Positions 1 to 64,000 of a stretch of DNA of 64,000 nt are shown here, in pieces; position 1 is the stretch's first letter; every line of letters begins with the position of its first letter. Source of the DNA: Cyanobacteria bacterium RYN_339 (GTDB taxonomy: Bacteria > Cyanobacteriota > Sericytochromatia > S15B-MN24 > JAQBPE01). Location of the stretch: NCBI GenBank assembly GCA_028287685.1, contig JAQBPE010000490.1:4642-68641 (forward strand), written 5' to 3'. The notes below the pieces were generated by a model. The model worked only from the letters and a program-made list of their open reading frames with translations, was not told where the DNA came from and did no database searches. The position numbers and the translations under genes are program-made.

Positions 1-1686
1 CTGACGCGCCTGGCGGACCACGAGTACCTGGCCTACCGCAACCACGCCAAGGCCTCGCAGCTCTTCAAGGAGCAGCTGGCGCACGACCAGGATCGCCCCG
101 CCCTGGTGGCCCTGGACGACCACCTGCAGGCCGTCGCCAGCGCCACGCCCCTGGGCGCCCGGGACTTCTCCGCGCTGCCGATCGCCCGCCAGGCCCAGGC
201 CACGGATGGCGTGGTGCGCTCCGGGCTGGTGGCCTGGCCCGACGGCGGCCAACCCCGGGTGGTGGAGGCCCGACGCTACAAGTTCTATGACCGCGCCGGC
301 GAGCACTGGGGCGTGCTGCTCGAGGCGCTCGACCTCGCGCGGCTCGACCGCCTGCTGAACCACGGCACCGGGACGGTGGAGGTCTTCGATGCCACGGGGC
401 GCCCGTTGATCCCCGTGCCCGCCAGCGCGACCGTGGCCCCGGCCACGCGGCCCGAGGTGGCAATGGCCCTGGGGGGCCGGCAAGACGTCAGCGTGCGCGC
501 GGACCACAGCGTCATGGCCTACGCGCCCGTGCCGGGCTTCGACTGGGCCGTGCTGGCCTCCACGCCCACCGCCCAGATGCTGCTGCCGCTGGAGCGCGAC
601 ATCCGCCAGGCCACGCTCTCCGGCGCGCTCGCCATGCTGATAGGCGCGGTCTTGGCCGTCTTGCTGAGCGCCTTCCTGGTGGCCCCCATCCGGCGGCTGG
701 AGGCCGGCGCCGCCGCCCTGGCGCGCGGCGAATGGGAGGCCGGCGGCGCCGGGACGTCGCTCTTGCCCACCCACCGCGACGATGAGCTGGGGCGGCTCGC
801 CAAGAACTTCGAGCTGATGGCGGCGCAGCTGCGCGACCGCTTCCGCGGCATCGAGGAGGAGGTGGCCCAGCGCACGAGCGACCTGAAGGATGCCAACCTC
901 CGGCTGACCCAGGCCGTGGAAGAGCTGAAGGCGCTGGACGAGCTGAAGCGCGCCTTCCTGGACGCCGTCAGCCATGAGCTGCGCACGCCGCTGAACTTCA
1001 TCATGGGCTATGGCTCCACGCTGGCGGACGGCTTGCTGGGACCGCTCTCGCTCGACCAGGAGCGCGCCGTCGAGGCCATCCTGGGCGGCTCCGACCGGCT
1101 GCTGGGCGTCATCAACGACCTGATCGAGATCTCGCGCCTCGAAGCCGGCCTGATCCCGCTGGTGCCGGTCGCCGTGGACCTGGGCGAGCTGATCGCCATC
1201 GCGCTGGAGCAGCTCGACGCCCAGGTGCGCGAGCGCGAGCTGATCGTAACCGTCGACGCGTCGCCGGAGCTGTCGCCCGCCCACGCGGACCCGGAGCGGG
1301 TGGGGCAAATCTTGAAGCAGCTGCTGACGAACGCCATCAAGTTCACGGAGCCGGGCGGCCACATCACCGTGAGCGTGCGGCCGGTCGGTGACCGCCTCGT
1401 CACCGAGGTCGCGGACACGGGCATGGGCATCCCCGCGGCGGCGCTGCCCTACATCTGGGAGTCGTTCCGCCAGGGCGACGGCAGCCTGACGCGGCGCCAT
1501 GGCGGCACCGGCGTGGGCCTCGCGATCGTGAAGCGCCTGCTCGACGCCATGGGCGAGCGGGTGGAGGTAGAGAGCGAAGTGGGCGTGGGCAGCCGCTTCC
1601 GCTTCACCCTACCCGTGGCGTCGGCCGACGGCTCACGTGCCGGCGAGGGCACGGCGGCCCAGGGCTTCGGCCAACAGATTCAATAG
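1..1686 (+). CDS. Sensor histidine kinase, 5'-partial at window edge (extracytoplasmic sensor, TM, HAMP, HisKA, HATPase_c)
   Basis: Frame 1 is open from nt 1 through the GTG at 106, so the gene begins upstream of the window. TM segment LSGALAMLIGAVLAVLLSAFLV, HAMP-like APIRRLEAGAAALARGEWE, H-box AVSHELRTPLN, ATPase boxes NAIKFT, DTGMGI, GGTGVGL. Confidence 0.9.
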   Translation: MTRLADHEYLAYRNHAKASQLFKEQLAHDQDRPALVALDDHLQAVASATPLGARDFSALPIARQAQATDGVVRSGLVAWPDGGQPRVVEARRYKFYDRAGEHWGVLLEALDLARLDRLLNHGTGTVEVFDATGRPLIPVPASATVAPATRPEVAMALGGRQDVSVRADHSVMAYAPVPGFDWAVLASTPTAQMLLPLERDIRQATLSGALAMLIGAVLAVLLSAFLVAPIRRLEAGAAALARGEWEAGGAGTSLLPTHRDDELGRLAKNFELMAAQLRDRFRGIEEEVAQRTSDLKDANLRLTQAVEELKALDELKRAFLDAVSHELRTPLNFIMGYGSTLADGLLGPLSLDQERAVEAILGGSDRLLGVINDLIEISRLEAGLIPLVPVAVDLGELIAIALEQLDAQVRERELIVTVDASPELSPAHADPERVGQILKQLLTNAIKFTEPGGHITVSVRPVGDRLVTEVADTGMGIPAAALPYIWESFRQGDGSLTRRHGGTGVGLAIVKRLLDAMGERVEVESEVGVGSRFRFTLPVASADGSRAGEGTAAQGFGQQIQ

Positions 1687-2022
1687 GGTCTTGCGCCGGT
1701 AGGGCTTGGCCAGGAACAGGTCGCAGCCGGCTTCGAGGCCGCTTTGGCGCTCGTGCGGCTCCGTGCAGCCGGAGACGGCCATGATCAAGGCGTCGCAGGT
1801 GCCGGGGGTGGCCCGCAGGCGGCGCGTGGCTTCCAGGCCGTTCATCACCGGCATGGCCAGATCCATCAGCACGACGTCGTAGCGATCGGCGGCGCAACGC
1901 TCGACGGCTTCGGCCCCGTTGGCGCACGCCGTAACCCGGTAACCCGCACTCGCCAGGCTGATCACCGCGATTTCGCGGTTGTTGGGCTCGTCTTCGACCA
2001 CCAGGACGTGCATTGCTTGCAT
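1633..2022 (-). CDS. Single-domain response regulator (CheY-like receiver)
   Basis: Receiver signature HVLVVEDEP ... DVVLMDLAMPVMNG ... FLAKP. Start is ambiguous (ATG 2022 or 2013; the longest ORF uses TTG 2073). The 3' end overlaps the convergent kinase 3' end by 54 nt. Confidence 0.85.
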   Translation of the reverse strand: MQAMHVLVVEDEPNNREIAVISLASAGYRVTACANGAEAVERCAADRYDVVLMDLAMPVMNGLEATRRLRATPGTCDALIMAVSGCTEPHERQSGLEAGCDLFLAKPYRRKTLLNLLAEALGRRALAGT

Positions 2023-2075
2023 TGCGTCGAGCGTAACAAATTGCGAAGCGAGATACAACGAAACCACCTTCAAGA

Positions 2076-2965
2076 ATGTCTAAGTTTTCTAACGAGGCGG
2101 GCAAGGGTTGGTATACTGGGCGGGAGAGCGAGGGGCACTTGACGCAGCAGGGGGCACAGGTGGGCATGGACCAGGCAGGCCGCGCGGCGCTGCTGGATGA
2201 CGCCTTCGCGTATCCCGAGTTCAGCTCGTTCTTCTCGCCGGCCCGCATGCGCGCCCGCCTCGATGGCCTGCTGGAGACCGGCTCCCCCTACCTGTTCCGC
2301 CGCGACGGGCTGTTGGCCTGGCTCGGGCAGGGCGCCCACGCCGTCTTCATCAACTACCTGGCGGCCAGCGGCGATCACCTCACGCGGTACGTGGGCGAGA
2401 TGATGGCGGCCTTCGAGCCGCTGATCGCCCAGGACCGCGTGACCCTCGTGCAAATCTACGCCGTCTCGCCGGCTGCCTGCGCGGCCTTCGAGGGCACCGG
2501 CTTCCAGGCCATGAGCGAGTTCCTGCGCATGCGCTTCGAGCCCGCCGGCCCCGTCACGCCGGACCCCCGCGTGCGCCCCGCCCGGGAGGAGGACATCACG
2601 CCGATCGCCCGCGTGGCCATGCGCGCCTTCCCCAACGAGCCCTGGCCGCTGGAGAGCTGGGAGGAGACCATGCGCCTGACGCCGCTCAAGCTGGTCGCCA
2701 TGCAGGGCGAGCAGGCCGTGGGCGTGATCATGGGCTCCGTCAACGACGAGACGATGATGATTTCCGGGCTGGCAATCGACCCTGACGCCCACGGCGGCGG
2801 GCTGGGCACCGTGCTGGTACAGCAAATGCTGGCCGTGGCGCACGCGGAGGGCCGCTCGCGCGTGGAGGTGTTGGCCGACGGCAAGAGCCGCGTGGTCCAG
2901 TTCTACGAGCGCGCCGGCTTCAACTCGCTCTACCCGGGCTTCTACCTCGCCAAGGAGTGGCGGTC

Positions 2966-2969
<4 letters not shown>
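2076..2969 (+). CDS. GNAT-family N-acetyltransferase (two GNAT-like halves)
   Basis: C-terminal GNAT motif A region ISGLAIDPDAHGGGLGTVLVQQML ... FYERAGF. Start is uncertain: ATG 2076 lies in an AT-richer promoter-like stretch (TATACT at about 2115), and ATG 2166 (MDQAGRAALL) is an alternative. Confidence 0.8.
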
Positions 2970-4702
<1,733 letters not shown>

Positions 4703-4904
4703 GGCAACAATTCTCCTTTGCGCAGATTCTACCACCTGCTCGCTTGCCCCTCCTGCGTCCGCGGGTGTAAAGTCAGTCGTATGCGCGTCCTGGTCACCGG
4801 TCCCACCGGCGCCTGGGCAAGCTCTAGCGCGCCGTCACCCCTGAAGCCCTGGCTTACTTGACCCACCCCGAGCCCGAACCGGCTGCCCCTGTAGGAGAAC
4901 CCGT

Positions 4905-5237
4905 ATGACCGACGCCGCTGACGACACCAGCCTTCCCATCAGCGCCCGCTACGCGGCCATGGCCAGCAAGAGCGCCGGCCAGGCCGAAATCGCGCTCCGC
5001 CGAGTCCACACCGCCACCGGCGAGGAAGACCCCCGCGCCGCCAAGCGCGCCCGCCGCGAAGCCGCGGAGTGGTGCGACACCGCCAAGCTGGACGCCATGC
5101 GCGCCCACGGCGCCCTGGCCGCGGAGTCCGGCGTCTTCGACGCCGTCCATGGCGCCGCCGACGAGGCCGTCAAGCGCGCTACCGCCGCCCGTGACGGCGC
5201 CGCCGCGGCTTACCGGGAGATGAAGGCCGAAGGCTAA
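4905..5237 (+). CDS. Hypothetical small alpha-helical protein (110 aa)
   Basis: ATG preceded by AGGAG at -8. It sits 4 nt upstream of the next gene. No recognisable motif. Confidence 0.55.
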   Translation: MTDAADDTSLPISARYAAMASKSAGQAEIALRRVHTATGEEDPRAAKRARREAAEWCDTAKLDAMRAHGALAAESGVFDAVHGAADEAVKRATAARDGAAAAYREMKAEG

Positions 5238-5241
5238 CGCG

Positions 5242-5664
5242 ATGCTCGCCGCGCGGATCGTCGTGCTGTTGGCCGCTTGTCTGCTGTTGGGCTGCCCCCA
5301 GCCCAACAAGACGGCGGCCAAGCCCTCGGCCAAGCCCAGCCCCACGGACACGCCCCGCCCGCCCACGCCCACGCCCGGCCCCACGGAGTTGGCCGTGGAT
5401 GACGCCACCATCCACATCAAGAACCACGCCTTCCAGCCGGCCGTGATCCACGTGAAGCAAGGCGGCACCGTCACCTGGCTGAACGACGACGCCGACCCCC
5501 ACACGGCCACGCCCACCTTGGGCGCCTCCTTCTCCGGCACGGAGCGCATCGACGCCAACAGCAGCAGCGGCAAGGTGACCTTCAAGACGGCGGGCGAGCA
5601 AAGCTACAAGTGCGACTACCACCCGGGCGAGACGGGCAAGATCGTGGTGGTGCCGGTCCCCTGA
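5242..5664 (+). CDS. Cupredoxin-fold (plastocyanin/amicyanin-like) copper-binding lipoprotein
   Basis: Lipobox LLLGC; blue-copper-like ligand context DADPHTATP ... YKCDYHPGETGKIVVV. Confidence 0.8.
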   Translation: MLAARIVVLLAACLLLGCPQPNKTAAKPSAKPSPTDTPRPPTPTPGPTELAVDDATIHIKNHAFQPAVIHVKQGGTVTWLNDDADPHTATPTLGASFSGTERIDANSSSGKVTFKTAGEQSYKCDYHPGETGKIVVVPVP

Positions 5665-5733
5665 CCGCTTGATTGCTGACACCTTCCGACCGCGCCCCCA
5701 TGATGGGGTGGCCCGGGGGGTGGAGGAGGATCG

Positions 5734-7170
5734 ATGCGGCGGATGCTGGCTAGCTTGGCGGCGGCGGCCATGCTGGCAGCCTGCGGGAGCCAGGGCAGCA
5801 CCGGGCCGGGCGCGGTGGCCACGGCCCGCCCGGGTGCGACGCCGGTCCCCGTGTTGGCGGGCCCGCTGGTGCGCATGCGTGCCGCCGTCTTCGGCACCCC
5901 GCCCACCCGCGCGCTGATCGGCTCGAACGCGGCGCCCGGCGCCAACGCGGGCTTCACGTTGGCGCTGGGCGACCAGGCCGCCTACCACGTCCAGCGGGCC
6001 CAAGCCGAGGCCCGCGCGCTGGCAGGCCTGCCGGCGCCGGCCCCCCACTACGCGCTGGCCCAGACCCACGCCGTGGGCGAGACCCAGCCGTTCTGGGTCT
6101 TCACCGACGACACCCCCGGCTCCGAGGCCGAGGTCCAGGTGCAGGCGACGCTGGCGGCGGTGGGCCAGCACTGCTACGTCTGGAACGACCCGGCCGGCAA
6201 TTCCAGCCCGCACGCCACGGCGCTGCTGGCCGCGCGGATCCGCGAGATCGCGGACACCTTCGACGCCCAGATCTACCCAACCGACACGCGCCTCTTCGGC
6301 TCGGAGGCCAACCCCGGCGTGGATGGCGACCCGCGCATCCACATCCTGATCAGCCCGGCCGTCAGCCAGGGCGGCGGCGGCACCACGCTGGGCTACTTCT
6401 CGCGCCGCGACGCCTACCCGGCGAACCCCAACGGCCGGGCCATCATGCAGCACAGCAACGCCAAGGAGCTGATCAACGTCGCCACGCGCATCGTGCTGAC
6501 GGGCAGCCAGGAAGACTACCTGGGCACGCTCGCCCACGAGTTCGAGCACATGATCAACTTCAACCAGAAGGTGCTGCTGGGCAAGAACGCCGTCGGCGAG
6601 GACCTCTGGATCGACGAAGGCATGGCCATGTACGCCCTGGAGGCCAACGGCTACGGCTTGCGCGGCGGCGGGCGGGTGTTGCTCAACCACGTGCGCGATT
6701 TCCAGGCCCAGCCGGAGACCTACTCGCTGAACGAGTGGGACGCCAACCCGCACGGCATCGGCTACGGCCCGGTCTACCTGTTCATGGTCTATGTGGCTGA
6801 CCGCTTCGGCGAGGGCATCCTGCACGAGATCGTCTCGTCGCCCCAAATCGGCTTCCCCAACCTGGAGGCCCGGCTCAACGCCCACGGCAGCCGTTTCAGC
6901 GACCTGTTCGCCGACTGGGCCGCCGCCAACGTCGTGGACCATGTGCCGGGCATGCCGCCGACGCTGACGTACAAGCTGATCGACATGCATGGCAGCTACG
7001 GCGGCACGCCGCTGACGGGGTTCTACGGCAACAGCGTGGCGGAGACCGGCATCTCGAACCTATCGCTGCGGCCATGTTCGCTCTTCTACGCCGAGCTGCC
7101 GAGCGGTGTGGGGCTGCCGGCCTTCAAGGTGGGCGCCGGCGTGACGGTGGAGCCGCCCCTGGGTCAGTAG
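5734..7170 (+). CDS. Secreted zinc metallopeptidase lipoprotein (HExxH; possibly M30/hyicolysin-like)
   Basis: GGAGGAGGA Shine-Dalgarno, lipobox MLAACG, zinc motif GTLAHEFEHMINFN. Confidence 0.75.
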   Translation: MRRMLASLAAAAMLAACGSQGSTGPGAVATARPGATPVPVLAGPLVRMRAAVFGTPPTRALIGSNAAPGANAGFTLALGDQAAYHVQRAQAEARALAGLPAPAPHYALAQTHAVGETQPFWVFTDDTPGSEAEVQVQATLAAVGQHCYVWNDPAGNSSPHATALLAARIREIADTFDAQIYPTDTRLFGSEANPGVDGDPRIHILISPAVSQGGGGTTLGYFSRRDAYPANPNGRAIMQHSNAKELINVATRIVLTGSQEDYLGTLAHEFEHMINFNQKVLLGKNAVGEDLWIDEGMAMYALEANGYGLRGGGRVLLNHVRDFQAQPETYSLNEWDANPHGIGYGPVYLFMVYVADRFGEGILHEIVSSPQIGFPNLEARLNAHGSRFSDLFADWAAANVVDHVPGMPPTLTYKLIDMHGSYGGTPLTGFYGNSVAETGISNLSLRPCSLFYAELPSGVGLPAFKVGAGVTVEPPLGQ

Positions 7171-9923
7171 CTGCCGGCCGGCAGGAAGCGGATCAGGTTG
7201 GCGCCCACGTCCACGATGGCCAGCCGGCCGTCCGGCAGCGCCACGATGCCGCCGGGCAGCACCAGGGCGTCGTCGGCGCTGGGGTCCGTGAAGAACTTGC
7301 CGCGTGGGCCGGCCACCGTCGTGATGGTGCCGTCCGGCGCGATCTTGCGGATATGCGCAGGCACGAAGGGCAGCCCGTCCAGCAGCTCCGGCGGGAACTT
7401 GGTGCCACCGCTCACCAGCGTCAGGCCGACGGAGCCCGCTTCTCCCACGTACAGGTTGCCGGCGGCGTCGAAGGCCAGCGCGCCAGGCCCGAACAGCACG
7501 GCGTCCTTGGCCGGGCGGCCTTCCTCGTCGGGCGCGCCGTCGGTGATGCGGCCCAGCGCGGTGCCGAAGGCGACGCCCGCCCAGGGCGTGATGCGGGCCG
7601 CCGGCGTGCCCAGGCCGGTGACTTTGAGGATCTGCAAGCTGGCGGCGTCCGCGAGGTAGAGGTCGCCGGCCGCGTCGAAGGCCATGCCGCTGGGCAAGAC
7701 CGGCTGGTAGTCCGCCGCGGAGCCCCCCTCCGGCGGCGGCGGCCCCTTGGTACCGCTGACGACGCGGTCCACCTGCCCGTCCAGGCGCAGGCGGTAGACG
7801 CCGCCGTCGCCGGTCGTGCTCCAGAAAAGCTCGCCGTTGGGCGCAAAGGCCATCCCCAGCGTCTCGTGGATGCGCACCTGGTCCGCAGGCACGGGCGCTC
7901 CCAAGCCGGGTGACAGGTGCGGCTGCTTGAGCTCTCCGACGGCGGTCGTGATCACGCCGTCAGGACCGATCGCCCGGATGCGCTGGTTGCCGGGGTCCTG
8001 GACGTAGATGACGCCGTCGCGCACGGCCACGTTGGCCGGCTGCGAGAGCCGCGCCGCCACGGCCGGGCCGCCGTCGCCGCCCAGGCCTCCCACGGTCCCG
8101 GCGATCACGACCAGCTGGCCGCCTTCCAGGCGCTTCACCTGGTTGGTGCCGCCCTCGGCCACGATCAAGCGGCCTTGGCCGTCCACGGCCGCACCGCCGG
8201 GGGCGTTGACGGCCACGTCGCCGAGCAGGCTGCTGCGCTCCGCGGGGTCCCGGCCGGCGACGGGCTCCCAGCGGCCGTTGGTCAGGGCGTAGACGCGTGT
8301 GCTGCCGGCGTCCGCCACGTAGGGCGTGCCGTCGGCGCCGCAGGCCAGGCTGCCGGGCCGCACGAGCAGGTGCGCGGGATCGGGCACGACGCTGCGGCCG
8401 CCGTCCTTGAAGGCCAGCACGCGGCCCATCAGCCCCTCGCTGGCGTAGACCGTGCCGTCCGGCGCGACCACCACGCCGCCGTCCTGCTCGACCACCAGGT
8501 CGGCGGCCACGACCTTGCCCGGCCCGCCGACGGGCCGGTGGTAGAGCACGCCCTGCTTGCCATCCGCCCGGAAGAGCACCCAGAGGGCGCCGTCCGGCGC
8601 AAAGGCCACGCCCAGAACCTCTTCCGGCGTGTAGGGCCCGTCGATGGCGATCGGCCGGGCGGTGCCGTCGGCCTCGATGTGCAGCACGCGCGACGGGTTG
8701 TCCTGGTCCACGCCGTAGCCGCGGGCTTCGCCCACGTAAAGCGTGCCGTCCGGCGCCACCGCGAGCTTGTTCGCCACCATCGCGGTCTTGGTGGCGGGGC
8801 CGCCCGCCGCGCCATGGCTGCGGGAGCCGGTGCCGGCCACCACCGTGCGCGTGCCGTCCGGGTCCACCCGGTAGACGCAGCCCGCCCCCTCGCTGGCGAC
8901 GTAGAAGGTGCCGTTGGGGCCATAGGCGAGGTCGGAGACGCGCCGGAAGTTGTACTTGTACTGGCCCGCGGCGGAGTCTACCAGCGTGGTCAGCGTGCCG
9001 TCCGGCGCCAGGCGGCGGATGCGGCCGAAGATGTGCTCGCCGATGGCCAGGCTGCCGTCCGGGGCCACGGCCAGCCCGCGCACGTCCGTCAGCGGCACCT
9101 GCGTGGCGCGGCGGCCGTTGCCGAGGTTGGCCTGGCCGATCAGCAGCGCCTTGATGTCTTCCAGCTTGCGCGCCACCGCGGGGGCCTGGCCGCGCAGGCG
9201 GTCGGCCAGTTCGAACAGCTCGCCGGGCTGGTAGGTGGGCGCCTTCTCCAGCAGGCCGCGGGCATCGTCCAGCGCCAAGGTGAGCTGGTCCGCCTCGGCG
9301 CTGGGCAGGCGGTCAAACACCTGCTGGCTGCCCTTCACGAAGCCCGCCAGCACGTAGGCCGCGCCCAGCGTCGTGGCCGTGCCGATGTCCTGGGCGCGCG
9401 CGCCGGGCGCCGGATGCGGCAGCATCGCCGCCAGCTCGCCGCCGCGGCGCAGGCGCACCAGCAGCACCACGTTGCCGGCGGGGAGCACGGCGGAGAGCTT
9501 GTAGCCGCCTTGCGCGTCGGTGGTGGCCGTCAGGGCCTTGCCCTTCTCGTCCTGGAGCTCCGCGCCGCTGGCGTCGAAGACCCGGATCGTCGCCCCCGCC
9601 AAGAGTGCCTCCTCGGGCGCCGCGGCCAGCCGGAGCTTGGTCTGGCTGATCAGCTTGGTCTGCGAGATCAGGGAGCCACCGTTGTTGGAGATGATCCCGC
9701 CGCCGTTGTCGCTGATGATGCCCCCGCCGTTGTCGGAGATGATCTTCACCTTGCCCGTCAGCAAGGTGGGCTGCCCGATTTGCTTCACGGCATGGGTGAC
9801 GGCGACCGGCGTCGAGGCCTTCGGGATGGGCGTGGTGGCCCCGTGCGGCGCCGGGCACCCGGCGAGCAGGCTGGCGATCAACCACCATACGACGTGGCGA
9901 TGTTGGCGGCGGGGGAAGCTCAC
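7164..9923 (-). CDS. Large NHL-repeat beta-propeller lipoprotein with carboxypeptidase-regulatory-like domain
   Basis: Lipobox SLLAGC, low-complexity in-frame repeats, CarboxypepD_reg-like segment (ATIRVFDASG...GGYKLSAV), then many NHL-type blades (repeated P.G.A.D..G.LYVAD / G.I.TVAG patterns). Confidence 0.85.
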   Translation of the reverse strand: MSFPRRQHRHVVWWLIASLLAGCPAPHGATTPIPKASTPVAVTHAVKQIGQPTLLTGKVKIISDNGGGIISDNGGGIISNNGGSLISQTKLISQTKLRLAAAPEEALLAGATIRVFDASGAELQDEKGKALTATTDAQGGYKLSAVLPAGNVVLLVRLRRGGELAAMLPHPAPGARAQDIGTATTLGAAYVLAGFVKGSQQVFDRLPSAEADQLTLALDDARGLLEKAPTYQPGELFELADRLRGQAPAVARKLEDIKALLIGQANLGNGRRATQVPLTDVRGLAVAPDGSLAIGEHIFGRIRRLAPDGTLTTLVDSAAGQYKYNFRRVSDLAYGPNGTFYVASEGAGCVYRVDPDGTRTVVAGTGSRSHGAAGGPATKTAMVANKLAVAPDGTLYVGEARGYGVDQDNPSRVLHIEADGTARPIAIDGPYTPEEVLGVAFAPDGALWVLFRADGKQGVLYHRPVGGPGKVVAADLVVEQDGGVVVAPDGTVYASEGLMGRVLAFKDGGRSVVPDPAHLLVRPGSLACGADGTPYVADAGSTRVYALTNGRWEPVAGRDPAERSSLLGDVAVNAPGGAAVDGQGRLIVAEGGTNQVKRLEGGQLVVIAGTVGGLGGDGGPAVAARLSQPANVAVRDGVIYVQDPGNQRIRAIGPDGVITTAVGELKQPHLSPGLGAPVPADQVRIHETLGMAFAPNGELFWSTTGDGGVYRLRLDGQVDRVVSGTKGPPPPEGGSAADYQPVLPSGMAFDAAGDLYLADAASLQILKVTGLGTPAARITPWAGVAFGTALGRITDGAPDEEGRPAKDAVLFGPGALAFDAAGNLYVGEAGSVGLTLVSGGTKFPPELLDGLPFVPAHIRKIAPDGTITTVAGPRGKFFTDPSADDALVLPGGIVALPDGRLAIVDVGANLIRFLPAGSY
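9636..9743 (-). repeat. In-frame tandem repeats inside the NHL gene: 2 x 18 nt (LISQTK) followed by 3 x 24 nt (IISDNGGG)
   Basis: Plus strand: cttggtctggctgatcag / cttggtctgcgagatcag (9636-9671), then three 24-mers each ending in gatgat (9672-9695, 9696-9719, 9720-9743). Confidence 0.9.
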
Positions 9924-9932
9924 TGGCTCATC

Positions 9933-9976
9933 TTACCCTGGCAGGCAAGGGTTGAGCCGGGCCGTTTACCCTTGCC
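9933..9976. promoter_or_regulatory. Inverted repeat in the divergent NHL / regulator intergenic region (candidate operator)
   Basis: caggcaagggt (9940-9950) and acccttgcctg (9966-9976) form a perfect 11-bp inverted repeat with a 15-nt spacer. A further accct copy lies at 9933-9937. Confidence 0.35.
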
Positions 9977-10000
9977 TGGCCGCGGGTACGTCTGGCTGGC

Positions 10001-12982
10001 ATGCGCGACGCCTGGATCCTGGAAACCAAGCTGCAACCGCCCGCGCAGCCCCCGCACGGGCTGGAGCGTGCCTTCGAGCGCCTGGGCGCGGGCTTGCCGC
10101 CCGTCACCTGGCTGGTGGCCGGCCCCGGCTACGGCAAGACGCTGGCCCTGGCCAACCTCGCCCGCCGGACCGGCCACGCGGTGCTGTGGCTGACGGCGGA
10201 CGACCGCGACGCCGACCCCGCCACGCTCTTCCCCTACCTGGTGGCCGGCATGCGCGCCACCATCCCGGCCTTCGGGACGGCGCTGCTGGCCTCGCTGCAA
10301 GGCGGAGCGCCCGACCCGCGCGTGCTCTGGCAGCGCTTCTTCCAGGAGCTGGCGGCCTACAACGTGCCCGGCCTGGTGCTTGCGCTGGACGAGGCGCACG
10401 AGTTGGGGGAGGCGCTGGTCGCCTTGGCCTACTTCTTTGACAAGCTGCCGCCGGGCGTGCACGTGGCGCTGGCCTCGCGCCGGCGCCCCCCGGCCGTGCG
10501 CGCCCGCGCCCGCGTTGCCTGGCTGGAGCAGGCAGACCTGGCCTTCACCCCCGCCGAGGTGGGTGCCTTCCTGGCGGCGCGCGCCCCCGGCGGCGTGCCC
10601 CCGGCCTGGCACGCCGCCGCCGAGCCCCTGGAAGGCTGGCCGCTGGGGCTGGACCTGCTGACCCGCGGTGGCAGCCCGGCCGGCGTGGTGGCGGAGGAGC
10701 TGTACCAGGCCCAGCCGGCGCACCGGCGGGACCTCATGCTCAAGGCGGCCCTGTTGCCGGAGATCACGCCGGAGGCCTGCCGCTGGGTGTTCCAGGCGCT
10801 GGATGCGGCGGACGTGCTGGCGGAGCTGGAGGCCGAGCACCTGCTCACCCGCCTGGCGGGCTCCCCCGCCTACCGCTTCCCGGCCTACCTGCGCGACTTC
10901 CTGGCCACCGAAGCCGCCCGCGCCGTTCCCGCCCTGGCCGCCGTCGCCTGGCACCGCCGCGCCGCCACCTACTACCGCGAGCAGCGGCGCGAGGAGCTGG
11001 CCTTGCCGCACCTGCTGGCTTCCCGCGACTGGGACGCGGCGATCGCCGCGTGCAATGCCACCTTCCCGGGCATGCACTTCGCCGGCCGCGGCGCGCAAGT
11101 CGCTCGCTTCCTGGCCGCCTTCCCACCGGAGGTGGAGGCCGCGGAGCCGGTGCTGCAGCTCTGGCACGGCCACCTGGGCTCGCGCGCCGGACGCACGGAG
11201 GAGGCCCTGGCTGCCTACGAGGCCGCGGGGCGCCTGTTCCGGGAGCGCGACGACGGGGCGGGCGAGCTCAAGGTGCTGGTGCGCCAGCTGACGCTGGCGG
11301 TGCGGCAGGAGGATATGAAGCGCTTCAACCAGCTGGTGATGCAGGCGTTGGCACGCCTGGCCGAGGGCCTGGCCGAGGACGTGGTCGACCTGCATCTCGC
11401 GCGGGCCTGCGCCGCCGACCTGCGCGGCGACCAGGCCCTGATGCGCGAGTGCAACGAGGCGGCCCTGGCGCTGCCGCCGGGCGCGAACCCCGAGATCGCA
11501 GCCAGCCACGTGATCGCGCACCTGAACCTGTACACGGACGCCTTCCACCGCGGGGAGCTGGCGCGGGCGGCGGGTCATGCGGGGCTGGCGGGGGCGATCG
11601 CGGACGATTTCGGCTTCGGGCCATACCGGCTCTACGCGGGCTTCCTGCAGGCCCACCTGCACCTGATCATGGACGAGTCCGACGCCGCCGGCACGCTGCT
11701 GCGCGCCCTGCCGCCGGGCTGGGAAGACCAGTTGGATTGGCACATGCGCGCGGTGGGCCTGACGGTACTCGCTACCTGGCACGTGGCCCGCGGCGAGGCC
11801 GCCGAGGCAGAGGCCTGCGCGCGGCGCTCGCTGGCCGAGTTCGAGCGGGCGGGCTACCGCGAGGGTCGGAAGCTGCCGCTGGAGCCGCTGATGTGGCTGG
11901 CGTTGCAGCGCCAGCAGCCTGGCCGCGTGGCAGGGTTGGATCCGGGCGGGGCCGGTGACCGCAACTTCTACGATTTGTCGCTGGCGCTGCCGCGCGCGCG
12001 GGCGCTGCACCTGGCGGGAGATGCGGCGGCGGCGCGGGAGCAGCTGTCCCACATCGTGGCGGAGGCCGATCGGTTGGGGCTGCAGCTGATCGCGACGCGC
12101 GCGCGGCTTTACCTGGCCGCGACCGGCGACGCGGGGTCCGCGCTGGCGGAGGCGGAGGCGCTGATGGAGCGGCAAGGCTATGGCTTCTTGCGGGCGCAGG
12201 ACCGCAGCCTGTGGGAGGACCTGGCCCCCGCCACCAGGGCGGAGGGGGTGCCCCGCCTATCCCTCTGCTGCTTCGGCGGCTTCCAAATCCGCCTGGACGG
12301 CGTCACCCTCGACCAGTGGCCCCGCAAGAAGGCCAAGCTGATCCTGGCCGCCCTGGCCCTCCAGCCCGCAGGCGTGCGCCTGGCGGACCTCGCCGCCCTG
12401 CTGGGCGACGGCGACGAAGCCTCCGGCCACGGCATCCTCAAGGTCACCATGCCGGTCCTGCGCCGCACCCTCGAACCAGACCTGCCCAAGGGCGCGGGCT
12501 CGTCCTTCATCTGGCTGGCCGACGACCGCTACGGCCTCGTGCCCGTCACGCTCGACGTCGCCGCCTTCGATCACGCCCTGACCTCCGCGGAAGCCGCGCG
12601 CGCCACCGACCCCGTCGCCGCCGCCGCGCACTACGAGGCCGCCCTGGCCTTGTATCAGGGCGACCTGCTGGCAGAAGCCTTCTTCCGCGAGTTCTTCGAC
12701 GAAGAACGCGAGCGTCGGCGGCACCAAGCCGCGAGCGCCCTGGGGTGGCTGGCGGACCACCATGGCCGCCGGGGCGACCACACCGGCCAGGAACAGGCGC
12801 TGGCCCGCGCCGCCGGCATCGCGCCGACGGACGAGGCCACCTACCTGGCCCTGATGGCCTTCTACCGGTCCAACGGCCGGCCGGAGCGGGTGCGGCAGGT
12901 CTACTGGGACTGCCGCAAGGCGCTCAAGCTGCACCTGGACGCCTTGCCCTCCGAAGCGTTCGAGCTGGCCTCCCGGGCTTAA
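10001..12982 (+). CDS. Large STAND-type ATPase / TPR transcriptional regulator with C-terminal SARP (winged-helix + BTAD) module
   Basis: Walker A VAGPGYGKT, Walker B LVLALDEAHE, long helical-repeat middle. C-terminal OmpR/SARP-like LSLCCFGGFQIRLDGVTLDQWPRKKAKLILAALAL followed by a BTAD-like region (HYEAALALYQGDLL ... YLALMAFYRSNGRPERVRQVY). Confidence 0.85.
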   Translation: MRDAWILETKLQPPAQPPHGLERAFERLGAGLPPVTWLVAGPGYGKTLALANLARRTGHAVLWLTADDRDADPATLFPYLVAGMRATIPAFGTALLASLQGGAPDPRVLWQRFFQELAAYNVPGLVLALDEAHELGEALVALAYFFDKLPPGVHVALASRRRPPAVRARARVAWLEQADLAFTPAEVGAFLAARAPGGVPPAWHAAAEPLEGWPLGLDLLTRGGSPAGVVAEELYQAQPAHRRDLMLKAALLPEITPEACRWVFQALDAADVLAELEAEHLLTRLAGSPAYRFPAYLRDFLATEAARAVPALAAVAWHRRAATYYREQRREELALPHLLASRDWDAAIAACNATFPGMHFAGRGAQVARFLAAFPPEVEAAEPVLQLWHGHLGSRAGRTEEALAAYEAAGRLFRERDDGAGELKVLVRQLTLAVRQEDMKRFNQLVMQALARLAEGLAEDVVDLHLARACAADLRGDQALMRECNEAALALPPGANPEIAASHVIAHLNLYTDAFHRGELARAAGHAGLAGAIADDFGFGPYRLYAGFLQAHLHLIMDESDAAGTLLRALPPGWEDQLDWHMRAVGLTVLATWHVARGEAAEAEACARRSLAEFERAGYREGRKLPLEPLMWLALQRQQPGRVAGLDPGGAGDRNFYDLSLALPRARALHLAGDAAAAREQLSHIVAEADRLGLQLIATRARLYLAATGDAGSALAEAEALMERQGYGFLRAQDRSLWEDLAPATRAEGVPRLSLCCFGGFQIRLDGVTLDQWPRKKAKLILAALALQPAGVRLADLAALLGDGDEASGHGILKVTMPVLRRTLEPDLPKGAGSSFIWLADDRYGLVPVTLDVAAFDHALTSAEAARATDPVAAAAHYEAALALYQGDLLAEAFFREFFDEERERRRHQAASALGWLADHHGRRGDHTGQEQALARAAGIAPTDEATYLALMAFYRSNGRPERVRQVYWDCRKALKLHLDALPSEAFELASRA

Positions 12983-13347
12983 TCGCCGCGACGCGACATC
13001 ACGGGGGCGACCTCGCCGCCGGCCTCGCCGTCCTTGGGACCGCCCTGCTTGGCGAAGATGCCCTCGTGGCCGCCGGCAGGCGCCTCGTCGGACTTGGCCT
13101 TGCCGCGCTTGGCGAAGGTGCCCAGGTGGTTGCCCGTGGTGGCCGAGGCCTCGGCCTTGGGCTGGCCCTCGCCGGCGGGGATGCCGGCGTGCGAACCAGC
13201 GGCGGGGCGGTGGCTGGAGAGCGAGAGGCCGTCGGCCTTCATGCGGGGCTGCGCGGCGCAAGCGGCGGGAGCGGCCGCCTGGCCCACCGGCCGGGCCAGC
13301 GTGGAGGCGGTGGCGGGGCGGGTGGCGGTCGTGGCGGTGGTGTTCAT
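12979..13347 (-). CDS. Hypothetical 122-aa protein with three ~20-aa His/Gly repeats
   Basis: ATG preceded by GAAGGAG at -5. Repeats GSHAGIPAGEGQPKAEASATT / GNHLGTFAKRGKAKSDEAPA / GGHEGIFAKQGGPKDGEAGG; the 60-nt period is visible in the DNA (cttggcgaag at 13048 and 13108). Confidence 0.6.
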   Translation of the reverse strand: MNTTATTATRPATASTLARPVGQAAAPAACAAQPRMKADGLSLSSHRPAAGSHAGIPAGEGQPKAEASATTGNHLGTFAKRGKAKSDEAPAGGHEGIFAKQGGPKDGEAGGEVAPVMSRRGD

Positions 13348-13504
13348 CGGGGCTCCTTCTCTACTCTCGGCTTCCGGTTCGCTTCACCGGAACAAGGTCA
13401 GTATGCTCCCGGGGCCATGACAACCCGGCAACAAACCCCCCGGTCGTGCTTAAAGCCCGGTAAACCTTGCTCGCCGATCCCTTAACGCCGCGGCCGGGTA
13501 TGGC

Positions 13505-14344
13505 ATGACCATGCCTGCCTGGGAAGACGACCTGCGCCGCTGGCTGGCCGATCAGCCCGCCGCCCCCGCCCCGATCGAGGAGCCCGTCCGGCCGCCCAAC
13601 TGGAAGGCGGAGCTGCTGCGCGAGGCCAACTTCGGCTGGGCGCCCGAAGCCCCGCCCGCGGCGCCACCGGCGGTCGAAACCCCGGTCATCCCCGCCTACA
13701 TCCCCCCGCGCCGCGACCTGCCGCGCCCCTACTTCACCCGCCACGGCTACGAGCCGGGCCAGAAGCCGCCTTCCAAGGCCGCCATGCAGGACCTGATCCA
13801 GCAGGTCTACGGCGCCACCACCCCCGGCCTCATCTACCGCATGGTGGCGGACACGCCGCTGTTCGGCGCGCTCGACACCTGGCGCGACGGCGACCTCCAC
13901 CACAACCACAAGCTGCTGCGCATCCTCTTCGACCGCATCTCCGCCCAGCTGGGCGACGCCTACGGCTTCAAGGCCGCTCCGCTGGGCAAGCTCGACCACT
14001 CCAAGCACTTCCTGGGCTACTACGCCTACGCGGAGCAGGCGATCTTCCTGTCGGCGGCCCACCTCACGGACCACCCCGCCCACGCCGTCAACACGATCGC
14101 CCACGAGCAGGCCCACCGGCTGCAAGACCTGCTGGTGCAAGCCGTCACCTACCGCCGCAAGCTCTCGCCGCCGGAGCGCAGCCTGGCGCTCTGGTGGTAC
14201 GACGAGCGCACCTACGACCACCGCACCCACCCAGCCGAATACCACCACAGCCTCAAGGAATGGCACGCCCGCCAGGTGGGCAATTCGGTGGCGGCTGGCC
14301 TGGGCCGCGTCTTCGGCTGGCCGACCGAACTATCTAATCTGTGA
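13505..14344 (+). CDS. Hypothetical HExxH protein with no signal peptide (putative zincin-like)
   Basis: Single HExxH in the context AVNTIAHEQAHRLQDLL; Pro-rich N-terminal third; GC3-rich codon usage along the whole ORF. Confidence 0.7.
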   Translation: MTMPAWEDDLRRWLADQPAAPAPIEEPVRPPNWKAELLREANFGWAPEAPPAAPPAVETPVIPAYIPPRRDLPRPYFTRHGYEPGQKPPSKAAMQDLIQQVYGATTPGLIYRMVADTPLFGALDTWRDGDLHHNHKLLRILFDRISAQLGDAYGFKAAPLGKLDHSKHFLGYYAYAEQAIFLSAAHLTDHPAHAVNTIAHEQAHRLQDLLVQAVTYRRKLSPPERSLALWWYDERTYDHRTHPAEYHHSLKEWHARQVGNSVAAGLGRVFGWPTELSNL

Positions 14345-14402
14345 AACCCGAGTTAACCTGGCTGCGTAATTCATGCAACGAAGGCCCCTTAGGCTAGGAA
14401 CC

Positions 14403-15350
14403 ATGAAGAAGCTCCTCCCCCTCCTGTGCACCCTCGCCCTGGCGGGCTGTCAGCAGACCCTGACGCTGCCGTCCGCCACCGTGCTCGCCAGCGACTCGCT
14501 GGGCGGCCTGGCTTCGAGCGTCGCGGCCCATGCGTCCGTGGAGGCCGTCGCGCCCCTGGCGTTCGTGCTGACGCCCGAGTCGGCCGGCTTCTTGCAGGCC
14601 CTGACGACCACGGCGGAGCCCCAGCGCATCGCCCTGGCCAACCGCCTGAAGGCGGACAGCACCATCACCAGCGCCATCACGAACTGGAGCCGCGCGGGCG
14701 CCGCCGGCCGCCTGGCCGTGCTGCAGCGCGTGGCGACGATCGAGGGCGAGGTCATGCACTGCCAGGTCCCCACCGTGAAGGAGGAAGCCAGCACCACCGC
14801 GCCCTCCGGCATGTTGGCCTTCTTCCAGGCGGAGTCGGGCGGCCTCGGCGAGATCACGATCTACTCCAACGCGATCGCCTCCGGCGGCGGCTACCTGGCC
14901 CTCTCGATGGTGATCCACGAGATGCGCCACGCGGTGCAGTACCAGCTGGTGTCTGGCGACCAAACCAAGCTGACGGCCGACGAGAAGACGCTCGCCACCG
15001 GCTACCGCACGGCCTGGGAGACGGTCAACGCGCTGGGCGGCGAGAGCAAGCTGAGCTACGGCGACTACGTGCACCTGGCCGTGGAGTTCGACGCCTTCCA
15101 GGCCGGCAACCAGGTGGCCACGCTCATGTCGGGTGGCACCTTCGACCAGCGCGGCAGCGGCTTCGTCGACACCCAGTACGTCACCGCCGGCACGCCCAAC
15201 CTGGACCTCACGACCATGCTGGGCAACTTCACCACCAGCGAGCTCACGGGCGCCGTCAACCTGGCCCAGGCCAAGGCCGAGCCCGCGCGCAGCCCGGTCG
15301 TCTCGCGCCAGCGCCCCGTCGTCACGCGCGGCGGCCGGGCGGGGCGTTAA
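14403..15350 (+). CDS. Hypothetical HExxH lipoprotein (putative zincin-like)
   Basis: Signal and lipobox MKKLLPLLCTLALAGC; HExxH in LSMVIHEMRHAVQYQL. The ORF track starts at 14373; I prefer ATG 14403. Confidence 0.75.
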   Translation: MKKLLPLLCTLALAGCQQTLTLPSATVLASDSLGGLASSVAAHASVEAVAPLAFVLTPESAGFLQALTTTAEPQRIALANRLKADSTITSAITNWSRAGAAGRLAVLQRVATIEGEVMHCQVPTVKEEASTTAPSGMLAFFQAESGGLGEITIYSNAIASGGGYLALSMVIHEMRHAVQYQLVSGDQTKLTADEKTLATGYRTAWETVNALGGESKLSYGDYVHLAVEFDAFQAGNQVATLMSGGTFDQRGSGFVDTQYVTAGTPNLDLTTMLGNFTTSELTGAVNLAQAKAEPARSPVVSRQRPVVTRGGRAGR

Positions 15351-15443
15351 CCAAAGTATAACCAACCTGGCATCCTGCCGACGCAATCGGTTGCTAATAT
15401 AATCCATGTAAAAAGGTGGAAGTCATCTCATCAATCCGTGCTG

Positions 15444-15484
15444 GAAAATCGCTCGAGACGTAAGTCTCGGGCGATTTTCTTTTA
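15444..15484 (+). terminator. Rho-independent terminator downstream of the HExxH lipoprotein gene
   Basis: gaaaatcgctcgagac-gtaa-gtctcgggcgattttc forms a 16-bp stem with one G-U pair, followed by tttt. It lies in an AT-rich spacer. Confidence 0.7.
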
Positions 15485-15542
15485 AAGTTTGCAATGAAAA
15501 ATCCGATAGATCAAATGTCCCTAGCTATCGGAGGATATGGAA

Positions 15543-16016
15543 ATGAACATTCAGGGCATTGGTCAGCACGGCCACAAGCATGGTGGAGGCATCGAAGGCT
15601 TCATCAGTAAGTTGAAAGATGATACGAGCGACGAAGCAACCGGGATCAAGAACTCGTACCAGAAGCTCAAGGACGACATCAAGGCCGGCGCCACCCAGGA
15701 AACCCTGACGGCCGACCGCAGCGCCCTGACGGACGCGATGAAGACCTTCCGCGAGAAGAACCCCCCGCCGGCACGCCCGGAGCACGACGCCCAGGGCTTC
15801 CTGGCCAAGCTGGCCGAGAAGGTCTCGTCGGACCAGAGCACCGAAGGCACCCAGCTGGCCGCCGCGATCAAGAAGCTCCAGGGCGACAGCGCGGGCGTCG
15901 ACGCGGACAAGCAGTCCTTCATGGACGCGCTCAAGGCCTACTTCGAGAAGCAGCGCGGCCAATCGGCCGGCGACGACGCCACGGCCTCGGGCCAGAACGT
16001 CGACTGCCGCGCCTGA
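15543..16016 (+). CDS. Hypothetical helical protein with His-rich N-terminus (GQHGHKHGGG)
   Basis: GGAGGA lies 7 nt before ATG 15543 (ATG 15537 is too close to the SD). K/D/E-rich helical sequence with no known motif. Confidence 0.65.
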   Translation: MNIQGIGQHGHKHGGGIEGFISKLKDDTSDEATGIKNSYQKLKDDIKAGATQETLTADRSALTDAMKTFREKNPPPARPEHDAQGFLAKLAEKVSSDQSTEGTQLAAAIKKLQGDSAGVDADKQSFMDALKAYFEKQRGQSAGDDATASGQNVDCRA

Positions 16017-16405
16017 TCGAGCCGGTACAGGCACGCCGACGGCCGAACCACCGGCTGGACCACCCCCCGGTGCCCGCACGCCCCCACGCTCAACGCCAGC
16101 ACCACCCAGACCCGTTTCGGCAACATCACATGCCCTCCTGACCCGTTTGTCAGCCTGCAGGCCTTTGGGCTTGCAGGCTTCAAACGCTGTCAAGGGGGGA
16201 TTTCAGCCTTTCGCCTCGACGGCCACCCGCACCCTGATGGCGGGAGCTAGGACTGCAAGAAATTTTGCCGTTTGTGCAAGCTTGGCTAGCCCAAAGGTCT
16301 GCAGCATCGGAAATCTAGCTTTAACCACTGTTAGCGGGAGATTTCGGGCAGGTCCCGGGTAGAAGAATCGGGCAACCGCCCGTCGTCGATGGAGGGTGTC
16401 CCGCC

Positions 16406-17824
16406 GTGTATGCGCTCCTGATCGGTGTCCTGCTGGCGGCCGTGGCCACTGCCCCGCCGGGCCCAACGGCGGAGTTACAACAGCGCGCGGCGCAGAACGA
16501 CCCGGTCGCGATGTACACCCTGGGCGACCAGCTTTGTCGGCAGGGAGATTGGGCGAATGGCGAAGGTTGGATCGCGCGCGCGGGGCGGCTTGGCAACGTC
16601 TCCGCATGCCTCTGGCTGGCGGACCGCTACGATCGTCGCAACTCGCGAGGGGTCTCGTCCAGGTGGCTCAAGGCTGCGGCGGAGGGGGGCAGTCGGCCCG
16701 CAATCGTAGCCTGGGCGAACCGGCTTGTTCTGGGGCAGGGCGTCCCGCGGGCTTACACCACGGCGGTGGCGCTGCTGGAACCCCTGGCCGCTGGCGGCGA
16801 TTGGGACGCCGTGGAGGCACTGGCCGACGCACGGAAGCGCCCTCTCTCACCCCCTCGGTCCGAGGCCCGCTTCAGGGCAGCCCTCGAGGCCGCGCAGCGC
16901 TCCGAGGCGGCGGGCGATAGCGCGCTCGCTTGGCGACTTTACCGTCGGCTGGGCGAATGGATCTTGGCGGACGCTCGCGGCCTCACCGCGGAGATCCCGC
17001 GGCTGGGCACCCCTTTCGTGCCGCTGCGCCTGGCATCCGCGCTCTCGGCGTTGGAGGCCGAGGCGGGCAATGGCTCCGGTGCCGCTTGCTACGTCCGCGC
17101 CATGGTGGCCCTCAATGGCCTGTGGGGCCCGGAAGATCCTGCCCAGGCGGAGCGTTGGCTGGAGCGCGGCGCCATGTTGCGCGACCCTGCATGCGGCAGC
17201 CTCCTGGCCGACCGGCGCGCCGCGACCGATGGCCAGAAGGGGGCCCTGGCCCGATATCGCCACCTCTTCGACGGCAACATCCTGAACACCTACGACCCCG
17301 CTGCAGGGGATGCCGCCACCGCGGCCTTCCTCCATGCCGTGGATCGGATGACCGCCGAGAGCTTCGATCGGCAAGACCTTTGGGGCGAGCATGATCTCGG
17401 GCTGGTGCAGGACCTGGCCTCGGCCAAGTCCTTCTTCACCTCGCTTCATCTGCCGCCGGATCGCCTGGCGCGCCTGGTGGACGGCGACGCCGACACGCTG
17501 CCGCCCGGGTACTTGCAGGCCCAGGGGCTCGGGTCGCTGTTGGAGCGGAAGGCCGCTTATGCGGACGATCCCGCCGTGGCCCATAAATTCCTGATGGAGA
17601 GCGCCGCCCAGGGAACACGCAGTGCCCAATACAGGGTGGGGCTGGAGTTGGTGGAGCGTCCCGTGTCCGCCACGACCGGCCTGGCGTACCTGGAGCTGGC
17701 AGCGGCCCAGGACTACCGGCCGGCATCCCGGATCTTGGATGCCACTGAAGCCCGCCTCGGGCCGGCCACCGTGGCGGCGGCGCAGGCCCAGGCCGGGACT
17801 TGGTGGGAAGCCGCCTTCCGTTAG
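16406..17824 (+). CDS. Sel1-like repeat (SLR/TPR-family) protein, exported
   Basis: Signal-like MYALLIGVLLAAVATA; repeated SLR pattern (A.YTLGDQL..G ... W...AA..G...A...LA). Confidence 0.85.
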   Translation: MYALLIGVLLAAVATAPPGPTAELQQRAAQNDPVAMYTLGDQLCRQGDWANGEGWIARAGRLGNVSACLWLADRYDRRNSRGVSSRWLKAAAEGGSRPAIVAWANRLVLGQGVPRAYTTAVALLEPLAAGGDWDAVEALADARKRPLSPPRSEARFRAALEAAQRSEAAGDSALAWRLYRRLGEWILADARGLTAEIPRLGTPFVPLRLASALSALEAEAGNGSGAACYVRAMVALNGLWGPEDPAQAERWLERGAMLRDPACGSLLADRRAATDGQKGALARYRHLFDGNILNTYDPAAGDAATAAFLHAVDRMTAESFDRQDLWGEHDLGLVQDLASAKSFFTSLHLPPDRLARLVDGDADTLPPGYLQAQGLGSLLERKAAYADDPAVAHKFLMESAAQGTRSAQYRVGLELVERPVSATTGLAYLELAAAQDYRPASRILDATEARLGPATVAAAQAQAGTWWEAAFR

Positions 17825-17827
17825 CCC

Positions 17828-19348
17828 CTACCCGCAGTTGGTGCCAATCCCCCAAGAGGAGTGAGCCTCCGGGTGGGCCGACCACCAAGCCGCGGCGTCT
17901 AGCCGGGCTTTGGTCAGCAGGGCCGGCGACAGCAGCTTGGCCAGCCGATCTAGCGCGGGCTTGGCGCAAGGATGGTGGTTCCGGCCTGCAATGTCATACC
18001 AGGTCGCCGCGCCCACCAGGTCTTGCTGCCTTTCGAGGTCGTTGGCCCACCGGAGCTCCGCCACGGGGTTGCCGGCCTCCACGGCGATCAGCAGCCAGCG
18101 TCGGGCAAGCTCCTCGTCCTTCGGCAAGCCCCAGCCGCGCTCGTAGCAGTCCGCCAAGTCGGCGGCGTAGCTCATCCTCCGCTCGCCCTTGCGGTTGGCA
18201 AGCGCCTTGAGCCACTTCACGCAGCCCAGGACGTTGCGGGGCACTCCCCCGTCCCCTTGCTTGTAGGCAAGGTACAACGTCGCCATGGCTTGCTCGTCCC
18301 CATGCGAGGCGGCGGTTTCCAGGACCGGCGCCGCGTGCTTGGGGTCGCCCGTCCGCAGCAGGTGCTCGCCGTACTTCCGGTTGGCCACGGGGTCACCGCC
18401 GGCGATCGCCAACCGGAACAACTTGTCCGCCTCGTCCGGCAGGCGAGGCATCGTGGTCCCTCTGGCCAACTCCTCCGCCACAGCGACCTTGGTCGCCACA
18501 TCGCCGTTGGCCGCCGCCAGCAGGAACCACTTCAGCGCGGGCGACGCGTAGCTCGGCTTGCCGTCTGCCGAATACGTGGCCTTGCGTACGGCTTCGCAAT
18601 CGCGATCCACGATCCAGCTGCTGATGCGGAGCTGTGCGACCGCCAGGTCGGGCAGCGCCAGGCGCTTGGCGATAGCGCCAAGGGCTGCGCCGACCTGGGC
18701 ACCCCCTACCTCGGCGCAGCCATACTGGAAGTAGGCCTCGGCCAGCTCGGCCTTGCCGGCCCCGGGCTTGCCAAGGTGCTGGGCCAGCAAGATGCGCGCT
18801 GGCACGACGTTGGCCTCCGCGGCTTGTTTGAGGTAGTTCATGGCCGTTGCCAAGTCTTTGGCGGCGGCACCCGCATGCAGCAGGCCACGCGCAACGCGCA
18901 GGCTGGCATCCGGGTCGCCGTGGTCGGCCGCTTGCCGCCACAGCGTCGCCGCGATCGGCTTGGCGCCGGGCCCGGCCGCACCGGCCTCCACCAAGGTCGC
19001 CAACTTGGCCAATGCGGTGCGCTCCCCGCCCAAGGCCGCCAGCTCGTACCACTTGAGCGCCAGGGCAGGGTTCCTGGGCAGCCCCATCCCCGAAGCGTAG
19101 TGCGCCGCCAACTCGGCCTGGGCGTCGGCCGAACCATGCTCGGCCGCGCGTCGGATCCAGGCCAACGCGTTGGCCCGATCGCCGCGTTCCCACAGCTCCA
19201 GGCCCAGTTCCAACTGGCGTCGGGGGTCACCGGCCTTGGCTTCGGCTTGGATCATCTCGAACGTGTCCGGTGGCCAGGCCGCTAACGCCGGGCCGGCGCC
19301 CATTGCCACGAGGGCCAGCAGCACGATCGAAGTCCGAACCGGGAGCAT
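17828..19348 (-). CDS. Sel1-like repeat protein, exported (last gene of the caspase operon)
   Basis: Signal MLPVRTSIVLLALVAMGAGPALA; many SLR units (e.g. AQAELAAHYASGMGLPRNPALALKWYELAA). Its ATG overlaps the upstream stop by 1 nt (TGATG at 19346-19350). Confidence 0.85.
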   Translation of the reverse strand: MLPVRTSIVLLALVAMGAGPALAAWPPDTFEMIQAEAKAGDPRRQLELGLELWERGDRANALAWIRRAAEHGSADAQAELAAHYASGMGLPRNPALALKWYELAALGGERTALAKLATLVEAGAAGPGAKPIAATLWRQAADHGDPDASLRVARGLLHAGAAAKDLATAMNYLKQAAEANVVPARILLAQHLGKPGAGKAELAEAYFQYGCAEVGGAQVGAALGAIAKRLALPDLAVAQLRISSWIVDRDCEAVRKATYSADGKPSYASPALKWFLLAAANGDVATKVAVAEELARGTTMPRLPDEADKLFRLAIAGGDPVANRKYGEHLLRTGDPKHAAPVLETAASHGDEQAMATLYLAYKQGDGGVPRNVLGCVKWLKALANRKGERRMSYAADLADCYERGWGLPKDEELARRWLLIAVEAGNPVAELRWANDLERQQDLVGAATWYDIAGRNHHPCAKPALDRLAKLLSPALLTKARLDAAAWWSAHPEAHSSWGIGTNCG

Positions 19349-19947
19349 CAGGGCGTTTCCAGGCGCTTGCGCACGCGCTCCAACGCCTCGCGGGCCTTGG
19401 CGTCGGCCTGGACCTGCTCGATGCGGGCGGTCTCGTCGACCACCTGGCTCTTGGCACGGTCATATTCCGCCTTGGGCACCACCACCAGGAGCATGACGTT
19501 GTAGCTGGAAGCCACGCCGTCGTCGGTCACGGTCTCCACGCGTTCCCAGTAACGCTCCATCGGCATCATCCCGCGGATCTTGATGCGGTCGGTGCTGGCG
19601 CTCAGCGCGGATTCGATGGCCTGGCCCAGCGGGCTGCCGGCGGCGAGGCTGTTGGAGCCACTGGTGGCTGTCGAGAACTCGCGCTGGAAGGTCTCTTGGA
19701 TCGAGCTTGCCACCACCTTCTTGGCCTGGTACTCGGCCTGTTCCTCGCCGAGGGCGAGATCGCGAACGGCGGCCACGGTGCCCACGAAGTAGAGCTTGCC
19801 GTCCTTCTCCATGAAGCGCTTGTCGGCCCAGTCGGGCTTGCGGGACGAGGTCTCCACGACCTTGCTGGAACCCTTGGCGGGTTGCTGGGCGAAGCAGCCA
19901 CCCGTTAACAAGGCCGCGGCGAGGACAAGGGCTAAGGAGTTGCGCAT
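19348..19947 (-). CDS. LPP20-like lipoprotein
   Basis: Lipobox ALLTGGC; LPP20/FlgO-like pattern YFVGTVAAVRDLALGEEQAEYQAKKVVASSIQETF. The call rests on pattern recall only. Confidence 0.65.
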   Translation of the reverse strand: MRNSLALVLAAALLTGGCFAQQPAKGSSKVVETSSRKPDWADKRFMEKDGKLYFVGTVAAVRDLALGEEQAEYQAKKVVASSIQETFQREFSTATSGSNSLAAGSPLGQAIESALSASTDRIKIRGMMPMERYWERVETVTDDGVASSYNVMLLVVVPKAEYDRAKSQVVDETARIEQVQADAKAREALERVRKRLETP

Positions 19948-19961
19948 GGGGATTCCTCCGT

Positions 19962-20786
19962 TTAGGGGGTGGGAACGCGTTTGGATGCCAGGACCCGGTA
20001 TTCCGTGGTAGCTTCGGCCCGCTCGCCTGCGGGGATGGCGACGAGCCAGCGGTAAAGACCTGCCAGTCCCAGGCTGCCGGCTTTGGCTTCGGGGGGGACA
20101 ACGGGGTGGCGTAGCGCGACCACCTTGATGGCTTCGACGTCCACGCCATGGCCGGGCAGCGGGCGTGGCGTGAGCTTGAAGGGAGCGCCTGCGCCCGGTA
20201 GCACCAGGGGCGCGTTGATTTCCAGGCGTTCGAGCGGGCGGTAGGCGTTCGGGTAGATCTGATAGACCTTGCCGTCGGCCGCGAGGTTGAAGATGAGTGG
20301 GTAACAGGCCTCCGTCGCCTTGACCTGGAGCGTGAGCGCGTCGCCTTCGTAGAAAGCGTCCCGATCGAGGCTCAGGCCTACGTGGAAGGCGGGGTCGCCG
20401 ACCTCGTCCCGGGCGACCTCGGCCCGCAGGCGGACGGTTAACCGGGTGATGGGCGGCTCCTTGGGCCCCACCGGTACGGCAACGGTCTCCCAGCGCAGGA
20501 TTTCCTCGCGCACGATCCGTCCCGAGGCAACCGACCGGGTTTCGCGGAACAGGTCCAGCAGGCCGGTTTGGGAACGCACACTGTAGGCGCTGTCCTCGAT
20601 CGTAACCCCCGCCCAGCCCTCGACGGCACGCCGCCTGGCGGTTGCCAGCGCGGCGGCCTGGGCCCGGTCCATCGAGATATCACCGGCCAGCGTGGCGGTG
20701 CCCTCGGTCTCGAGCCAGCGTTCTTCGGCCGCCTCGGCCGGCGAGGCAGACGCAAGGAGCAGCAGCACCGCGATCGCCCTCCTCAT
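19962..20786 (-). CDS. Exported protein: LPP20-like N-terminal half plus DUF4384-like C-terminal half
   Basis: Signal MRRAIAVLLLLASASPAEA. N-half GDISMDRAQAAALATARRRAVEGWAGVTI. C-half YEGDALTLQVKATEACYPLIFNLAADGKVYQIYPN...L.INAPLVLPG matches the DUF4384 pattern that accompanies bacterial caspases. 4-nt ATGA overlap with the caspase gene. Confidence 0.7.
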   Translation of the reverse strand: MRRAIAVLLLLASASPAEAAEERWLETEGTATLAGDISMDRAQAAALATARRRAVEGWAGVTIEDSAYSVRSQTGLLDLFRETRSVASGRIVREEILRWETVAVPVGPKEPPITRLTVRLRAEVARDEVGDPAFHVGLSLDRDAFYEGDALTLQVKATEACYPLIFNLAADGKVYQIYPNAYRPLERLEINAPLVLPGAGAPFKLTPRPLPGHGVDVEAIKVVALRHPVVPPEAKAGSLGLAGLYRWLVAIPAGERAEATTEYRVLASKRVPTP

Positions 20787-23365
20787 GGCAGCGTTACCAG
20801 CACGCGCTCGTCGTTCCCACTCACCATCGGCGTTTGTTCCTGGTTGGCGCGGCGCGCTTCCCTGGCCACGTTGCCGGTCACGTAGGCCTTGAGCTCACCC
20901 ACCGTAACCTGGTGATCGTGGTTCGCGTCGGCCTCGCCTTGCAACCCCTTGAGCATGAAGTACGTGAACAGCCCGTGGTGCTTCGCCGCATAGCCCGTGC
21001 TCGTCTGGGAGCCGGCGGCCGCCGCGAAGACCGTGAGGCCAGCCGGCACCGCCTCCGCGTTCGTCTCGATGAACAGGGGCCGGAGGTTCGCCACGAGCGG
21101 CCGGGCCTGGTCGGTCCGGTTCGACTGGCCGCTGAAACACGAGTCCAGCATGACGGTGACGGAGCGCGCATGCAGCCGCGCCAGCGCGTCATAGGCCGTC
21201 GCCAACGAGTAGCATGACGTGGAGGGATAGGACGGGTTGCCGTCGAAAGGCACAAGGAACGCGCTCTTGGTCGCCGCATCCGGTGCGCCATGGCCGGCGA
21301 AGTAAACGTACAGGTCGGACTTGTCCTTCTCCACCCACCGCGCCAGCTGGCCCTCCAGGGCCGTGCGGATGTTGCCGCCGGTGGCCTGCTCATCCGTCAG
21401 CACGATGGCGTTCTCACGCGGGACGCCCAGCGCCCGCTCGCAGAAGCCGCGGAAGGCTGCGGCGTCCCGCCGGGCATAGGTCGCTTCGGGCAACTGGCCG
21501 TTGTAGCGTTCGATGCCGATCACCACCGCGAAAGCGTTGGGGTTTGGCGCCGCCGCGGGCCCCTTGATCGCCAGGTCGTCTTCCTCCGGAGCTGGTGCCA
21601 CGCTTGGTGCGGTCGCTTCCACCACGCGGTCGACGCTGGTGGGCGCCGCGCGGTCAAGCGTGACCTGGATCGGGGCGGTCACGCCGAACTCTGGATGCGC
21701 CTCGCTAACGACGATCTTGATCGGCAGCTGTTGCGGGCCGTCGTAGCGGTTCACCACCAGGATCGAGAAGCGCGCCTCCTTGCTGGCGCCGGGTGAGAGG
21801 TCTCCCAGCTCGATCGTCTCGTCCCCCGTGGGCTTGATGCGGGCGTCACCCAGCTGCAGCTTCGCCACCACCTGGTGCGCCAGGCCGGCGCCACCATTCA
21901 CGACTTGCACCCGCAGGTCGAGCTGCTCGCCTCGCTCCACCACGCCGTTCCCGTTGGCGTCCTCGATGCTCGGCCCGCGGATCGCCAGGGCCGGCTGGGC
22001 GAACCGGTGGGTCGCAAAGGTGGTCTTCATCAGCGGCGCATCGAACCCGAAGGCGTCCTCCAGGGCGATCTGAACGGTTGCCTTGCCTTCGACGAGATCC
22101 GTGCGGCCTTTCACCGGGACGATGGCTTTGCGGGTCTCGCCAGGCGCCAGGTCACCGATCGCCACCACCAACGGCACGCTTAGCCCGGCGGAGACGCCGC
22201 CCGCCTCGCAGGCCGCCCGCAACTGGGTCGCCTTGCCTTGGCCAACGTTTTGGATGGTCAGCTCGATCGAGGCCGCCTCGTCTGCCTCCAGCACCCCGTT
22301 GCCCGAGGCGTCCTTGAAGGCCGCAACGGCCTTCAGGAGCGGGGGCGCCTTCGGGCGCTCGGCCAGCAAGCCACCAGCGGGTGGCCCATGCCACCCGTAC
22401 CGATCGTCCACCATGCCGTCGTCCCGCGCCAACACGAAGGCGTTGGTCCCCGCCAGGAAGTGGGGCAGGTCGGCAGAGCCCGCGCCGGGCTGGCCGCTGT
22501 TCCAGGCCACCAGGTTGGCCGTGGCGTCTTGCTCCAGGCCCTGGAGGGGGGGTGTGGCGATGACGCCGCTTCCGTTCTGCGCGATCAAGTTGCCGATCAC
22601 GTTGGCGGCGCCCGTGGTGCTCGACGAGATGCCGGCTTCCGCGTTGCCGAGGATCGTGTTGTGCCGCAAGGTCGGCGCGGCCTGGTGGACCAGCAGGACC
22701 CCGAACTTGCCGTTCTCGCGGCAAAGGTTGTCTTCCGCGGTGCCTCTGCCCCGCCCGAAGTAGGCGATCCCTGCAAAGTGGTTTTTCTGGAGGACGTTCT
22801 GCCGCAAGGTCGGGGCGGCGTCATCCACGATGGCGATGCCATGCAAAATGCACCCCACGACCTCGCTACCCGTTACGCTGCCGTGGGCGTGGCCGGCAAA
22901 GCGGATCCCGATTTGCCCGCCGCCCTGGACCTTGACCCCGGCGATCGCCACGTCGCTGGACCCGCCCACCTGGACCGCCGTGCCGTTGGTCCAGAACTTG
23001 CAGCCACGCACGGTGGCCTTGGCGTCCACGAGCTCGATGGCGTCGCCCGGCGCAATGATGCTCAGATCCTCGATCACGACGTTCTCGATGCCCACACCGC
23101 GGATCACCGTCCCGTTCGACCAGTTTAGGCTGCCGCCGTCCCGCCCGCGCAAGGTGATGCCGGACTTCAGGGCCACCTGCTCCACGTGCGGGCCATGCAC
23201 CTCGATCACGTCGCCAGGGGTGGCCCTGGTGATCGCGCCCTGGACCGATTCCATCATCCCGACCGTGATGGGCAGGCGGCTTGTGCCGGCGCGCGCCGCG
23301 TTGCCGGGAAGCACCAACAGCGACGCAAGGACCAGGGGCAGCGTCAATTGAGGACGAGAGCGCAC
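20783..23365 (-). CDS. Exported multidomain orthocaspase: parallel beta-helix repeats, two CARDB/Ig-like modules, C-terminal peptidase C14 (caspase) domain
   Basis: GTG 23365 is preceded by GGAGG at -6 (the track starts at TTG 23392). Signal VRSRPQLTLPLVLASLLVLPGNAARA. PbH1-like repeats (G..I.....V.I.D..I) over about 22490-23275. Caspase block AFAVVIGIERY ... LYVYFAGHG ... VMLDSCFSG has the His/Cys dyad. DANHDHQVTVGELKAYV tail. Confidence 0.9.
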   Translation of the reverse strand: MRSRPQLTLPLVLASLLVLPGNAARAGTSRLPITVGMMESVQGAITRATPGDVIEVHGPHVEQVALKSGITLRGRDGGSLNWSNGTVIRGVGIENVVIEDLSIIAPGDAIELVDAKATVRGCKFWTNGTAVQVGGSSDVAIAGVKVQGGGQIGIRFAGHAHGSVTGSEVVGCILHGIAIVDDAAPTLRQNVLQKNHFAGIAYFGRGRGTAEDNLCRENGKFGVLLVHQAAPTLRHNTILGNAEAGISSSTTGAANVIGNLIAQNGSGVIATPPLQGLEQDATANLVAWNSGQPGAGSADLPHFLAGTNAFVLARDDGMVDDRYGWHGPPAGGLLAERPKAPPLLKAVAAFKDASGNGVLEADEAASIELTIQNVGQGKATQLRAACEAGGVSAGLSVPLVVAIGDLAPGETRKAIVPVKGRTDLVEGKATVQIALEDAFGFDAPLMKTTFATHRFAQPALAIRGPSIEDANGNGVVERGEQLDLRVQVVNGGAGLAHQVVAKLQLGDARIKPTGDETIELGDLSPGASKEARFSILVVNRYDGPQQLPIKIVVSEAHPEFGVTAPIQVTLDRAAPTSVDRVVEATAPSVAPAPEEDDLAIKGPAAAPNPNAFAVVIGIERYNGQLPEATYARRDAAAFRGFCERALGVPRENAIVLTDEQATGGNIRTALEGQLARWVEKDKSDLYVYFAGHGAPDAATKSAFLVPFDGNPSYPSTSCYSLATAYDALARLHARSVTVMLDSCFSGQSNRTDQARPLVANLRPLFIETNAEAVPAGLTVFAAAAGSQTSTGYAAKHHGLFTYFMLKGLQGEADANHDHQVTVGELKAYVTGNVAREARRANQEQTPMVSGNDERVLVTLP

Positions 23366-23411
23366 TGCCAACCTCCACGAGCAAACAGACAATCCTTCGG
23401 GATATACCCGA

Positions 23412-25316
23412 CTATATCTGTACTTTCATCGGTACCATCTTGCCGCTCGGGCTGGGAACACCCCCGTATTTGGCAAGAAACCCCGCAACGCGGGCCCTTG
23501 ACTGCACCAACTGGGCGGGGTCCAGCTTGGGGCGGAGGTCGGTTGCGGCCTTCAGGCACATCTGGTCGCTGTCCGCGCCCATCGCGAAGTAGGCATAGGC
23601 ATCCGCGGGCGTTTCCGCCAGCTGACCGAGGAAGTACATGGCGTGCGAAACGCCATGGGTGGCGGCGATCTCGTAGCATTCCCGCGCGCGGGCCGGATCC
23701 TTGGGCACGTCCTTGCCGTTCAAGGCCAACGACGCGGCCGTGAGCGCTCCGGTACCGTCCCCACCTTTGGCGGCCATATAGGACCACCGGAAGGCCGTCG
23801 GGCGGTTGAGCTCCACGCCCATGTTGCCATGACAAAACGCGTAGCCCAGGATCCCTTGGGCACGCGCGTTCCCGCCTTCGGCAAGCGCGGTCAACTCGGG
23901 CAAGGCATCTGCGATCGGCCGGGCTTGGTAAGCCAACGCGAGCGTATCGGCGGCCTCTTTGTTGCCGCTTCGGTATGCCAGCAGGCTCCACTTCCCGGCC
24001 TGGGCCATGTCCGATGGGTAGCCGGGCATGTAGTTGTAGGCCCGCGCCAGGCGGAGCATCGCCTTGGAGTTGCCAGCCTGTGCCGCTAGCAATGCGTAGC
24101 CGAACCAGGCCGGACGTTCGACCTTTCCGTCCGGGCCGTAGGCCGGGGTCTCCTTAACGCCCTCTGGCGGGTGCATTTCCAGCGTTTCTGCAACTTCGGA
24201 CGCCGCCACAGCCAGTTGTTCCGCCGGCATCCGCTGCTGCAATGCCAAGCGCAGGGGACCAGCCGACCGATCGCCGCGGGCCTGGGCGTATGCCAACATC
24301 TGGAAGCCCTTGACCGCGTCCGTGGCGCCCCCCAAGAGCTCGCCGGCCAGCGCCTGGGCCTCGACCAGGCCCGCGTCTGCGGCCTCCTTCGCAAGCCGCA
24401 AGGCCTCCTTGGGGCTGTGCTCCACGGCCTCGCCCTTCGCGTACAGCCGTGCCAGCCCCAGCTTGGCAAGCGGGAGATCCATCGACTCGTAGTAGAAGGA
24501 AGCGGCGCGAACCGCGTCACGCGGGATCCCCTCGCCTCGGTCGTAGATCAGGCCGGCCTGTAAGGCGGCCTCCCGATTGCCACGGAGAGGCTCCAGCAGC
24601 GCCAGGGCCTTCACGACATCGCGCTTCCCGCCAATCCCGCGCGCATACAGCATGCCGAGCCGCGAAGCTGCTTCGGTTCCCCAGCGGGGGTCTTGAAGCG
24701 CCTGCTCGTACAGCTTCGCGGCCTTTGCCGGGTCAGGCGCCGTGCCGCGGCCGTCTTCGAACATGGCGGCCAGGCAGCCCATGGCCAGCGCGTTCCCCCG
24801 CTCCGCAGCTTCTTGATACCAGGCCAGCGCCAGGGCCGGGTCGGCAGTCATCCCCTGGCCATGCTCGGCCATGTAGCCGGCCAACGCGCTGCCAGCTGGG
24901 TATTTGAGGCTGGCGGCAGCCTTGAAGGCGGCCAGCGCAGCCTGATCGTCGTGGGGATAGCCTTGCCATCCGCAAGCATAGTAGCTGCCGAGCGTAATGA
25001 AGCCCCGGCCATCCCCCGCCTGACCTGCCTTGCGCAACCAGGCTAGGCCATCGGCCTGGACCGCGGGGGGCGTGGCCGTGGAGAGCGCGGAGCTGCAATG
25101 GTAGCAACCAAGCCTGTACATTGCGCTGGCATCCCCAGCCAGTGCCTTGGCTTGGACGGCGTCGTAACCGGCGTTGAAATCGAGGTTCGCGAGGTCGGAA
25201 ATGACCAGACCGAACGGGCGATCGCCGAATGGCGCCGCGACAGCGGGCGAGGCCAGTGCCAGCAACGGCATGGCGACCAGGATGATGTGCAGGAGTTCGG
25301 AACGGAACTTGGGCAT
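23412..25316 (-). CDS. Sel1-like repeat protein, exported (first gene of the caspase operon)
   Basis: Signal LLHIILVAMPLLALASPAVA; at least 10 SLR units (e.g. GDASAMYRLGCYH, GNALAMGCLAAMFEDGRGTAPDPAKAAKLYEQA). Confidence 0.85.
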   Translation of the reverse strand: MPKFRSELLHIILVAMPLLALASPAVAAPFGDRPFGLVISDLANLDFNAGYDAVQAKALAGDASAMYRLGCYHCSSALSTATPPAVQADGLAWLRKAGQAGDGRGFITLGSYYACGWQGYPHDDQAALAAFKAAASLKYPAGSALAGYMAEHGQGMTADPALALAWYQEAAERGNALAMGCLAAMFEDGRGTAPDPAKAAKLYEQALQDPRWGTEAASRLGMLYARGIGGKRDVVKALALLEPLRGNREAALQAGLIYDRGEGIPRDAVRAASFYYESMDLPLAKLGLARLYAKGEAVEHSPKEALRLAKEAADAGLVEAQALAGELLGGATDAVKGFQMLAYAQARGDRSAGPLRLALQQRMPAEQLAVAASEVAETLEMHPPEGVKETPAYGPDGKVERPAWFGYALLAAQAGNSKAMLRLARAYNYMPGYPSDMAQAGKWSLLAYRSGNKEAADTLALAYQARPIADALPELTALAEGGNARAQGILGYAFCHGNMGVELNRPTAFRWSYMAAKGGDGTGALTAASLALNGKDVPKDPARARECYEIAATHGVSHAMYFLGQLAETPADAYAYFAMGADSDQMCLKAATDLRPKLDPAQLVQSRARVAGFLAKYGGVPSPSGKMVPMKVQI

Positions 25317-25434
25317 AGGCTGCTTGGAAGCATACCCTCAACCGGAAAGATCGTCCCCATGTCTTATGGTTGTAGTCTGGTGGTCTACTGGTTCACCAGA
25401 TGTCGAGGCACGCGGCGTTTGCTATGATCCACCC

Positions 25435-25881
25435 ATGACCATCACCATCAAACGCCTTGCTCCCGGCGACGAGCCCATCCTCCAAACCCTGGCCGCCGAA
25501 GACGCCGACTTCGACCTCGACGGCCGCAGCGAACCCCTGAAGCCGCTAACGGCAGAGCAAGCGCACCGCTACCTCTCGGACCCCGCAGTGCTCAACTGGG
25601 CCGCCATGGACGGCGACACCCTGCTGGGCTTCCTCTACTGCCTGGTCGTCCCCCTGCGTTCCGACGACGCCCAGGAGCTGCTGCTCTACGAAATCGGCGT
25701 GCGCAGCCAATGGCGCCGCAAGGGCGTCGGCCGCGCCCTGCTCGACCACATGGAGCGCTGGATGAAGGAGAACGCCATCAAGACCGTCTGGGTCCTGGCG
25801 GACAACCCCACGGCGGTGGACTTCTACCGGGGGTGCGGGTTTGGTGTGGAGGATGAGCAGCCGGTCTACCTGACCCGCTAG
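25435..25881 (+). CDS. GNAT-family N-acetyltransferase
   Basis: Motif A YEIGVRSQWRRKGVGRALLDHM ... FYRGCGF. ATG 25435 chosen inside the longer track ORF (25174). Confidence 0.9.
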   Translation: MTITIKRLAPGDEPILQTLAAEDADFDLDGRSEPLKPLTAEQAHRYLSDPAVLNWAAMDGDTLLGFLYCLVVPLRSDDAQELLLYEIGVRSQWRRKGVGRALLDHMERWMKENAIKTVWVLADNPTAVDFYRGCGFGVEDEQPVYLTR

Positions 25882-25882
25882 C

Positions 25883-27439
25883 TTACTCCAGCGGCCCCAC
25901 GGCCTCTTCGACCGCGGCCACCAGGCTGCCATCCTCGATCGTCTCGCGCAGGCGGCGGATGTCGTCCGACAGCACGCGGTCGTCGTCCAGGTACGGCACC
26001 ACCGTGCGCACGAAGCGGTGCGCGGCGGCCACGCCCTTGCCCGGCGCCATCTTCGGGCGCAGGTCGATGCCCTGGGCGGCGCACATCAGCTCGATGGCGA
26101 GCACGTTCATGGCGTTCTCCAGCACCACGCCCAGCTTGCGGCCGGCGGTGGTGCCCATCGAGACGTGGTCCTCCTGGCCGGCGGAGGTGGGGATGGAGTC
26201 GACGCTGGCGGGGTGGGCGTGGACCTTGTTCTCCGACACCAGCGCGGCGGCGGTGTACTGGGCCACCATCAGGCCCGAGTTCAGCCCGGGCTTGGTGGTC
26301 AGGAAGGTGGGCAGGCCGTTGGAGAGCGCCGGGTTGACCATGCGCTCCACGCGGCGCTCGGAGATGTTCGCGAGCTCGGAAATGGCGATCGCCAGGAAAT
26401 CCAGCGGCAGCGCCAGCGGCTGGCCATGGAAGTGCCCGGCGGAGATGGCGTCCTCGCGGTCCGCGAAGATGAGGGGATTGTCCGTCACGGAGTTGATCTC
26501 GATCTGGAAGACCCCGCGCGCGAACGTCAGCGCGTCGCGCGTGGCGCCGTGGACCTGGGGCGCGCAGCGCAGGCTGTAGCCGTCCTGCACCTGGCCGCAG
26601 TCCTTGTGAGACTGCATCATCTCCGACCCGGCCACCAGGCGCGTCAGGTTGCGCGCGGAGGCCATCTGGCCGACGTGGGGGCGTAACAAATGCACGGCCG
26701 ACTGGAAGGGGGCCTGGGAGCCCAGCAGGGCCTCCACGGTGGCGGCGCAGGCGATGTCTGCCACCTTGGCCAGGTTGCGGGCCTGTTCAAGGGCCAGGCA
26801 GCCCAGCGCGCCCATGGCCTGTGTGCCGTTGACCAGCGCCAGGCCTTCCTTGGCAGCCAGCTCGATCGGCTTCAATTCGGCGGCTTCGAGCGCGTCGGCG
26901 CCGGAAAGCACCATGCCGCGGTACTCCGCCTTGCCCATGCCGATCAGCACCAGCGCGAGGTGCGACAGGGGCGCCAGGTCGCCGCTGGCGCCGACGCTGC
27001 CCTGGCAAGGGATCACGGGGTGGACGCCGCGGTTGAGCATCTCCGTGAGCAGTTCCACCACCTCCGGCCGGATGCCGGAGAAGCCCTTCACCAGGGCGTT
27101 GATGCGCAAGAGCATCATGGCGCGCACAATAGGCGTCGAGAAGGGCACGCCCACACCCGCCGCGTGGCTCATGACCAGGTTGCGTTGGAGCGCGGCCACC
27201 TCGTGGTGCTCGATCTTGCGGTCCTTCATGAAGCCGAAGCCGGTGGTGATGCCATAGACGACGCGGTCTTCGGCCAGCATCTTGTCCACCACGGCGCGCG
27301 AGCGCTTCATGGCGGCGACGCAGGACGACGGCACGTGCACCGGCACGCGGCGGCGGGCCACCAGGTGGACGTCGAAGATGCTGAGGTCGCGGCCGTTGAC
27401 GGGGATGCGGGCGACGTTACTGCCGATGGTTTCGGGCAT
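25883..27439 (-). CDS. hutH: Histidine ammonia-lyase
   Basis: MIO-forming Ala-Ser-Gly in GSVGASGDLAPLSH; the full-length aromatic ammonia-lyase pattern is present. Confidence 0.95.
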   Translation of the reverse strand: MPETIGSNVARIPVNGRDLSIFDVHLVARRRVPVHVPSSCVAAMKRSRAVVDKMLAEDRVVYGITTGFGFMKDRKIEHHEVAALQRNLVMSHAAGVGVPFSTPIVRAMMLLRINALVKGFSGIRPEVVELLTEMLNRGVHPVIPCQGSVGASGDLAPLSHLALVLIGMGKAEYRGMVLSGADALEAAELKPIELAAKEGLALVNGTQAMGALGCLALEQARNLAKVADIACAATVEALLGSQAPFQSAVHLLRPHVGQMASARNLTRLVAGSEMMQSHKDCGQVQDGYSLRCAPQVHGATRDALTFARGVFQIEINSVTDNPLIFADREDAISAGHFHGQPLALPLDFLAIAISELANISERRVERMVNPALSNGLPTFLTTKPGLNSGLMVAQYTAAALVSENKVHAHPASVDSIPTSAGQEDHVSMGTTAGRKLGVVLENAMNVLAIELMCAAQGIDLRPKMAPGKGVAAAHRFVRTVVPYLDDDRVLSDDIRRLRETIEDGSLVAAVEEAVGPLE

Positions 27440-27443
27440 GGGC

Positions 27444-28085
27444 TTACCGCGCGATGTCCAGGCCGTGGGCCCGGACCTGAGGCCAGAGGTCGCTGCGCAT
27501 CGCGTCGAGGGCTTCCCAAAGGGCGTCGCACTGCTCGCGCTGTTCCTCCACCCAGGCCTCGTCCTTGATGCTGCCCAGGTTGATGGCGGCGTTCAACAGC
27601 GCGCCCTCCGCGCCGGCGCAGGCCAGCAGCACGGCCACGGCGGCGTCGGTGCAGGCGTTCTTGTTGCCGATGCCCAGCAGCCGGTGGGCCAGCCGCGCGG
27701 TGTCGAGGCAAGCCTGGGCCACGCCCATCGGCGCGAGCGTGGCGCCCTTCAGCCCGGCCTGCATGGCCAGCTTGCGGGCTTCCTTCTCCTCGTCCGTGGC
27801 CTTGGGCAAGGCCATCGCCGTCATCACGGCCTCGAAGCTGGCGGCGTCTTCGGCCACGGCGCGCGCGAGCTTGCCTTGCAGGCCCTCGGCCTGCTGGCCC
27901 AGCTTGGCGGCCTCTTGGGAGGCCTCCTCGTAGCCCTTCTTGCCCACCGTCAGGCCCGCGACCATGCGCGCGAGCGCGGCGGCCAGGGAGCCGGCGAAGG
28001 CGCTGGCGCTGCCGCCGCCGGGGGTGGGGTCGTTGGCGGCGAAGCGCTCGAGCAGCTGGTGGGCGGGCAGGTCGGTGAAGCTCAT
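27444..28085 (-). CDS. Formiminotetrahydrofolate cyclodeaminase / methenyl-THF cyclohydrolase family protein (FTCD C-domain homolog)
   Basis: Hallmark N-terminus FAANDPTPGGGSASAFAGSLAAALARMV; all-helical, 213 aa. Confidence 0.85.
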   Translation of the reverse strand: MSFTDLPAHQLLERFAANDPTPGGGSASAFAGSLAAALARMVAGLTVGKKGYEEASQEAAKLGQQAEGLQGKLARAVAEDAASFEAVMTAMALPKATDEEKEARKLAMQAGLKGATLAPMGVAQACLDTARLAHRLLGIGNKNACTDAAVAVLLACAGAEGALLNAAINLGSIKDEAWVEEQREQCDALWEALDAMRSDLWPQVRAHGLDIAR

Positions 28086-28086
28086 C

Positions 28087-28989
28087 TTACGCGGTCGTCC
28101 GGATCTTGTTTTCCAGGACCATCGCCGGGTTATAGCCTTCGACCTGCAGGTAGTAGGCCGCCGTTTCCAGCAGCGCGTCTTGCGGCACCAGGCCCACGAT
28201 CTCCGAGCCGGCGACCTGCACGCCCCAGCGCGCGGCCTCGATCTTGATCAGCTCGAACACGCGATAGATGGGGTTCTTCTTGTAGTTCACGAGGTTCATC
28301 GAGACCTGCACCTGGTTGCGCTCCTCGGTGTAGAGCCCCATGCCCTTCACGTAGGCCATCCCGCCGGAGCTGCCGCGCACGGCCTTGGCGATCTCGTTGG
28401 CGATCTTCAAGTCCGAGGTGTGCAGGTAGACGTTGTAGGCAATCAGCGCTTCGCGCGCGCCGATGGCGGTGGCACCCAGGTGCGGGTGCGGGTAATTGTT
28501 GCCGAAGTCCGGCGCCCACTCGGGCTTGGCCAGCTTGTCCTGCAGGCCCTCGAATTGGCCCTTGCGCACGTCGGCCAGGTTCTTGCGGTGGGGCGCGGAG
28601 GCGGCCTCCTCGTACAAGACCACGGGCACGTTGAACTTCTCGGCGACCAGCTTCGCCACGTCCTTGGCGAGTGCCACGCAGTCCGCCATCGTGCAGTCCG
28701 CGATGGGGATGAAGGGCACCACGTCGACGGCGCCCATGCGCGGGTGGCCGCCCTGGTGGGTGGTCAGGTCGATGTGCTTGGACACCTCCGTGAAGAGCGT
28801 GTCCAGCGCCGCCTTGAGCACGGCGGGCTCGCCCAGGAAGGTCAGCACGGAGCGGTTGTGGTCCGGATCGGAGGTCTGGTCGAGCCACTTCAGGCCCGGC
28901 GTGGCTTTCACGGCCTCCACGATCTGGTTGACGACGTCCAGGCGGCGCCCCTCGGAGATGTTGGGGACGCACTCGATCAGGGCGGGCAT
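28087..28989 (-). CDS. Glutamate formiminotransferase (FTCD N-domain homolog)
   Basis: Hallmark N-terminus LIECVPNISEGRR ... DPDHNRSVLTFLG; 300 aa. Confidence 0.9.
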   Translation of the reverse strand: MPALIECVPNISEGRRLDVVNQIVEAVKATPGLKWLDQTSDPDHNRSVLTFLGEPAVLKAALDTLFTEVSKHIDLTTHQGGHPRMGAVDVVPFIPIADCTMADCVALAKDVAKLVAEKFNVPVVLYEEAASAPHRKNLADVRKGQFEGLQDKLAKPEWAPDFGNNYPHPHLGATAIGAREALIAYNVYLHTSDLKIANEIAKAVRGSSGGMAYVKGMGLYTEERNQVQVSMNLVNYKKNPIYRVFELIKIEAARWGVQVAGSEIVGLVPQDALLETAAYYLQVEGYNPAMVLENKIRTTA

Positions 28990-29055
28990 ACGGGGCTGGG
29001 TCTTCCTAGGAAAGCGGTGAAGCCGGGGTCAACGCCAGTTTATCACCTTTTTGTT

Positions 29056-30234
29056 ATGATGGCCGCCATGGACTTCTCGCCCGCTCCAGCCACCCAGGCG
29101 CTCGTGGATGCCATCCGGGCGTTCATGGCCGCGGAGGTGTTGCCGCACGATGCCGAATGGCTCCAGCAGCCGTTCGACGAGCTGCCGCTGGAGCCCCTGC
29201 GCGACCACGTCCGCGCCCAGGGCTGGTGGGCCCCCAGCTTGCCCCGCGCCTGGGGCGGCCTGGGCCTGGACCTGGTCGACCTGGCCCTGGTGGGCGAGGT
29301 GCTGGGCCAGAGCCCCTTCGGGCACTACCTCTTCGGCTGCCAGGCGCCCGATGCCGGCAACATGGAGCTGCTGCTGGCGTTCGGCACCCCCACCCAGCAA
29401 GAGCGCTTCCTGCGGCCGGTCGCCGAGGGTCGCCAGCGCGGCTGCTTCGCCATGACGGAGCCCGACACCCCCGGCTCGAACCCCACCCAGCTGGCCTGCC
29501 GCGCGCGGCGCGAGGGCGACCACTTCGTGCTGGACGGCCGCAAGTGGTTCGCCACCGGCGCGGACGGCGCGGCCTACGCCCTGGTGATGGCCGTGACCAA
29601 CCCCGACGCGCCGCCGCACCAGCGCGCGTCGGTCTTCCTGGTGCCGCTGCCCGCGCCGGGGCTCACGCTGGTGCGCAACATCCCGATCATGGGCCACGGC
29701 GGCCAGGGCTGGGCCAGCCACGGCGAGTTGCAGTTCGACGGCGTCCAAGCCGAGCTGCTGGGCGAGGAAGGCGCCGGCTTCATGCTGGGCCAGGCGCGCC
29801 TGGGCCCCGGCCGGATCCACCACTGCATGCGCTGGCTGGGGGTGTGCGAGCGCGCCTTCGCGCTGATGGCCGCTCGCGCCCGCGGACGCTCGCTGACGGC
29901 CGACAAGACGCTGGCCGACCAACCCCTGCTCCAAGCCGCCGCCGCCGCCCTGCGCGCCCGCATCGACGCCGCGCGGCTGCTGGTGCTGCACACGGCCTGG
30001 ACGATCGAGAAGCAGGGCTTCAAGGAAGCGCGCACCCAGGTCTCGTTGATCAAGTTCCACGTGGCCCAGCTGCTGCAAGACGTGGTGGACCAGGCGGTGC
30101 AGGTGCATGGCGCCTTGGGGCTCACGTCGGACACGGTGCTGGCCTACTTCTACGCCCACGAGCGCGGTGCCCGCATCTACGATGGCCCCGACGAGGTCCA
30201 CCTGCTGGCCGCAGGGAAGCAGGTGCTGCGGTGA
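29056..30234 (+). CDS. Acyl-CoA dehydrogenase family protein
   Basis: ACAD pattern CFAMTEPDTPGSNP ... KWFATGA ... C-terminal RIYDGPDEVH. ATG 29056 chosen inside the longer track ORF. Confidence 0.9.
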   Translation: MMAAMDFSPAPATQALVDAIRAFMAAEVLPHDAEWLQQPFDELPLEPLRDHVRAQGWWAPSLPRAWGGLGLDLVDLALVGEVLGQSPFGHYLFGCQAPDAGNMELLLAFGTPTQQERFLRPVAEGRQRGCFAMTEPDTPGSNPTQLACRARREGDHFVLDGRKWFATGADGAAYALVMAVTNPDAPPHQRASVFLVPLPAPGLTLVRNIPIMGHGGQGWASHGELQFDGVQAELLGEEGAGFMLGQARLGPGRIHHCMRWLGVCERAFALMAARARGRSLTADKTLADQPLLQAAAAALRARIDAARLLVLHTAWTIEKQGFKEARTQVSLIKFHVAQLLQDVVDQAVQVHGALGLTSDTVLAYFYAHERGARIYDGPDEVHLLAAGKQVLR

Positions 30235-31268
30235 TCGACGAGCCCGTCGCCGTTCGGGACGCCCTCGACGAGTGGCGCCTGCGCGACTACCTGGCCGAGG
30301 AGCTGGGCTCGCGGTCGGACGAGCTGGAGCTGCGCCAGTTCCCGGGCGGCTACTCCAACCTGACCTACGCCGTGCGCTGGGGCGCGGACCAGTGGGTGCT
30401 GCGCTGCCCGCCGCCTGGGGTGGACATCAAGGGCGCCCACGACGTGCTGCGCGAGGCCAAGCTGCTGGCCTGCCTGGCCCCGGTGCTGCCCTGGGCCCCG
30501 GCGCCGCTGATCGCCTGCACCGACCGCTCCGTGATCGGCGCGCCGTTCTACCTGATGCGCCACGTCGAGGGCCTGATCCTGCGCCGCGACCCGCCGGCCG
30601 GGTTGTCGTTGCCGCCGGTGACGGTGCGCGCCATCTGTGATGCCCTGATCCAGGCCCTGGTGGACCTGCACGCCTTGGACCCCGCACGGCTGGGCCTGGG
30701 CGACTTCGGCCGCCCGGTGGGGTACGCCCAGCGCCAGGTCGACGGCTGGACCCGCCGCCTGGAGGCCGCCCGCACCGGCGATCAGGCCGAGCTCGCGCAA
30801 GTCGCCGCCTGGCTGGCGGCCCATGTCCCACCAGACGGTGCGCCGGCCCTGATCCACAACGACTTCAAGCTGGACAACGTCGTGCTGGACCCGGCGGACC
30901 CCACCCGCATCATCGGCATCCTGGACTGGGAGATGGCCGCCCTGGGCGACCCCTGGATGGACGTGGGCAGCTCGCTGGCCTACTGGATCGAGGCCGCTGA
31001 CGAACCGGTGTTGCTGGCCATGCGCTTCGGCCCGACCCACTTGCCGGGCGCCTACACCCGCGACGAGTGGGTGGCCCGCTACTGCGAGCTCTCCGGCCGC
31101 GCGCCGGTCGACTTCCGCTTCTACCGCGCCTTCGGGCTGTTCAAGGTCGCGGTCGTGGGCCAGCAATTGTTCAAGCGCTATGCCGACGGCAAGAGCACCG
31201 ACAAGCGCTTCGCCCACCTGGACCGCGCGGTGGCCGCATTGGCGCGCGAGGCACTGGCGGCGCTATGA
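30231..31268 (+). CDS. APH-type phosphotransferase (aminoglycoside phosphotransferase / choline kinase fold)
   Basis: GTG 30231 overlaps the ACAD stop (GTGA). Brenner motif LIHNDFKLDNVVLD and ILDWEMAALGDP. Confidence 0.85.
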   Translation: MIDEPVAVRDALDEWRLRDYLAEELGSRSDELELRQFPGGYSNLTYAVRWGADQWVLRCPPPGVDIKGAHDVLREAKLLACLAPVLPWAPAPLIACTDRSVIGAPFYLMRHVEGLILRRDPPAGLSLPPVTVRAICDALIQALVDLHALDPARLGLGDFGRPVGYAQRQVDGWTRRLEAARTGDQAELAQVAAWLAAHVPPDGAPALIHNDFKLDNVVLDPADPTRIIGILDWEMAALGDPWMDVGSSLAYWIEAADEPVLLAMRFGPTHLPGAYTRDEWVARYCELSGRAPVDFRFYRAFGLFKVAVVGQQLFKRYADGKSTDKRFAHLDRAVAALAREALAAL

Positions 31269-31272
31269 GGGT

Positions 31273-31653
31273 ATGCGTGTGAGCTATAACGCGGATCTAG
31301 AGGCGATCTACAACCGGCTACGGCAGGGGGACCTCGGTAACGCCACCGATGACATCGCCTCGCTGGCGGCGGAATTGGAAGAAGCCCACACCGTGATCGC
31401 CGAGTTCCGCGTGGAGATGGACGAACTCCTGAACGCAAACAGTGGGTTCAAAGACGGCATCGACGACATCGCTCGCTTGCTCGGACACGATTCAGACTAC
31501 GGCGACGTAGCGAAAGCCTTGCATTGGGTGAAGGCGCTGCACGAGAAGGCGGCCGACCAGGAAGTGGCCATTCGTGGTGCCCTGGTGCGACCGAAGAGCG
31601 ACGAAGCCGTCAGACTCCTTTCCGACTGCCTGCGACGGTATAAACGCCCCTAG
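31273..31653 (+). CDS. Hypothetical 126-aa helical protein (lower-GC islet)
   Basis: The ATG is 5 nt after the kinase stop. Many A/T-ending codons (tat, aaa, gaa, tta-type) contrast with the flanking genes. No known motif. Confidence 0.55.
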   Translation: MRVSYNADLEAIYNRLRQGDLGNATDDIASLAAELEEAHTVIAEFRVEMDELLNANSGFKDGIDDIARLLGHDSDYGDVAKALHWVKALHEKAADQEVAIRGALVRPKSDEAVRLLSDCLRRYKRP

Positions 31654-31794
31654 GTGGCTCAACTGTTGGCAATGAGTCCTTCTGGAATTTCCGTTTCTTC
31701 CGCATTGATTTTTGCAGTATTCCCGGTGCGGAGATAGGCGCCGCGAGAGTGTCGCCAATCAGGCCGCAAGCTCCCAGATGATTGGTCCGAGCAA

Positions 31795-32061
31795 TCAAGA
31801 CCGTCGCTGGCGGCGTTCCAATATCTCCAGGACCACGTCGGCTTCACTAAGACCAGGCGACAGGACCTCGTCCAACCTCTTCAACGCGGCGAGGCGAGCA
31901 TGGTACGCGTCGACCGCAACCACTGGGATCCGGCGATGGCCCGAAGCCAGCACTATGAAAGGCAAATTTCCTCGCTCGCACCACAATGCGATGGTTTTGG
32001 GGCTTACCCCTAGCTGGCCGGCCGCTTCGTCGGGGCTCATGTAGCCTTCCGGATCAGGCAT
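31795..32061 (-). CDS. Excisionase-family (HTH_17/MerR-like) DNA-binding protein (lower-GC islet)
   Basis: MSPDEAAGQLGVSPKTIALWCERGNLPFIVLASGHRRIP is the typical excisionase-type HTH. ATG 32040 (GGAAGG at -5) is an alternative start. Confidence 0.75.
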   Translation of the reverse strand: MPDPEGYMSPDEAAGQLGVSPKTIALWCERGNLPFIVLASGHRRIPVVAVDAYHARLAALKRLDEVLSPGLSEADVVLEILERRQRRS

Positions 32062-32121
32062 TCGACGCCTGCACTTGCTTTCGAGCGCTCAGACGGGTTG
32101 GAAGGGACATGCAGCGCTGCC

Positions 32122-32877
32122 TTAGAACGCCCCGTGCCGGCCTTCGCCAGCAGCAAACCGCTCGGCGCCCGCCACGCCCTCGGCCAGGACGCTGCTGCCG
32201 CGCGCGAACTCGTCCGAAATCGCCACGTCCTCCGTCCAGCCCCATTGCTCGAACACGCCCGCCCGGTCCGCGCGCAGGCAGGACTGGGGGAAGGCCGCGA
32301 TTTGAGCGGCCAGTTCCAGGGCGGCCGGCAGCGTCTGGCCCGGGGCCACGAGGCGGTTAACCAGGCCCATGCGCAGGGCCTCCTCGCCGTAGACGCCGCG
32401 GCCCGTCAGGACCATATCCAGCGCGTGGCTCTGGCCGATCAGGCGCGGCAGGCGCACGGTTCCGCCGTCGATCAAGGGCACGCCGAAGCGGCGGCAGTAG
32501 ACGCCGAAAATCGCATCCGATGCCGCGACCCGCAGGTCGCACCAGATGGCGAGCTCCAGGCCGCCGGCCACCGCCGGGCCTTCCACCGCCGCGATCACGG
32601 GCTTGGAGAGTTGCATGCGCGTGGGCCCGAGCGGCCCGTCGCCCTCGGCGTCCGCCCGGTTGCCTTCGCCGGAAGCCACGGCCTTGAGGTCCGCGCCCGC
32701 GCAGAAAAATCCCCCGGCGCCCGTCAGCACCGCGACGGAGGCCGATTCATCCGCCTCGAAGGCCCGGAAGGCGGCCGCCAGCGCGTCCGCGGTGGCGCGG
32801 TCGACCGCGTTGCGGACTTCGGGGCGGTCGATCGTGATGACGCGGACGGGGCCGTGGTCGGTGACGAGGATGGGCAC
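32122..32877 (-). CDS. Enoyl-CoA hydratase/isomerase (crotonase) family protein
   Basis: VRVITIDRPEVRNAV ... VAVLTGAGGFFCAGADLKA oxyanion-hole motif. Confidence 0.9.
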   Translation of the reverse strand: MPILVTDHGPVRVITIDRPEVRNAVDRATADALAAAFRAFEADESASVAVLTGAGGFFCAGADLKAVASGEGNRADAEGDGPLGPTRMQLSKPVIAAVEGPAVAGGLELAIWCDLRVAASDAIFGVYCRRFGVPLIDGGTVRLPRLIGQSHALDMVLTGRGVYGEEALRMGLVNRLVAPGQTLPAALELAAQIAAFPQSCLRADRAGVFEQWGWTEDVAISDEFARGSSVLAEGVAGAERFAAGEGRHGAF

Positions 32878-34175
32878 TAGGCGGCGACCGCCGCCTCGGT
32901 GTTGGGCATGACCACGCTCACGGCCAGCTGGTGTGGCTTGTAGTGCTCGCGCAAGAGCACGTTGGCCTCGTCCAGCGTGATGCTCGCGATCACGTCGGGG
33001 ATGCCGAAGTAGTCCGCGTCCTTGAACAGCACGTCCGTCAGGTGGTTGGCGATCGCCTCCGGCGAGTTCAGCGCGTGGAGGTAGTCCCCCAGCTGCTTGC
33101 GCCGGCTGCGCTCGAACTCTTCGGTATCGAGCCCGGTCTCCACGAAGCGCTTCAACGCCTCGCCCACGGCCGCTTCCACGCCCGCGGGGTCATCGGTCTC
33201 CGTGCCCAGGTAGCTGAAGCCGTAGCCCGCGCCGCACTCGTAGTCGAACGAGAACGAGTCGTCGATCAACCCAGAGTCCAGCAGCTTCTGGAACAGCGTG
33301 GAGGAGCGGCCGAAGACCACGTCCTGGATCAGCCCCATCACCAGCTCGCGGCGGAGCTGCGAGCCGCTTTGGGCGGCGTTGGCGTCCTTGTAGCCCATCA
33401 GCACCAGCGGGCGTGACACGGCCAGGCTCACGGTATGGCGCGGCTCGCGCACGGTGCCCGGCTCCACCTCGAAGAAGCGCTGGATCTTGCGGGTGGGCTT
33501 GAAGTCCTTCTTGGCCTGGTTGGCCGTCACCTGGGCCAGCACCACTTCCGGGTCGAAGGGGCCCACCACGGCCAGCACCATGTTGCTGGGGTGATAGAAG
33601 GTGCTGTAGCAGGTCATCAGCGCGTCACGGTCGATCTTGTAGATCGACTCCACGGTGCCGGCGATGTCGATGCGCACGGGGCAGCGGTGGAACAGGATCT
33701 CCAGCAGGTGGCGGTAGCCGCGCCAGAAGGGCATGTCGTCGTACATGCGGATCTCCTGCTCGATGATGCCCTTTTCCTTCTCCACGTTCTCCGGCGTCAG
33801 GTGCGGACGCTGCACGAAGTCGAGCAGGGTCTCCAAGTTCTCGACCACGCGGTCGGTGGCCGAGAACAGGTAGGCCGTGCGGTTGTGGCTGGTGAAGGCG
33901 TTGGCGCTCGCGCCCTGCTCCGCGAAGGTGTGGAAGATGTCGCCCCACTCCTCCTCGAAGAGCTTGTGCTCCAGGAAGTGCGCGATGCCGTCCGTCACGT
34001 GCTGCTCGGGCTCGCCCTCCACCTGGAAGTGGTTGTCGATCGAGCCGTAGCGCGTGGTGAACACGGCGTAGGTCTTGGCGTAGTCCGGCTTCGGCACCAG
34101 CACCACCTGCAAGCCGTTCGGCAGGGTCTGGTTGTAGACCTTCTCCTGGATGGTCTCGTAAGTGGTGCTACGCAT
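32877..34175 (-). CDS. M16 (pitrilysin/insulinase) family zinc peptidase, catalytic subunit
   Basis: Inverted zinc motif HxxEH in GIAHFLEHKLFEE. 8-nt overlap with the upstream M16 gene and 1-nt overlap with the crotonase gene. Confidence 0.9.
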   Translation of the reverse strand: MRSTTYETIQEKVYNQTLPNGLQVVLVPKPDYAKTYAVFTTRYGSIDNHFQVEGEPEQHVTDGIAHFLEHKLFEEEWGDIFHTFAEQGASANAFTSHNRTAYLFSATDRVVENLETLLDFVQRPHLTPENVEKEKGIIEQEIRMYDDMPFWRGYRHLLEILFHRCPVRIDIAGTVESIYKIDRDALMTCYSTFYHPSNMVLAVVGPFDPEVVLAQVTANQAKKDFKPTRKIQRFFEVEPGTVREPRHTVSLAVSRPLVLMGYKDANAAQSGSQLRRELVMGLIQDVVFGRSSTLFQKLLDSGLIDDSFSFDYECGAGYGFSYLGTETDDPAGVEAAVGEALKRFVETGLDTEEFERSRRKQLGDYLHALNSPEAIANHLTDVLFKDADYFGIPDVIASITLDEANVLLREHYKPHQLAVSVVMPNTEAAVAA

Positions 34176-35445
34176 GAACGGCCTCCTTGTCCCTGAGGAA
34201 ATACACCGTGTCGAGCTGCAAGGTCTTCGCCACGCGCACGATGTCCTCGCGCGTGATCTTGGGGATCTCCGCGGCCAGGGCCTCGATGGGGCGCTCCAGG
34301 CCGGCCACTTCGCTCTCGAACGCCAGGTTGATCAAGGCGCCCGGGCTGTCATAAGCCTCGCGGTAGGTGTTGAGCGCCATCGCGCGCGTCTGGTCCAGCT
34401 CCTGGTCGGAGATGTCGCCCGCCTCCATGGCGGCGAACTGCTCCTTGATCACCGCCAGCGCGCGGTCGTGGTCCTCGATGTTGATGCCGGCCTGCACGAA
34501 GATCAGGCCCTTCATCGAGTCGTAGCGCGACCGGGCGGAGTAGGCCAGGCTCTCGCGCTCGCGCACGTTCACGAACAGCTTGGAGTGCGCGAAGGCGCCC
34601 AGGACGCCGTTGTACATCAGCATGGCCAGGTAATCGTCGTGGGCGTAGGTGATCGGGGTGCGCAGGCCCAAGACCAGCTGGCCCTGGTTCACGTCGTGGC
34701 GGTCCACCACGGTCTTCACCGCGCCGGCGCTGCCCGTCTTGAGGGCGCTGTCGAGGGCGGGGGCGGCGCGGCCGGGGAAGCGGAAGACCTGGTTCAGCTC
34801 CTCCGTCACGGCCTCGGGCTCGATGTCGCCCACGATGTACATGTCCATCGGCGCGCTGACGAGCAGGTCGAGGTACTCCTGGTACAGCAGCTCCGGCGTG
34901 ATGGTCGGCAGGTCCTCGATGCGGCCGCCGGAGTACAGGCGGTACGGCTCGTCGGGGCACATGGCCTCCGTGCAGCGCATGCGCGCGTACTGGGCCTTGT
35001 TGTTGAAGATGCCCTCCACGCGCTTGCGCAGGGCGTCCTTCTCCAGCGAGACGAAGCTTTCCTTGAAGCCCTTGCCCTCGATCACCGGCTGGGTGATCAT
35101 CTCGTGCAGGAAGGAAATCGCCTCCTTCAGCAGCTTGGGGCGGCCCGGCAGGTACTTGCCGTTGGGCACCTCCAAGCGGAACTGCATCACGTGGCGCTCG
35201 CCCAACTTGTAGACGTCCGCGTTCAAGTAGCTGCCGTAGAGGTGGTCCAGCTGGGCCTGCATCTCGCGCACGCTGGGGTAGCGGGTGCTGCCGCGCGTCA
35301 GCACGTAGGGCACCAACGCCGTGCGCGTGACCAGCCCTTCCGTGAGCGGGCGTTGGAGGTTCAGGACCAGGGTGTTGGTCTTGAACTTGTCCGTAGCCAG
35401 CAGGTGCAGGCTCAAGTCCGGGTGCGCGTGGCGGGTAAATTGCAT
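34168..35445 (-). CDS. M16 family peptidase-like protein, non-catalytic partner (no HxxEH)
   Basis: M16 fold pattern, but the zinc motif is replaced (ALVPYVLTRGS). ATG 35445 (MQFTRHAHPD) chosen; the 121-codon upstream extension in the track looks like non-coding Arg/Gly/Ala-rich read-through. Confidence 0.8.
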   Translation of the reverse strand: MQFTRHAHPDLSLHLLATDKFKTNTLVLNLQRPLTEGLVTRTALVPYVLTRGSTRYPSVREMQAQLDHLYGSYLNADVYKLGERHVMQFRLEVPNGKYLPGRPKLLKEAISFLHEMITQPVIEGKGFKESFVSLEKDALRKRVEGIFNNKAQYARMRCTEAMCPDEPYRLYSGGRIEDLPTITPELLYQEYLDLLVSAPMDMYIVGDIEPEAVTEELNQVFRFPGRAAPALDSALKTGSAGAVKTVVDRHDVNQGQLVLGLRTPITYAHDDYLAMLMYNGVLGAFAHSKLFVNVRERESLAYSARSRYDSMKGLIFVQAGINIEDHDRALAVIKEQFAAMEAGDISDQELDQTRAMALNTYREAYDSPGALINLAFESEVAGLERPIEALAAEIPKITREDIVRVAKTLQLDTVYFLRDKEAVHA

Positions 35446-35536
35446 AGACACCTGGCTAGAAGGGCGGCGCGGGTCGCCCATGGTAGCAACAAAGGGAGCT
35501 TGACGCCACCCTCCCCGCTCGGCTAGCGTACCGCTC

Positions 35537-37186
35537 ATGTACGACATCATCCCCATGAACGCGCCCCGCACGACCGGCTGGCGGTTGTCCGCGTTGGCGG
35601 GGCTGTTGGAGCACCCGTTGGCCGGACCGCCGCTCGCGGAGTACCTGTTCGGGCTCGTGGGGATGCAGCGCCTGCGTAGTTGCGCGCCGCCGGACGCGTT
35701 GCCATCCATCCACCCGCTGTTGGCGGGCTTCCCCCTGGCAGAGCCCTCGCCGCTGGCGGCCCCGCCCGCCGTCGCGGCCGAGCACGCCCCGGAAGGCTTC
35801 CCCTTCAAGACCGTCGCGGACTTCGCACGCGCCTACCGCGAGGGCCTCTCGCCAGTGGAGGTGGCGGAGAAGGTGCTGGCGCGGCGCAAGGCGCTTGACC
35901 AGGCCCAGAAGCCCCTGGGTGCCTTCATCGCCCAGGACGAGGCCGACGTGCGTGCCCAGGCGCGGGCCTCCGCGGAGCGGTTTGCCGCGGGCAAGCCGTT
36001 AGGCCCGCTGGACGGCGTGCCGATCGCCATCAAGGACGAGCTGGACCAGCTGGGCTACGCGACCACGGTCGGCACGCGCTTCCTGGGCGCCGCCCCCGCC
36101 GCAAAGGACGCGGAAGTGGTGCGGCGGCTCAGGGCCGCGGGTGCCGTGCTGATCGGCAAGACGAACATGCACGAGATCGGTATGGGCGCGACCGGCCACA
36201 ACGTGCACCACGGCGCGGCGCGCAACCCGTATGACCTGGACCGCGCGGCGGGCGGCAGCTCCGGTGGCTCCGCGGCGGCGGTGGCGGCGGGGCTGTGTCC
36301 GGCGGCGGTGGGCGCAGACGGCGGTGGTTCGATCCGCATCCCCGCGTCCTTGTGCGGCCTGGTGGGCCTGAAGCCAACCTTCGGGCGCGTCAGCGAGCAG
36401 GGCGCGGCCCCGATTTGCTGGAGCCTGGCGCATGTGGGACCGCTGGCCGCCAGCGCGGAGGATGCGGCGCTGCTGTACATGCTGATGGCCGGCAAGGACG
36501 CGGGCGATCCGACCACCTGGCACCAGCCGGCACCGACCCAGGCCGCGGACCTCCGAGGCCTCAAGCTGGGCGTGTTCCGCCCCTGGTTCGAAGACGCGGA
36601 TGACGCCGTGGTGACGGCTTGTTCCGGCATGCTGGCGGAGCTGGGGGCGCAGGTGGTGGAAATCCAGCTGCCGGAGTTGGGTCTGGCCGCTACGGCCCAT
36701 ATGGTCACGATCGCAGCGGAAATGGCCGCCTCGCAGGCACCGCACTTCCCGTCCAGAAGGCGGGACTATTCGCCGGAGGTCCAGTTCAACCTGGCCCTGG
36801 CCCGGCGGTTGCGCGCGGCGGACTACGCCCAGGCCCAGCGCATCCGGGTCGCCCAGTACCGCGCGTTCATGGACGCGTTCCGCCTCGTGGACGCCATCGT
36901 CACGCCAGGCGTGGCCTGCGTGGCGCCCCTGCTGTCCAGGGAGGCCCTCACGAGCGGCGAGAGCGACCTGGTCCTGCTGGACCGGCTCATGCGCTACGCG
37001 CGGCCGGCCAACCTGACGGGGCTGCCGGCGATCGCCTTCCCGGCCGGCTACGACGTGGACGGGCTGCCCATCGGCATGCAGGTCATGGGCCGCCCCTGGG
37101 ACGAGGGGCGGCTGCTGGGCATCGCCAGGGCGGCGGAGCGCGCCGTGCCGCGCAAGGCGCCCGGCGTGTACACGTCCCTCTTATAG
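35537..37186 (+). CDS. Amidase-signature family amidase
   Basis: GVPIAIKDE (Lys) and the signature GGSSGGSAAAVAAG. Confidence 0.9.
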   Translation: MYDIIPMNAPRTTGWRLSALAGLLEHPLAGPPLAEYLFGLVGMQRLRSCAPPDALPSIHPLLAGFPLAEPSPLAAPPAVAAEHAPEGFPFKTVADFARAYREGLSPVEVAEKVLARRKALDQAQKPLGAFIAQDEADVRAQARASAERFAAGKPLGPLDGVPIAIKDELDQLGYATTVGTRFLGAAPAAKDAEVVRRLRAAGAVLIGKTNMHEIGMGATGHNVHHGAARNPYDLDRAAGGSSGGSAAAVAAGLCPAAVGADGGGSIRIPASLCGLVGLKPTFGRVSEQGAAPICWSLAHVGPLAASAEDAALLYMLMAGKDAGDPTTWHQPAPTQAADLRGLKLGVFRPWFEDADDAVVTACSGMLAELGAQVVEIQLPELGLAATAHMVTIAAEMAASQAPHFPSRRRDYSPEVQFNLALARRLRAADYAQAQRIRVAQYRAFMDAFRLVDAIVTPGVACVAPLLSREALTSGESDLVLLDRLMRYARPANLTGLPAIAFPAGYDVDGLPIGMQVMGRPWDEGRLLGIARAAERAVPRKAPGVYTSLL

Positions 37187-38467
37187 GGTGGGCTCTTCCG
37201 GGACGTTTTCCATCCCCTGGTAGAGCTTGCAGAGCTGCAGCGCGATGGCGCTGGGCGGCTGGGCCTTGTCGGAGCGGCCGTTCCAGTCCTTCAGGAACTG
37301 CGCCTCGGCCTGGGCGGGGGCGCGGCCGCCATGGACCTCCAGGTTGGTCTCGGCCACGGTCTCGAAGCCGCCCTTGGTCCAGTTGATCGAGCCCGCGAAG
37401 ACCGTTTCGCCGTCGATCACCGCGATCTTCATGTGCGCGGTCGTGAAGTCGTCGCCCACGTGGTACTGGCGCACGTCCATCTTGGCGGTCAAGAGCGCGT
37501 CCAGCGCCACGGCGTTGACCACGCCCTTGGGCGCCAGGTGGATCACCGGCACGAAGGGGTCGACGTTGCCGGGATCGAGCAGGATCTTCACGTCCACGCC
37601 GCGGCCGCGCGCCGCGATCAAGGCGTCGAGCACCGGGCCCGGGCCCAGCTCGTGCATCTGGAGGTGGATGCTGTGCTTGGCGCCGGCCAAGAGCGGCTTG
37701 AGGGCTTCGAAGCCGGTCTGGTGGCCCAGCCCGGTGCCGATCATGCGCACCTGCGACTGGTCGCCGCCCAGGCGGCCGAACAGGCCGGAGGCGGGCACGG
37801 CGTGGACCAGCAAGCCGGGGGCCTTGGCCTGCGGGTGGGCGGCGTACCACCAGTCGAAGTCGTGCTGGCGGGCCAGGTCGCGCGCCACGGGGCCCGTCAC
37901 GTGCATCATCAGGTCGTGGTAGTTGTAGAACTTCTTGGCGAGGTTCATCGAGCCCACCAGGGCCTCGCTCTCGTCGATCACGAAGTACTTGTTGTGGTCG
38001 ATCGTGTCGCCCTTCACCTTGGGCGGCAAGGGCGCCACGGAGTGGACCAGCACGGACACGCCGCCAGCTTTCAATTTCTCGTAGACGGGCAGGCACTGGC
38101 CGCGCATCTCCGGGATCTTGCCGAAGGCGCTGTCCAGCATCACGCGCACGTCCAGGCCGGCCTTGCGCTTGGCGATCAGGGCGTTGGCCAGGCGGTCGGC
38201 CGTGGGGCCGCCGAAGATGTAGTAGTCCAGCTTGATCGAGCGGGTGGCCTTCGCCACCAGCTTCTCCATGGCGTCGAAGGTGGCCATGTCGTAGAGCATG
38301 TCCACGTCGCCGCCGGAGAACTCCGGGGCGGGGAAGGCCGGCGGCGCGTCGGCGCCCTGGGCGGCCAGGTTGCCCGTCGGCAAGCCCGTGCCGGTCAGCG
38401 CGGTGCCGTGGCCGCAGGCGGTCACGAGCAGGCTGGTCAGGGCGGCAAGGGGAAGCTTGAAGCGCAC
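37181..38467 (-). CDS. Phospholipase D-family lipoprotein (two HKD motifs)
   Basis: GTG start with GGAGGA at -6; lipobox LLVTACG; HKD motifs IDHNKYFVIDESEALVGSMN and AHMKIAVIDGETVFAGSIN. Confidence 0.9.
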   Translation of the reverse strand: MRFKLPLAALTSLLVTACGHGTALTGTGLPTGNLAAQGADAPPAFPAPEFSGGDVDMLYDMATFDAMEKLVAKATRSIKLDYYIFGGPTADRLANALIAKRKAGLDVRVMLDSAFGKIPEMRGQCLPVYEKLKAGGVSVLVHSVAPLPPKVKGDTIDHNKYFVIDESEALVGSMNLAKKFYNYHDLMMHVTGPVARDLARQHDFDWWYAAHPQAKAPGLLVHAVPASGLFGRLGGDQSQVRMIGTGLGHQTGFEALKPLLAGAKHSIHLQMHELGPGPVLDALIAARGRGVDVKILLDPGNVDPFVPVIHLAPKGVVNAVALDALLTAKMDVRQYHVGDDFTTAHMKIAVIDGETVFAGSINWTKGGFETVAETNLEVHGGRAPAQAEAQFLKDWNGRSDKAQPPSAIALQLCKLYQGMENVPEEPTL

Positions 38468-38587
38468 GGTGGATCCTCCAGATGGGATCCGTTATCCGCC
38501 GGTGGGCTTGTCGTACCGGTTCAGGGCCGGTAAAGGTGCGGTTAAATGCTCGTAAAGCTTGCTGAGACCTTGCTCCTCGCGCGCGGC

Positions 38588-39007
38588 TTAGGCGGCCAGG
38601 CTCCGCGCGGTGGCGCGCTTCTGCGTCTGCAGCAGCATGTCCACCTGGATCCGGCGCACCAGGCCCTCTTCCAGCAGCAGCTCGCCCAGGCGCTTGCCGC
38701 TGGTGGCGCGGCGCTCCAGGGCTCCCACCAGCTGGCTGGGCTTGAGCACGCCGTGCTCGACCAGCAGCACGCCCAGGGGCGCGGTGCCAGGGGCGCCGGC
38801 CAGCTTCCGCTGCATCGCCAGGTAGCCGACCATGTCGCCGGGGCTCACCATGCCGAGCGAGAGCACGACCTGGCCGAAGGGGACGCGGCGGCCGCCGGCG
38901 CAGCGGGCTTCCCAGGCGGACAGCGCGCGGCGCGCCATCTCGGGGCTCAGGACGCCCTCGGTCTCGAGGATCGTGCACAACAACGGCTTCTTCTTGACCT
39001 GCTCCAC
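38588..39007 (-). CDS. Stand-alone MshEN/T2SSE_N-like protein, putative c-di-GMP receptor (paralog 1)
   Basis: GTG start with GAAGGAGG at -6. PLGVLLVEHGVLKPSQLVGALERR + ATSGK + RLGELLLEEGLVRRIQVDMLLQTQ gives two 24-residue motifs with a 5-residue spacer (nt 38621-38779). Confidence 0.8.
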   Translation of the reverse strand: MEQVKKKPLLCTILETEGVLSPEMARRALSAWEARCAGGRRVPFGQVVLSLGMVSPGDMVGYLAMQRKLAGAPGTAPLGVLLVEHGVLKPSQLVGALERRATSGKRLGELLLEEGLVRRIQVDMLLQTQKRATARSLAA

Positions 39008-39288
39008 CGGGGGCCTCCTTCATGCCTATCTAAACGCCCTCACAGGGGCGGCTAGCAGGGGAAGGACAGGCCCGGGCGTCCATGGCTTCCGGTTGAAGCC
39101 GACCCGGCGGATGCGCGACTACGTCAGCGCCGACGGGATCCCCCGGTCTGCCGGGGAGGTTGCAGAGCGAACTCGAGGTTCGAGATACCTGTCTACAAGA
39201 ACCCTATCCGGACACAACGACGCCACCTGACGTCAAATCTTCGTCAAGCGGCGTGAAATGGATGTGAAAGGCTTGTTAAGCGGAGATT

Positions 39289-39711
39289 CTAAGAGGCGAT
39301 CGGGCGGGCCTGGAACCGCAGCAGGACCTCGAGTTGGGGCGCGCGCAGCACGCCTTCGTCGATCAGCAGCTCGCCCAGGCGCTGGCCGGTGCGGGCCTGG
39401 AGCATCAGGGCCGCGAACACCTGGCTGGGGCGCAAGATCGCGTTCTCGATCAGCAGGTGTCCCAAAGGCTTGGCGCCGCCCGGCTTGAAGGCCAGCTTGC
39501 GCTGCAGATCCAGGAACGGCTGCATCTCGTGATCCGTCAGCATGCCGAGCGAGATCACGACCTGGCCGAAGGGCAGCACCTGACCGTCACGCTTGCGCTG
39601 GCCCCACTCTTGCAGAGCGGTATCCAGCTCCTCGCGGGTGAGCGCGTCCTCACGCATGAGGATCGTGTACAGCAGGGGCTTCTTGAGCGGCGTATCGAGC
39701 GACGAGGACAT
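39289..39711 (-). CDS. Stand-alone MshEN/T2SSE_N-like protein, putative c-di-GMP receptor (paralog 2)
   Basis: ATG 39711 (GGAG at -9) preferred over TTG 39717. PLGHLLIENAILRPSQVFAALMLQ + ARTGQ + RLGELLIDEGVLRAPQLEVLLRFQ (nt 39310-39468). Confidence 0.8.
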   Translation of the reverse strand: MSSSLDTPLKKPLLYTILMREDALTREELDTALQEWGQRKRDGQVLPFGQVVISLGMLTDHEMQPFLDLQRKLAFKPGGAKPLGHLLIENAILRPSQVFAALMLQARTGQRLGELLIDEGVLRAPQLEVLLRFQARPIAS

Positions 39712-39726
39712 GGGCAATCTCCAGGG

Positions 39727-39769
39727 GTGAAAGAAAAGAATCCCTTGCCGGTATTATCGGCAAGGGATT
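39727..39769 (-). terminator. Rho-independent terminator / leader attenuator hairpin
   Basis: Minus strand: AATCCCTTGCCG-ATAATAC-CGGCAAGGGATT forms a perfect 12-bp stem, followed by CTTTTCTTTC. The hairpin base (39739) lies 27 nt before the paralog-2 ATG at 39711. Confidence 0.65.
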
Positions 39770-39859
39770 GCTGTTAATTGTCTGTGTTTAATCAATCTTG
39801 CCGCAATCTTAACCGATCCGATACCGGATCTCGTGCGACAAGCCCAGGGGCTTGGGAGC

Positions 39860-40393
39860 CTACTCTTCGGCCGTGAGGGTCTGCGCGACCTTCTTGGCCT
39901 GGGCGATCCACTTGGTGACGGTGGCCAGCGACGGCGTGCCATCAACGAAGTGCGGCTTGAAGGCGTTGGCCTGGGCCACGCGCTCCGCCAGGTTGTCGGC
40001 ATCGCGGCGGGCCAGCTCCGTCACGGAGTCCACGCCCACGGCCTGCAGCAAGTTGGACTGGCGGACGCCCACGCCGTCGACCTTCATCAGGGCGACCTTC
40101 TGCGCGATCTTCAGGACGTTGGCGTAGGGGATGCCGGTGTCGTCCGCCAGCTTGTGGCGGCGGTAGCGGTTGGACGTGGACTCCAGCAGATCGCCGGTGT
40201 CCTTCACGCCAGCCTTGCGCAGCTTGGCGCCGTACACGGGGCCGATGCCCATCATGTCTTCGACGGGGTAGGCGCGCAGGGCGTCGACCGACTGCGCGGC
40301 AACGGTGGTGGAGGCCAGGGGGGCCGTGGGGGCGGCGTGGCAGCCGGCCAGCAGGGCGACGGCGGCGAGCAGGGACGCGGTCTTCGAGGTCAT
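39860..40393 (-). CDS. DUF4332-like (helix-hairpin-helix) lipoprotein
   Basis: AAGGAG SD; lipobox LLAGC; HhH-like GIGPVYGAKLRKAGV and VDGVGVRQSNLLQAVGV. Confidence 0.7.
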   Translation of the reverse strand: MTSKTASLLAAVALLAGCHAAPTAPLASTTVAAQSVDALRAYPVEDMMGIGPVYGAKLRKAGVKDTGDLLESTSNRYRRHKLADDTGIPYANVLKIAQKVALMKVDGVGVRQSNLLQAVGVDSVTELARRDADNLAERVAQANAFKPHFVDGTPSLATVTKWIAQAKKVAQTLTAEE

Positions 40394-40468
40394 GTGGTTG
40401 GGTCTCCTTGATGCTTATATAAACTGCTTTAAATTTGCTTTTAACCTAAAATTAGTATTAGCGACGAA

Positions 40469-40503
40469 GGCCCATGAACTTGCGTCCATGGGCCGTTTTT
40501 TTT
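40469..40503 (+). terminator. Intrinsic-terminator-like hairpin whose T-tract is on the plus strand
   Basis: ggcccatg-aacttgcgtc-catgggcc followed by g and T8 (40496-40503). It lies between two minus-strand genes, so the orientation is unexpected. Confidence 0.45.
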
Positions 40504-40511
40504 CAAAAAGA

Positions 40512-41060
40512 TCAGCGAGGCCCGCGCGGGTTCGGCAGCGGCGGCAGTTGCGGCGGGGGCAAGATCGGCCGGGGGCCGCCACCACCGCCACCCAGCGGCC
40601 GGATCCCGCGCACCACCTCCGGCTTGCCGGGCTGCTTGCGCTCGCCCGACCACAGGCACAGCCGCTCGCTGCGGGCCGCGAGCTGCGCCGCCACCAACTC
40701 GCCGGCATGGGCCTGGTTGGCGCCCATCGGCCCGACCCGCGCGTAGCCGGCCGCGATCACGCGTTCGTTCAGCAGCGTGCCGTCGGCCAGGTAGACGTAG
40801 GCCAACATGCCGCCGGCCGGGTCGCGCGCCTCCACGTCCCGCTCCACGCGGACGGGCTTGTCCAACGCCAACTGGCGTAGGAACACGAGCCCCGGCGCCG
40901 CGCAGGGGCCGGCGTCGCGCGCTTCCACCCCGATCAGCGTGATCGTGTCCGGTCCTACCCCGAGGTGCGCCACGTCGCCCACCCAGGTACACCGCCCCTC
41001 CGGGGCCGCCGTTACCGCCATCAAGAGCGGGAAAACCGCCAACCAAGCCAATCTGCGCAT
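40512..41060 (-). CDS. Thermonuclease (staphylococcal nuclease/SNase-like) family protein, exported, with Pro/Gly-rich tail
   Basis: ATG 41060 with GGGAGGGTGGAG SD; signal MRRLAWLAVFPLLMAVTA; SNase-like VRVERDVEARDPAGGMLAYVYLADGTLLNERVIAAGYA. Confidence 0.7.
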   Translation of the reverse strand: MRRLAWLAVFPLLMAVTAAPEGRCTWVGDVAHLGVGPDTITLIGVEARDAGPCAAPGLVFLRQLALDKPVRVERDVEARDPAGGMLAYVYLADGTLLNERVIAAGYARVGPMGANQAHAGELVAAQLAARSERLCLWSGERKQPGKPEVVRGIRPLGGGGGGPRPILPPPQLPPLPNPRGPR

Positions 41061-41122
41061 TGCTCCACCCTCCCGATCCACTCTAGCGCCAAAAACGGCC
41101 AGACCGGAGCGGCGGGCGGGGG

Positions 41123-42202
41123 TCAGTTGTCCAGGGCGTCGAGACGTAGATCGTCGTCGATGGCGTCGGAGCGCGGATCCGCGCCGCCCAGATCGGGCGG
41201 ACGGAGGCTGGCGGCGCGCCGGATCGCGCCGGGGTAGGCCCGGCCGCCCTGGCTGGTGGAGAGCACCTTGCGCGGCCGGCCGGCGCCGTCGTCGTCCACG
41301 ATCTCCACGCTGGCCTGCAGCACGTCCTCGTTGGTCTTGCCCACCAGCTTGGCGACGGGGTAGGCCGCCCAGGCGCGCCAACCGCCGGGCAGACCAGCCT
41401 GGTGGCTCTCCAGCGGCGCCACCACGTGGCCCTGGGCGTCGATTACCTGCATGGCGTCTGCCGCCGTCACATGGTCGTCCGTGATGCGCGCCTCGATCCA
41501 GAGGCGATCGCCCACCACGGTGCCCGCCACGGAGGCAGACAGATCGTTCGCGCCCTTCCAGCCCGCGCGGCCCTCGACCACGTCGGCGGCCGTCACCAGG
41601 CGGGTGGGGCGGCCCGGGAAGGCCAGCTTGGCCAGGCGCGGCGCCCAGACCTCGTGGTAGGCCTGGCGGCCCGCCAGCCCCATGCCCTTGCGCGTCACGA
41701 TCACGTAGCCCGTGATCAGGTTGTGGTCACGCTCGTGCATGTAGTCGAGATCGTTGGTAAAGGTGTCCGTGTGCGTCTTGCCGATGTGGCGCCAGGCGCC
41801 CGCTTGCCACAGGAAGCGGTCGGTGAGGCTCCAGCGCCAGTTCGAGCCGGCATAGTGGCGCAGCATCAGCACGCCGTCCCGGATGGCCAGCTCCTCGAAG
41901 GGGTCGCCGAAGACGCCGCCGCACTGCCGGCAGAGCACCGGCCCGGTGCTGGAGGCCCAGGGGCGCAACTTGCCGTCGCGGCCTCGCCGGGCGATCAGCA
42001 GCCAGCGCGGCGCTTCCTGGAGCTGCTCCTCGTCCTTGCGGCCCAGCGCCAGCGCCACGTCCGGGCGGCCATCGCCGTCCAGGTCGCCCTCGGCCTTGCC
42101 CAACACGGTCCAGGCGGGGCCGATCAAGGCCTCCGGGGTGGAGGCCGCGGGGAGCCACGGCAGGGTCGCCGCGAGGGCGGTCAGGATGCTTGCTTGCCAC
42201 AT
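41123..42202 (-). CDS. Hypothetical exported protein (FG-GAP/VCBS-like Ca-binding loop near N-terminus)
   Basis: Signal-like N-terminus; GDLDGDGRPDVALALG loop; consistent GC3-rich coding. No further motif recognised. Confidence 0.65.
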   Translation of the reverse strand: MWQASILTALAATLPWLPAASTPEALIGPAWTVLGKAEGDLDGDGRPDVALALGRKDEEQLQEAPRWLLIARRGRDGKLRPWASSTGPVLCRQCGGVFGDPFEELAIRDGVLMLRHYAGSNWRWSLTDRFLWQAGAWRHIGKTHTDTFTNDLDYMHERDHNLITGYVIVTRKGMGLAGRQAYHEVWAPRLAKLAFPGRPTRLVTAADVVEGRAGWKGANDLSASVAGTVVGDRLWIEARITDDHVTAADAMQVIDAQGHVVAPLESHQAGLPGGWRAWAAYPVAKLVGKTNEDVLQASVEIVDDDGAGRPRKVLSTSQGGRAYPGAIRRAASLRPPDLGGADPRSDAIDDDLRLDALDN

Positions 42203-42215
42203 GCCGCGGATTGTA

Positions 42216-43373
42216 TCACGCCTGCTCGTGCACGCCCTCCGGCAACCGTACAGACCAGGTGTGGGGCGGAGCTTCCGGTTCCAGGGCCAGCCCGCTCGGC
42301 GGCAGCGGCGCGTCGAAGACAGGCACGGGCCCGTGCGCCGGCCCGCGGGCCCGCGGCGCCAGATACAGGTTCTGCACCAGCACCTGGATCGTGGCGAGCA
42401 CGGGGATGGCGATCAGCGCGCCCGCGAAGCCGAACAGCTCCGCACCCACCAGGAGGGCGAAGAGCACCAGCACGGGCGACAGCGCCACGGAGCGCGAGAA
42501 GGCATAGGGCGCCACGAAGTTGCCTTGCAGGAAGTTGCCCACGGCGAAGATCGCGGCCGTCACCAGGGCCAGCTTCCACGAGACCGTCAGCGCCAGCAGG
42601 ATCGCCGGGATCGAGCCCAGGATCGAGCCCACCATCGGGATCAATTCGAGCATGCCCGCCACCAGCGCCAGCACCAGCGACATCGGCACGCCCGCGAGCG
42701 TCAGCGCCAGGCCCAGGTAGGCCGTCAGGCAGCCGATGCTCATGCCCAGCCCCTGCACGTAGCCGCCCAGCTTGAGCGCGATCGGGTCGAACTGCGCCGC
42801 CGCCCGGCCGCGGGCGCCCTCCGGGATCAGCGCGAGCAGGCCCTGCTTCAGCGTCGGCGCCTCCAACAGCACGAAGAAGGTCGCCACCAACACCACGGAG
42901 ATGTTGGCGGCGGCGCCGGCCGCCTTGCGGGCCAGCTCCACGCCGGAGGCCAGCCAGACCGCGGCGCGCGTCGAGACCTGGTCACTCAACACCTGGAGGT
43001 CCGGCAAGAGGTGGAAGCGGGTGTCGTGGGAGCGCAGCCAGGCGTACGACCCGGTCAGGCGGGCCGTGTAGCTGGGCAGCTCCTGGGAGAGCGCCTGCGC
43101 CTGCCCGATCAGGGTGGGCACCACGATGACGCCCACCACCACCAGCACGCCCACCGCCAGCCCGAACACGGCCAGGACCGCCGCCAGGCGCGGCCAATGC
43201 AGCCGGTCGTGGAAGTGCGCCACCGCGGGGCCCAGGGCGGCCGCCAGGATCAGCACCACGACGACCAACAGCAGGAGATCGACCAGGCGGGCCATCAGGT
43301 AGATGGCCCCCAGCAGGGCGAGCACGGCCACGGCGGAGCGCGGCGAGACGGCAATGGGGATCGGCTTTGCCAT
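42216..43373 (-). CDS. AI-2E family transporter (PerM/YhhT-like, UPF0118)
   Basis: About 8 TM segments with the typical family layout (LLLVVVVLILAAAL ... LELIPMVGSILGSIPAILLAL). Start is ATG 43373 or GTG 43409. Confidence 0.8.
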   Translation of the reverse strand: MAKPIPIAVSPRSAVAVLALLGAIYLMARLVDLLLLVVVVLILAAALGPAVAHFHDRLHWPRLAAVLAVFGLAVGVLVVVGVIVVPTLIGQAQALSQELPSYTARLTGSYAWLRSHDTRFHLLPDLQVLSDQVSTRAAVWLASGVELARKAAGAAANISVVLVATFFVLLEAPTLKQGLLALIPEGARGRAAAQFDPIALKLGGYVQGLGMSIGCLTAYLGLALTLAGVPMSLVLALVAGMLELIPMVGSILGSIPAILLALTVSWKLALVTAAIFAVGNFLQGNFVAPYAFSRSVALSPVLVLFALLVGAELFGFAGALIAIPVLATIQVLVQNLYLAPRARGPAHGPVPVFDAPLPPSGLALEPEAPPHTWSVRLPEGVHEQA

Positions 43374-43417
43374 GTCGGCGAGTCTACTGCGCCCGGCCGC
43401 CCGGCGCACCAGGCAGG

Positions 43418-46400
43418 CTAGCGCTTGGCGGCTGGATCCAAGGCCGTCGCCGCCGGCACCACGCTCTCCATGTCGGGCATCGGGCGGCGGAAGCGCGCGG
43501 TGGCCCGGTTGAAGAACTCTTGGATGTCGTCGATGAAGGTGTAGGCCGCGGGGATGACCACCAGCGTGAAGACCGTGGAGGTCACCAGGCCGCCGATCAC
43601 GGCCACCGCCATCGGCGACAGCCCCTCCGTGCCTTCGCCCAGCGCCAGGGCCATCGGCAGCATGCCGGCGATCATGGCGATCGTGGTCATCAGAATGGGC
43701 CGCAGGCGGTCGCGCCCGGCCGCCATCAGGGCCTCGCGGCGCTCCACGCCCCGGTGGCGCGCCATGATCGTGTACTCGACCAGCAGGATCGAGTTCTTCG
43801 TGACCAGGCCCATCAGCATGACGATGCCGATCAGCGCCATCAGGCCCAGCATCTTGTGCGCCAGCATCAGGCCGATCAGCGCGCCGCCGAACGACAGCGG
43901 CAGCGCCATCATGATCGTGAGCGGCTGCAGGAAGCCGCCGAAGAGCAGCACCAGCACCGCGTAGATGAACAGCACGGCCGTCACGAGGGCGATCGCGAAC
44001 TGGGTGAAGACCTCTTCCATGATGTTGGACTCGCCGCGCGTGCCCTGGCTGACGCCCGGGGGCAGGTTGTGCATCACGGGAAGCGCCTTGACCTTCTTCA
44101 GCGCGTCGCCCAGGTTGGCGTCGGTGCCCAGGTTGGCCGTGAAGGTCACCTGCCGCGCGCGGTCGAAGCGGTCGATTTGCACCGGGCCGGTGCCCATGTG
44201 CACGTCCGCCACGGTGCGCAGCGGCACCAGGCCGTTGCGGCCTTGCACCAGCAGGTCGCCCATGGCGGCCAGGTCCGTGCGCGCGGCGTCGGCCAGCTGG
44301 ACGCGGATGTCCACCTGTTGGTCGCCGGCGTTGTACTTGGGCAGGTTGAAGTCCACGTCGCCCTGGGTGCCCAGGCGCGCCGCGCGGCCGATGGCCATCA
44401 CGCTCACGCCCTGCTCCGCGGCGCGCGCGAAGTCGGGCACGATCTCCACCTCGGGGCGCAGCTCCGCGGCGCTGGAGGTCACGTCGCGCAGGTCCGGCAG
44501 GCCGCGCATCTGGGTGATCAGCTGCTCGCCCACGCGGCCGAGCGCGTCGGTGTCCGTGCCGGACAGCAGGATGTTCACGGGCTTGGCGCCGCCCACGCCG
44601 AAGTGGTGCAGCTCCACGCGGGCGCCGGGGATCTTGGCGAAGAGCGGCCGGACCGCCGCTTCGAACGCCGCCAGGGTGACGCTGCGCTCGCTGCGCGGCT
44701 TGAGCATCACGTTGATGTGGGCGCGGGCCACGTCGCCGCCGCCGATGGTCATGAAGACGGTCTTCACCTCCGGACGGCCTTGCACCATGGCCGCGGCGGC
44801 GGCGGTGGCGCGCTCCGTGTCGGCCAGCAGGCTGCCGGGCGGCAAGGCCACGTCGATGCGCGCCTGGCCGATGTCGCCGTTCTCGATGAAGCCGGTGGGG
44901 ATGAAGGGCACCAGCGCGCAGGAACCCACGAACATCACCACGGCGAAGGCCATGGTCAGCCAGCGGTGGTCGAGCGCCCAGGTCAGGATCGCGTTGTAGA
45001 CCCGGCGCCAGCGTGCATCGTCGTCCAGGTGGACCTCGGCTGCCACGCGCTCCGGCAGCATGTAAGCCGCCATCATCGGCGTCAGCGTACGGGCCACCAA
45101 CAGGGAGAACATGACGGCGATCGCCACCGTGATGCCGAACGACTTGAAGAACTGGCCCGTGATGCCGCTCATGAAGGCCACGGGCAGGAACACGGCCACG
45201 ATCGTGAAGGTGGTGGCGACGATCGCGAGGCCGATCTCATCCGTCGCCTCCAGCGCCGCGACGAAGGGCTTCTTGCCCAGGCCGATGTGCCGGTAGATGT
45301 TCTCGAGGTCCACGATCGCGTCGTCCACCAGGATGCCGACCACCAGCGTCAGGGCCAGCATCGTCAGCCCGTTCAGCGTGAAGTGCAGGACCTTCATGCA
45401 CGCGAAGGTGGCGATGATCGAGAGCGGGATGGCCAGGGCGGAGATGAAGGTGGACTGCCAGTTCCGGAGGAACAGCCAGATCACCAACACGGCCAGCACG
45501 GCGCCCACGACCAGGGCCTCCATGGTGGAGCGGAAGGTCTGGCGCGTGTAGTCGGCCATGGTGCGCACCAGCGTCAGCTCCACGTCGGCCGGCAGGCTCT
45601 TCTTGAGCTCCTCCACGGCCTTGACCGTGGCTTCCTCCGTCTGCACCTGGGGCGAGCCCTTGGAGCGCACGACGGAGAACGCCACGGACGGCTTGCCGTT
45701 CAGGAAGGCCTTGGTGCGGACCTCCTTCACGGTGTCTTCCACCGTGCCCAGCTGGTCCAGCCGGGCGAAGTTGCCGTTGCCCAGGCCGATGCGGGTGGCC
45801 TTGAGCTCGTCGATGCTGGCGGCGGACCCCAGCGTGCGGATGGACTGCTCCTTGCCGCCGGCATCCGCCCGGCCGCCCGGGCTGTTCACGTTCAACGCCT
45901 TCAGCTGCAGGCCCACCGCGTCCACCGTGGTGTTGAGCGCGCGCAAGCGGCCCGGATCCAGGGCGATGCGCACCTCGCGCGTCACGCCGCCCTCGCGGTC
46001 CACCTGCGAGACGCCGGAGACGCCCAAGAGCGCCCGGCTGATGTCGTGGTCCACCAGGTAGCTGAGCTCGGCCACGCTGCGCTTGGGCGACGCGAGCGAG
46101 TAGGTGATGAACGGCTCGCCCGCCCCGGTCGGGTGCATGATGTTGGGCTCGCGGATGTCGTTGGGGAGCGTCTGGCGCAGCTTGGAGACGGCGTCGCGCA
46201 CGTCGTTGAGCGCGCGCTCGGAGTTGGTGCCGACCTTGAACTCCGCCACGGTGGTGCTCGAGCCCTCCGTCACCGTGGACATGATGTGGTCCAGGTTGGC
46301 GATGCCGACCAGCCCGTCTTCGATCTTGCGCGTGACCTGGGTCTCCAGCTCCGTCGGGGCGGCGCCGGCCTGGCCGACGCTCACGACCACCACGGGGAAG

Positions 46401-46522
46401 TCGACATCCGGGTCGTCGTCCACGCCCAGCCCACGATAGGCGAGCAGCCCCATCAAGGTGAGCACGAGGAAGAGCAAGATGACGGGGATGGGCCGCTTGA
46501 TGGCCCAGGCAGAGACGTTCAT
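43418..46522 (-). CDS. RND efflux transporter permease (AcrB/HAE1-like)
   Basis: N-terminus MNVSAWAIKRPIPVILLFLVLTLMG, 12-TM / two-large-loop layout, about 1030 aa. ATG 46522 chosen. Confidence 0.95.
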   Translation of the reverse strand: MNVSAWAIKRPIPVILLFLVLTLMGLLAYRGLGVDDDPDVDFPVVVVSVGQAGAAPTELETQVTRKIEDGLVGIANLDHIMSTVTEGSSTTVAEFKVGTNSERALNDVRDAVSKLRQTLPNDIREPNIMHPTGAGEPFITYSLASPKRSVAELSYLVDHDISRALLGVSGVSQVDREGGVTREVRIALDPGRLRALNTTVDAVGLQLKALNVNSPGGRADAGGKEQSIRTLGSAASIDELKATRIGLGNGNFARLDQLGTVEDTVKEVRTKAFLNGKPSVAFSVVRSKGSPQVQTEEATVKAVEELKKSLPADVELTLVRTMADYTRQTFRSTMEALVVGAVLAVLVIWLFLRNWQSTFISALAIPLSIIATFACMKVLHFTLNGLTMLALTLVVGILVDDAIVDLENIYRHIGLGKKPFVAALEATDEIGLAIVATTFTIVAVFLPVAFMSGITGQFFKSFGITVAIAVMFSLLVARTLTPMMAAYMLPERVAAEVHLDDDARWRRVYNAILTWALDHRWLTMAFAVVMFVGSCALVPFIPTGFIENGDIGQARIDVALPPGSLLADTERATAAAAAMVQGRPEVKTVFMTIGGGDVARAHINVMLKPRSERSVTLAAFEAAVRPLFAKIPGARVELHHFGVGGAKPVNILLSGTDTDALGRVGEQLITQMRGLPDLRDVTSSAAELRPEVEIVPDFARAAEQGVSVMAIGRAARLGTQGDVDFNLPKYNAGDQQVDIRVQLADAARTDLAAMGDLLVQGRNGLVPLRTVADVHMGTGPVQIDRFDRARQVTFTANLGTDANLGDALKKVKALPVMHNLPPGVSQGTRGESNIMEEVFTQFAIALVTAVLFIYAVLVLLFGGFLQPLTIMMALPLSFGGALIGLMLAHKMLGLMALIGIVMLMGLVTKNSILLVEYTIMARHRGVERREALMAAGRDRLRPILMTTIAMIAGMLPMALALGEGTEGLSPMAVAVIGGLVTSTVFTLVVIPAAYTFIDDIQEFFNRATARFRRPMPDMESVVPAATALDPAAKR

Positions 46523-46692
46523 GCCCCCAGCGTACCCGGTCCCGCGCCGCCCGTCACCCCGGACCCGCATGCCTGGTGCGACATCCGCTGGATTATGGGA
46601 ATTTTGGGGTCTTGTGTTATTATGTCAAATAGTCTTGTGGATCTTGTTAAGTCGCGCCGGGCTCGCTTCTACGGGATCTTCCAGTAATACGC

Positions 46693-46746
46693 TTTTACAT
46701 AACGCTATTTTGACTTGTCAAGCGCACGGGGGCGCTTTAACATAAC
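46693..46746. promoter_or_regulatory. Repeat/palindrome cluster in the AT-rich RND / PAS-kinase divergent region (candidate operator)
   Basis: Direct repeat TTT(T/A)ACATAAC at 46693-46703 and 46736-46746, flanking the palindrome TTGAC-TT-GTCAA (46710-46721). Confidence 0.35.
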
Positions 46747-46778
46747 AAGCCGCGTTTGACGCGAAAGCGAGGGTGCTT

Positions 46779-48329
46779 ATGGATGACACATCCGTCACAA
46801 CGGGGCTTCCCCAAAGGGCGGTGCCCGTGGTGTTCTACCGGCACGATCGCGCGCATTCCGAGGTCGTGGCCTCGCTCAAGCAGTTGGTGCGCCAGAACGC
46901 GTTCAAGGCCATGGTGCTGTGTGCCGCCGCCGAAGGCATCGTGGGCATCGATGCCAACGGCCTGATCGGCTACGCCAACCCAGCCGCCGCCCGCCTGTGG
47001 GGCGGCTCCAAGCGCGAGCTGCGCGGCCTGCCTTTGGCGCTGGTCGTGGGCGAGGACGGGGGCGACGAGCGCGTCTTCCGTCGGCGCGACGGCACCAACC
47101 TGGTGGTGGAATACCACCACACGCCGATCACGCGCCACGGCAAGCCGGTGGGCGCGGTCGTCTCGTTCACCGACATCACGCGCCGCAAGGAGCTGGAGGC
47201 GGAGATGCGCCAGAGCCAGCGCTTGCTCGCGGAAGCCGAGGCATTGGCCCGGCTGGGCAGCTGGGAATGGACCCTCCACACCAACCGCCTGACCTGGAGC
47301 GATCAGTTCTACCGGGTGCTGGGCCTGGTGCCGCGGGCGGTGGAGCCCAGCTTCGAGGGCCTGATCGAGCGCAGCCACCCCGAGGATCGCGCCCGCGTGC
47401 GGGAGGCGATCGCCCTCGCCTCCCGCGGCCGGCCGTTCGACTTCGAGCACCGCGTCGTGACGCCCGACGGCGACCTGCGCATGCTGCATTGCCGCGGCGA
47501 GGCCGTCCTCGACGCCCAGGGCCAGCCGGTCAAGCTGGTGGGCACGGCCCAGGACGTCACGGAGATGGCGCGCGCCCGCGAGGCCCTGCGCCAGAGCGAG
47601 GAGCGCGAGCACCAAATCGAGATCATGCGCCGCTCCGACGCGCTGAAAGATCAGCTCATGAACACGCTCTCGCACGAGCTGCGCACGCCGATCAGCGTGA
47701 TCTCGGGCTTCACGAACATCATCCAGGAGGAGTTGGCGGGCCCGCTGACGGCGGAGCAGCGCGACTACCTGGGCCAGATCCAGGGCGAGGCCGACCATCT
47801 GCTGAAGCTGATCAACGACCTGCTGGAGCTCGGGCAGATCCAGGCCGGCAAGTTGATGTTGGACCCGCACCCCGTGCACCTGGCGGAGATCGTCAAGGAC
47901 GTCTTCGCGCAGATGGCGCCGATGGCCGAGGAGAAGCAGCAGCACCTGGTGGACGAGGTGCCGCTGGAGCTGCCCCTGGTGCAGGCCGACGACGCGCGCA
48001 TCGCCCAGGTGCTCACCCACCTGCTCTTGAACGCCATCAAGTTCGGGCCGGAGGGCAGCACCACCTACGTGCGCGCCTGCGTGGACGGCGGAGCGCTGTA
48101 CTGCGAGGTGGAGGACGGCGGCGTGGGCATCCCCGACGAGCAGGTGCCCAAGCTCTTCCAACGCTTCACGCAGCTGGACATGACCACCACCCGGCGCTAC
48201 GGCGGCGTGGGCATCGGGCTGTTCATCAGCAAGGCGCTGATCGAGGCGCACCATGGCGCCATCGGCCTGACCCGCGTGCCGGGCCGGGGCAACACCTTCT
48301 GGTTCAGCCTGCCGTTGCGGGCCGCCTGA
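46779..48329 (+). CDS. PAS-domain sensor histidine kinase (2 x PAS, HisKA, HATPase_c), cytoplasmic
   Basis: GAGGGTG SD before ATG 46779; PAS blocks (GIVGIDANGLIGYANPAAARLWG; LGSWEWTLHTNRLTWSDQFYRVLG); H-box LSHELRTPIS; NAIKFG, DGGVGIP, GGVGIGL. Confidence 0.9.
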   Translation: MDDTSVTTGLPQRAVPVVFYRHDRAHSEVVASLKQLVRQNAFKAMVLCAAAEGIVGIDANGLIGYANPAAARLWGGSKRELRGLPLALVVGEDGGDERVFRRRDGTNLVVEYHHTPITRHGKPVGAVVSFTDITRRKELEAEMRQSQRLLAEAEALARLGSWEWTLHTNRLTWSDQFYRVLGLVPRAVEPSFEGLIERSHPEDRARVREAIALASRGRPFDFEHRVVTPDGDLRMLHCRGEAVLDAQGQPVKLVGTAQDVTEMARAREALRQSEEREHQIEIMRRSDALKDQLMNTLSHELRTPISVISGFTNIIQEELAGPLTAEQRDYLGQIQGEADHLLKLINDLLELGQIQAGKLMLDPHPVHLAEIVKDVFAQMAPMAEEKQQHLVDEVPLELPLVQADDARIAQVLTHLLLNAIKFGPEGSTTYVRACVDGGALYCEVEDGGVGIPDEQVPKLFQRFTQLDMTTTRRYGGVGIGLFISKALIEAHHGAIGLTRVPGRGNTFWFSLPLRAA

Positions 48330-48333
48330 ACCC

Positions 48334-49647
48334 TTACTTGCTGGGGGAAGGCGCCGGCGCCATCGGGGAGGCCGGCGTCGAGGCGCCGGCGTCGGTGCCC
48401 ACGGCCAATGCCGGGGCCACATCCACCTTGTCGCCGTCCTTCAGGAAGCCGACACCGGCCGTGATGACCTTCTCGCCGGCCTTCAGGCCGTCGTTGATGG
48501 CCACCAGGCCGCCCGAGCGGGTGCCCGGCACGACCTTGCGGGCCTTGGCCAGGTTGCCGTCGAGCACGAAGACCTCGGAGCCGCTCTCCTTGGTCACGAC
48601 CGCGGCAGCAGGGACCACCAGGCTGGGGGTGTCGCCCAGCTGCGCCTGGGCGCGCACGAAGTTGCCCACCTGGAAGCCGCTGCCCACCGGCAGGTCGATC
48701 TTCACCATCGCCTGGCGGCTGGTGGCGTCCACGCTGGGGCTGATGATGCGGATCTTGCCGGTGGCGTGCAGGTCCGGGCGGGCGTCGGAGCTCACGTCCA
48801 CGGACTGGCCGACGCTGACCTTGGCGAGGTCGGTCTCGGGCACGGTGGCCTGGACCTCCAGGCGCGAGTCGCGCACCATCTGGAAGAGCGCCTTGCCGGG
48901 CGAGGCCACGTCGCCCAGGTGGGCGTCGCGCTTGATGATCTGGCCGGCGGCGGGCGCCACCACGCGGGTCTGGTCGAGCGCGGCCTCGATCTGGCGCACG
49001 CTGGCGCGCGCTTCGGCGGCCGAAGCCTCCGCGATGCGGATGTCTTCCGGGCGCGAGCCTTCGCGCGTCAGCGACAGGCGCTGGCGGGCTTGCTCGGCGG
49101 TGGCGATCGCCGCGTTCAAAGCGGTCTGGCGGGTGACGAGGTCGGCCTCGGACACGCCGCCTTCGGTTTGCAGCTCCTTGAAGCGGTTGTAGGCGTCACG
49201 CGCGGAGGCCACCTGGGCCTCGGCCTGGGCCAGGGCGGCCTCGGAGCTGCGGTAGTCCTGGCGGCGGCTGGGCTGGCGCATCTTGGCGAGCTGGGCCTGG
49301 GCGCTGCTGGAGCGCGCGCGGGCAGCCGACAACTGGGCTTGCAGCGACTCGTCATCCAACTGGGCCAGCAGCTGGCCCTTGCTCACGACGTCGCCCTCTT
49401 CCACGGCCACGCGCATGATGCGCAGGCCCTGGGCCGCGGGCATCACCGGCAGCGGGTCCCAGGCGGCGACGGAGCCCGTCATATCCAGCTTCCGCGGCAG
49501 CGGCTTCACGGTGGCCGGCTCCGCGGCGACGGTCAGCACGGACGGCGCCTCCGTCTGCTTGGGCTTGTCCTTCTTGCAGCCGCCGGTCGCCAACAGAGCA
49601 ACGGCCAGGCAAGCGGCGAGCGGGGCATGGAGACGGCGGAGCGACAT
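48334..49647 (-). CDS. RND efflux periplasmic adaptor (membrane fusion protein) lipoprotein
   Basis: GAGGA SD before ATG 49647; lipobox LLATGGC; HlyD/AcrA-like lipoyl, coiled-coil and beta-barrel pattern. Confidence 0.9.
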   Translation of the reverse strand: MSLRRLHAPLAACLAVALLATGGCKKDKPKQTEAPSVLTVAAEPATVKPLPRKLDMTGSVAAWDPLPVMPAAQGLRIMRVAVEEGDVVSKGQLLAQLDDESLQAQLSAARARSSSAQAQLAKMRQPSRRQDYRSSEAALAQAEAQVASARDAYNRFKELQTEGGVSEADLVTRQTALNAAIATAEQARQRLSLTREGSRPEDIRIAEASAAEARASVRQIEAALDQTRVVAPAAGQIIKRDAHLGDVASPGKALFQMVRDSRLEVQATVPETDLAKVSVGQSVDVSSDARPDLHATGKIRIISPSVDATSRQAMVKIDLPVGSGFQVGNFVRAQAQLGDTPSLVVPAAAVVTKESGSEVFVLDGNLAKARKVVPGTRSGGLVAINDGLKAGEKVITAGVGFLKDGDKVDVAPALAVGTDAGASTPASPMAPAPSPSK

Positions 49648-49681
49648 CGATCGTGATCCTCGGGGCTTGAAAGGCGTTCCG

Positions 49682-49720
49682 TTTAATTTAAGCAGCAAAT
49701 ATTTTGATAGTCAAATTAAA
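49682..49720. promoter_or_regulatory. Inverted repeat in the AT-rich divergent promoter region (candidate operator)
   Basis: tttaattt (49682-49689) and aaattaaa (49713-49720) form a perfect 8-bp inverted repeat with a 23-nt spacer. Confidence 0.3.
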
Positions 49721-49737
49721 GTGCTGGACCGCCGCCA

Positions 49738-50478
49738 TTGTACCCGGTGGGCTATGATGTGGCGGTGTCGGATACCGCTCTCCAAGGCGCCACGTTCTTG
49801 ACCGCCGAGTGGCGGCACCTGGCCATGATCAACTACGCGATCGACCCCGCGGTGCTGCTGCCCGTGGTCCCGCGCGGCACGGAGCTGGACCTCTGGCAGG
49901 GCGAAGCCTACGTCAGCCTGGTGGGCTTCATGTTCCAGGACACGCGCCTGCTGGGCGTGCCCATCCCGTTCCACCGCTCCTTCGAGGAGGTCAACTTGCG
50001 CTTCTACGTGCGCCGGGGCGACAAGCGCGGCGTGGTGTTCATCAAGGAGCTGGTGCCCAAGGCCGCCGTGGCCGCCGTGGCGCGCTGGGTCTACCGCGAG
50101 AACTACGAGGCGGTGCCGATGGACCACCTGGTGTTGGAGGGGGGGCGCGTGGAGTACAGCTGGCGCTACGGCGGCCGCACCCACCACCTGGCCGTGCACC
50201 CGGAGGGCCCCTTCGAGCCCCTGATCCCGGGCACGGAGCCGGCGTTCATCGCGGAGCATTATTGGGGCTACGCCGCCCAGCGCGACGGCGGCACCATGGA
50301 ATACCAGGTGGCGCACCCGCCTTGGCGCGCCGCGCGCGTGCGCACGCCGGAGGTGGACATCGACGCGGCGGCGCTCTATGGGGCGGCCTACGCCCCGGCG
50401 CTGTCTGCCGCCCCGCGCTCGGCCTTCCTGGCGGAGGGCTCGGCGATCGCGGTGGGCCGGGGCACGCGCCTTGGCTAA
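49738..50478 (+). CDS. DUF2071 (YqjF-like) family protein
   Basis: FLTAEWRHLAMINYAIDPAVLLPVVPRGTELDLWQGEAYVSLVGFMF matches the recalled family pattern. Start is uncertain (TTG 49738 or GTG 49747-49765). Confidence 0.65.
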   Translation: MYPVGYDVAVSDTALQGATFLTAEWRHLAMINYAIDPAVLLPVVPRGTELDLWQGEAYVSLVGFMFQDTRLLGVPIPFHRSFEEVNLRFYVRRGDKRGVVFIKELVPKAAVAAVARWVYRENYEAVPMDHLVLEGGRVEYSWRYGGRTHHLAVHPEGPFEPLIPGTEPAFIAEHYWGYAAQRDGGTMEYQVAHPPWRAARVRTPEVDIDAAALYGAAYAPALSAAPRSAFLAEGSAIAVGRGTRLG

Positions 50479-51070
50479 CCGCTACGCCGCGGACCCGTTC
50501 TCGCGGGCGGTCGCGTGGCTGAGGCGCCCGCGCTCGAAGGCCGTGGAGTGCGCGTGGATCTTCGTGTTTGCCGCCGTCGGCGCCTTCACGATCCGCGCCC
50601 AGGTGCTGGAGGCGCGCTACATCCCCAGCCGCTCGATGGAGCCCACGCTGCGGATCGACGACCGCCTGCTGGTGGAGAAGATCGGCGCGCACTTCTGGGT
50701 GCCCAAGCGCGGCGACATCCTGGTCTTCAACCCGCCGCCGTTGGCCAACGACATCCACAACGCCCTGATCAAGCGCGTGATCGGCCTGCCGGGCGAGAAG
50801 GTCGCGATCCATGCCGGCAAGGTCTGGATCAACGGCAAGCCGCTCAACGAGCCTTACGTGATGGAAGGCCCCAAGTACCCGGAGCCCGATTGGGAACGCC
50901 TGGGCATGCCGAACGGCCTGGTGCCGCTGCGCGGGCTCTTCATGATGGGCGACAACCGCAACAACAGCCAGGACAGCCACGTCTTCGGCCCCGTACCGAT
51001 CGACAACGTGGTCGGCCACCCCTTCTTGCGCTTCTGGCCACCGGCGAGTGTTGGCCGGATCTGGCATTAG
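50471..51070 (+). CDS. lepB: Signal peptidase I
   Basis: Ser box IPSRSMEPTL, Lys box LIKRVIGLPGE, box E GDNRNNSQDSHVFGPV. TTG 50471 overlaps the upstream stop; ATG 50378 would overlap the previous gene by 100 nt. Confidence 0.85.
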   Translation: MANRYAADPFSRAVAWLRRPRSKAVECAWIFVFAAVGAFTIRAQVLEARYIPSRSMEPTLRIDDRLLVEKIGAHFWVPKRGDILVFNPPPLANDIHNALIKRVIGLPGEKVAIHAGKVWINGKPLNEPYVMEGPKYPEPDWERLGMPNGLVPLRGLFMMGDNRNNSQDSHVFGPVPIDNVVGHPFLRFWPPASVGRIWH

Positions 51071-51081
51071 CGGGGTAAAAG

Positions 51082-51498
51082 GTGGCCATGAAGCTAGGCT
51101 ACGCGTTCGTGGCCGCCGCGCTGGCGGTGGGCTGCAACCTCCCCAACAGCACCCCGGTCGCCAGCGTGGACCTCTCGAAGGTCGTGATGGCCCGCACCGG
51201 GCCGGACGCCATCACGATCATGGGCAAGCCGGGCGCGATCAGCGGCGCCAAGACGACCACCGTCACGCTCACGATCGGCCGCGCGCCCTCGCCGTCGCCC
51301 AAGGCCCTCACCCTGCTTCATTTCGGTGACCACCTGCCCATCACGTCCACGTACGCGCTGGTCGACGAGGCCGGCGGCTTCCCCGCCACCGTCGCCGGCG
51401 ACGCCGACCACGTCGTGAAGACCGGCGACGAGCTGGGCTTGACGCCGCAGAACGGCACGGTCCAGGCCGGTTACACCGTCTTCTCGCCCGTCCCATGA
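51082..51498 (+). CDS. Hypothetical lipoprotein (138 aa, beta-rich)
   Basis: Lipobox ALAVGC; ATGA overlap with the next gene. Confidence 0.6.
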   Translation: MAMKLGYAFVAAALAVGCNLPNSTPVASVDLSKVVMARTGPDAITIMGKPGAISGAKTTTVTLTIGRAPSPSPKALTLLHFGDHLPITSTYALVDEAGGFPATVAGDADHVVKTGDELGLTPQNGTVQAGYTVFSPVP

Positions 51499-52010
51499 GG
51501 CGCTGGCTTTGGGCGGCCTGCTGGCTGGCCGCATGCACCCCCTTGCCGCCGACCGTTCCGGAGCCCACGCCGGCGGCGTTGTGGCCGGCCCCGGCCGACA
51601 TGGGCGCGGCGATCGCCGCCGCCAAGCTCGACGAGGGCCCGATCCTCGAGAAGGGCACGACGGCCTGGCTGATCCACCTCGACGTCTATAAGGACCGCCA
51701 GCCCATCATCGTGCCGCCCAACCTGGGCATCGATTTCAAGAGCGGCAACGCCGCGCCGCTGCACACCCACCTCGCCAACGGCATCCTGAGCGTGGAGACC
51801 ACGGAGCGGCGGCGCTACACCCTGGGCCAGGTCTTCACGCTCTGGGGCGTGCCGCTCGCGGGCGCCACGGCCTACGTCAACGGCAAGGCGGCGCCGGACG
51901 CCGCCGGGGTGGAGCTGGCCGACCTGCAAGAGATCGCCGTGGTCTTCGGCACGCCCCCTGCCACCATCCCCAGCACGCTGCCCGCCTGGACCGGAGTATT
52001 CCCCCAATGA
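51495..52010 (+). CDS. Hypothetical lipoprotein (171 aa) with conserved-looking His block
   Basis: Lipobox WLAACT; AWLIHLDVYKDRQPIIVPPNLGI ... PLHTHLANGILSVE ... LGQVFTLWG. ATGA overlaps on both sides. Confidence 0.65.
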   Translation: MRRWLWAACWLAACTPLPPTVPEPTPAALWPAPADMGAAIAAAKLDEGPILEKGTTAWLIHLDVYKDRQPIIVPPNLGIDFKSGNAAPLHTHLANGILSVETTERRRYTLGQVFTLWGVPLAGATAYVNGKAAPDAAGVELADLQEIAVVFGTPPATIPSTLPAWTGVFPQ

Positions 52011-53776
52011 TCCCCTTCGTGCTCGCCCTGGCCGCCCTCCCGCACGCCGTGGCCCCGGCGGCCCCGCGGGAGCTGCCGCCCTTCGAGTTGCAGGCCGCCG
52101 ACGGCCCCATCACGCCGGAACTCCTGAAGGGGCGCTGGACCTGGCTGTACCTGGGCTTCGCCAACTGCCCGGACATCTGCCCCACCACCCTGGGCTACCT
52201 GGCGGACCAGTACCGCCGGCTGGCGGACCCCGCCAAGGTGCAGGTGCTCTTCGTCTCCGTGGACCCCGCGCGCGACACGCCCGCCACCCTCGCGCAGTAC
52301 ACCCGCTACTTCCACCCCGCGTTCCAGGGCGCCACCGGCAACCGGCTGGCGCTGGACACGTTGGCGGCCGGCCTGGGCACGCGCTTCGAAGTGGGCAAGC
52401 CCCGCGAGCCGGGCGGTTCGTATGGCGTGATGCACCCCAACAGCGTCTTCGTAATCGATCCCAAGGGCCGGCTGGTCGGCACCTACGCCCCTGCCGGCGA
52501 CGAGCTTTCGGCCGACTTCAACGAGGCGCCGCCGGTCGCCGTGGCGCCGGCCGCGTCGGTGCCCGCCTGGTGCACCCCGCCCGTGCTGATGGAGCGCAAC
52601 CGCGCCATGGGCTCCGGCACCGCCCTGATCCCGGCGGTCAGTCCGATGCGCAATTGGGCCGTCACGGCGGAAGACTGGCTGTGGATGTTCCACGGCAACG
52701 CCGTGCTGGGCTACAACTTCCAGGGCGGGCCGCGGGGCGACCTGACGTGGGCCGCGGAGAACTGGGGGATGGCGATGGGCACCCGCCCGCTGGGCCCGGG
52801 CCTGCTGGATTTGCGCCTGATGGGCAGCGCGGAGGCCTTCACCTTGCCCGCCGGCGGCACGCCGCAGCTGTTCCAGGCCGGCGAGACCTACCGCTTCAAC
52901 CCCTTGATCGACCACCAGCATCCCCACGACCTGATCATGGAGCTGGCCGCGCGCTACACCTGGCGTTACGACGACGCCACGGACCTGTTCCTCTACGGCG
53001 GCCCTGCCGGCGAGCCGGCCCTGGGCCCCTCGGCCTTCATGCACCGCCCCTCGGCCGCGGACAACGCCTGGGCCCCCCTGGGCCACCACAACCAAGACTC
53101 CACCCACATCAGCTACGGCGTGGCGACGGCCGGCGTGCGGCGCGGGCAGTTCCAGGTGGAGGCCTCCGCGTTCAACGGGCGCGAGCCGGACGAGGACCGC
53201 CTGAACCTGGACCTGGGCCCCATGGACTCGCTCTCCGGCCGCCTGAGCTGGATCCCGGACCCCCGCTGGGTTCTACAAGTATCCCACGGCCACCTGGTCG
53301 AGCCCGAGCGGCTGCACCCGGGCAACATCGAGCGCACCACCGCCTCGATCGCCTCCGTGCAGGCCACGGCCTGGGGCCCGCTGAGCACCCAGCTGACCTG
53401 GGGCCAGAACCTCGAAATCCACCCCGCCTTGGGCGCCTACCCGCACCAAAGCTACGGCCTGGAGAGCCAGCTCGACGCCTGGGAAACCTGGCACTGCTAC
53501 GGGCGCCTGGAGATCCTGGACCGCGACGGTCTGCCGCCCGGTCCGCCGTTGAACCACGACAACAAGCGCATCGAGGCCTTCACGCTGGGGCTGTGCAAGG
53601 ACCTGGGCATCTCCACCCGCTTCGACCTGGGATTGGGCGCGGACGCGACGGTGTATGGCAAGGACAGCTCGCTGGATGCCAACTACGGCTACAACCCCTT
53701 CGCCTTCCGCTTCTACCTGCGCTTGCGTCCGCCCGCCATGGGTGCCACGGGCACCCCGGACGGGATGCCCATGTGA
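52007..53776 (+). CDS. SCO1/SenC thioredoxin-like copper chaperone fused to a ~400-aa beta-barrel-like, His-rich domain
   Basis: SCO1 CxxxC LGFANCPDICPTT ... FVSVDPARDTP (about 52007-52560). The C-terminal domain has alternating-polarity strands, DHQHPHD and GHHNQDSTH blocks, and an aromatic terminal strand NPFAFRFYLRL. Confidence 0.8.
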   Translation: MIPFVLALAALPHAVAPAAPRELPPFELQAADGPITPELLKGRWTWLYLGFANCPDICPTTLGYLADQYRRLADPAKVQVLFVSVDPARDTPATLAQYTRYFHPAFQGATGNRLALDTLAAGLGTRFEVGKPREPGGSYGVMHPNSVFVIDPKGRLVGTYAPAGDELSADFNEAPPVAVAPAASVPAWCTPPVLMERNRAMGSGTALIPAVSPMRNWAVTAEDWLWMFHGNAVLGYNFQGGPRGDLTWAAENWGMAMGTRPLGPGLLDLRLMGSAEAFTLPAGGTPQLFQAGETYRFNPLIDHQHPHDLIMELAARYTWRYDDATDLFLYGGPAGEPALGPSAFMHRPSAADNAWAPLGHHNQDSTHISYGVATAGVRRGQFQVEASAFNGREPDEDRLNLDLGPMDSLSGRLSWIPDPRWVLQVSHGHLVEPERLHPGNIERTTASIASVQATAWGPLSTQLTWGQNLEIHPALGAYPHQSYGLESQLDAWETWHCYGRLEILDRDGLPPGPPLNHDNKRIEAFTLGLCKDLGISTRFDLGLGADATVYGKDSSLDANYGYNPFAFRFYLRLRPPAMGATGTPDGMPM

Positions 53777-54309
53777 TCCGCTGGCTTCTGGCAGCGCTGC
53801 TGCTTGCCGGTTGCCCGCAGGCGCGCCCGGCCTACCCCCACGCCCTGTCCGCCGCCTCGCCCCGCCCGATGCCGCTCGCCGCGCTCACGGGCGCGGACGG
53901 CAAGCCATTCTCGCTGGCGTCCTACCAGGGCAAGTGGGTGTGGCTGTACTTCGGCTACGCCAGTTGCCCGGACGTCTGCCCGACCACGCTGGGGAAGCTG
54001 GCGGACGAGTACCGGCGCTTGAAGCACCCGGAGAAGGTGCAAGTGCTCTTCGTCTCCGTCGACCCGGCCCGCGATCGCCCCGCCGCCGTGGGCAAGGCCG
54101 CCGTGCACTACCACCCCGCCTTTGCGGGCGTGGTGGGGGATAAGCCCGCGTTGGACGCGCTGACGGCCGCCCTGGGCACGCACTACGGCACGGAAGCCAA
54201 GGGGGGCGTCACCCACCCCGACCTGGTCTACGTGCTGGACCCGCAGGGGCGAGCCGTGGCGACGTACATGCCGGGGGCGGCGATCGCCGAGGACTTTGAA
54301 CAGCTTTAG
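53773..54309 (+). CDS. SCO1/SenC family copper chaperone lipoprotein
   Basis: GTG 53773 overlaps the upstream stop (ATGTGA); lipobox LLLAGC; FGYASCPDVCPTT ... FVSVDPARDRP. Confidence 0.85.
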   Translation: MIRWLLAALLLAGCPQARPAYPHALSAASPRPMPLAALTGADGKPFSLASYQGKWVWLYFGYASCPDVCPTTLGKLADEYRRLKHPEKVQVLFVSVDPARDRPAAVGKAAVHYHPAFAGVVGDKPALDALTAALGTHYGTEAKGGVTHPDLVYVLDPQGRAVATYMPGAAIAEDFEQL

Positions 54310-54320
54310 CTGGCCGCCCG

Positions 54321-56918
54321 TTACTCCAGGCCGAACGCCGCGTAGAGGTTCTCGATCGCCCGCTGGTGCTCCTCCGGCGTGAGCGCCGCCCCCGAAGCGC
54401 CCATGGCCGTGAGCGCGTTGTTCAGTTGCTGCTTTTTGTCCACCGGCTCGCCCGTCACAGGGTCTCGGGCAGGCACGCTCATGGCGGCCAGCACCTGCGA
54501 GACGTAGGCCGTACCGTCGCTGCCGAGCCCGGCGGAGAGCGCTGTCAACGCCCCGGGCATGGTGCCCTCGAGCTTCGGCAGCACGTTGTCCTTGAAGTCC
54601 GGCGACGCGAAGTTGTCCAGCTGCTTGGTCCACGGGCTGCCGGACTTCACCAGCGCCGCGATCTGCTTGTCGTCGAGCCCGAGGTTCTTCTTCACGGCGG
54701 TGTAGGCCCCGGCGTCGCTGTTGGTCAGGAAGGTCGCGAGGCCGTCTTCCACGCCGATGTCCTTCATCACGCCCTTGATCTCGTTGATGCGCTTCTCGTG
54801 CTCCTGGCCCGCGGACCACGACTTCCAGATCATCAGCCCGCCCGCCACGATCAAGGCGGCGACGTTGAGGCCGGGGATCTCCGTGGTCAGGGCCAGCACG
54901 CCCAGCGCCACCGTGATGCCGTCGGCGCCCGCCGCCACGTAGTTGCCGTCCATGAAGTCCTTGATGCCGCTCACGGCGCCGGCGACGATGGCGAGCACCG
55001 GACCGGCCTTTTCCAGCGACTCCAGGGGCAGCGTCTCGCCCAAGGAAGCGAAGGCCTTGCCGGCCTTGCCGATCACCTCCGCGCTGTTGCTGGCGAGGCT
55101 CAGGGCCGCCTGCGCGTGGGCCACGAAGCCGTCGGCGTTGGCGAAGGCGAGCACGCCCGTCACCAGGCCCGCGGCGCCCAGCGCCACGCCCAGCTTGCTG
55201 CCGCTACCGGCCGCGTCCTCGATCACCTGGCCGGCGGCTGCCGCGTCCTTGGCCTTGAGCGCCTCGTTCAGCTTCGTGATGCCGTCCTTGAACGGCTTGA
55301 GGTCGCCGTAGACCTCCTTGGCCTGGTCGATCGCGTGGCCCAGGTCGGAGTCCACGAAGGCCTGCATCGCGGCCGCCGGGTCACCCCCGTTCGCCCCGAT
55401 GGCGCGCGTGATCTCCGCGTTGAAGACCTCCGGCAAGACCTCCTCGGAGATCATCTTCAGGCGCTTCTCCGGCACGTTGGCCGCGTTTTGCAGCACGGCG
55501 GTGGCGATCGCCTTGGCGGCGTCCAGCCCGGCCGGGTCCTGGGCCGAGATCTTGAGCGCCTTTTCCAGGGCGCCGGCGTCCACCTCCGACAGCTGGTCGC
55601 CGCGTTGCAGCGCGTTGCCGATGGCCACCTGGTCCTTGGTCACGGTCTCGGCCAGGTGCTGCTGCGCCTCGTCCAGGGCCTTGTATTCGGGGTGCTTCGC
55701 CTTGAAGGCGTCGACGAAAGCCTTCTGCTGGTCGGGGGGCATGCCCGCCATCTCCTGCATCGCCAGCTGCAAGGTCTCGTTCGCGTCCTTGCACTTGTCC
55801 AGGGCCTTGTCATAGACGTCCTGGGCGTCCTTGACCTCGGCCACGGCCTCCAATTCCGCCGTGTGCTCGGCGCCCAGGGTGGCGTCGCCGGTCGTCACGC
55901 CGGCGTTGGTGTCCACCTCGTTGTGGGCGGCTTCGAGCGCCTTGCGGATGTCCTTGGCGGTGTCCTTGTCGTCGCGCAAGGCGTAGAGCAGCTGCTTGCG
56001 CACGTCCTTGGAGACGGCGGGGTTGGCGGCGCTGCGCGCGGCGTCCGCCAGCTCCGGCTTGCCCAGCTTCTCGTACTGCGCCGCCACCTCGTTCAGCAGC
56101 GCGGCGTTGGGCGTATCGGCGTCCACGTCCAGGCTCTGCAACGCCTTCTTCAGCAACACGTCCGGCGACGACTGGCAGAGCGCCGTCTGGGCGCCCAATA
56201 CGGCTTGCAGGTCCTGGGGCGTCTTGCAGGCGTGGGCGGCCTCCTCCAGGTCCGAGGCGGTGTCCTTGCCGTCTTGCAGCGACTGCGTCAGGTGCTCGCG
56301 CACGTCCTTGCTCACGGCGGGGTCGCCGGCCGCGCGGGTGGCGGCGGCCTGGCCGGCGTTGCCCAGGCGGTCCATGTGGTCGGCGATGCGGTCGAAGACC
56401 GCCTGGTTGGGCGTTTCCGCGCCTTCATCCTGGGCTTTGAGGAGATCCTGCAAGACCACTTGCGGGTCCATGCCCTTGGCCTCCGCGGCGGCCAACACGG
56501 CGTCCACGTCGTCGGCGGTCTTCACATGGCCGGCGGCGTCGCTGAAGTCCTCGCCGGTGTCCTTGTCGTCTTGCAAGGCGTAGTCCAGGTCGCCCTGCAC
56601 GCCGTCGGAGAGCACCTCGCAGTGCTGGGCGGGCGCTTCCTGCGCGAAGAGCGCGTCCAGCTCATTGTCCGACAGGCTGTTGTTGTGGTCCTGGTCGAAG
56701 CGGGCGAACAGGTCCTCGCGTTGCTTCTGGTCGGTGGTCGCCAGCTGGGCGTCTTGCACGAAGGTCTGCTTGTCCACCTCGGCAGGCTTGCCGGCCTTGT
56801 CCGAGGCGAGCTTGGCCAGGCGCTGGCGCTCCATCTCCGCCTGCTGCCGCTTGGCCGCCGCTTCGGCCGCCTGCCGCGCCGCCTCCAGGTTGCCCGTCCC
56901 GGTCTTCACGTCGCCCAT
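54321..56918 (-). CDS. Hypothetical 865-aa protein: EF-hand loop, ~100-aa acidic tandem repeats, C-terminal glycine-zipper hydrophobic segments
   Basis: ATG 56918 with GGAGGG at -6; the 254-codon upstream extension in the track overlaps the divergent cyanophycinase gene. No signal peptide. Details are given in the findings. Confidence 0.75.
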   Translation of the reverse strand: MGDVKTGTGNLEAARQAAEAAAKRQQAEMERQRLAKLASDKAGKPAEVDKQTFVQDAQLATTDQKQREDLFARFDQDHNNSLSDNELDALFAQEAPAQHCEVLSDGVQGDLDYALQDDKDTGEDFSDAAGHVKTADDVDAVLAAAEAKGMDPQVVLQDLLKAQDEGAETPNQAVFDRIADHMDRLGNAGQAAATRAAGDPAVSKDVREHLTQSLQDGKDTASDLEEAAHACKTPQDLQAVLGAQTALCQSSPDVLLKKALQSLDVDADTPNAALLNEVAAQYEKLGKPELADAARSAANPAVSKDVRKQLLYALRDDKDTAKDIRKALEAAHNEVDTNAGVTTGDATLGAEHTAELEAVAEVKDAQDVYDKALDKCKDANETLQLAMQEMAGMPPDQQKAFVDAFKAKHPEYKALDEAQQHLAETVTKDQVAIGNALQRGDQLSEVDAGALEKALKISAQDPAGLDAAKAIATAVLQNAANVPEKRLKMISEEVLPEVFNAEITRAIGANGGDPAAAMQAFVDSDLGHAIDQAKEVYGDLKPFKDGITKLNEALKAKDAAAAGQVIEDAAGSGSKLGVALGAAGLVTGVLAFANADGFVAHAQAALSLASNSAEVIGKAGKAFASLGETLPLESLEKAGPVLAIVAGAVSGIKDFMDGNYVAAGADGITVALGVLALTTEIPGLNVAALIVAGGLMIWKSWSAGQEHEKRINEIKGVMKDIGVEDGLATFLTNSDAGAYTAVKKNLGLDDKQIAALVKSGSPWTKQLDNFASPDFKDNVLPKLEGTMPGALTALSAGLGSDGTAYVSQVLAAMSVPARDPVTGEPVDKKQQLNNALTAMGASGAALTPEEHQRAIENLYAAFGLE

Positions 56919-56997
56919 GATCCGCCCTCCTGCTGTCTGTATGTCATACCCAAGTGGCGCGGTAGCCTGGAAGGCCCGGCCGATGTAAGATGGCGTG

Positions 56998-57882
56998 ATG
57001 CCCAAGAAACAAGGCCATTTGGTGATCGTCGGCGGCCCGGAGAGCCGCGTTCCGGAACGCGAGATCCTGACGCGCGCCGCGCACCTGGCCGGTGGCGCCA
57101 GCACGCGGGTTTGCATCCTGGCGGCGGGCAAGAAGGCCAACGCCGACCACCTGTCGGCCTTGGGCACGGCCTTCGACGCCCTGGGCGTGCGCGGCGTGAC
57201 CTGCCACCTGCTGGCCGACCGCAAGCAGGTGGACGCCCCGGAGGTGCTGGAGGCGATCGACGCGGCGAGCTGCGTGGTGCTGACGGCCGCGGACCCGGCG
57301 GACCTGGCCAAGGCCTTCAAGGGCACCACGGCGGAGCGCCGCGTGCACGAGGCCTTCGAGCGCCGGGGCGCCTGCGTCATGGTGGTGGGCGGCGCGTCCT
57401 CCGGCATCTCGCGCCACATGGTGGCGGAGGGCAAGAGCGACATCCACCCGCGCGCCGGGCTGATCTCCCTGACGGAGGGCCTGGGCTTCCTCGACCGCGT
57501 GGTGATCGACCACCACTTCTCCGACAAGCAGCGCATGGGCCGCCTGCTCTCGATCGTGGCCCAGAAGCCGGACCTGATCGGCGTGGGCGTGGACGCGCGC
57601 ACGGCCATGGTCGTGACGCCGGGGCGCCGGCTGGAGGTGATCGGCCAGGCCACGGTCACGATCCTGGACGGCCGCACCATGAGCTACTGCAGCGCCGGCC
57701 AGGTGCCCCCGGACGCGATCCTCGCCATGGGCAACGTGCAACTGCACCTGCTGCCCGCCGGCTTCGCCTTCGACCTGGAGGGCGGCCTGCCCCCCTCGCG
57801 CGGCGTGATCGGCGCGAAGGTTCCCCCCGCCTTGCACGAGGTGGTCTCACAGCTCGTGAGCGCGCTTCCCTTCAAGCCCTGA
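56998..57882 (+). CDS. Cyanophycinase-like peptidase (family S51)
   Basis: GHLVIVGGPE N-terminus, Ser-nucleophile region VMVVGGASSGIS, VVIDHHFSDKQRMGRL block typical of CphE/CphB-type enzymes. Confidence 0.8.
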   Translation: MPKKQGHLVIVGGPESRVPEREILTRAAHLAGGASTRVCILAAGKKANADHLSALGTAFDALGVRGVTCHLLADRKQVDAPEVLEAIDAASCVVLTAADPADLAKAFKGTTAERRVHEAFERRGACVMVVGGASSGISRHMVAEGKSDIHPRAGLISLTEGLGFLDRVVIDHHFSDKQRMGRLLSIVAQKPDLIGVGVDARTAMVVTPGRRLEVIGQATVTILDGRTMSYCSAGQVPPDAILAMGNVQLHLLPAGFAFDLEGGLPPSRGVIGAKVPPALHEVVSQLVSALPFKP

Positions 57883-57934
57883 GCATGATTCAAACCCTTG
57901 CTTGTGAGGCATAAAATCGAGTGAGGGGGACCGA

Positions 57935-58339
57935 ATGCCCCAAGACATCGAGTTGTTGGCGCTCATCATGGAGCGCGAAGGCTACCTGACCCGGCAACAG
58001 GTCCAACATGCGATGGCGGTCCAGCAGCACCAGGTCACCCTGGGGCGGGCTTTCTCGTTCGGCGAAGTGGCCGTGAAGCTAACGTTTTGCACCGACACGG
58101 ACGTGCGCTACGCCCAGTCGATCGAGGCCCGCCTGGAGGTCCCGGCCGGCCAGCGGCGCCCGTTGGGCTATTACTTGCTGGAGGCCGGCGCGTTGCTGCC
58201 CTCCCAGCTGCTGGAAGGGCTGGAGGAACAGGCCTTCTACGGCAGCCGCCTGGGCGAGATCCTGGTGCGCAACGGGTGGGTCGCGGAGCCGGACATCGAG
58301 CGCGCGTTGGCGCAGCAGAAGGCCACGGTGCCGGGCTAA
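57935..58339 (+). CDS. Stand-alone MshEN/T2SSE_N-like protein, putative c-di-GMP receptor (paralog 3)
   Basis: GAGGGGGA SD. PLGYYLLEAGALLPSQLLEGLEEQ + AFYGS + RLGEILVRNGWVAEPDIERALAQQ (nt 58160-58318). Confidence 0.8.
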   Translation: MPQDIELLALIMEREGYLTRQQVQHAMAVQQHQVTLGRAFSFGEVAVKLTFCTDTDVRYAQSIEARLEVPAGQRRPLGYYLLEAGALLPSQLLEGLEEQAFYGSRLGEILVRNGWVAEPDIERALAQQKATVPG

Positions 58340-58371
58340 CGGGCCCTGAAAAGGCAACAGCGCCCAGGGAT

Positions 58372-59820
58372 CTAACCCGCGGCCAGGGCCTCGACCACCG
58401 CGTCTTGCAACTGGCGGCTGCGGGTGGCCGGGCCGACGAAACCGTTGGTCATGATCACGACGACCAGGCTTTGGCCATCGGCGGTTTCGAGATAGCCCGC
58501 CAGGCCGCTGACGCCGCTCATGGTGCCGGTCTTGGCGCGCAGGTGGCCCTTGGTCACGGGCGTGTTCAGGCGGTTGGCCAGCGTGCCGTCGACGCCGGCC
58601 ACGGGCAGGGCGATCAGCAGCGCGGGATAGCCCACGGGCTGGGTCGGCATGTAGGTCAGCAGGCGCGCCAGCATGGCCGGGCTCACCTGGTCGTAGCGCG
58701 ACAGCCCGCTGCCGTCGGAGAGCCGGTAGCCGTCCGCCTGCCAGCCGGCCTTGGTCAGGAACTCGCCCAGCGTGCGCAGGCCCTTGTCCCAGGTGCCGGC
58801 GCCGCCCTTGCCGCGCATGCCCAGGTGCAGCAGCAGGGTCTCCGCCAGCATGTTGTCGCTCTCCTTGAGCATGTCGCGCACCACGTCGGCCAGCATCGGC
58901 GAGGCGTGCTGGGCCACGGCGCGCGCGCCGGCCGGGGTGCCGCCCAGGCGGATCTGGCCGTCGACCGCGATGCCGGAGCGGTTCAGCGCTTCCTTCATGT
59001 AGGTGACGGTGTAGCGCACGGGCTCGGCGACCGCCAGGTGCTCCACGGTCTGGCCGGCGCCCACGGGCAAGCCGCCCTTTACCGCCAGCACTTCCTGCCA
59101 GGCGCCGCCGGAGGCGGGGCCCACGTCCAGGCCCAGGCTGGCCTCCGCGCCGGCGGCCTGGGTGGTGGTGCGGTTCTGCACCTGGATGTAGTTGGTGCCG
59201 GGCGTGATCGTCATGCCCAGCGGCAGGCCGGGGCGGGCGCCGGGGGCGATCGCCACGTCCAGGGTGTTGCGGTGGAGCGACAAGGCCGAAACGGGCGCCC
59301 CGTAGGCCTGCGAAAGGTCATCCCACGCCCAGCCCTGGGCGCCGCGGCCCTCCGGTTGGAAGAAGGCCGCGTCTGCCACCAGGTCGCCGGAGATGCGTCG
59401 CACGCCCTGGGCCTTGAGCTTGGCCGCCATGCCGTCCAGGTCCGCGGCCTCGAGCGTGGGATCGCCCTCGCCGCGCAGGTAGACGTGGCCGTGCAGCACG
59501 CCGCCGTCCACGTTGCCCTCCGTGAGCAGGCGGGTGGTGAAGCGGCGCTGGGTGCCCAGCATGGTCAGGGCGGCGGAGGCCGTCGCGAGCTTCTGCAGCG
59601 AGGCCGGCACGAAGAGCTTGTTGGCCTCGCGCTCGTACAGCGGCTTGCCGGTGCCCAGGGAGACCACGCTGATGCCCACGTGGCTCTCCGGCGGCGCCAG
59701 CTTCTGCACCAGCGCGTCGAGCTTCGCGGCCAGCGGTTGGTCCGCGCCGCGAGCCGGAGCAGCGGTAAGCAGGGTGGCGACCAGCGTGGAGGCGAGCAAG
59801 CGGCGGATCATTGGCATCAT
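58372..59820 (-). CDS. dacB: D-alanyl-D-alanine carboxypeptidase/endopeptidase (PBP4, peptidase S13)
   Basis: SxxK PASLQK, SxN ESDN, KTG RAKTGTM. Start is one of the ATGs at 59811, 59817 or 59820. Confidence 0.9.
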   Translation of the reverse strand: MMPMIRRLLASTLVATLLTAAPARGADQPLAAKLDALVQKLAPPESHVGISVVSLGTGKPLYEREANKLFVPASLQKLATASAALTMLGTQRRFTTRLLTEGNVDGGVLHGHVYLRGEGDPTLEAADLDGMAAKLKAQGVRRISGDLVADAAFFQPEGRGAQGWAWDDLSQAYGAPVSALSLHRNTLDVAIAPGARPGLPLGMTITPGTNYIQVQNRTTTQAAGAEASLGLDVGPASGGAWQEVLAVKGGLPVGAGQTVEHLAVAEPVRYTVTYMKEALNRSGIAVDGQIRLGGTPAGARAVAQHASPMLADVVRDMLKESDNMLAETLLLHLGMRGKGGAGTWDKGLRTLGEFLTKAGWQADGYRLSDGSGLSRYDQVSPAMLARLLTYMPTQPVGYPALLIALPVAGVDGTLANRLNTPVTKGHLRAKTGTMSGVSGLAGYLETADGQSLVVVIMTNGFVGPATRSRQLQDAVVEALAAG

Positions 59821-59879
59821 CGTAGCACAAACCTCGCTTGGCACGCGTCGACAATGGCGTCCCGAGGTACATAACCCCC

Positions 59880-61133
59880 ATGACCGTCTGGAGCGTGAAC
59901 CTCAACCCCAACCGCCTGGATCCCGACCTGGATCCGGAGAACCTCCGCCGCGCCGCGCCGGGCGCCTTCGCGCAGCTCGAGGCGTTGGGGGTGGGCGGCA
60001 TCCGCGTGGACATCTTCTGGCACGCCCTGCAGCCCCAGCATGGCGCCGTGGACCTCGCGATGCTGCGCTGGTACCGCGACTTCTTCGCGGAGGCGCGCCG
60101 CCGCGGCCTGCAGATCTACGCCTTGCTCTACCACCCGCCGCGCTGGGCCATGCAGCTGCTGCAAGACAACCCCGAGGACTTCTTGATCGCCTGGCGCGAC
60201 TTCTGCACGCTGGTGGCGGAAGAGTTCGGCGGCATGCTGGCGCTGGTGCAGCCCTGGAACGAGCCCAACAACTTCCTGGCCGCCCTCAAGGGCGACCCCG
60301 TGCTCTTCCACACCCGCAAGATCGGCCCGGTCACGCTGCCCGTGGGCGTGCCCTGGGAGACGCTGACCGCTCTGTTCAAGATCACCCGGCAGGTCATGCC
60401 CCGCGAGTGCAAGGTGGTCTTCAACGTGCTCGCCAACCTGTGCCCCTTCATCCCCGCGAGCTGCGGCTGGCTGGATTGGGAGCACTTCGCCGACCGCTTC
60501 ATGGCGCTGGCCCACCCCTGGGTCGACGTGATCGCGCTCGACCACTACCCCGATACCTGGGCGCCCGGCACCGGGCCGCTAGAGTGGGATTGCCTGGACC
60601 TCGCCGCCCGCAAGGCCGTTGACCCCGCCAGCCCCTGGCACCGCAAGACCGTGATCTTGGGCGAGGTGGGCTACTCCAGCGCACCCAACTTCCGCGTGGG
60701 GCTCGCCAACTTCTTCCCCGGCACGCGCGGCGAGGCCCCGATGGCCGACTGGTACGCCCGCGCGCTGCCCTGCATCGTGGACAAGCTCGCGCGCTTCCCG
60801 CACAACCAGTGCCACTGGGTGAACATGTACGAGCTGTTCGACCCGCTGCGCGAGCTGACGGGCCACCCCGCGCTCGCGATCGAGAACCACTTCGGGCTGA
60901 TCCGCAAGGACTACACCCGCAAGCCGGCCTTCGACACCGTGCAGGCGGCGATCGCCGGCAACTTCAGCACGCTGCCGGCGCCCTGGCGCACGCGCGAGCC
61001 GTTCTACTGGCGCGTGGCGCGCTGGGGCCGCCGCCTGGACGCGCGCCTGCGGCCTTCACCGGTGCTGGAGAAGCTGATCCCGCAGGCTAGTGAACTTTCA
61101 CCGGAACCACCGTATCCGGCGCGGTCTTCTTAA
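59880..61133 (+). CDS. Clan GH-A (TIM-barrel, GH5/GH39-like) glycoside hydrolase family protein
   Basis: Acid/base LVQPWNEPNN and nucleophile VILGEVGYSS. ATG 59880 chosen. The 3' end overlaps the convergent Sel1 gene by 47 nt. Confidence 0.7.
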   Translation: MTVWSVNLNPNRLDPDLDPENLRRAAPGAFAQLEALGVGGIRVDIFWHALQPQHGAVDLAMLRWYRDFFAEARRRGLQIYALLYHPPRWAMQLLQDNPEDFLIAWRDFCTLVAEEFGGMLALVQPWNEPNNFLAALKGDPVLFHTRKIGPVTLPVGVPWETLTALFKITRQVMPRECKVVFNVLANLCPFIPASCGWLDWEHFADRFMALAHPWVDVIALDHYPDTWAPGTGPLEWDCLDLAARKAVDPASPWHRKTVILGEVGYSSAPNFRVGLANFFPGTRGEAPMADWYARALPCIVDKLARFPHNQCHWVNMYELFDPLRELTGHPALAIENHFGLIRKDYTRKPAFDTVQAAIAGNFSTLPAPWRTREPFYWRVARWGRRLDARLRPSPVLEKLIPQASELSPEPPYPARSS

Positions 61134-61695
61134 AGGCGTCCTTCGCATCGAGCACGCCCACCAGGCGCTTCTGCTCCGCGGCGTCCTGGAAGGCGTGGCG
61201 CTTGACCCAGGCCACGGCCTGGGTGTGGGCGGTGGCGAGGTTTTCACGCGTCAGGCTGTTGTTGGCCTGGGCCGACCAGCGCTTCGCCAGCGGGTCGCCC
61301 ATGACCTCGGCAAGCTTGATGTAGGCATAGCCGCGCGGCAGGTCGCGCGGGGCGCCCTCCGCGTTGAAGTACATCGCACCCAACAGGCGCAGCGCGCCCG
61401 GGTAGCCCAGGTCGGCGGCCTTGGTGAGGGGCGGCAGGGCCTTGGTGTAGTCCCTTTGCTGGCCGCCGCGGCCGAAGTAGGAGAAGTAGCCCATCAAGAA
61501 CAGCGCGGCACGGTTGCCCTTGCGCGCGGCGGGCTCGACCAGCTTGTAGGCTTGCGCGTCGTTGCTCGTGCCGGCCTGCACCAGCTTGATGGCCTTTTCC
61601 ACGTCCGCCTGGACGGCCGGCGTGGCCTGGGGGTAGCCCTTCATCAGGCCGGGCGCCATCGCGGCCAGCGTGAACAGCGTCAACAGGGTCTTCAA
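61087..61695 (-). CDS. Small Sel1-like repeat protein, exported
   Basis: TTG 61695 (GGAGGA at -9) overlaps the S9 peptidase stop (TTGA). Signal LKTLLTLFTLAAMAPGLM. SLR units GNRAALFLMGYFSYFGRGG ... GYPGALRLLGAMYFNAEGAPRD. Only the last 202 codons of track ORF 61087-63678 are used. Confidence 0.75.
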   Translation of the reverse strand: MKTLLTLFTLAAMAPGLMKGYPQATPAVQADVEKAIKLVQAGTSNDAQAYKLVEPAARKGNRAALFLMGYFSYFGRGGQQRDYTKALPPLTKAADLGYPGALRLLGAMYFNAEGAPRDLPRGYAYIKLAEVMGDPLAKRWSAQANNSLTRENLATAHTQAVAWVKRHAFQDAAEQKRLVGVLDAKDAFKKTAPDTVVPVKVH

Positions 61696-64000
61696 AGCTT
61701 CTTCTCCTCCGGGCGGTGCTTCACATGCTGGTCCAACCAGCGGGTCATCTCCCACAGCACGTGCAGCGTGCTCTCGCGTGCCTGGTAGCCGTGGCTCTCG
61801 GCGGGCAGCATCACCAGCCGCACGTTGCCCCCCAGGCCGCTCACGGCCGCGAACAGCCGTTCGCTTTGGATCGGGTTGGTGCCCTGGTTGTTGTCTGCCA
61901 TGCCGTGGATCAAGAGCAGGGGCGCCTTGATCGCTGCTGCATGGTTGAACGGGGACATGGTGCCATAAGTTCCCTCCGCCTGCCAGAAGGTGCGCTCCTC
62001 GCCCTGGAACCCGAAGGGTGTGAGCGTCCGGTTGTAGGCGCCGGAACGCGCGATGCCGGCCGCGAAGAGCTGGGTGTGCGCCAGCAGGTTGGCGGTCATG
62101 AAGGCCCCATATGAATGGCCGCCCACCGCGATGCGGCGCCGGTCCGCCACGCCCCGGCGCACCACCTCGTCCACGGCGGCCTGGGCGCCCGCGGTCAGCT
62201 GCTGCACGTAGGTGTCGTTCGGCTCCGCGGTGCCCGCGCCGACGATCGGCAGAGCGGGGTCGTCCAGCACCGCATAGCCCTGCGTCAGCCAGAACAGCGG
62301 GCTGCTGCCGGAGATGCGGTCGAAGCGGAAGGGGCTGCCCACCACCTGGCCGGCGGCGTCCGCGCTCTTGAATTCGCGCGGATACGCCCACATCAACATG
62401 GGCAGGGGGCCCTGGGCGGGCGTCCAGCCGGCGGGGGTGTAGAGCTTGCCGGAGAGCTTCACGCCGTCGTTGCGTTGGTAGGTGATCAGCGCCTTGTGGA
62501 TGCCGGCCAGCGGCTTGGAAGGGTTGGCGAAGCGTGTGACCTGGCGTTCGGTCTTGCCGTCGTGCAGGAAGTAGTTGGGCGGCTCCGCCACGCCCTCGCG
62601 GCTGGTCAGGAACGTGCCTTCGTCGAGCAGCTTCGACACGAACTCGTAGTGCGGCGCCGCGGAGCGCCAGAGCACCGTGCGCTCGAGGCCGGGCAGCGCG
62701 ACCTTGGCCAGGAACGGCTCGCTGCCACGCGGCGAGGCGCCCTCGCCCTCCAGGTAGAAGCCGTTCCCGGTGGTCGCCAGCACCAGCTGGCCGCGGGCGT
62801 CGCGCTTCAACAGGGGCTTGCCGGGGTCCCCATAGTGATCCTCGCTGCTGCGGTCCCACAGCAGCCGTGGCTTGGCCCCCGGCACGCCGGGCTCGACGAT
62901 CCAGGTGCGCGTGCGGCGGGTCTTCCACCAGCCCTCCGTGACCAACGCCAGGTGGTTGGAGCTCCAGGCCACGTCTTCCATGTGGAAGGCCAGCTCCGCC
63001 AGCTTCCAGGGCTTGCCCCGGAACGGCGCCGGGAAGGTGTAGACGACGTCGCGCACCGTTGCGGGCCGGGCCGGGTCGCCGCCATCCTGGGCCTCGGCCC
63101 AGGCCAGCGTGGCGGGCGCGTCTCCGCGCCATTCCAGTTGGCGCGGGCCCGGGCGCACGGCGTCGAACGAGATCGGGATCGTCTCCGCCAGCGGCAGGTC
63201 CGCCAGCGTGCGGGCCTTGCGGCCGCGCGCATCCCAGATCTCCAGCGCTACCGGGAAGCGCTGGTAGGGCACCTTGTAGGAGAATGGCCGGTGCAGCCGG
63301 CGCACCAGCACGAAGTTCCCGTCCGGCGAGGGCGCGGCGCTCTCCAGCAGGTCGGGCGAGCCCAGCCGGGTTTCGCGGCCGGACAGCTCCACGCGCTCGA
63401 CCTGGGCCTGCATGTGGTAGGCGAAGAGGGCTTCGTCCTGCGGGTCTTTCAGCATGTCGGCATAGGTCGGCGCGGGCGCCTTGCGGCCGAAGCTCTCCTG
63501 GGTCACGGGGCCCTTGGGGACGCCGTCGTCCGCCGGCGCCGGCCCGCGGCCCGCGGGGATGGCGCGCGCGATCAGCGCGCGGCCGTCCGGCAGCCAGTGG
63601 AAGGGCGCGCCGCCCAGCGCATTGAGCCGCAGCCGCCCCAGCCGGCCGGCCCGGCGCGCCGCCACGTCCAGCGTCCACAGCTCCAGGCCCTGGGGACCCG
63701 CCAGGCTAAACGCCACGTGGCGCCCGTCCGGCGCCCACATCACATGCTCGATGCGGGGACGCGCGGGCAGGCCGTGGATGGGCAGGGGCGTGCCGCTGGG
63801 CAGTTGCAGCAGCGCCATGGCCTCGTAGCGCCGTTGGCGGCTCTCCGCGTTCAGGCGCGGGTCCAGGCGCAGGCCGGCCAGCCGCAGCTCCGGCGCCGCC
63901 ACCTCGTGGATGCCTAGCAGCGCCTGGCGCGTCAGCTGCAAGGCCGTGCGCCGATTCGGGCCCACGTTCAGCACCGGCGTGGCCGGCGCGTCCACCAGGT
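61692..64000 (-). CDS. Prolyl oligopeptidase family (S9) serine peptidase, 5'-partial at window edge
   Basis: Beta-propeller N-region plus alpha/beta-hydrolase triad motifs GGHSYGAF (Ser), LLLIHGMADNN (Asp), PAESHGY (His). The frame stays open to nt 64000. Confidence 0.9.
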   Translation of the reverse strand, partial: LVDAPATPVLNVGPNRRTALQLTRQALLGIHEVAAPELRLAGLRLDPRLNAESRQRRYEAMALLQLPSGTPLPIHGLPARPRIEHVMWAPDGRHVAFSLAGPQGLELWTLDVAARRAGRLGRLRLNALGGAPFHWLPDGRALIARAIPAGRGPAPADDGVPKGPVTQESFGRKAPAPTYADMLKDPQDEALFAYHMQAQVERVELSGRETRLGSPDLLESAAPSPDGNFVLVRRLHRPFSYKVPYQRFPVALEIWDARGRKARTLADLPLAETIPISFDAVRPGPRQLEWRGDAPATLAWAEAQDGGDPARPATVRDVVYTFPAPFRGKPWKLAELAFHMEDVAWSSNHLALVTEGWWKTRRTRTWIVEPGVPGAKPRLLWDRSSEDHYGDPGKPLLKRDARGQLVLATTGNGFYLEGEGASPRGSEPFLAKVALPGLERTVLWRSAAPHYEFVSKLLDEGTFLTSREGVAEPPNYFLHDGKTERQVTRFANPSKPLAGIHKALITYQRNDGVKLSGKLYTPAGWTPAQGPLPMLMWAYPREFKSADAAGQVVGSPFRFDRISGSSPLFWLTQGYAVLDDPALPIVGAGTAEPNDTYVQQLTAGAQAAVDEVVRRGVADRRRIAVGGHSYGAFMTANLLAHTQLFAAGIARSGAYNRTLTPFGFQGEERTFWQAEGTYGTMSPFNHAAAIKAPLLLIHGMADNNQGTNPIQSERLFAAVSGLGGNVRLVMLPAESHGYQARESTLHVLWEMTRWLDQHVKHRPEEKKL

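Follow-up and report, generated by a model that had tools for sequence, protein, structure and literature searches.

The closest described relatives of the protease discussed here are the orthocaspases and bacterial metacaspases (MEROPS C14B-like), such as MaOC1 of Microcystis, and structures have been solved for the relatives Yca1 (4F6O), AtMC4 (6W8S), TbMCA2 (4AFP) and GSU0716 (3BIJ). Prokaryotic metacaspases are known to carry Sel1, WD40 and FGE-sulfatase as accessory domains, and N-terminal helices in these proteins have earlier been suspected to be signal peptides (PMC3501461). In the window, the whole stretch of 64,000 nucleotides that was analysed, we find a caspase-family protease that shares with the orthocaspases a C14 domain above the Pfam cut-off, the His/Cys motifs and the Asp residues at S1 positions. 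The characterised orthocaspases are cytoplasmic, whereas this protein is predicted to be exported, carries a beta-helix and a spacer of two CARDB domains, and is encoded in a conserved operon with dedicated exported partners, namely a FlgT_N-like/DUF4384 protein and a lipoprotein. A literature search found no report of an exported caspase paired with a DUF4384 protein and a lipoprotein, or of a function for such a set; the first-pass annotation likewise knew of no functional description of an operon like this.

The cluster comprises six open reading frames at 16406-25316, five on the minus strand running head to tail and one convergent on the plus strand. When the sequence was re-read directly, all coordinates and every junction came out as annotated before, and all six frames have a coding GC3 pattern. 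The first gene (23412..25316, minus strand) encodes an exported Sel1-repeat protein of 634 aa with the predicted signal MPKFRSELLHIILVAMPLLALASPAVA/AP (Sel1 E 8.7e-34, 115 bits). After a gap of 46 nt follows the caspase gene (20783..23365, minus strand), whose frame spans 20783-23392; translation probably starts at the GTG at 23365, with GGAGG lying 6 nt 5' of it, and the public gene call P0001 also gives 860 aa. An ATGA overlap at 20783-20786 joins the caspase stop to the start of the DUF4384-protein gene (19962..20786, minus strand). A gap of 14 nt, with GGAGG before the ATG at 19947, leads to the lipoprotein gene (19348..19947, minus strand), and in the sequence TGATG its stop shares base 19348 with the start of the last gene, which encodes an exported Sel1-repeat protein of 506 aa (17828..19348, minus strand; Sel1 71 bits, above cut-off). 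Only 3 nt (17825-17827) separate the stop of this gene from that of the convergent Sel1-like gene (16406..17824, plus strand), whose 472-aa product has a hydrophobic N-terminus and reaches 23.2 bits for Sel1 against a cut-off of 30.7.

No sigma-70-like promoter was found within the cluster, and terminator-like sites show no excess over chance there (5 observed, 7.2 expected). The sole sizeable non-coding stretch upstream is the divergent intergenic region of 118 nt (25317..25434) between the 634-aa Sel1 gene and a flanking GNAT gene (25435-25881, plus strand; Pfam match). We presume the promoter to lie in this region, although this is not demonstrated because the sigma-70 consensus is absent there. 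At the level of sequence, the cluster is confirmed as a real operon of tightly coupled exported proteins around a C14 protease with intact catalytic residues.

The domain order of the 860-aa protease begins with a putative signal peptide, VRSRPQLTLPLVLASLLVLPGNAARA/GTS (23288..23365, minus strand), recognised by its sequence and hydrophobicity. It is followed by a right-handed beta-helix of the Beta_helix/NosD (CASH-type) family at residues 130-269 (22559..22978; E 5.6e-24 for Beta_helix and 8.3e-15 for NosD), two tandem CARDB-like Ig domains at about residues 340-575 (21641..22348) and a Peptidase_C14 domain at residues 612-850 (20816..21532), all on the minus strand. Beta_helix (84.8 bits), NosD (57.1), CARDB (32.5) and Peptidase_C14 (43.8) all score above their Pfam cut-offs, and positions 564-771 of TIGR03900 align with residues 363-571. 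The GHG and D-x-C-x-S-G motifs of the C14 domain hold the His/Cys dyad, and codon positions and profile alignment place the catalytic His692 at 21290-21292 and Cys743 at 21137-21139, and the putative S1-pocket residues Asp634 and Asp741 at 21464-21466 and 21143-21145 (minus strand). All four are invariant in a set of 21 sequences; among 54 sequences His692 and Asp741 are invariant and Cys743 and Asp634 are at least 90% conserved. Metacaspases are the best PDB profile matches of the domain, and these alignments give good support to a C14 enzyme of the metacaspase type whose His692/Cys743 dyad is intact. Since the conserved Asp634 and Asp741 match what we take to be the metacaspase S1-pocket residues, we infer that the enzyme would cleave after Arg or Lys.

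Export signals were judged by a heuristic that considers hydrophobicity, the n-region and a lipobox motif. All six proteins have a hydrophobic N-terminal segment, with a 10-residue Kyte-Doolittle maximum of 2.7-3.1 compared to at most 2.0 in four cytoplasmic controls. The n-region is basic in five of the six, the 472-aa protein having no basic residues there, and the 199-aa lipoprotein bears LLTGGC, its relatives having canonical L-S/A-G-C lipoboxes. By this measure the earlier claim of an export signal on every product is well supported. AcrB/MdtB-like and MexA-like genes within the window fit a two-membrane envelope. The caspase family as a whole appears to be mostly exported: of 137 representatives beginning with Met, 114 have a hydrophobic N-terminus, and a lipobox-like motif is present in at least 25.

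The C-terminal 520 residues of the caspase (2×CARDB and C14) belong to a very large family in which the N-terminal domains are interchangeable. Of the top 150 representatives, almost all have an alignment that begins near residue 335, at the start of this conserved module. The beta-helix found here is replaced by WD40, Sel1 or PDZ-S41 domains in relatives, with WD40 in most family members, and only P0016 and P0031 share the beta-helix among 149 representatives. Beta_helix/NosD domains are typical of carbohydrate-binding or carbohydrate-processing proteins, and CARDB is a cell-adhesion-related Ig domain. Their presence raises the question whether the beta-helix binds polysaccharide of the cell wall, EPS or prey material while the caspase trims or matures surface proteins or digests external protein, with the partners helping in export or attachment. 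Lectin-like Fib_succ_major/FGE-sulfatase neighbours at 21 of 80 related loci would suit such a role, as would the fact that other clan CD cysteine proteases, such as the gingipains, the PorU sortase and the clostripain-like C11 enzymes, are secreted or surface enzymes. These proteases resemble ours in having an extracytoplasmic caspase fold with Ig-like accessory domains, but they belong to families C25 and C11, use other secretion routes (a type IX secretion C-terminal domain) and have no DUF4384 or LPP20-like partners. We consider surface or matrix processing quite unlikely, as the N-domain of most family members is the protein-binding WD40 and not a glycan-binding domain, we noticed neither secretion genes nor a sorting signal for a secretion system in the cluster, and a simple secreted protease would leave the conserved small periplasmic partners unexplained.

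The 274-aa partner has the predicted signal …SASPAEA/AE and two domains on the minus strand, an alpha/beta N-domain (20409-20717) and a DUF4384 beta-sandwich (20148-20354; 43.6 bits, above cut-off), both seen in an AF2 monomer model. The N-domain had been annotated as LPP20-like, a label in need of correction: it is FlgT_N that matches, at 12.4 bits against a cut-off of 28.8, so that the domain weakly resembles FlgT_N more than LPP20. Among 23 relatives, DUF4384 is found in all and FlgT_N in 7, and several DUF4384 partners are lipoproteins themselves. For the 199-aa lipoprotein (LLTGG-C18) the LPP20 label survives at the family level. Its own score is sub-threshold (13.9 bits, cut-off 25.9) and its AF2 monomer model (pLDDT 76) matched no fold in the PDB, but LPP20 is matched by six of nine relatives (best E 2.7e-5). 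G17 and C18 are invariant in the family alignment. The model suggests a remote LPP20-like alpha/beta core followed by a long C-terminal helix. Otherwise the Pfam searches recovered the domains named by the first-pass annotation, with the 472-aa Sel1-like protein as the other match below cut-off.

The outer-ring scaffold of the Vibrio and Campylobacter flagellum contains FlgT, FlgP of the LPP20 family and the Sel1 protein MotX, and is periplasmic and associated with the outer membrane. The same three family types occur together here, with weak FlgT_N, LPP20 and MotX matches. However, these matches lie far below the family cut-offs, flagellar genes are absent from the cluster and a protease is central to it.

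The linkage of the caspase with these partners had been proposed before and is borne out by related loci. At one of them (L001) the order caspase–DUF4384–lipoprotein–Sel1 is kept at protein identities of 45, 44, 64 and 29%, the first two junctions overlap again and the caspases align over their full length; the lipoprotein is the best conserved of the cluster proteins. The DUF4384 gene adjoins the lipoprotein gene in all sufficiently flanked lipoprotein loci (L001, L002, L003/4, L005/6, L007, L008 and L009), and every such locus on a long enough contig has a CARDB-caspase gene (L001, L002, L007, L008 and L009). A sample of 80 metagenome loci was retrieved by way of the caspase only. Of these, 13 have 3 kb or more of DNA on each side, and 11 of the 13 encode a two-domain DUF4384 partner on the same strand; with flanks of 1 kb or more, a same-strand partner is found at 19 of 27 loci, and several 4-nt overlaps occur in the sample. 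The caspase–DUF4384 pair is common among environmental bacteria. Within the caspase family, fusions join FlgT_N-like, DUF4384, CARDB and C14 domains (P0080, with the DUF4384 part N-terminal), 13 Sel1 repeats and C14 (P0019), and PDZ-S41, CARDB and C14 (P0043). Because the arrangement was found again on unrelated contigs, it exceeds chance. Judged from these loci, the widely conserved core consists of the caspase and its DUF4384 partner, to which particular lineages have added the lipoprotein and Sel1 genes. It is hardly credible that the cluster is a mere adjacency of genes for exported proteins without a functional unit, even if conservation is seen for neither the upstream nor the convergent Sel1 gene. 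For the caspase–DUF4384–lipoprotein core this is already contradicted by the order kept at 29-64% identity, the pairing at well-flanked loci, the P0080 fusion and the overlapping start and stop codons.

We tentatively favour, with a little less than even confidence, an extracytoplasmic, envelope-tethered and adaptor-directed Arg/Lys-specific protease complex. The DUF4384 protein would be a docking or regulatory subunit dedicated to the caspase, being the N-terminal part of the same polypeptide in some relatives. The LPP20-like lipoprotein may anchor the assembly in the membrane, probably at the inner face of the outer membrane, and the interchangeable N-terminal domain and free Sel1 proteins would choose the ligand or substrate. 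The output could be processing or turnover of envelope proteins or a triggered response. Speaking against this reading are the low-scoring LPP20 and FlgT_N assignments, the lack of Sel1 genes at L008 and L009, and the two outer Sel1 genes, for which no conservation is seen. The annotated idea of an envelope-anchored proteolytic module with Sel1 adaptors is compatible with all findings; the tether and adaptor roles, like any link to defence or lysis, are what we infer.

The same data could be accommodated if the DUF4384 protein were instead the specific target of the caspase, or an inhibitor removed by cleavage, so that a FlgT_N-like domain is freed or inhibition relieved as a switch-like release of a signal or effector in the envelope. 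Conserved translational coupling suits a 1:1 enzyme–partner pair, and the AF2 model of the partner has low confidence at residues 59-80 and 191-209 of the model; the latter stretch covers PFKLTPRPLPGH, which has basic residues. A precedent is the cleavage of Csx30 by the CHAT protease Csx29 in type III-E CRISPR systems. This Craspase (Csx29 is TPR-CHAT) also combines a caspase-like protease with a partner that bears DUF4384 in some lineages, but it is cytoplasmic and RNA-guided, whereas here a C14 enzyme has a partner with a signal peptide, and cas genes, a sigma factor and Csx31 are absent from the cluster. A substrate role seems unlikely, given that the partner is also fused N-terminally to the caspase (P0080), as subunits or adaptors typically are, that no basic linker residue is invariant across 23 partners, and that the cluster lacks a sigma factor, an anti-sigma factor or a toxin-like gene.

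Among defence effectors, cytoplasmic caspase-like proteases are well established, and caspase paralogues stand in tandem at many of the related loci. These observations, and a constant protease module behind very variable sensor-like N-terminal domains, could speak for envelope surveillance or abortive anti-phage defence, in which exported sensors detect an invader or damage and the caspase cuts envelope targets, leading to lysis or growth arrest. Across the whole block GC3 is 0.80-0.89, lower than the 0.92-0.97 of the flanking genes, which hints at horizontal acquisition. Against this, no mobile-element hallmarks (flanking repeats, tRNA) were found around the cluster, its flanks (hut genes and the GNAT gene) hold no recognisable defence genes, and no gasdermin, pore-former or similar effector was seen. 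PADLOC matched no known defence system; its sole match was to a generic caspase model, the five partners had none, and we regard a defence role as very doubtful.

In the adaptor–protease complexes NlpI–Prc of E. coli and LbcA–CtpA of P. aeruginosa, an outer-membrane TPR adaptor serves a periplasmic protease, and the logic of the protease complex that we favour may be akin to theirs. The likeness, a functional analogy only, lies in a periplasmic protease with TPR/Sel1-type adaptors and a lipoprotein anchor, and S41 peptidases are also tied to the caspase family here (the P0043 fusion and a neighbour of the Sel1 gene at L003). In contrast, our enzyme is a C14 cysteine protease and theirs an S41 serine protease, the Sel1 proteins are not lipoproteins, and a peptidoglycan-hydrolase substrate is not evident.

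The Sel1 genes had been counted as part of the unit, and conservation is seen for the downstream 506-aa gene only; no conservation is demonstrated for the upstream 634-aa or the convergent 472-aa gene, and the latter was not seen at related loci. The 634-aa and 506-aa proteins are 27% identical. Over its N-terminal 135 aa, the 472-aa protein shares 34% identity with residues 21-148 of the 506-aa protein and is a partial paralogue of it. At L008 and L009, which are more distant, no Sel1 genes were found; at L001 and L003-L006 a Sel1 gene follows the lipoprotein gene. At L003 the gene after this Sel1 gene encodes an S41 peptidase, and the L004 counterpart runs off its contig.

The six open reading frames described in the first-pass annotation were all recovered at the same positions, and direct reading of the sequence confirmed the junctions it had reported between them. 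Five genes lie on the minus strand: a Sel1 gene (634 aa, 23412-25316), the caspase ORF (20783-23392), the gene of a DUF4384 protein that we call the partner (274 aa, 19962-20786), a lipoprotein gene (199 aa, 19348-19947) and a last Sel1 gene (506 aa, 17828-19348). A convergent Sel1-like gene on the plus strand (472 aa, 16406-17824) has its stop 3 nt from that of the 506-aa gene. All six have a GC3 of 0.80-0.89 and the coding pattern of a 70% G+C genome. The caspase gene likely starts at GTG 23365, which lies 46 nt after the stop of the 634-aa Sel1 gene, has GGAGG six bases before it and is the start chosen in the first-pass annotation as well as in P0001, the public gene call of 860 aa. In the ATGA at 20783-20786 the partner start overlaps the stop of the caspase gene, the lipoprotein ATG is preceded by a 14-nt spacer with GGAGG, and a TGATG joins the lipoprotein gene to the 506-aa Sel1 gene. 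The 634-aa Sel1 gene and a divergent GNAT gene are separated by 118 nt, the only sizeable non-coding stretch. A promoter and terminator scan found no sigma-70-like promoter inside the cluster and 5 terminator-like sites against 7.2 expected, which is not above chance. This geometry, with one strand and short or overlapping junctions, is as expected of an operon, and a single transcript is predicted.

Heuristics based on hydrophobicity, n-region and lipobox predict export signals on all six products, as had been proposed. Each has a hydrophobic N-terminal segment, with a 10-residue Kyte-Doolittle maximum of 2.7-3.1 against at most 2.0 in four cytoplasmic controls, and five of the six have a basic n-region. 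A two-membrane envelope would fit, since genes elsewhere in the window encode an MdtB-like RND transporter (43418-46570, minus strand; AcrB/MdtB-like, E 2.5e-132) and a MexJ/MexA-like membrane-fusion protein (48334-49698, minus strand).

The beta-helix, CARDB and C14 domains previously named for the 860-aa protein were found by Pfam above threshold (Beta_helix 84.8, NosD 57.1 and CARDB 32.5 bits; Peptidase_C14, PF00656, 43.8 bits against a cut-off of 21.4, residues 612-850). Searching PDB sequences with the single caspase domain gave nothing useful, and only a profile of 21 relatives reached the metacaspases; its closest solved structures are metacaspase-1, -4 and -9 and MALT1. The catalytic dyad is intact, with His692 in FAGHGAP and Cys743 in LDSCFSG. 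Among 54 sequences H692 and D741, the latter two residues before the catalytic Cys743, are invariant, and C743 and D634 are at least 90% conserved; all four are invariant among the 21. Judged by its sequence, the protease belongs to family C14, within which it falls on the metacaspase/orthocaspase side. In the 21-sequence profile alignment its ARRDA aligns with the metacaspase C-x-N-D-A motif, and D634 stands opposite the Asp of '…ND'. We take D634 and D741 to be the positions that line the metacaspase S1 pocket, as in the TbMCA2 structure, and therefore cleavage after Arg or Lys can reasonably be predicted.

The DUF4384 domain assigned to the 274-aa partner is well supported (PF14326, 43.6 bits against a cut-off of 27) and was matched by all 23 partner homologues tested. 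Its N-terminal domain had been called LPP20-like; LPP20 was matched by one of the 23 relatives, and the family found instead, weakly, is FlgT_N, with 12.4 bits (E 0.24) for the window protein and matches in 7 of the 23 (best E 1.6e-4). An AF2 model of the partner has a beta-alpha3-beta2 N-domain at moderate confidence followed by an Ig-like beta-sandwich. A fold search with this model returned only generic Ig-like matches with low TM-scores (best GbpA, E 2.8e-4, TM 0.26), and a comparison of the protein with PDB sequences gave nothing useful. For the 199-aa lipoprotein, described earlier as LPP20-like, the lipobox stands, while LPP20 (PF02169) stays below its cut-off in the window protein (13.9 against 25.9 bits, E 0.076) and is matched by six of nine relatives (best E 2.7e-5). 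G17-C18 is invariant in the nine lipoprotein sequences, most of which have L-S/A/T-G-C, and lipidation is predicted. The AF2 model (pLDDT 76) consists of a small beta/alpha core and a 40-residue C-terminal helix; a fold search of the PDB with it gave nothing at E 0.001 or better, and the lipoprotein profile has no match among PDB sequences.

Two of the three Sel1 calls were recovered above threshold (115 bits in the 634-aa and 71 bits in the 506-aa protein), but the 472-aa protein falls below the cut-off (23.2 against 30.7 bits). The latter shares 34% identity with the N-terminus of the 506-aa protein over its first 135 residues, and in this part the two are paralogous. None of the three has a lipobox. 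Residues 353-401 of the 506-aa protein give a sub-threshold SLT_4 match (E 1.6e-4, 21.8 bits against 27). This is probably helical-repeat similarity, although it is of interest because adaptor–protease systems are known that act on peptidoglycan hydrolases.

At high identity the cluster proteins are rare. Loci found through the lipoprotein show that its linkage to caspase and DUF4384 genes, which the first-pass annotation had proposed to check, is conserved, and in one of them the order is kept. This 7.8-kb contig (L001) carries caspase, DUF4384, lipoprotein and Sel1 genes whose products are 45, 44, 64 and 29% identical to those of the window, which makes the lipoprotein the best-conserved member in this comparison, and its first two junctions overlap as in the window. 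DUF4384–lipoprotein–Sel1 is found in L003-L006, with an S41 peptidase gene next in L003, and caspase–DUF4384–lipoprotein in L007. In L002 the lipoprotein gene is accompanied by a CARDB-only paralogue, a caspase gene and a convergent DUF4384 gene; the paralogue (686 aa, L002:805-2865) matches the CARDB region and has no C14 match. Among one genome each of 185,579 species the lipoprotein was found only three times, in a MAG of an unclassified bacterium and in two Candidatus Sericytochromatia MAGs, with 36-46% identity. The two of these loci with enough flank (L008, L009) have it beside DUF4384 and CARDB-caspase genes, without Sel1, and in the third (L010) it lies at a contig end. In one Candidatus Sericytochromatia MAG a PIN-domain gene (L009:2971-3678) separates the lipoprotein–DUF4384 pair from a second caspase paralogue.

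The caspase itself belongs to a far larger family. When 1.84 billion representative proteins were searched exhaustively, 3,703 matched with an E-value of 1e-30 or below. Among the best 150 of these, nearly all align at residues about 335-860 (two CARDB domains and C14), and the regions ahead of this module range from 0 to about 1,000 residues. WD40 propellers make up about 19 of 54 such N-domains; others are uncharacterised lipoprotein domains, beta-helices (P0016, P0031), 13 Sel1 repeats (P0019) and PDZ-S41 (P0043). The P0019 fusion supports the Sel1 link independently. In the beta-helix relative P0031 a Ser replaces the catalytic Cys, making it a pseudo-caspase. A hydrophobic N-terminus is present in 114 of the 137 representatives that start with Met, and at least 25 of the 137 have a lipobox-like motif. 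We also fetched 80 metagenome loci by caspase motifs alone and searched their ORFs iteratively with both halves of the window DUF4384 protein. Of the 13 loci whose flanks both reach at least 3 kb, 11 have a two-domain DUF4384 partner on the same strand; for flanks of at least 1 kb the count is 19 of 27. In 24 of the 80 the partner is directly adjacent to the caspase gene, with several 4-nt overlaps. These partners are 13-46% identical to the window protein. A representative fusion, P0080, combines a signal, a FlgT_N-like domain, DUF4384, CARDB and C14 in one chain. This pairing, together with the fusion, identifies caspase and DUF4384 protein as a widely conserved core, for which chance adjacency is excluded. 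By the same comparisons the lineage of the window has added the LPP20-like lipoprotein and the Sel1 proteins to this core. The first-pass description was largely right. Our analysis extends it in two main ways: the general unit is the caspase–DUF4384 pair, and members of this large caspase family appear to be exported as a rule.

The commonest other neighbours of the exported caspases on the same strand are lectin-like Fib_succ_major/FGE-sulfatase proteins of about 300 aa, found in 21 of the 80 loci (L014, L027, L028 and 18 more among L011-L090), often in multiple copies; they can occur together with DUF4384 partners. Such neighbours, and the CASH-type beta-helix of the window caspase, would suit a role in surface or matrix processing or in degradation, which we consider unlikely. 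Transglutaminase-like proteins and DUF3015 also recur beside the caspases. A family of exported proteins of 213-232 aa without a Pfam match (A5) lies directly beside the caspase or DUF4384 gene in eight loci (L034:277-927, L039:7100-7798, L037:5606-6265, L046, L057, L067, L074 and L089). Its members resemble the window lipoprotein in size and layout, but hhalign finds no relationship between the two families (probability 8%), nor between the lipoprotein family and the N-domain of the DUF4384 partner, so a common origin of the small partners is not supported. Two or three tandem caspase paralogues are found in L012, L020, L027, L031, L039, L058, L067, L072, L073 and L088.

Several parts of this picture have precedents. 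Sel1, WD40, FGE-sulfatase and DUF4384 are already listed in surveys as accessory domains (PMC3501461; PMC7475262), and N-terminal helices were suspected earlier to be signal peptides (PMC3501461). Metacaspase operons of Myxococcus have an ECF sigma factor nearby (PMC3501461), whereas a Pfam scan of the neighbouring window proteins found none near the cluster. In a full-text literature search we found no description of an operon in which an exported caspase is encoded together with a DUF4384 partner and an LPP20-like lipoprotein. The type III-E Craspase combines a TPR-CHAT protease with Cas7-11, Csx30/Csx31 and RpoE. Pfam found no cas, CHAT or sigma-factor domains in the six cluster proteins and ten other window proteins, and the cluster proteins carry export signals; the cluster is not a Craspase module. 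DUF4384 domains do occur at the C-terminus of some Csx30 proteins, which are substrates of the CHAT protease Csx29, in agreement with our results, which suggest that DUF4384 is a caspase-associated module. The same observation favours the main alternative to the model below, in which the DUF4384 protein is a dedicated substrate or inhibitor of the caspase; we regard this as rather unlikely.

The explanation we favour, tentatively, is an envelope-located protease complex. Behind it stand the export signals on all products, the intact metacaspase-type active site, the translational coupling, the conserved pairing and the fusions. The DUF4384 protein would be a docking or regulatory subunit of the caspase, the lipoprotein would tether the complex to a membrane, and the variable caspase N-domain and the free Sel1 proteins would pick ligands or substrates. 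The logic would be like that of NlpI–Prc and LbcA–CtpA, in which an S41 C-terminal processing protease works with a TPR lipoprotein adaptor. This is an analogy and not membership: the window protease is C14 rather than S41, its Sel1 proteins have no lipoboxes, and S41 peptidases occur in relatives only, either fused to caspase-family members (P0043) or encoded near them (L003).

The cluster lies in a block (15537-25881) in which every gene has a GC3 of 0.80-0.89, against 0.92-0.97 in nearly all other window genes. The block contains a 159-aa protein without a Pfam match, the convergent Sel1-like gene, the five-gene cluster and the GNAT gene. Its composition hints at horizontal acquisition. A repeat search around the block gave only chance-level matches, and tRNA and Rfam searches had no matches within the window, so an island is suggested by codon composition alone. 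The low GC3, the variable sensor-like N-domains and the tandem paralogues could point to a defence or surveillance system. Such a role is doubtful, since the window genes examined include no defence neighbours, the repeat and tRNA searches gave no mobile-element marks, and PADLOC-DB 2.0 recognised no system: only its generic 'caspase' model was matched (PDLC02987, 49.7 bits), with no match for the other five cluster proteins, and the cluster is not a PADLOC-defined anti-phage system.

To our knowledge, work on bacterial caspase homologues has dealt almost exclusively with death and defence proteases of the cytoplasm. The locus and thousands of related clusters indicate a large extracytoplasmic caspase branch with a dedicated DUF4384 partner to which it is translationally coupled, and they offer a concrete testable unit of protease, partner, lipoprotein and adaptors. 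This raises the question whether periplasmic caspases serve envelope protein turnover, signalling or defence. A bolder proposal, which we think quite improbable, would place the caspase–DUF4384 pair at the centre of an extracytoplasmic caspase system that is widespread and has so far gone unrecognised. In it, exported sensors would detect envelope-invading or damaged molecules without ATP and the caspase would cleave its partner or envelope targets to trigger a response. If true, this would be a periplasmic counterpart of the cytoplasmic sensor-plus-caspase immunity and signalling modules, with WD40, Sel1, beta-helix and PDZ-S41 as interchangeable sensors.

Just past the GNAT gene, upstream of the cluster, lie ordinary metabolic neighbours (25883-28989, minus strand), judged from their translations alone to be histidine-utilisation genes: histidine ammonia-lyase, cyclodeaminase-like and glutamate formiminotransferase-like. 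On the other side, two adjacent plus-strand genes without Pfam matches (13505-14344 and 14373-15350) each encode an HExxH motif (AHEQAH and IHEMRH), and in the second product LALAGC forms a lipobox. The two may encode a pair of uncharacterised metallopeptidases and probably lie outside the caspase block, since their GC3 is typical of the host genome. Further away, a 919-aa NHL/SGL beta-propeller protein with a CarboxypepD_reg domain (7164-9923, minus strand) is encoded divergently from a 993-aa AAA_16 and BTAD (STAND/SARP-like) regulator (10001-12982, plus strand).
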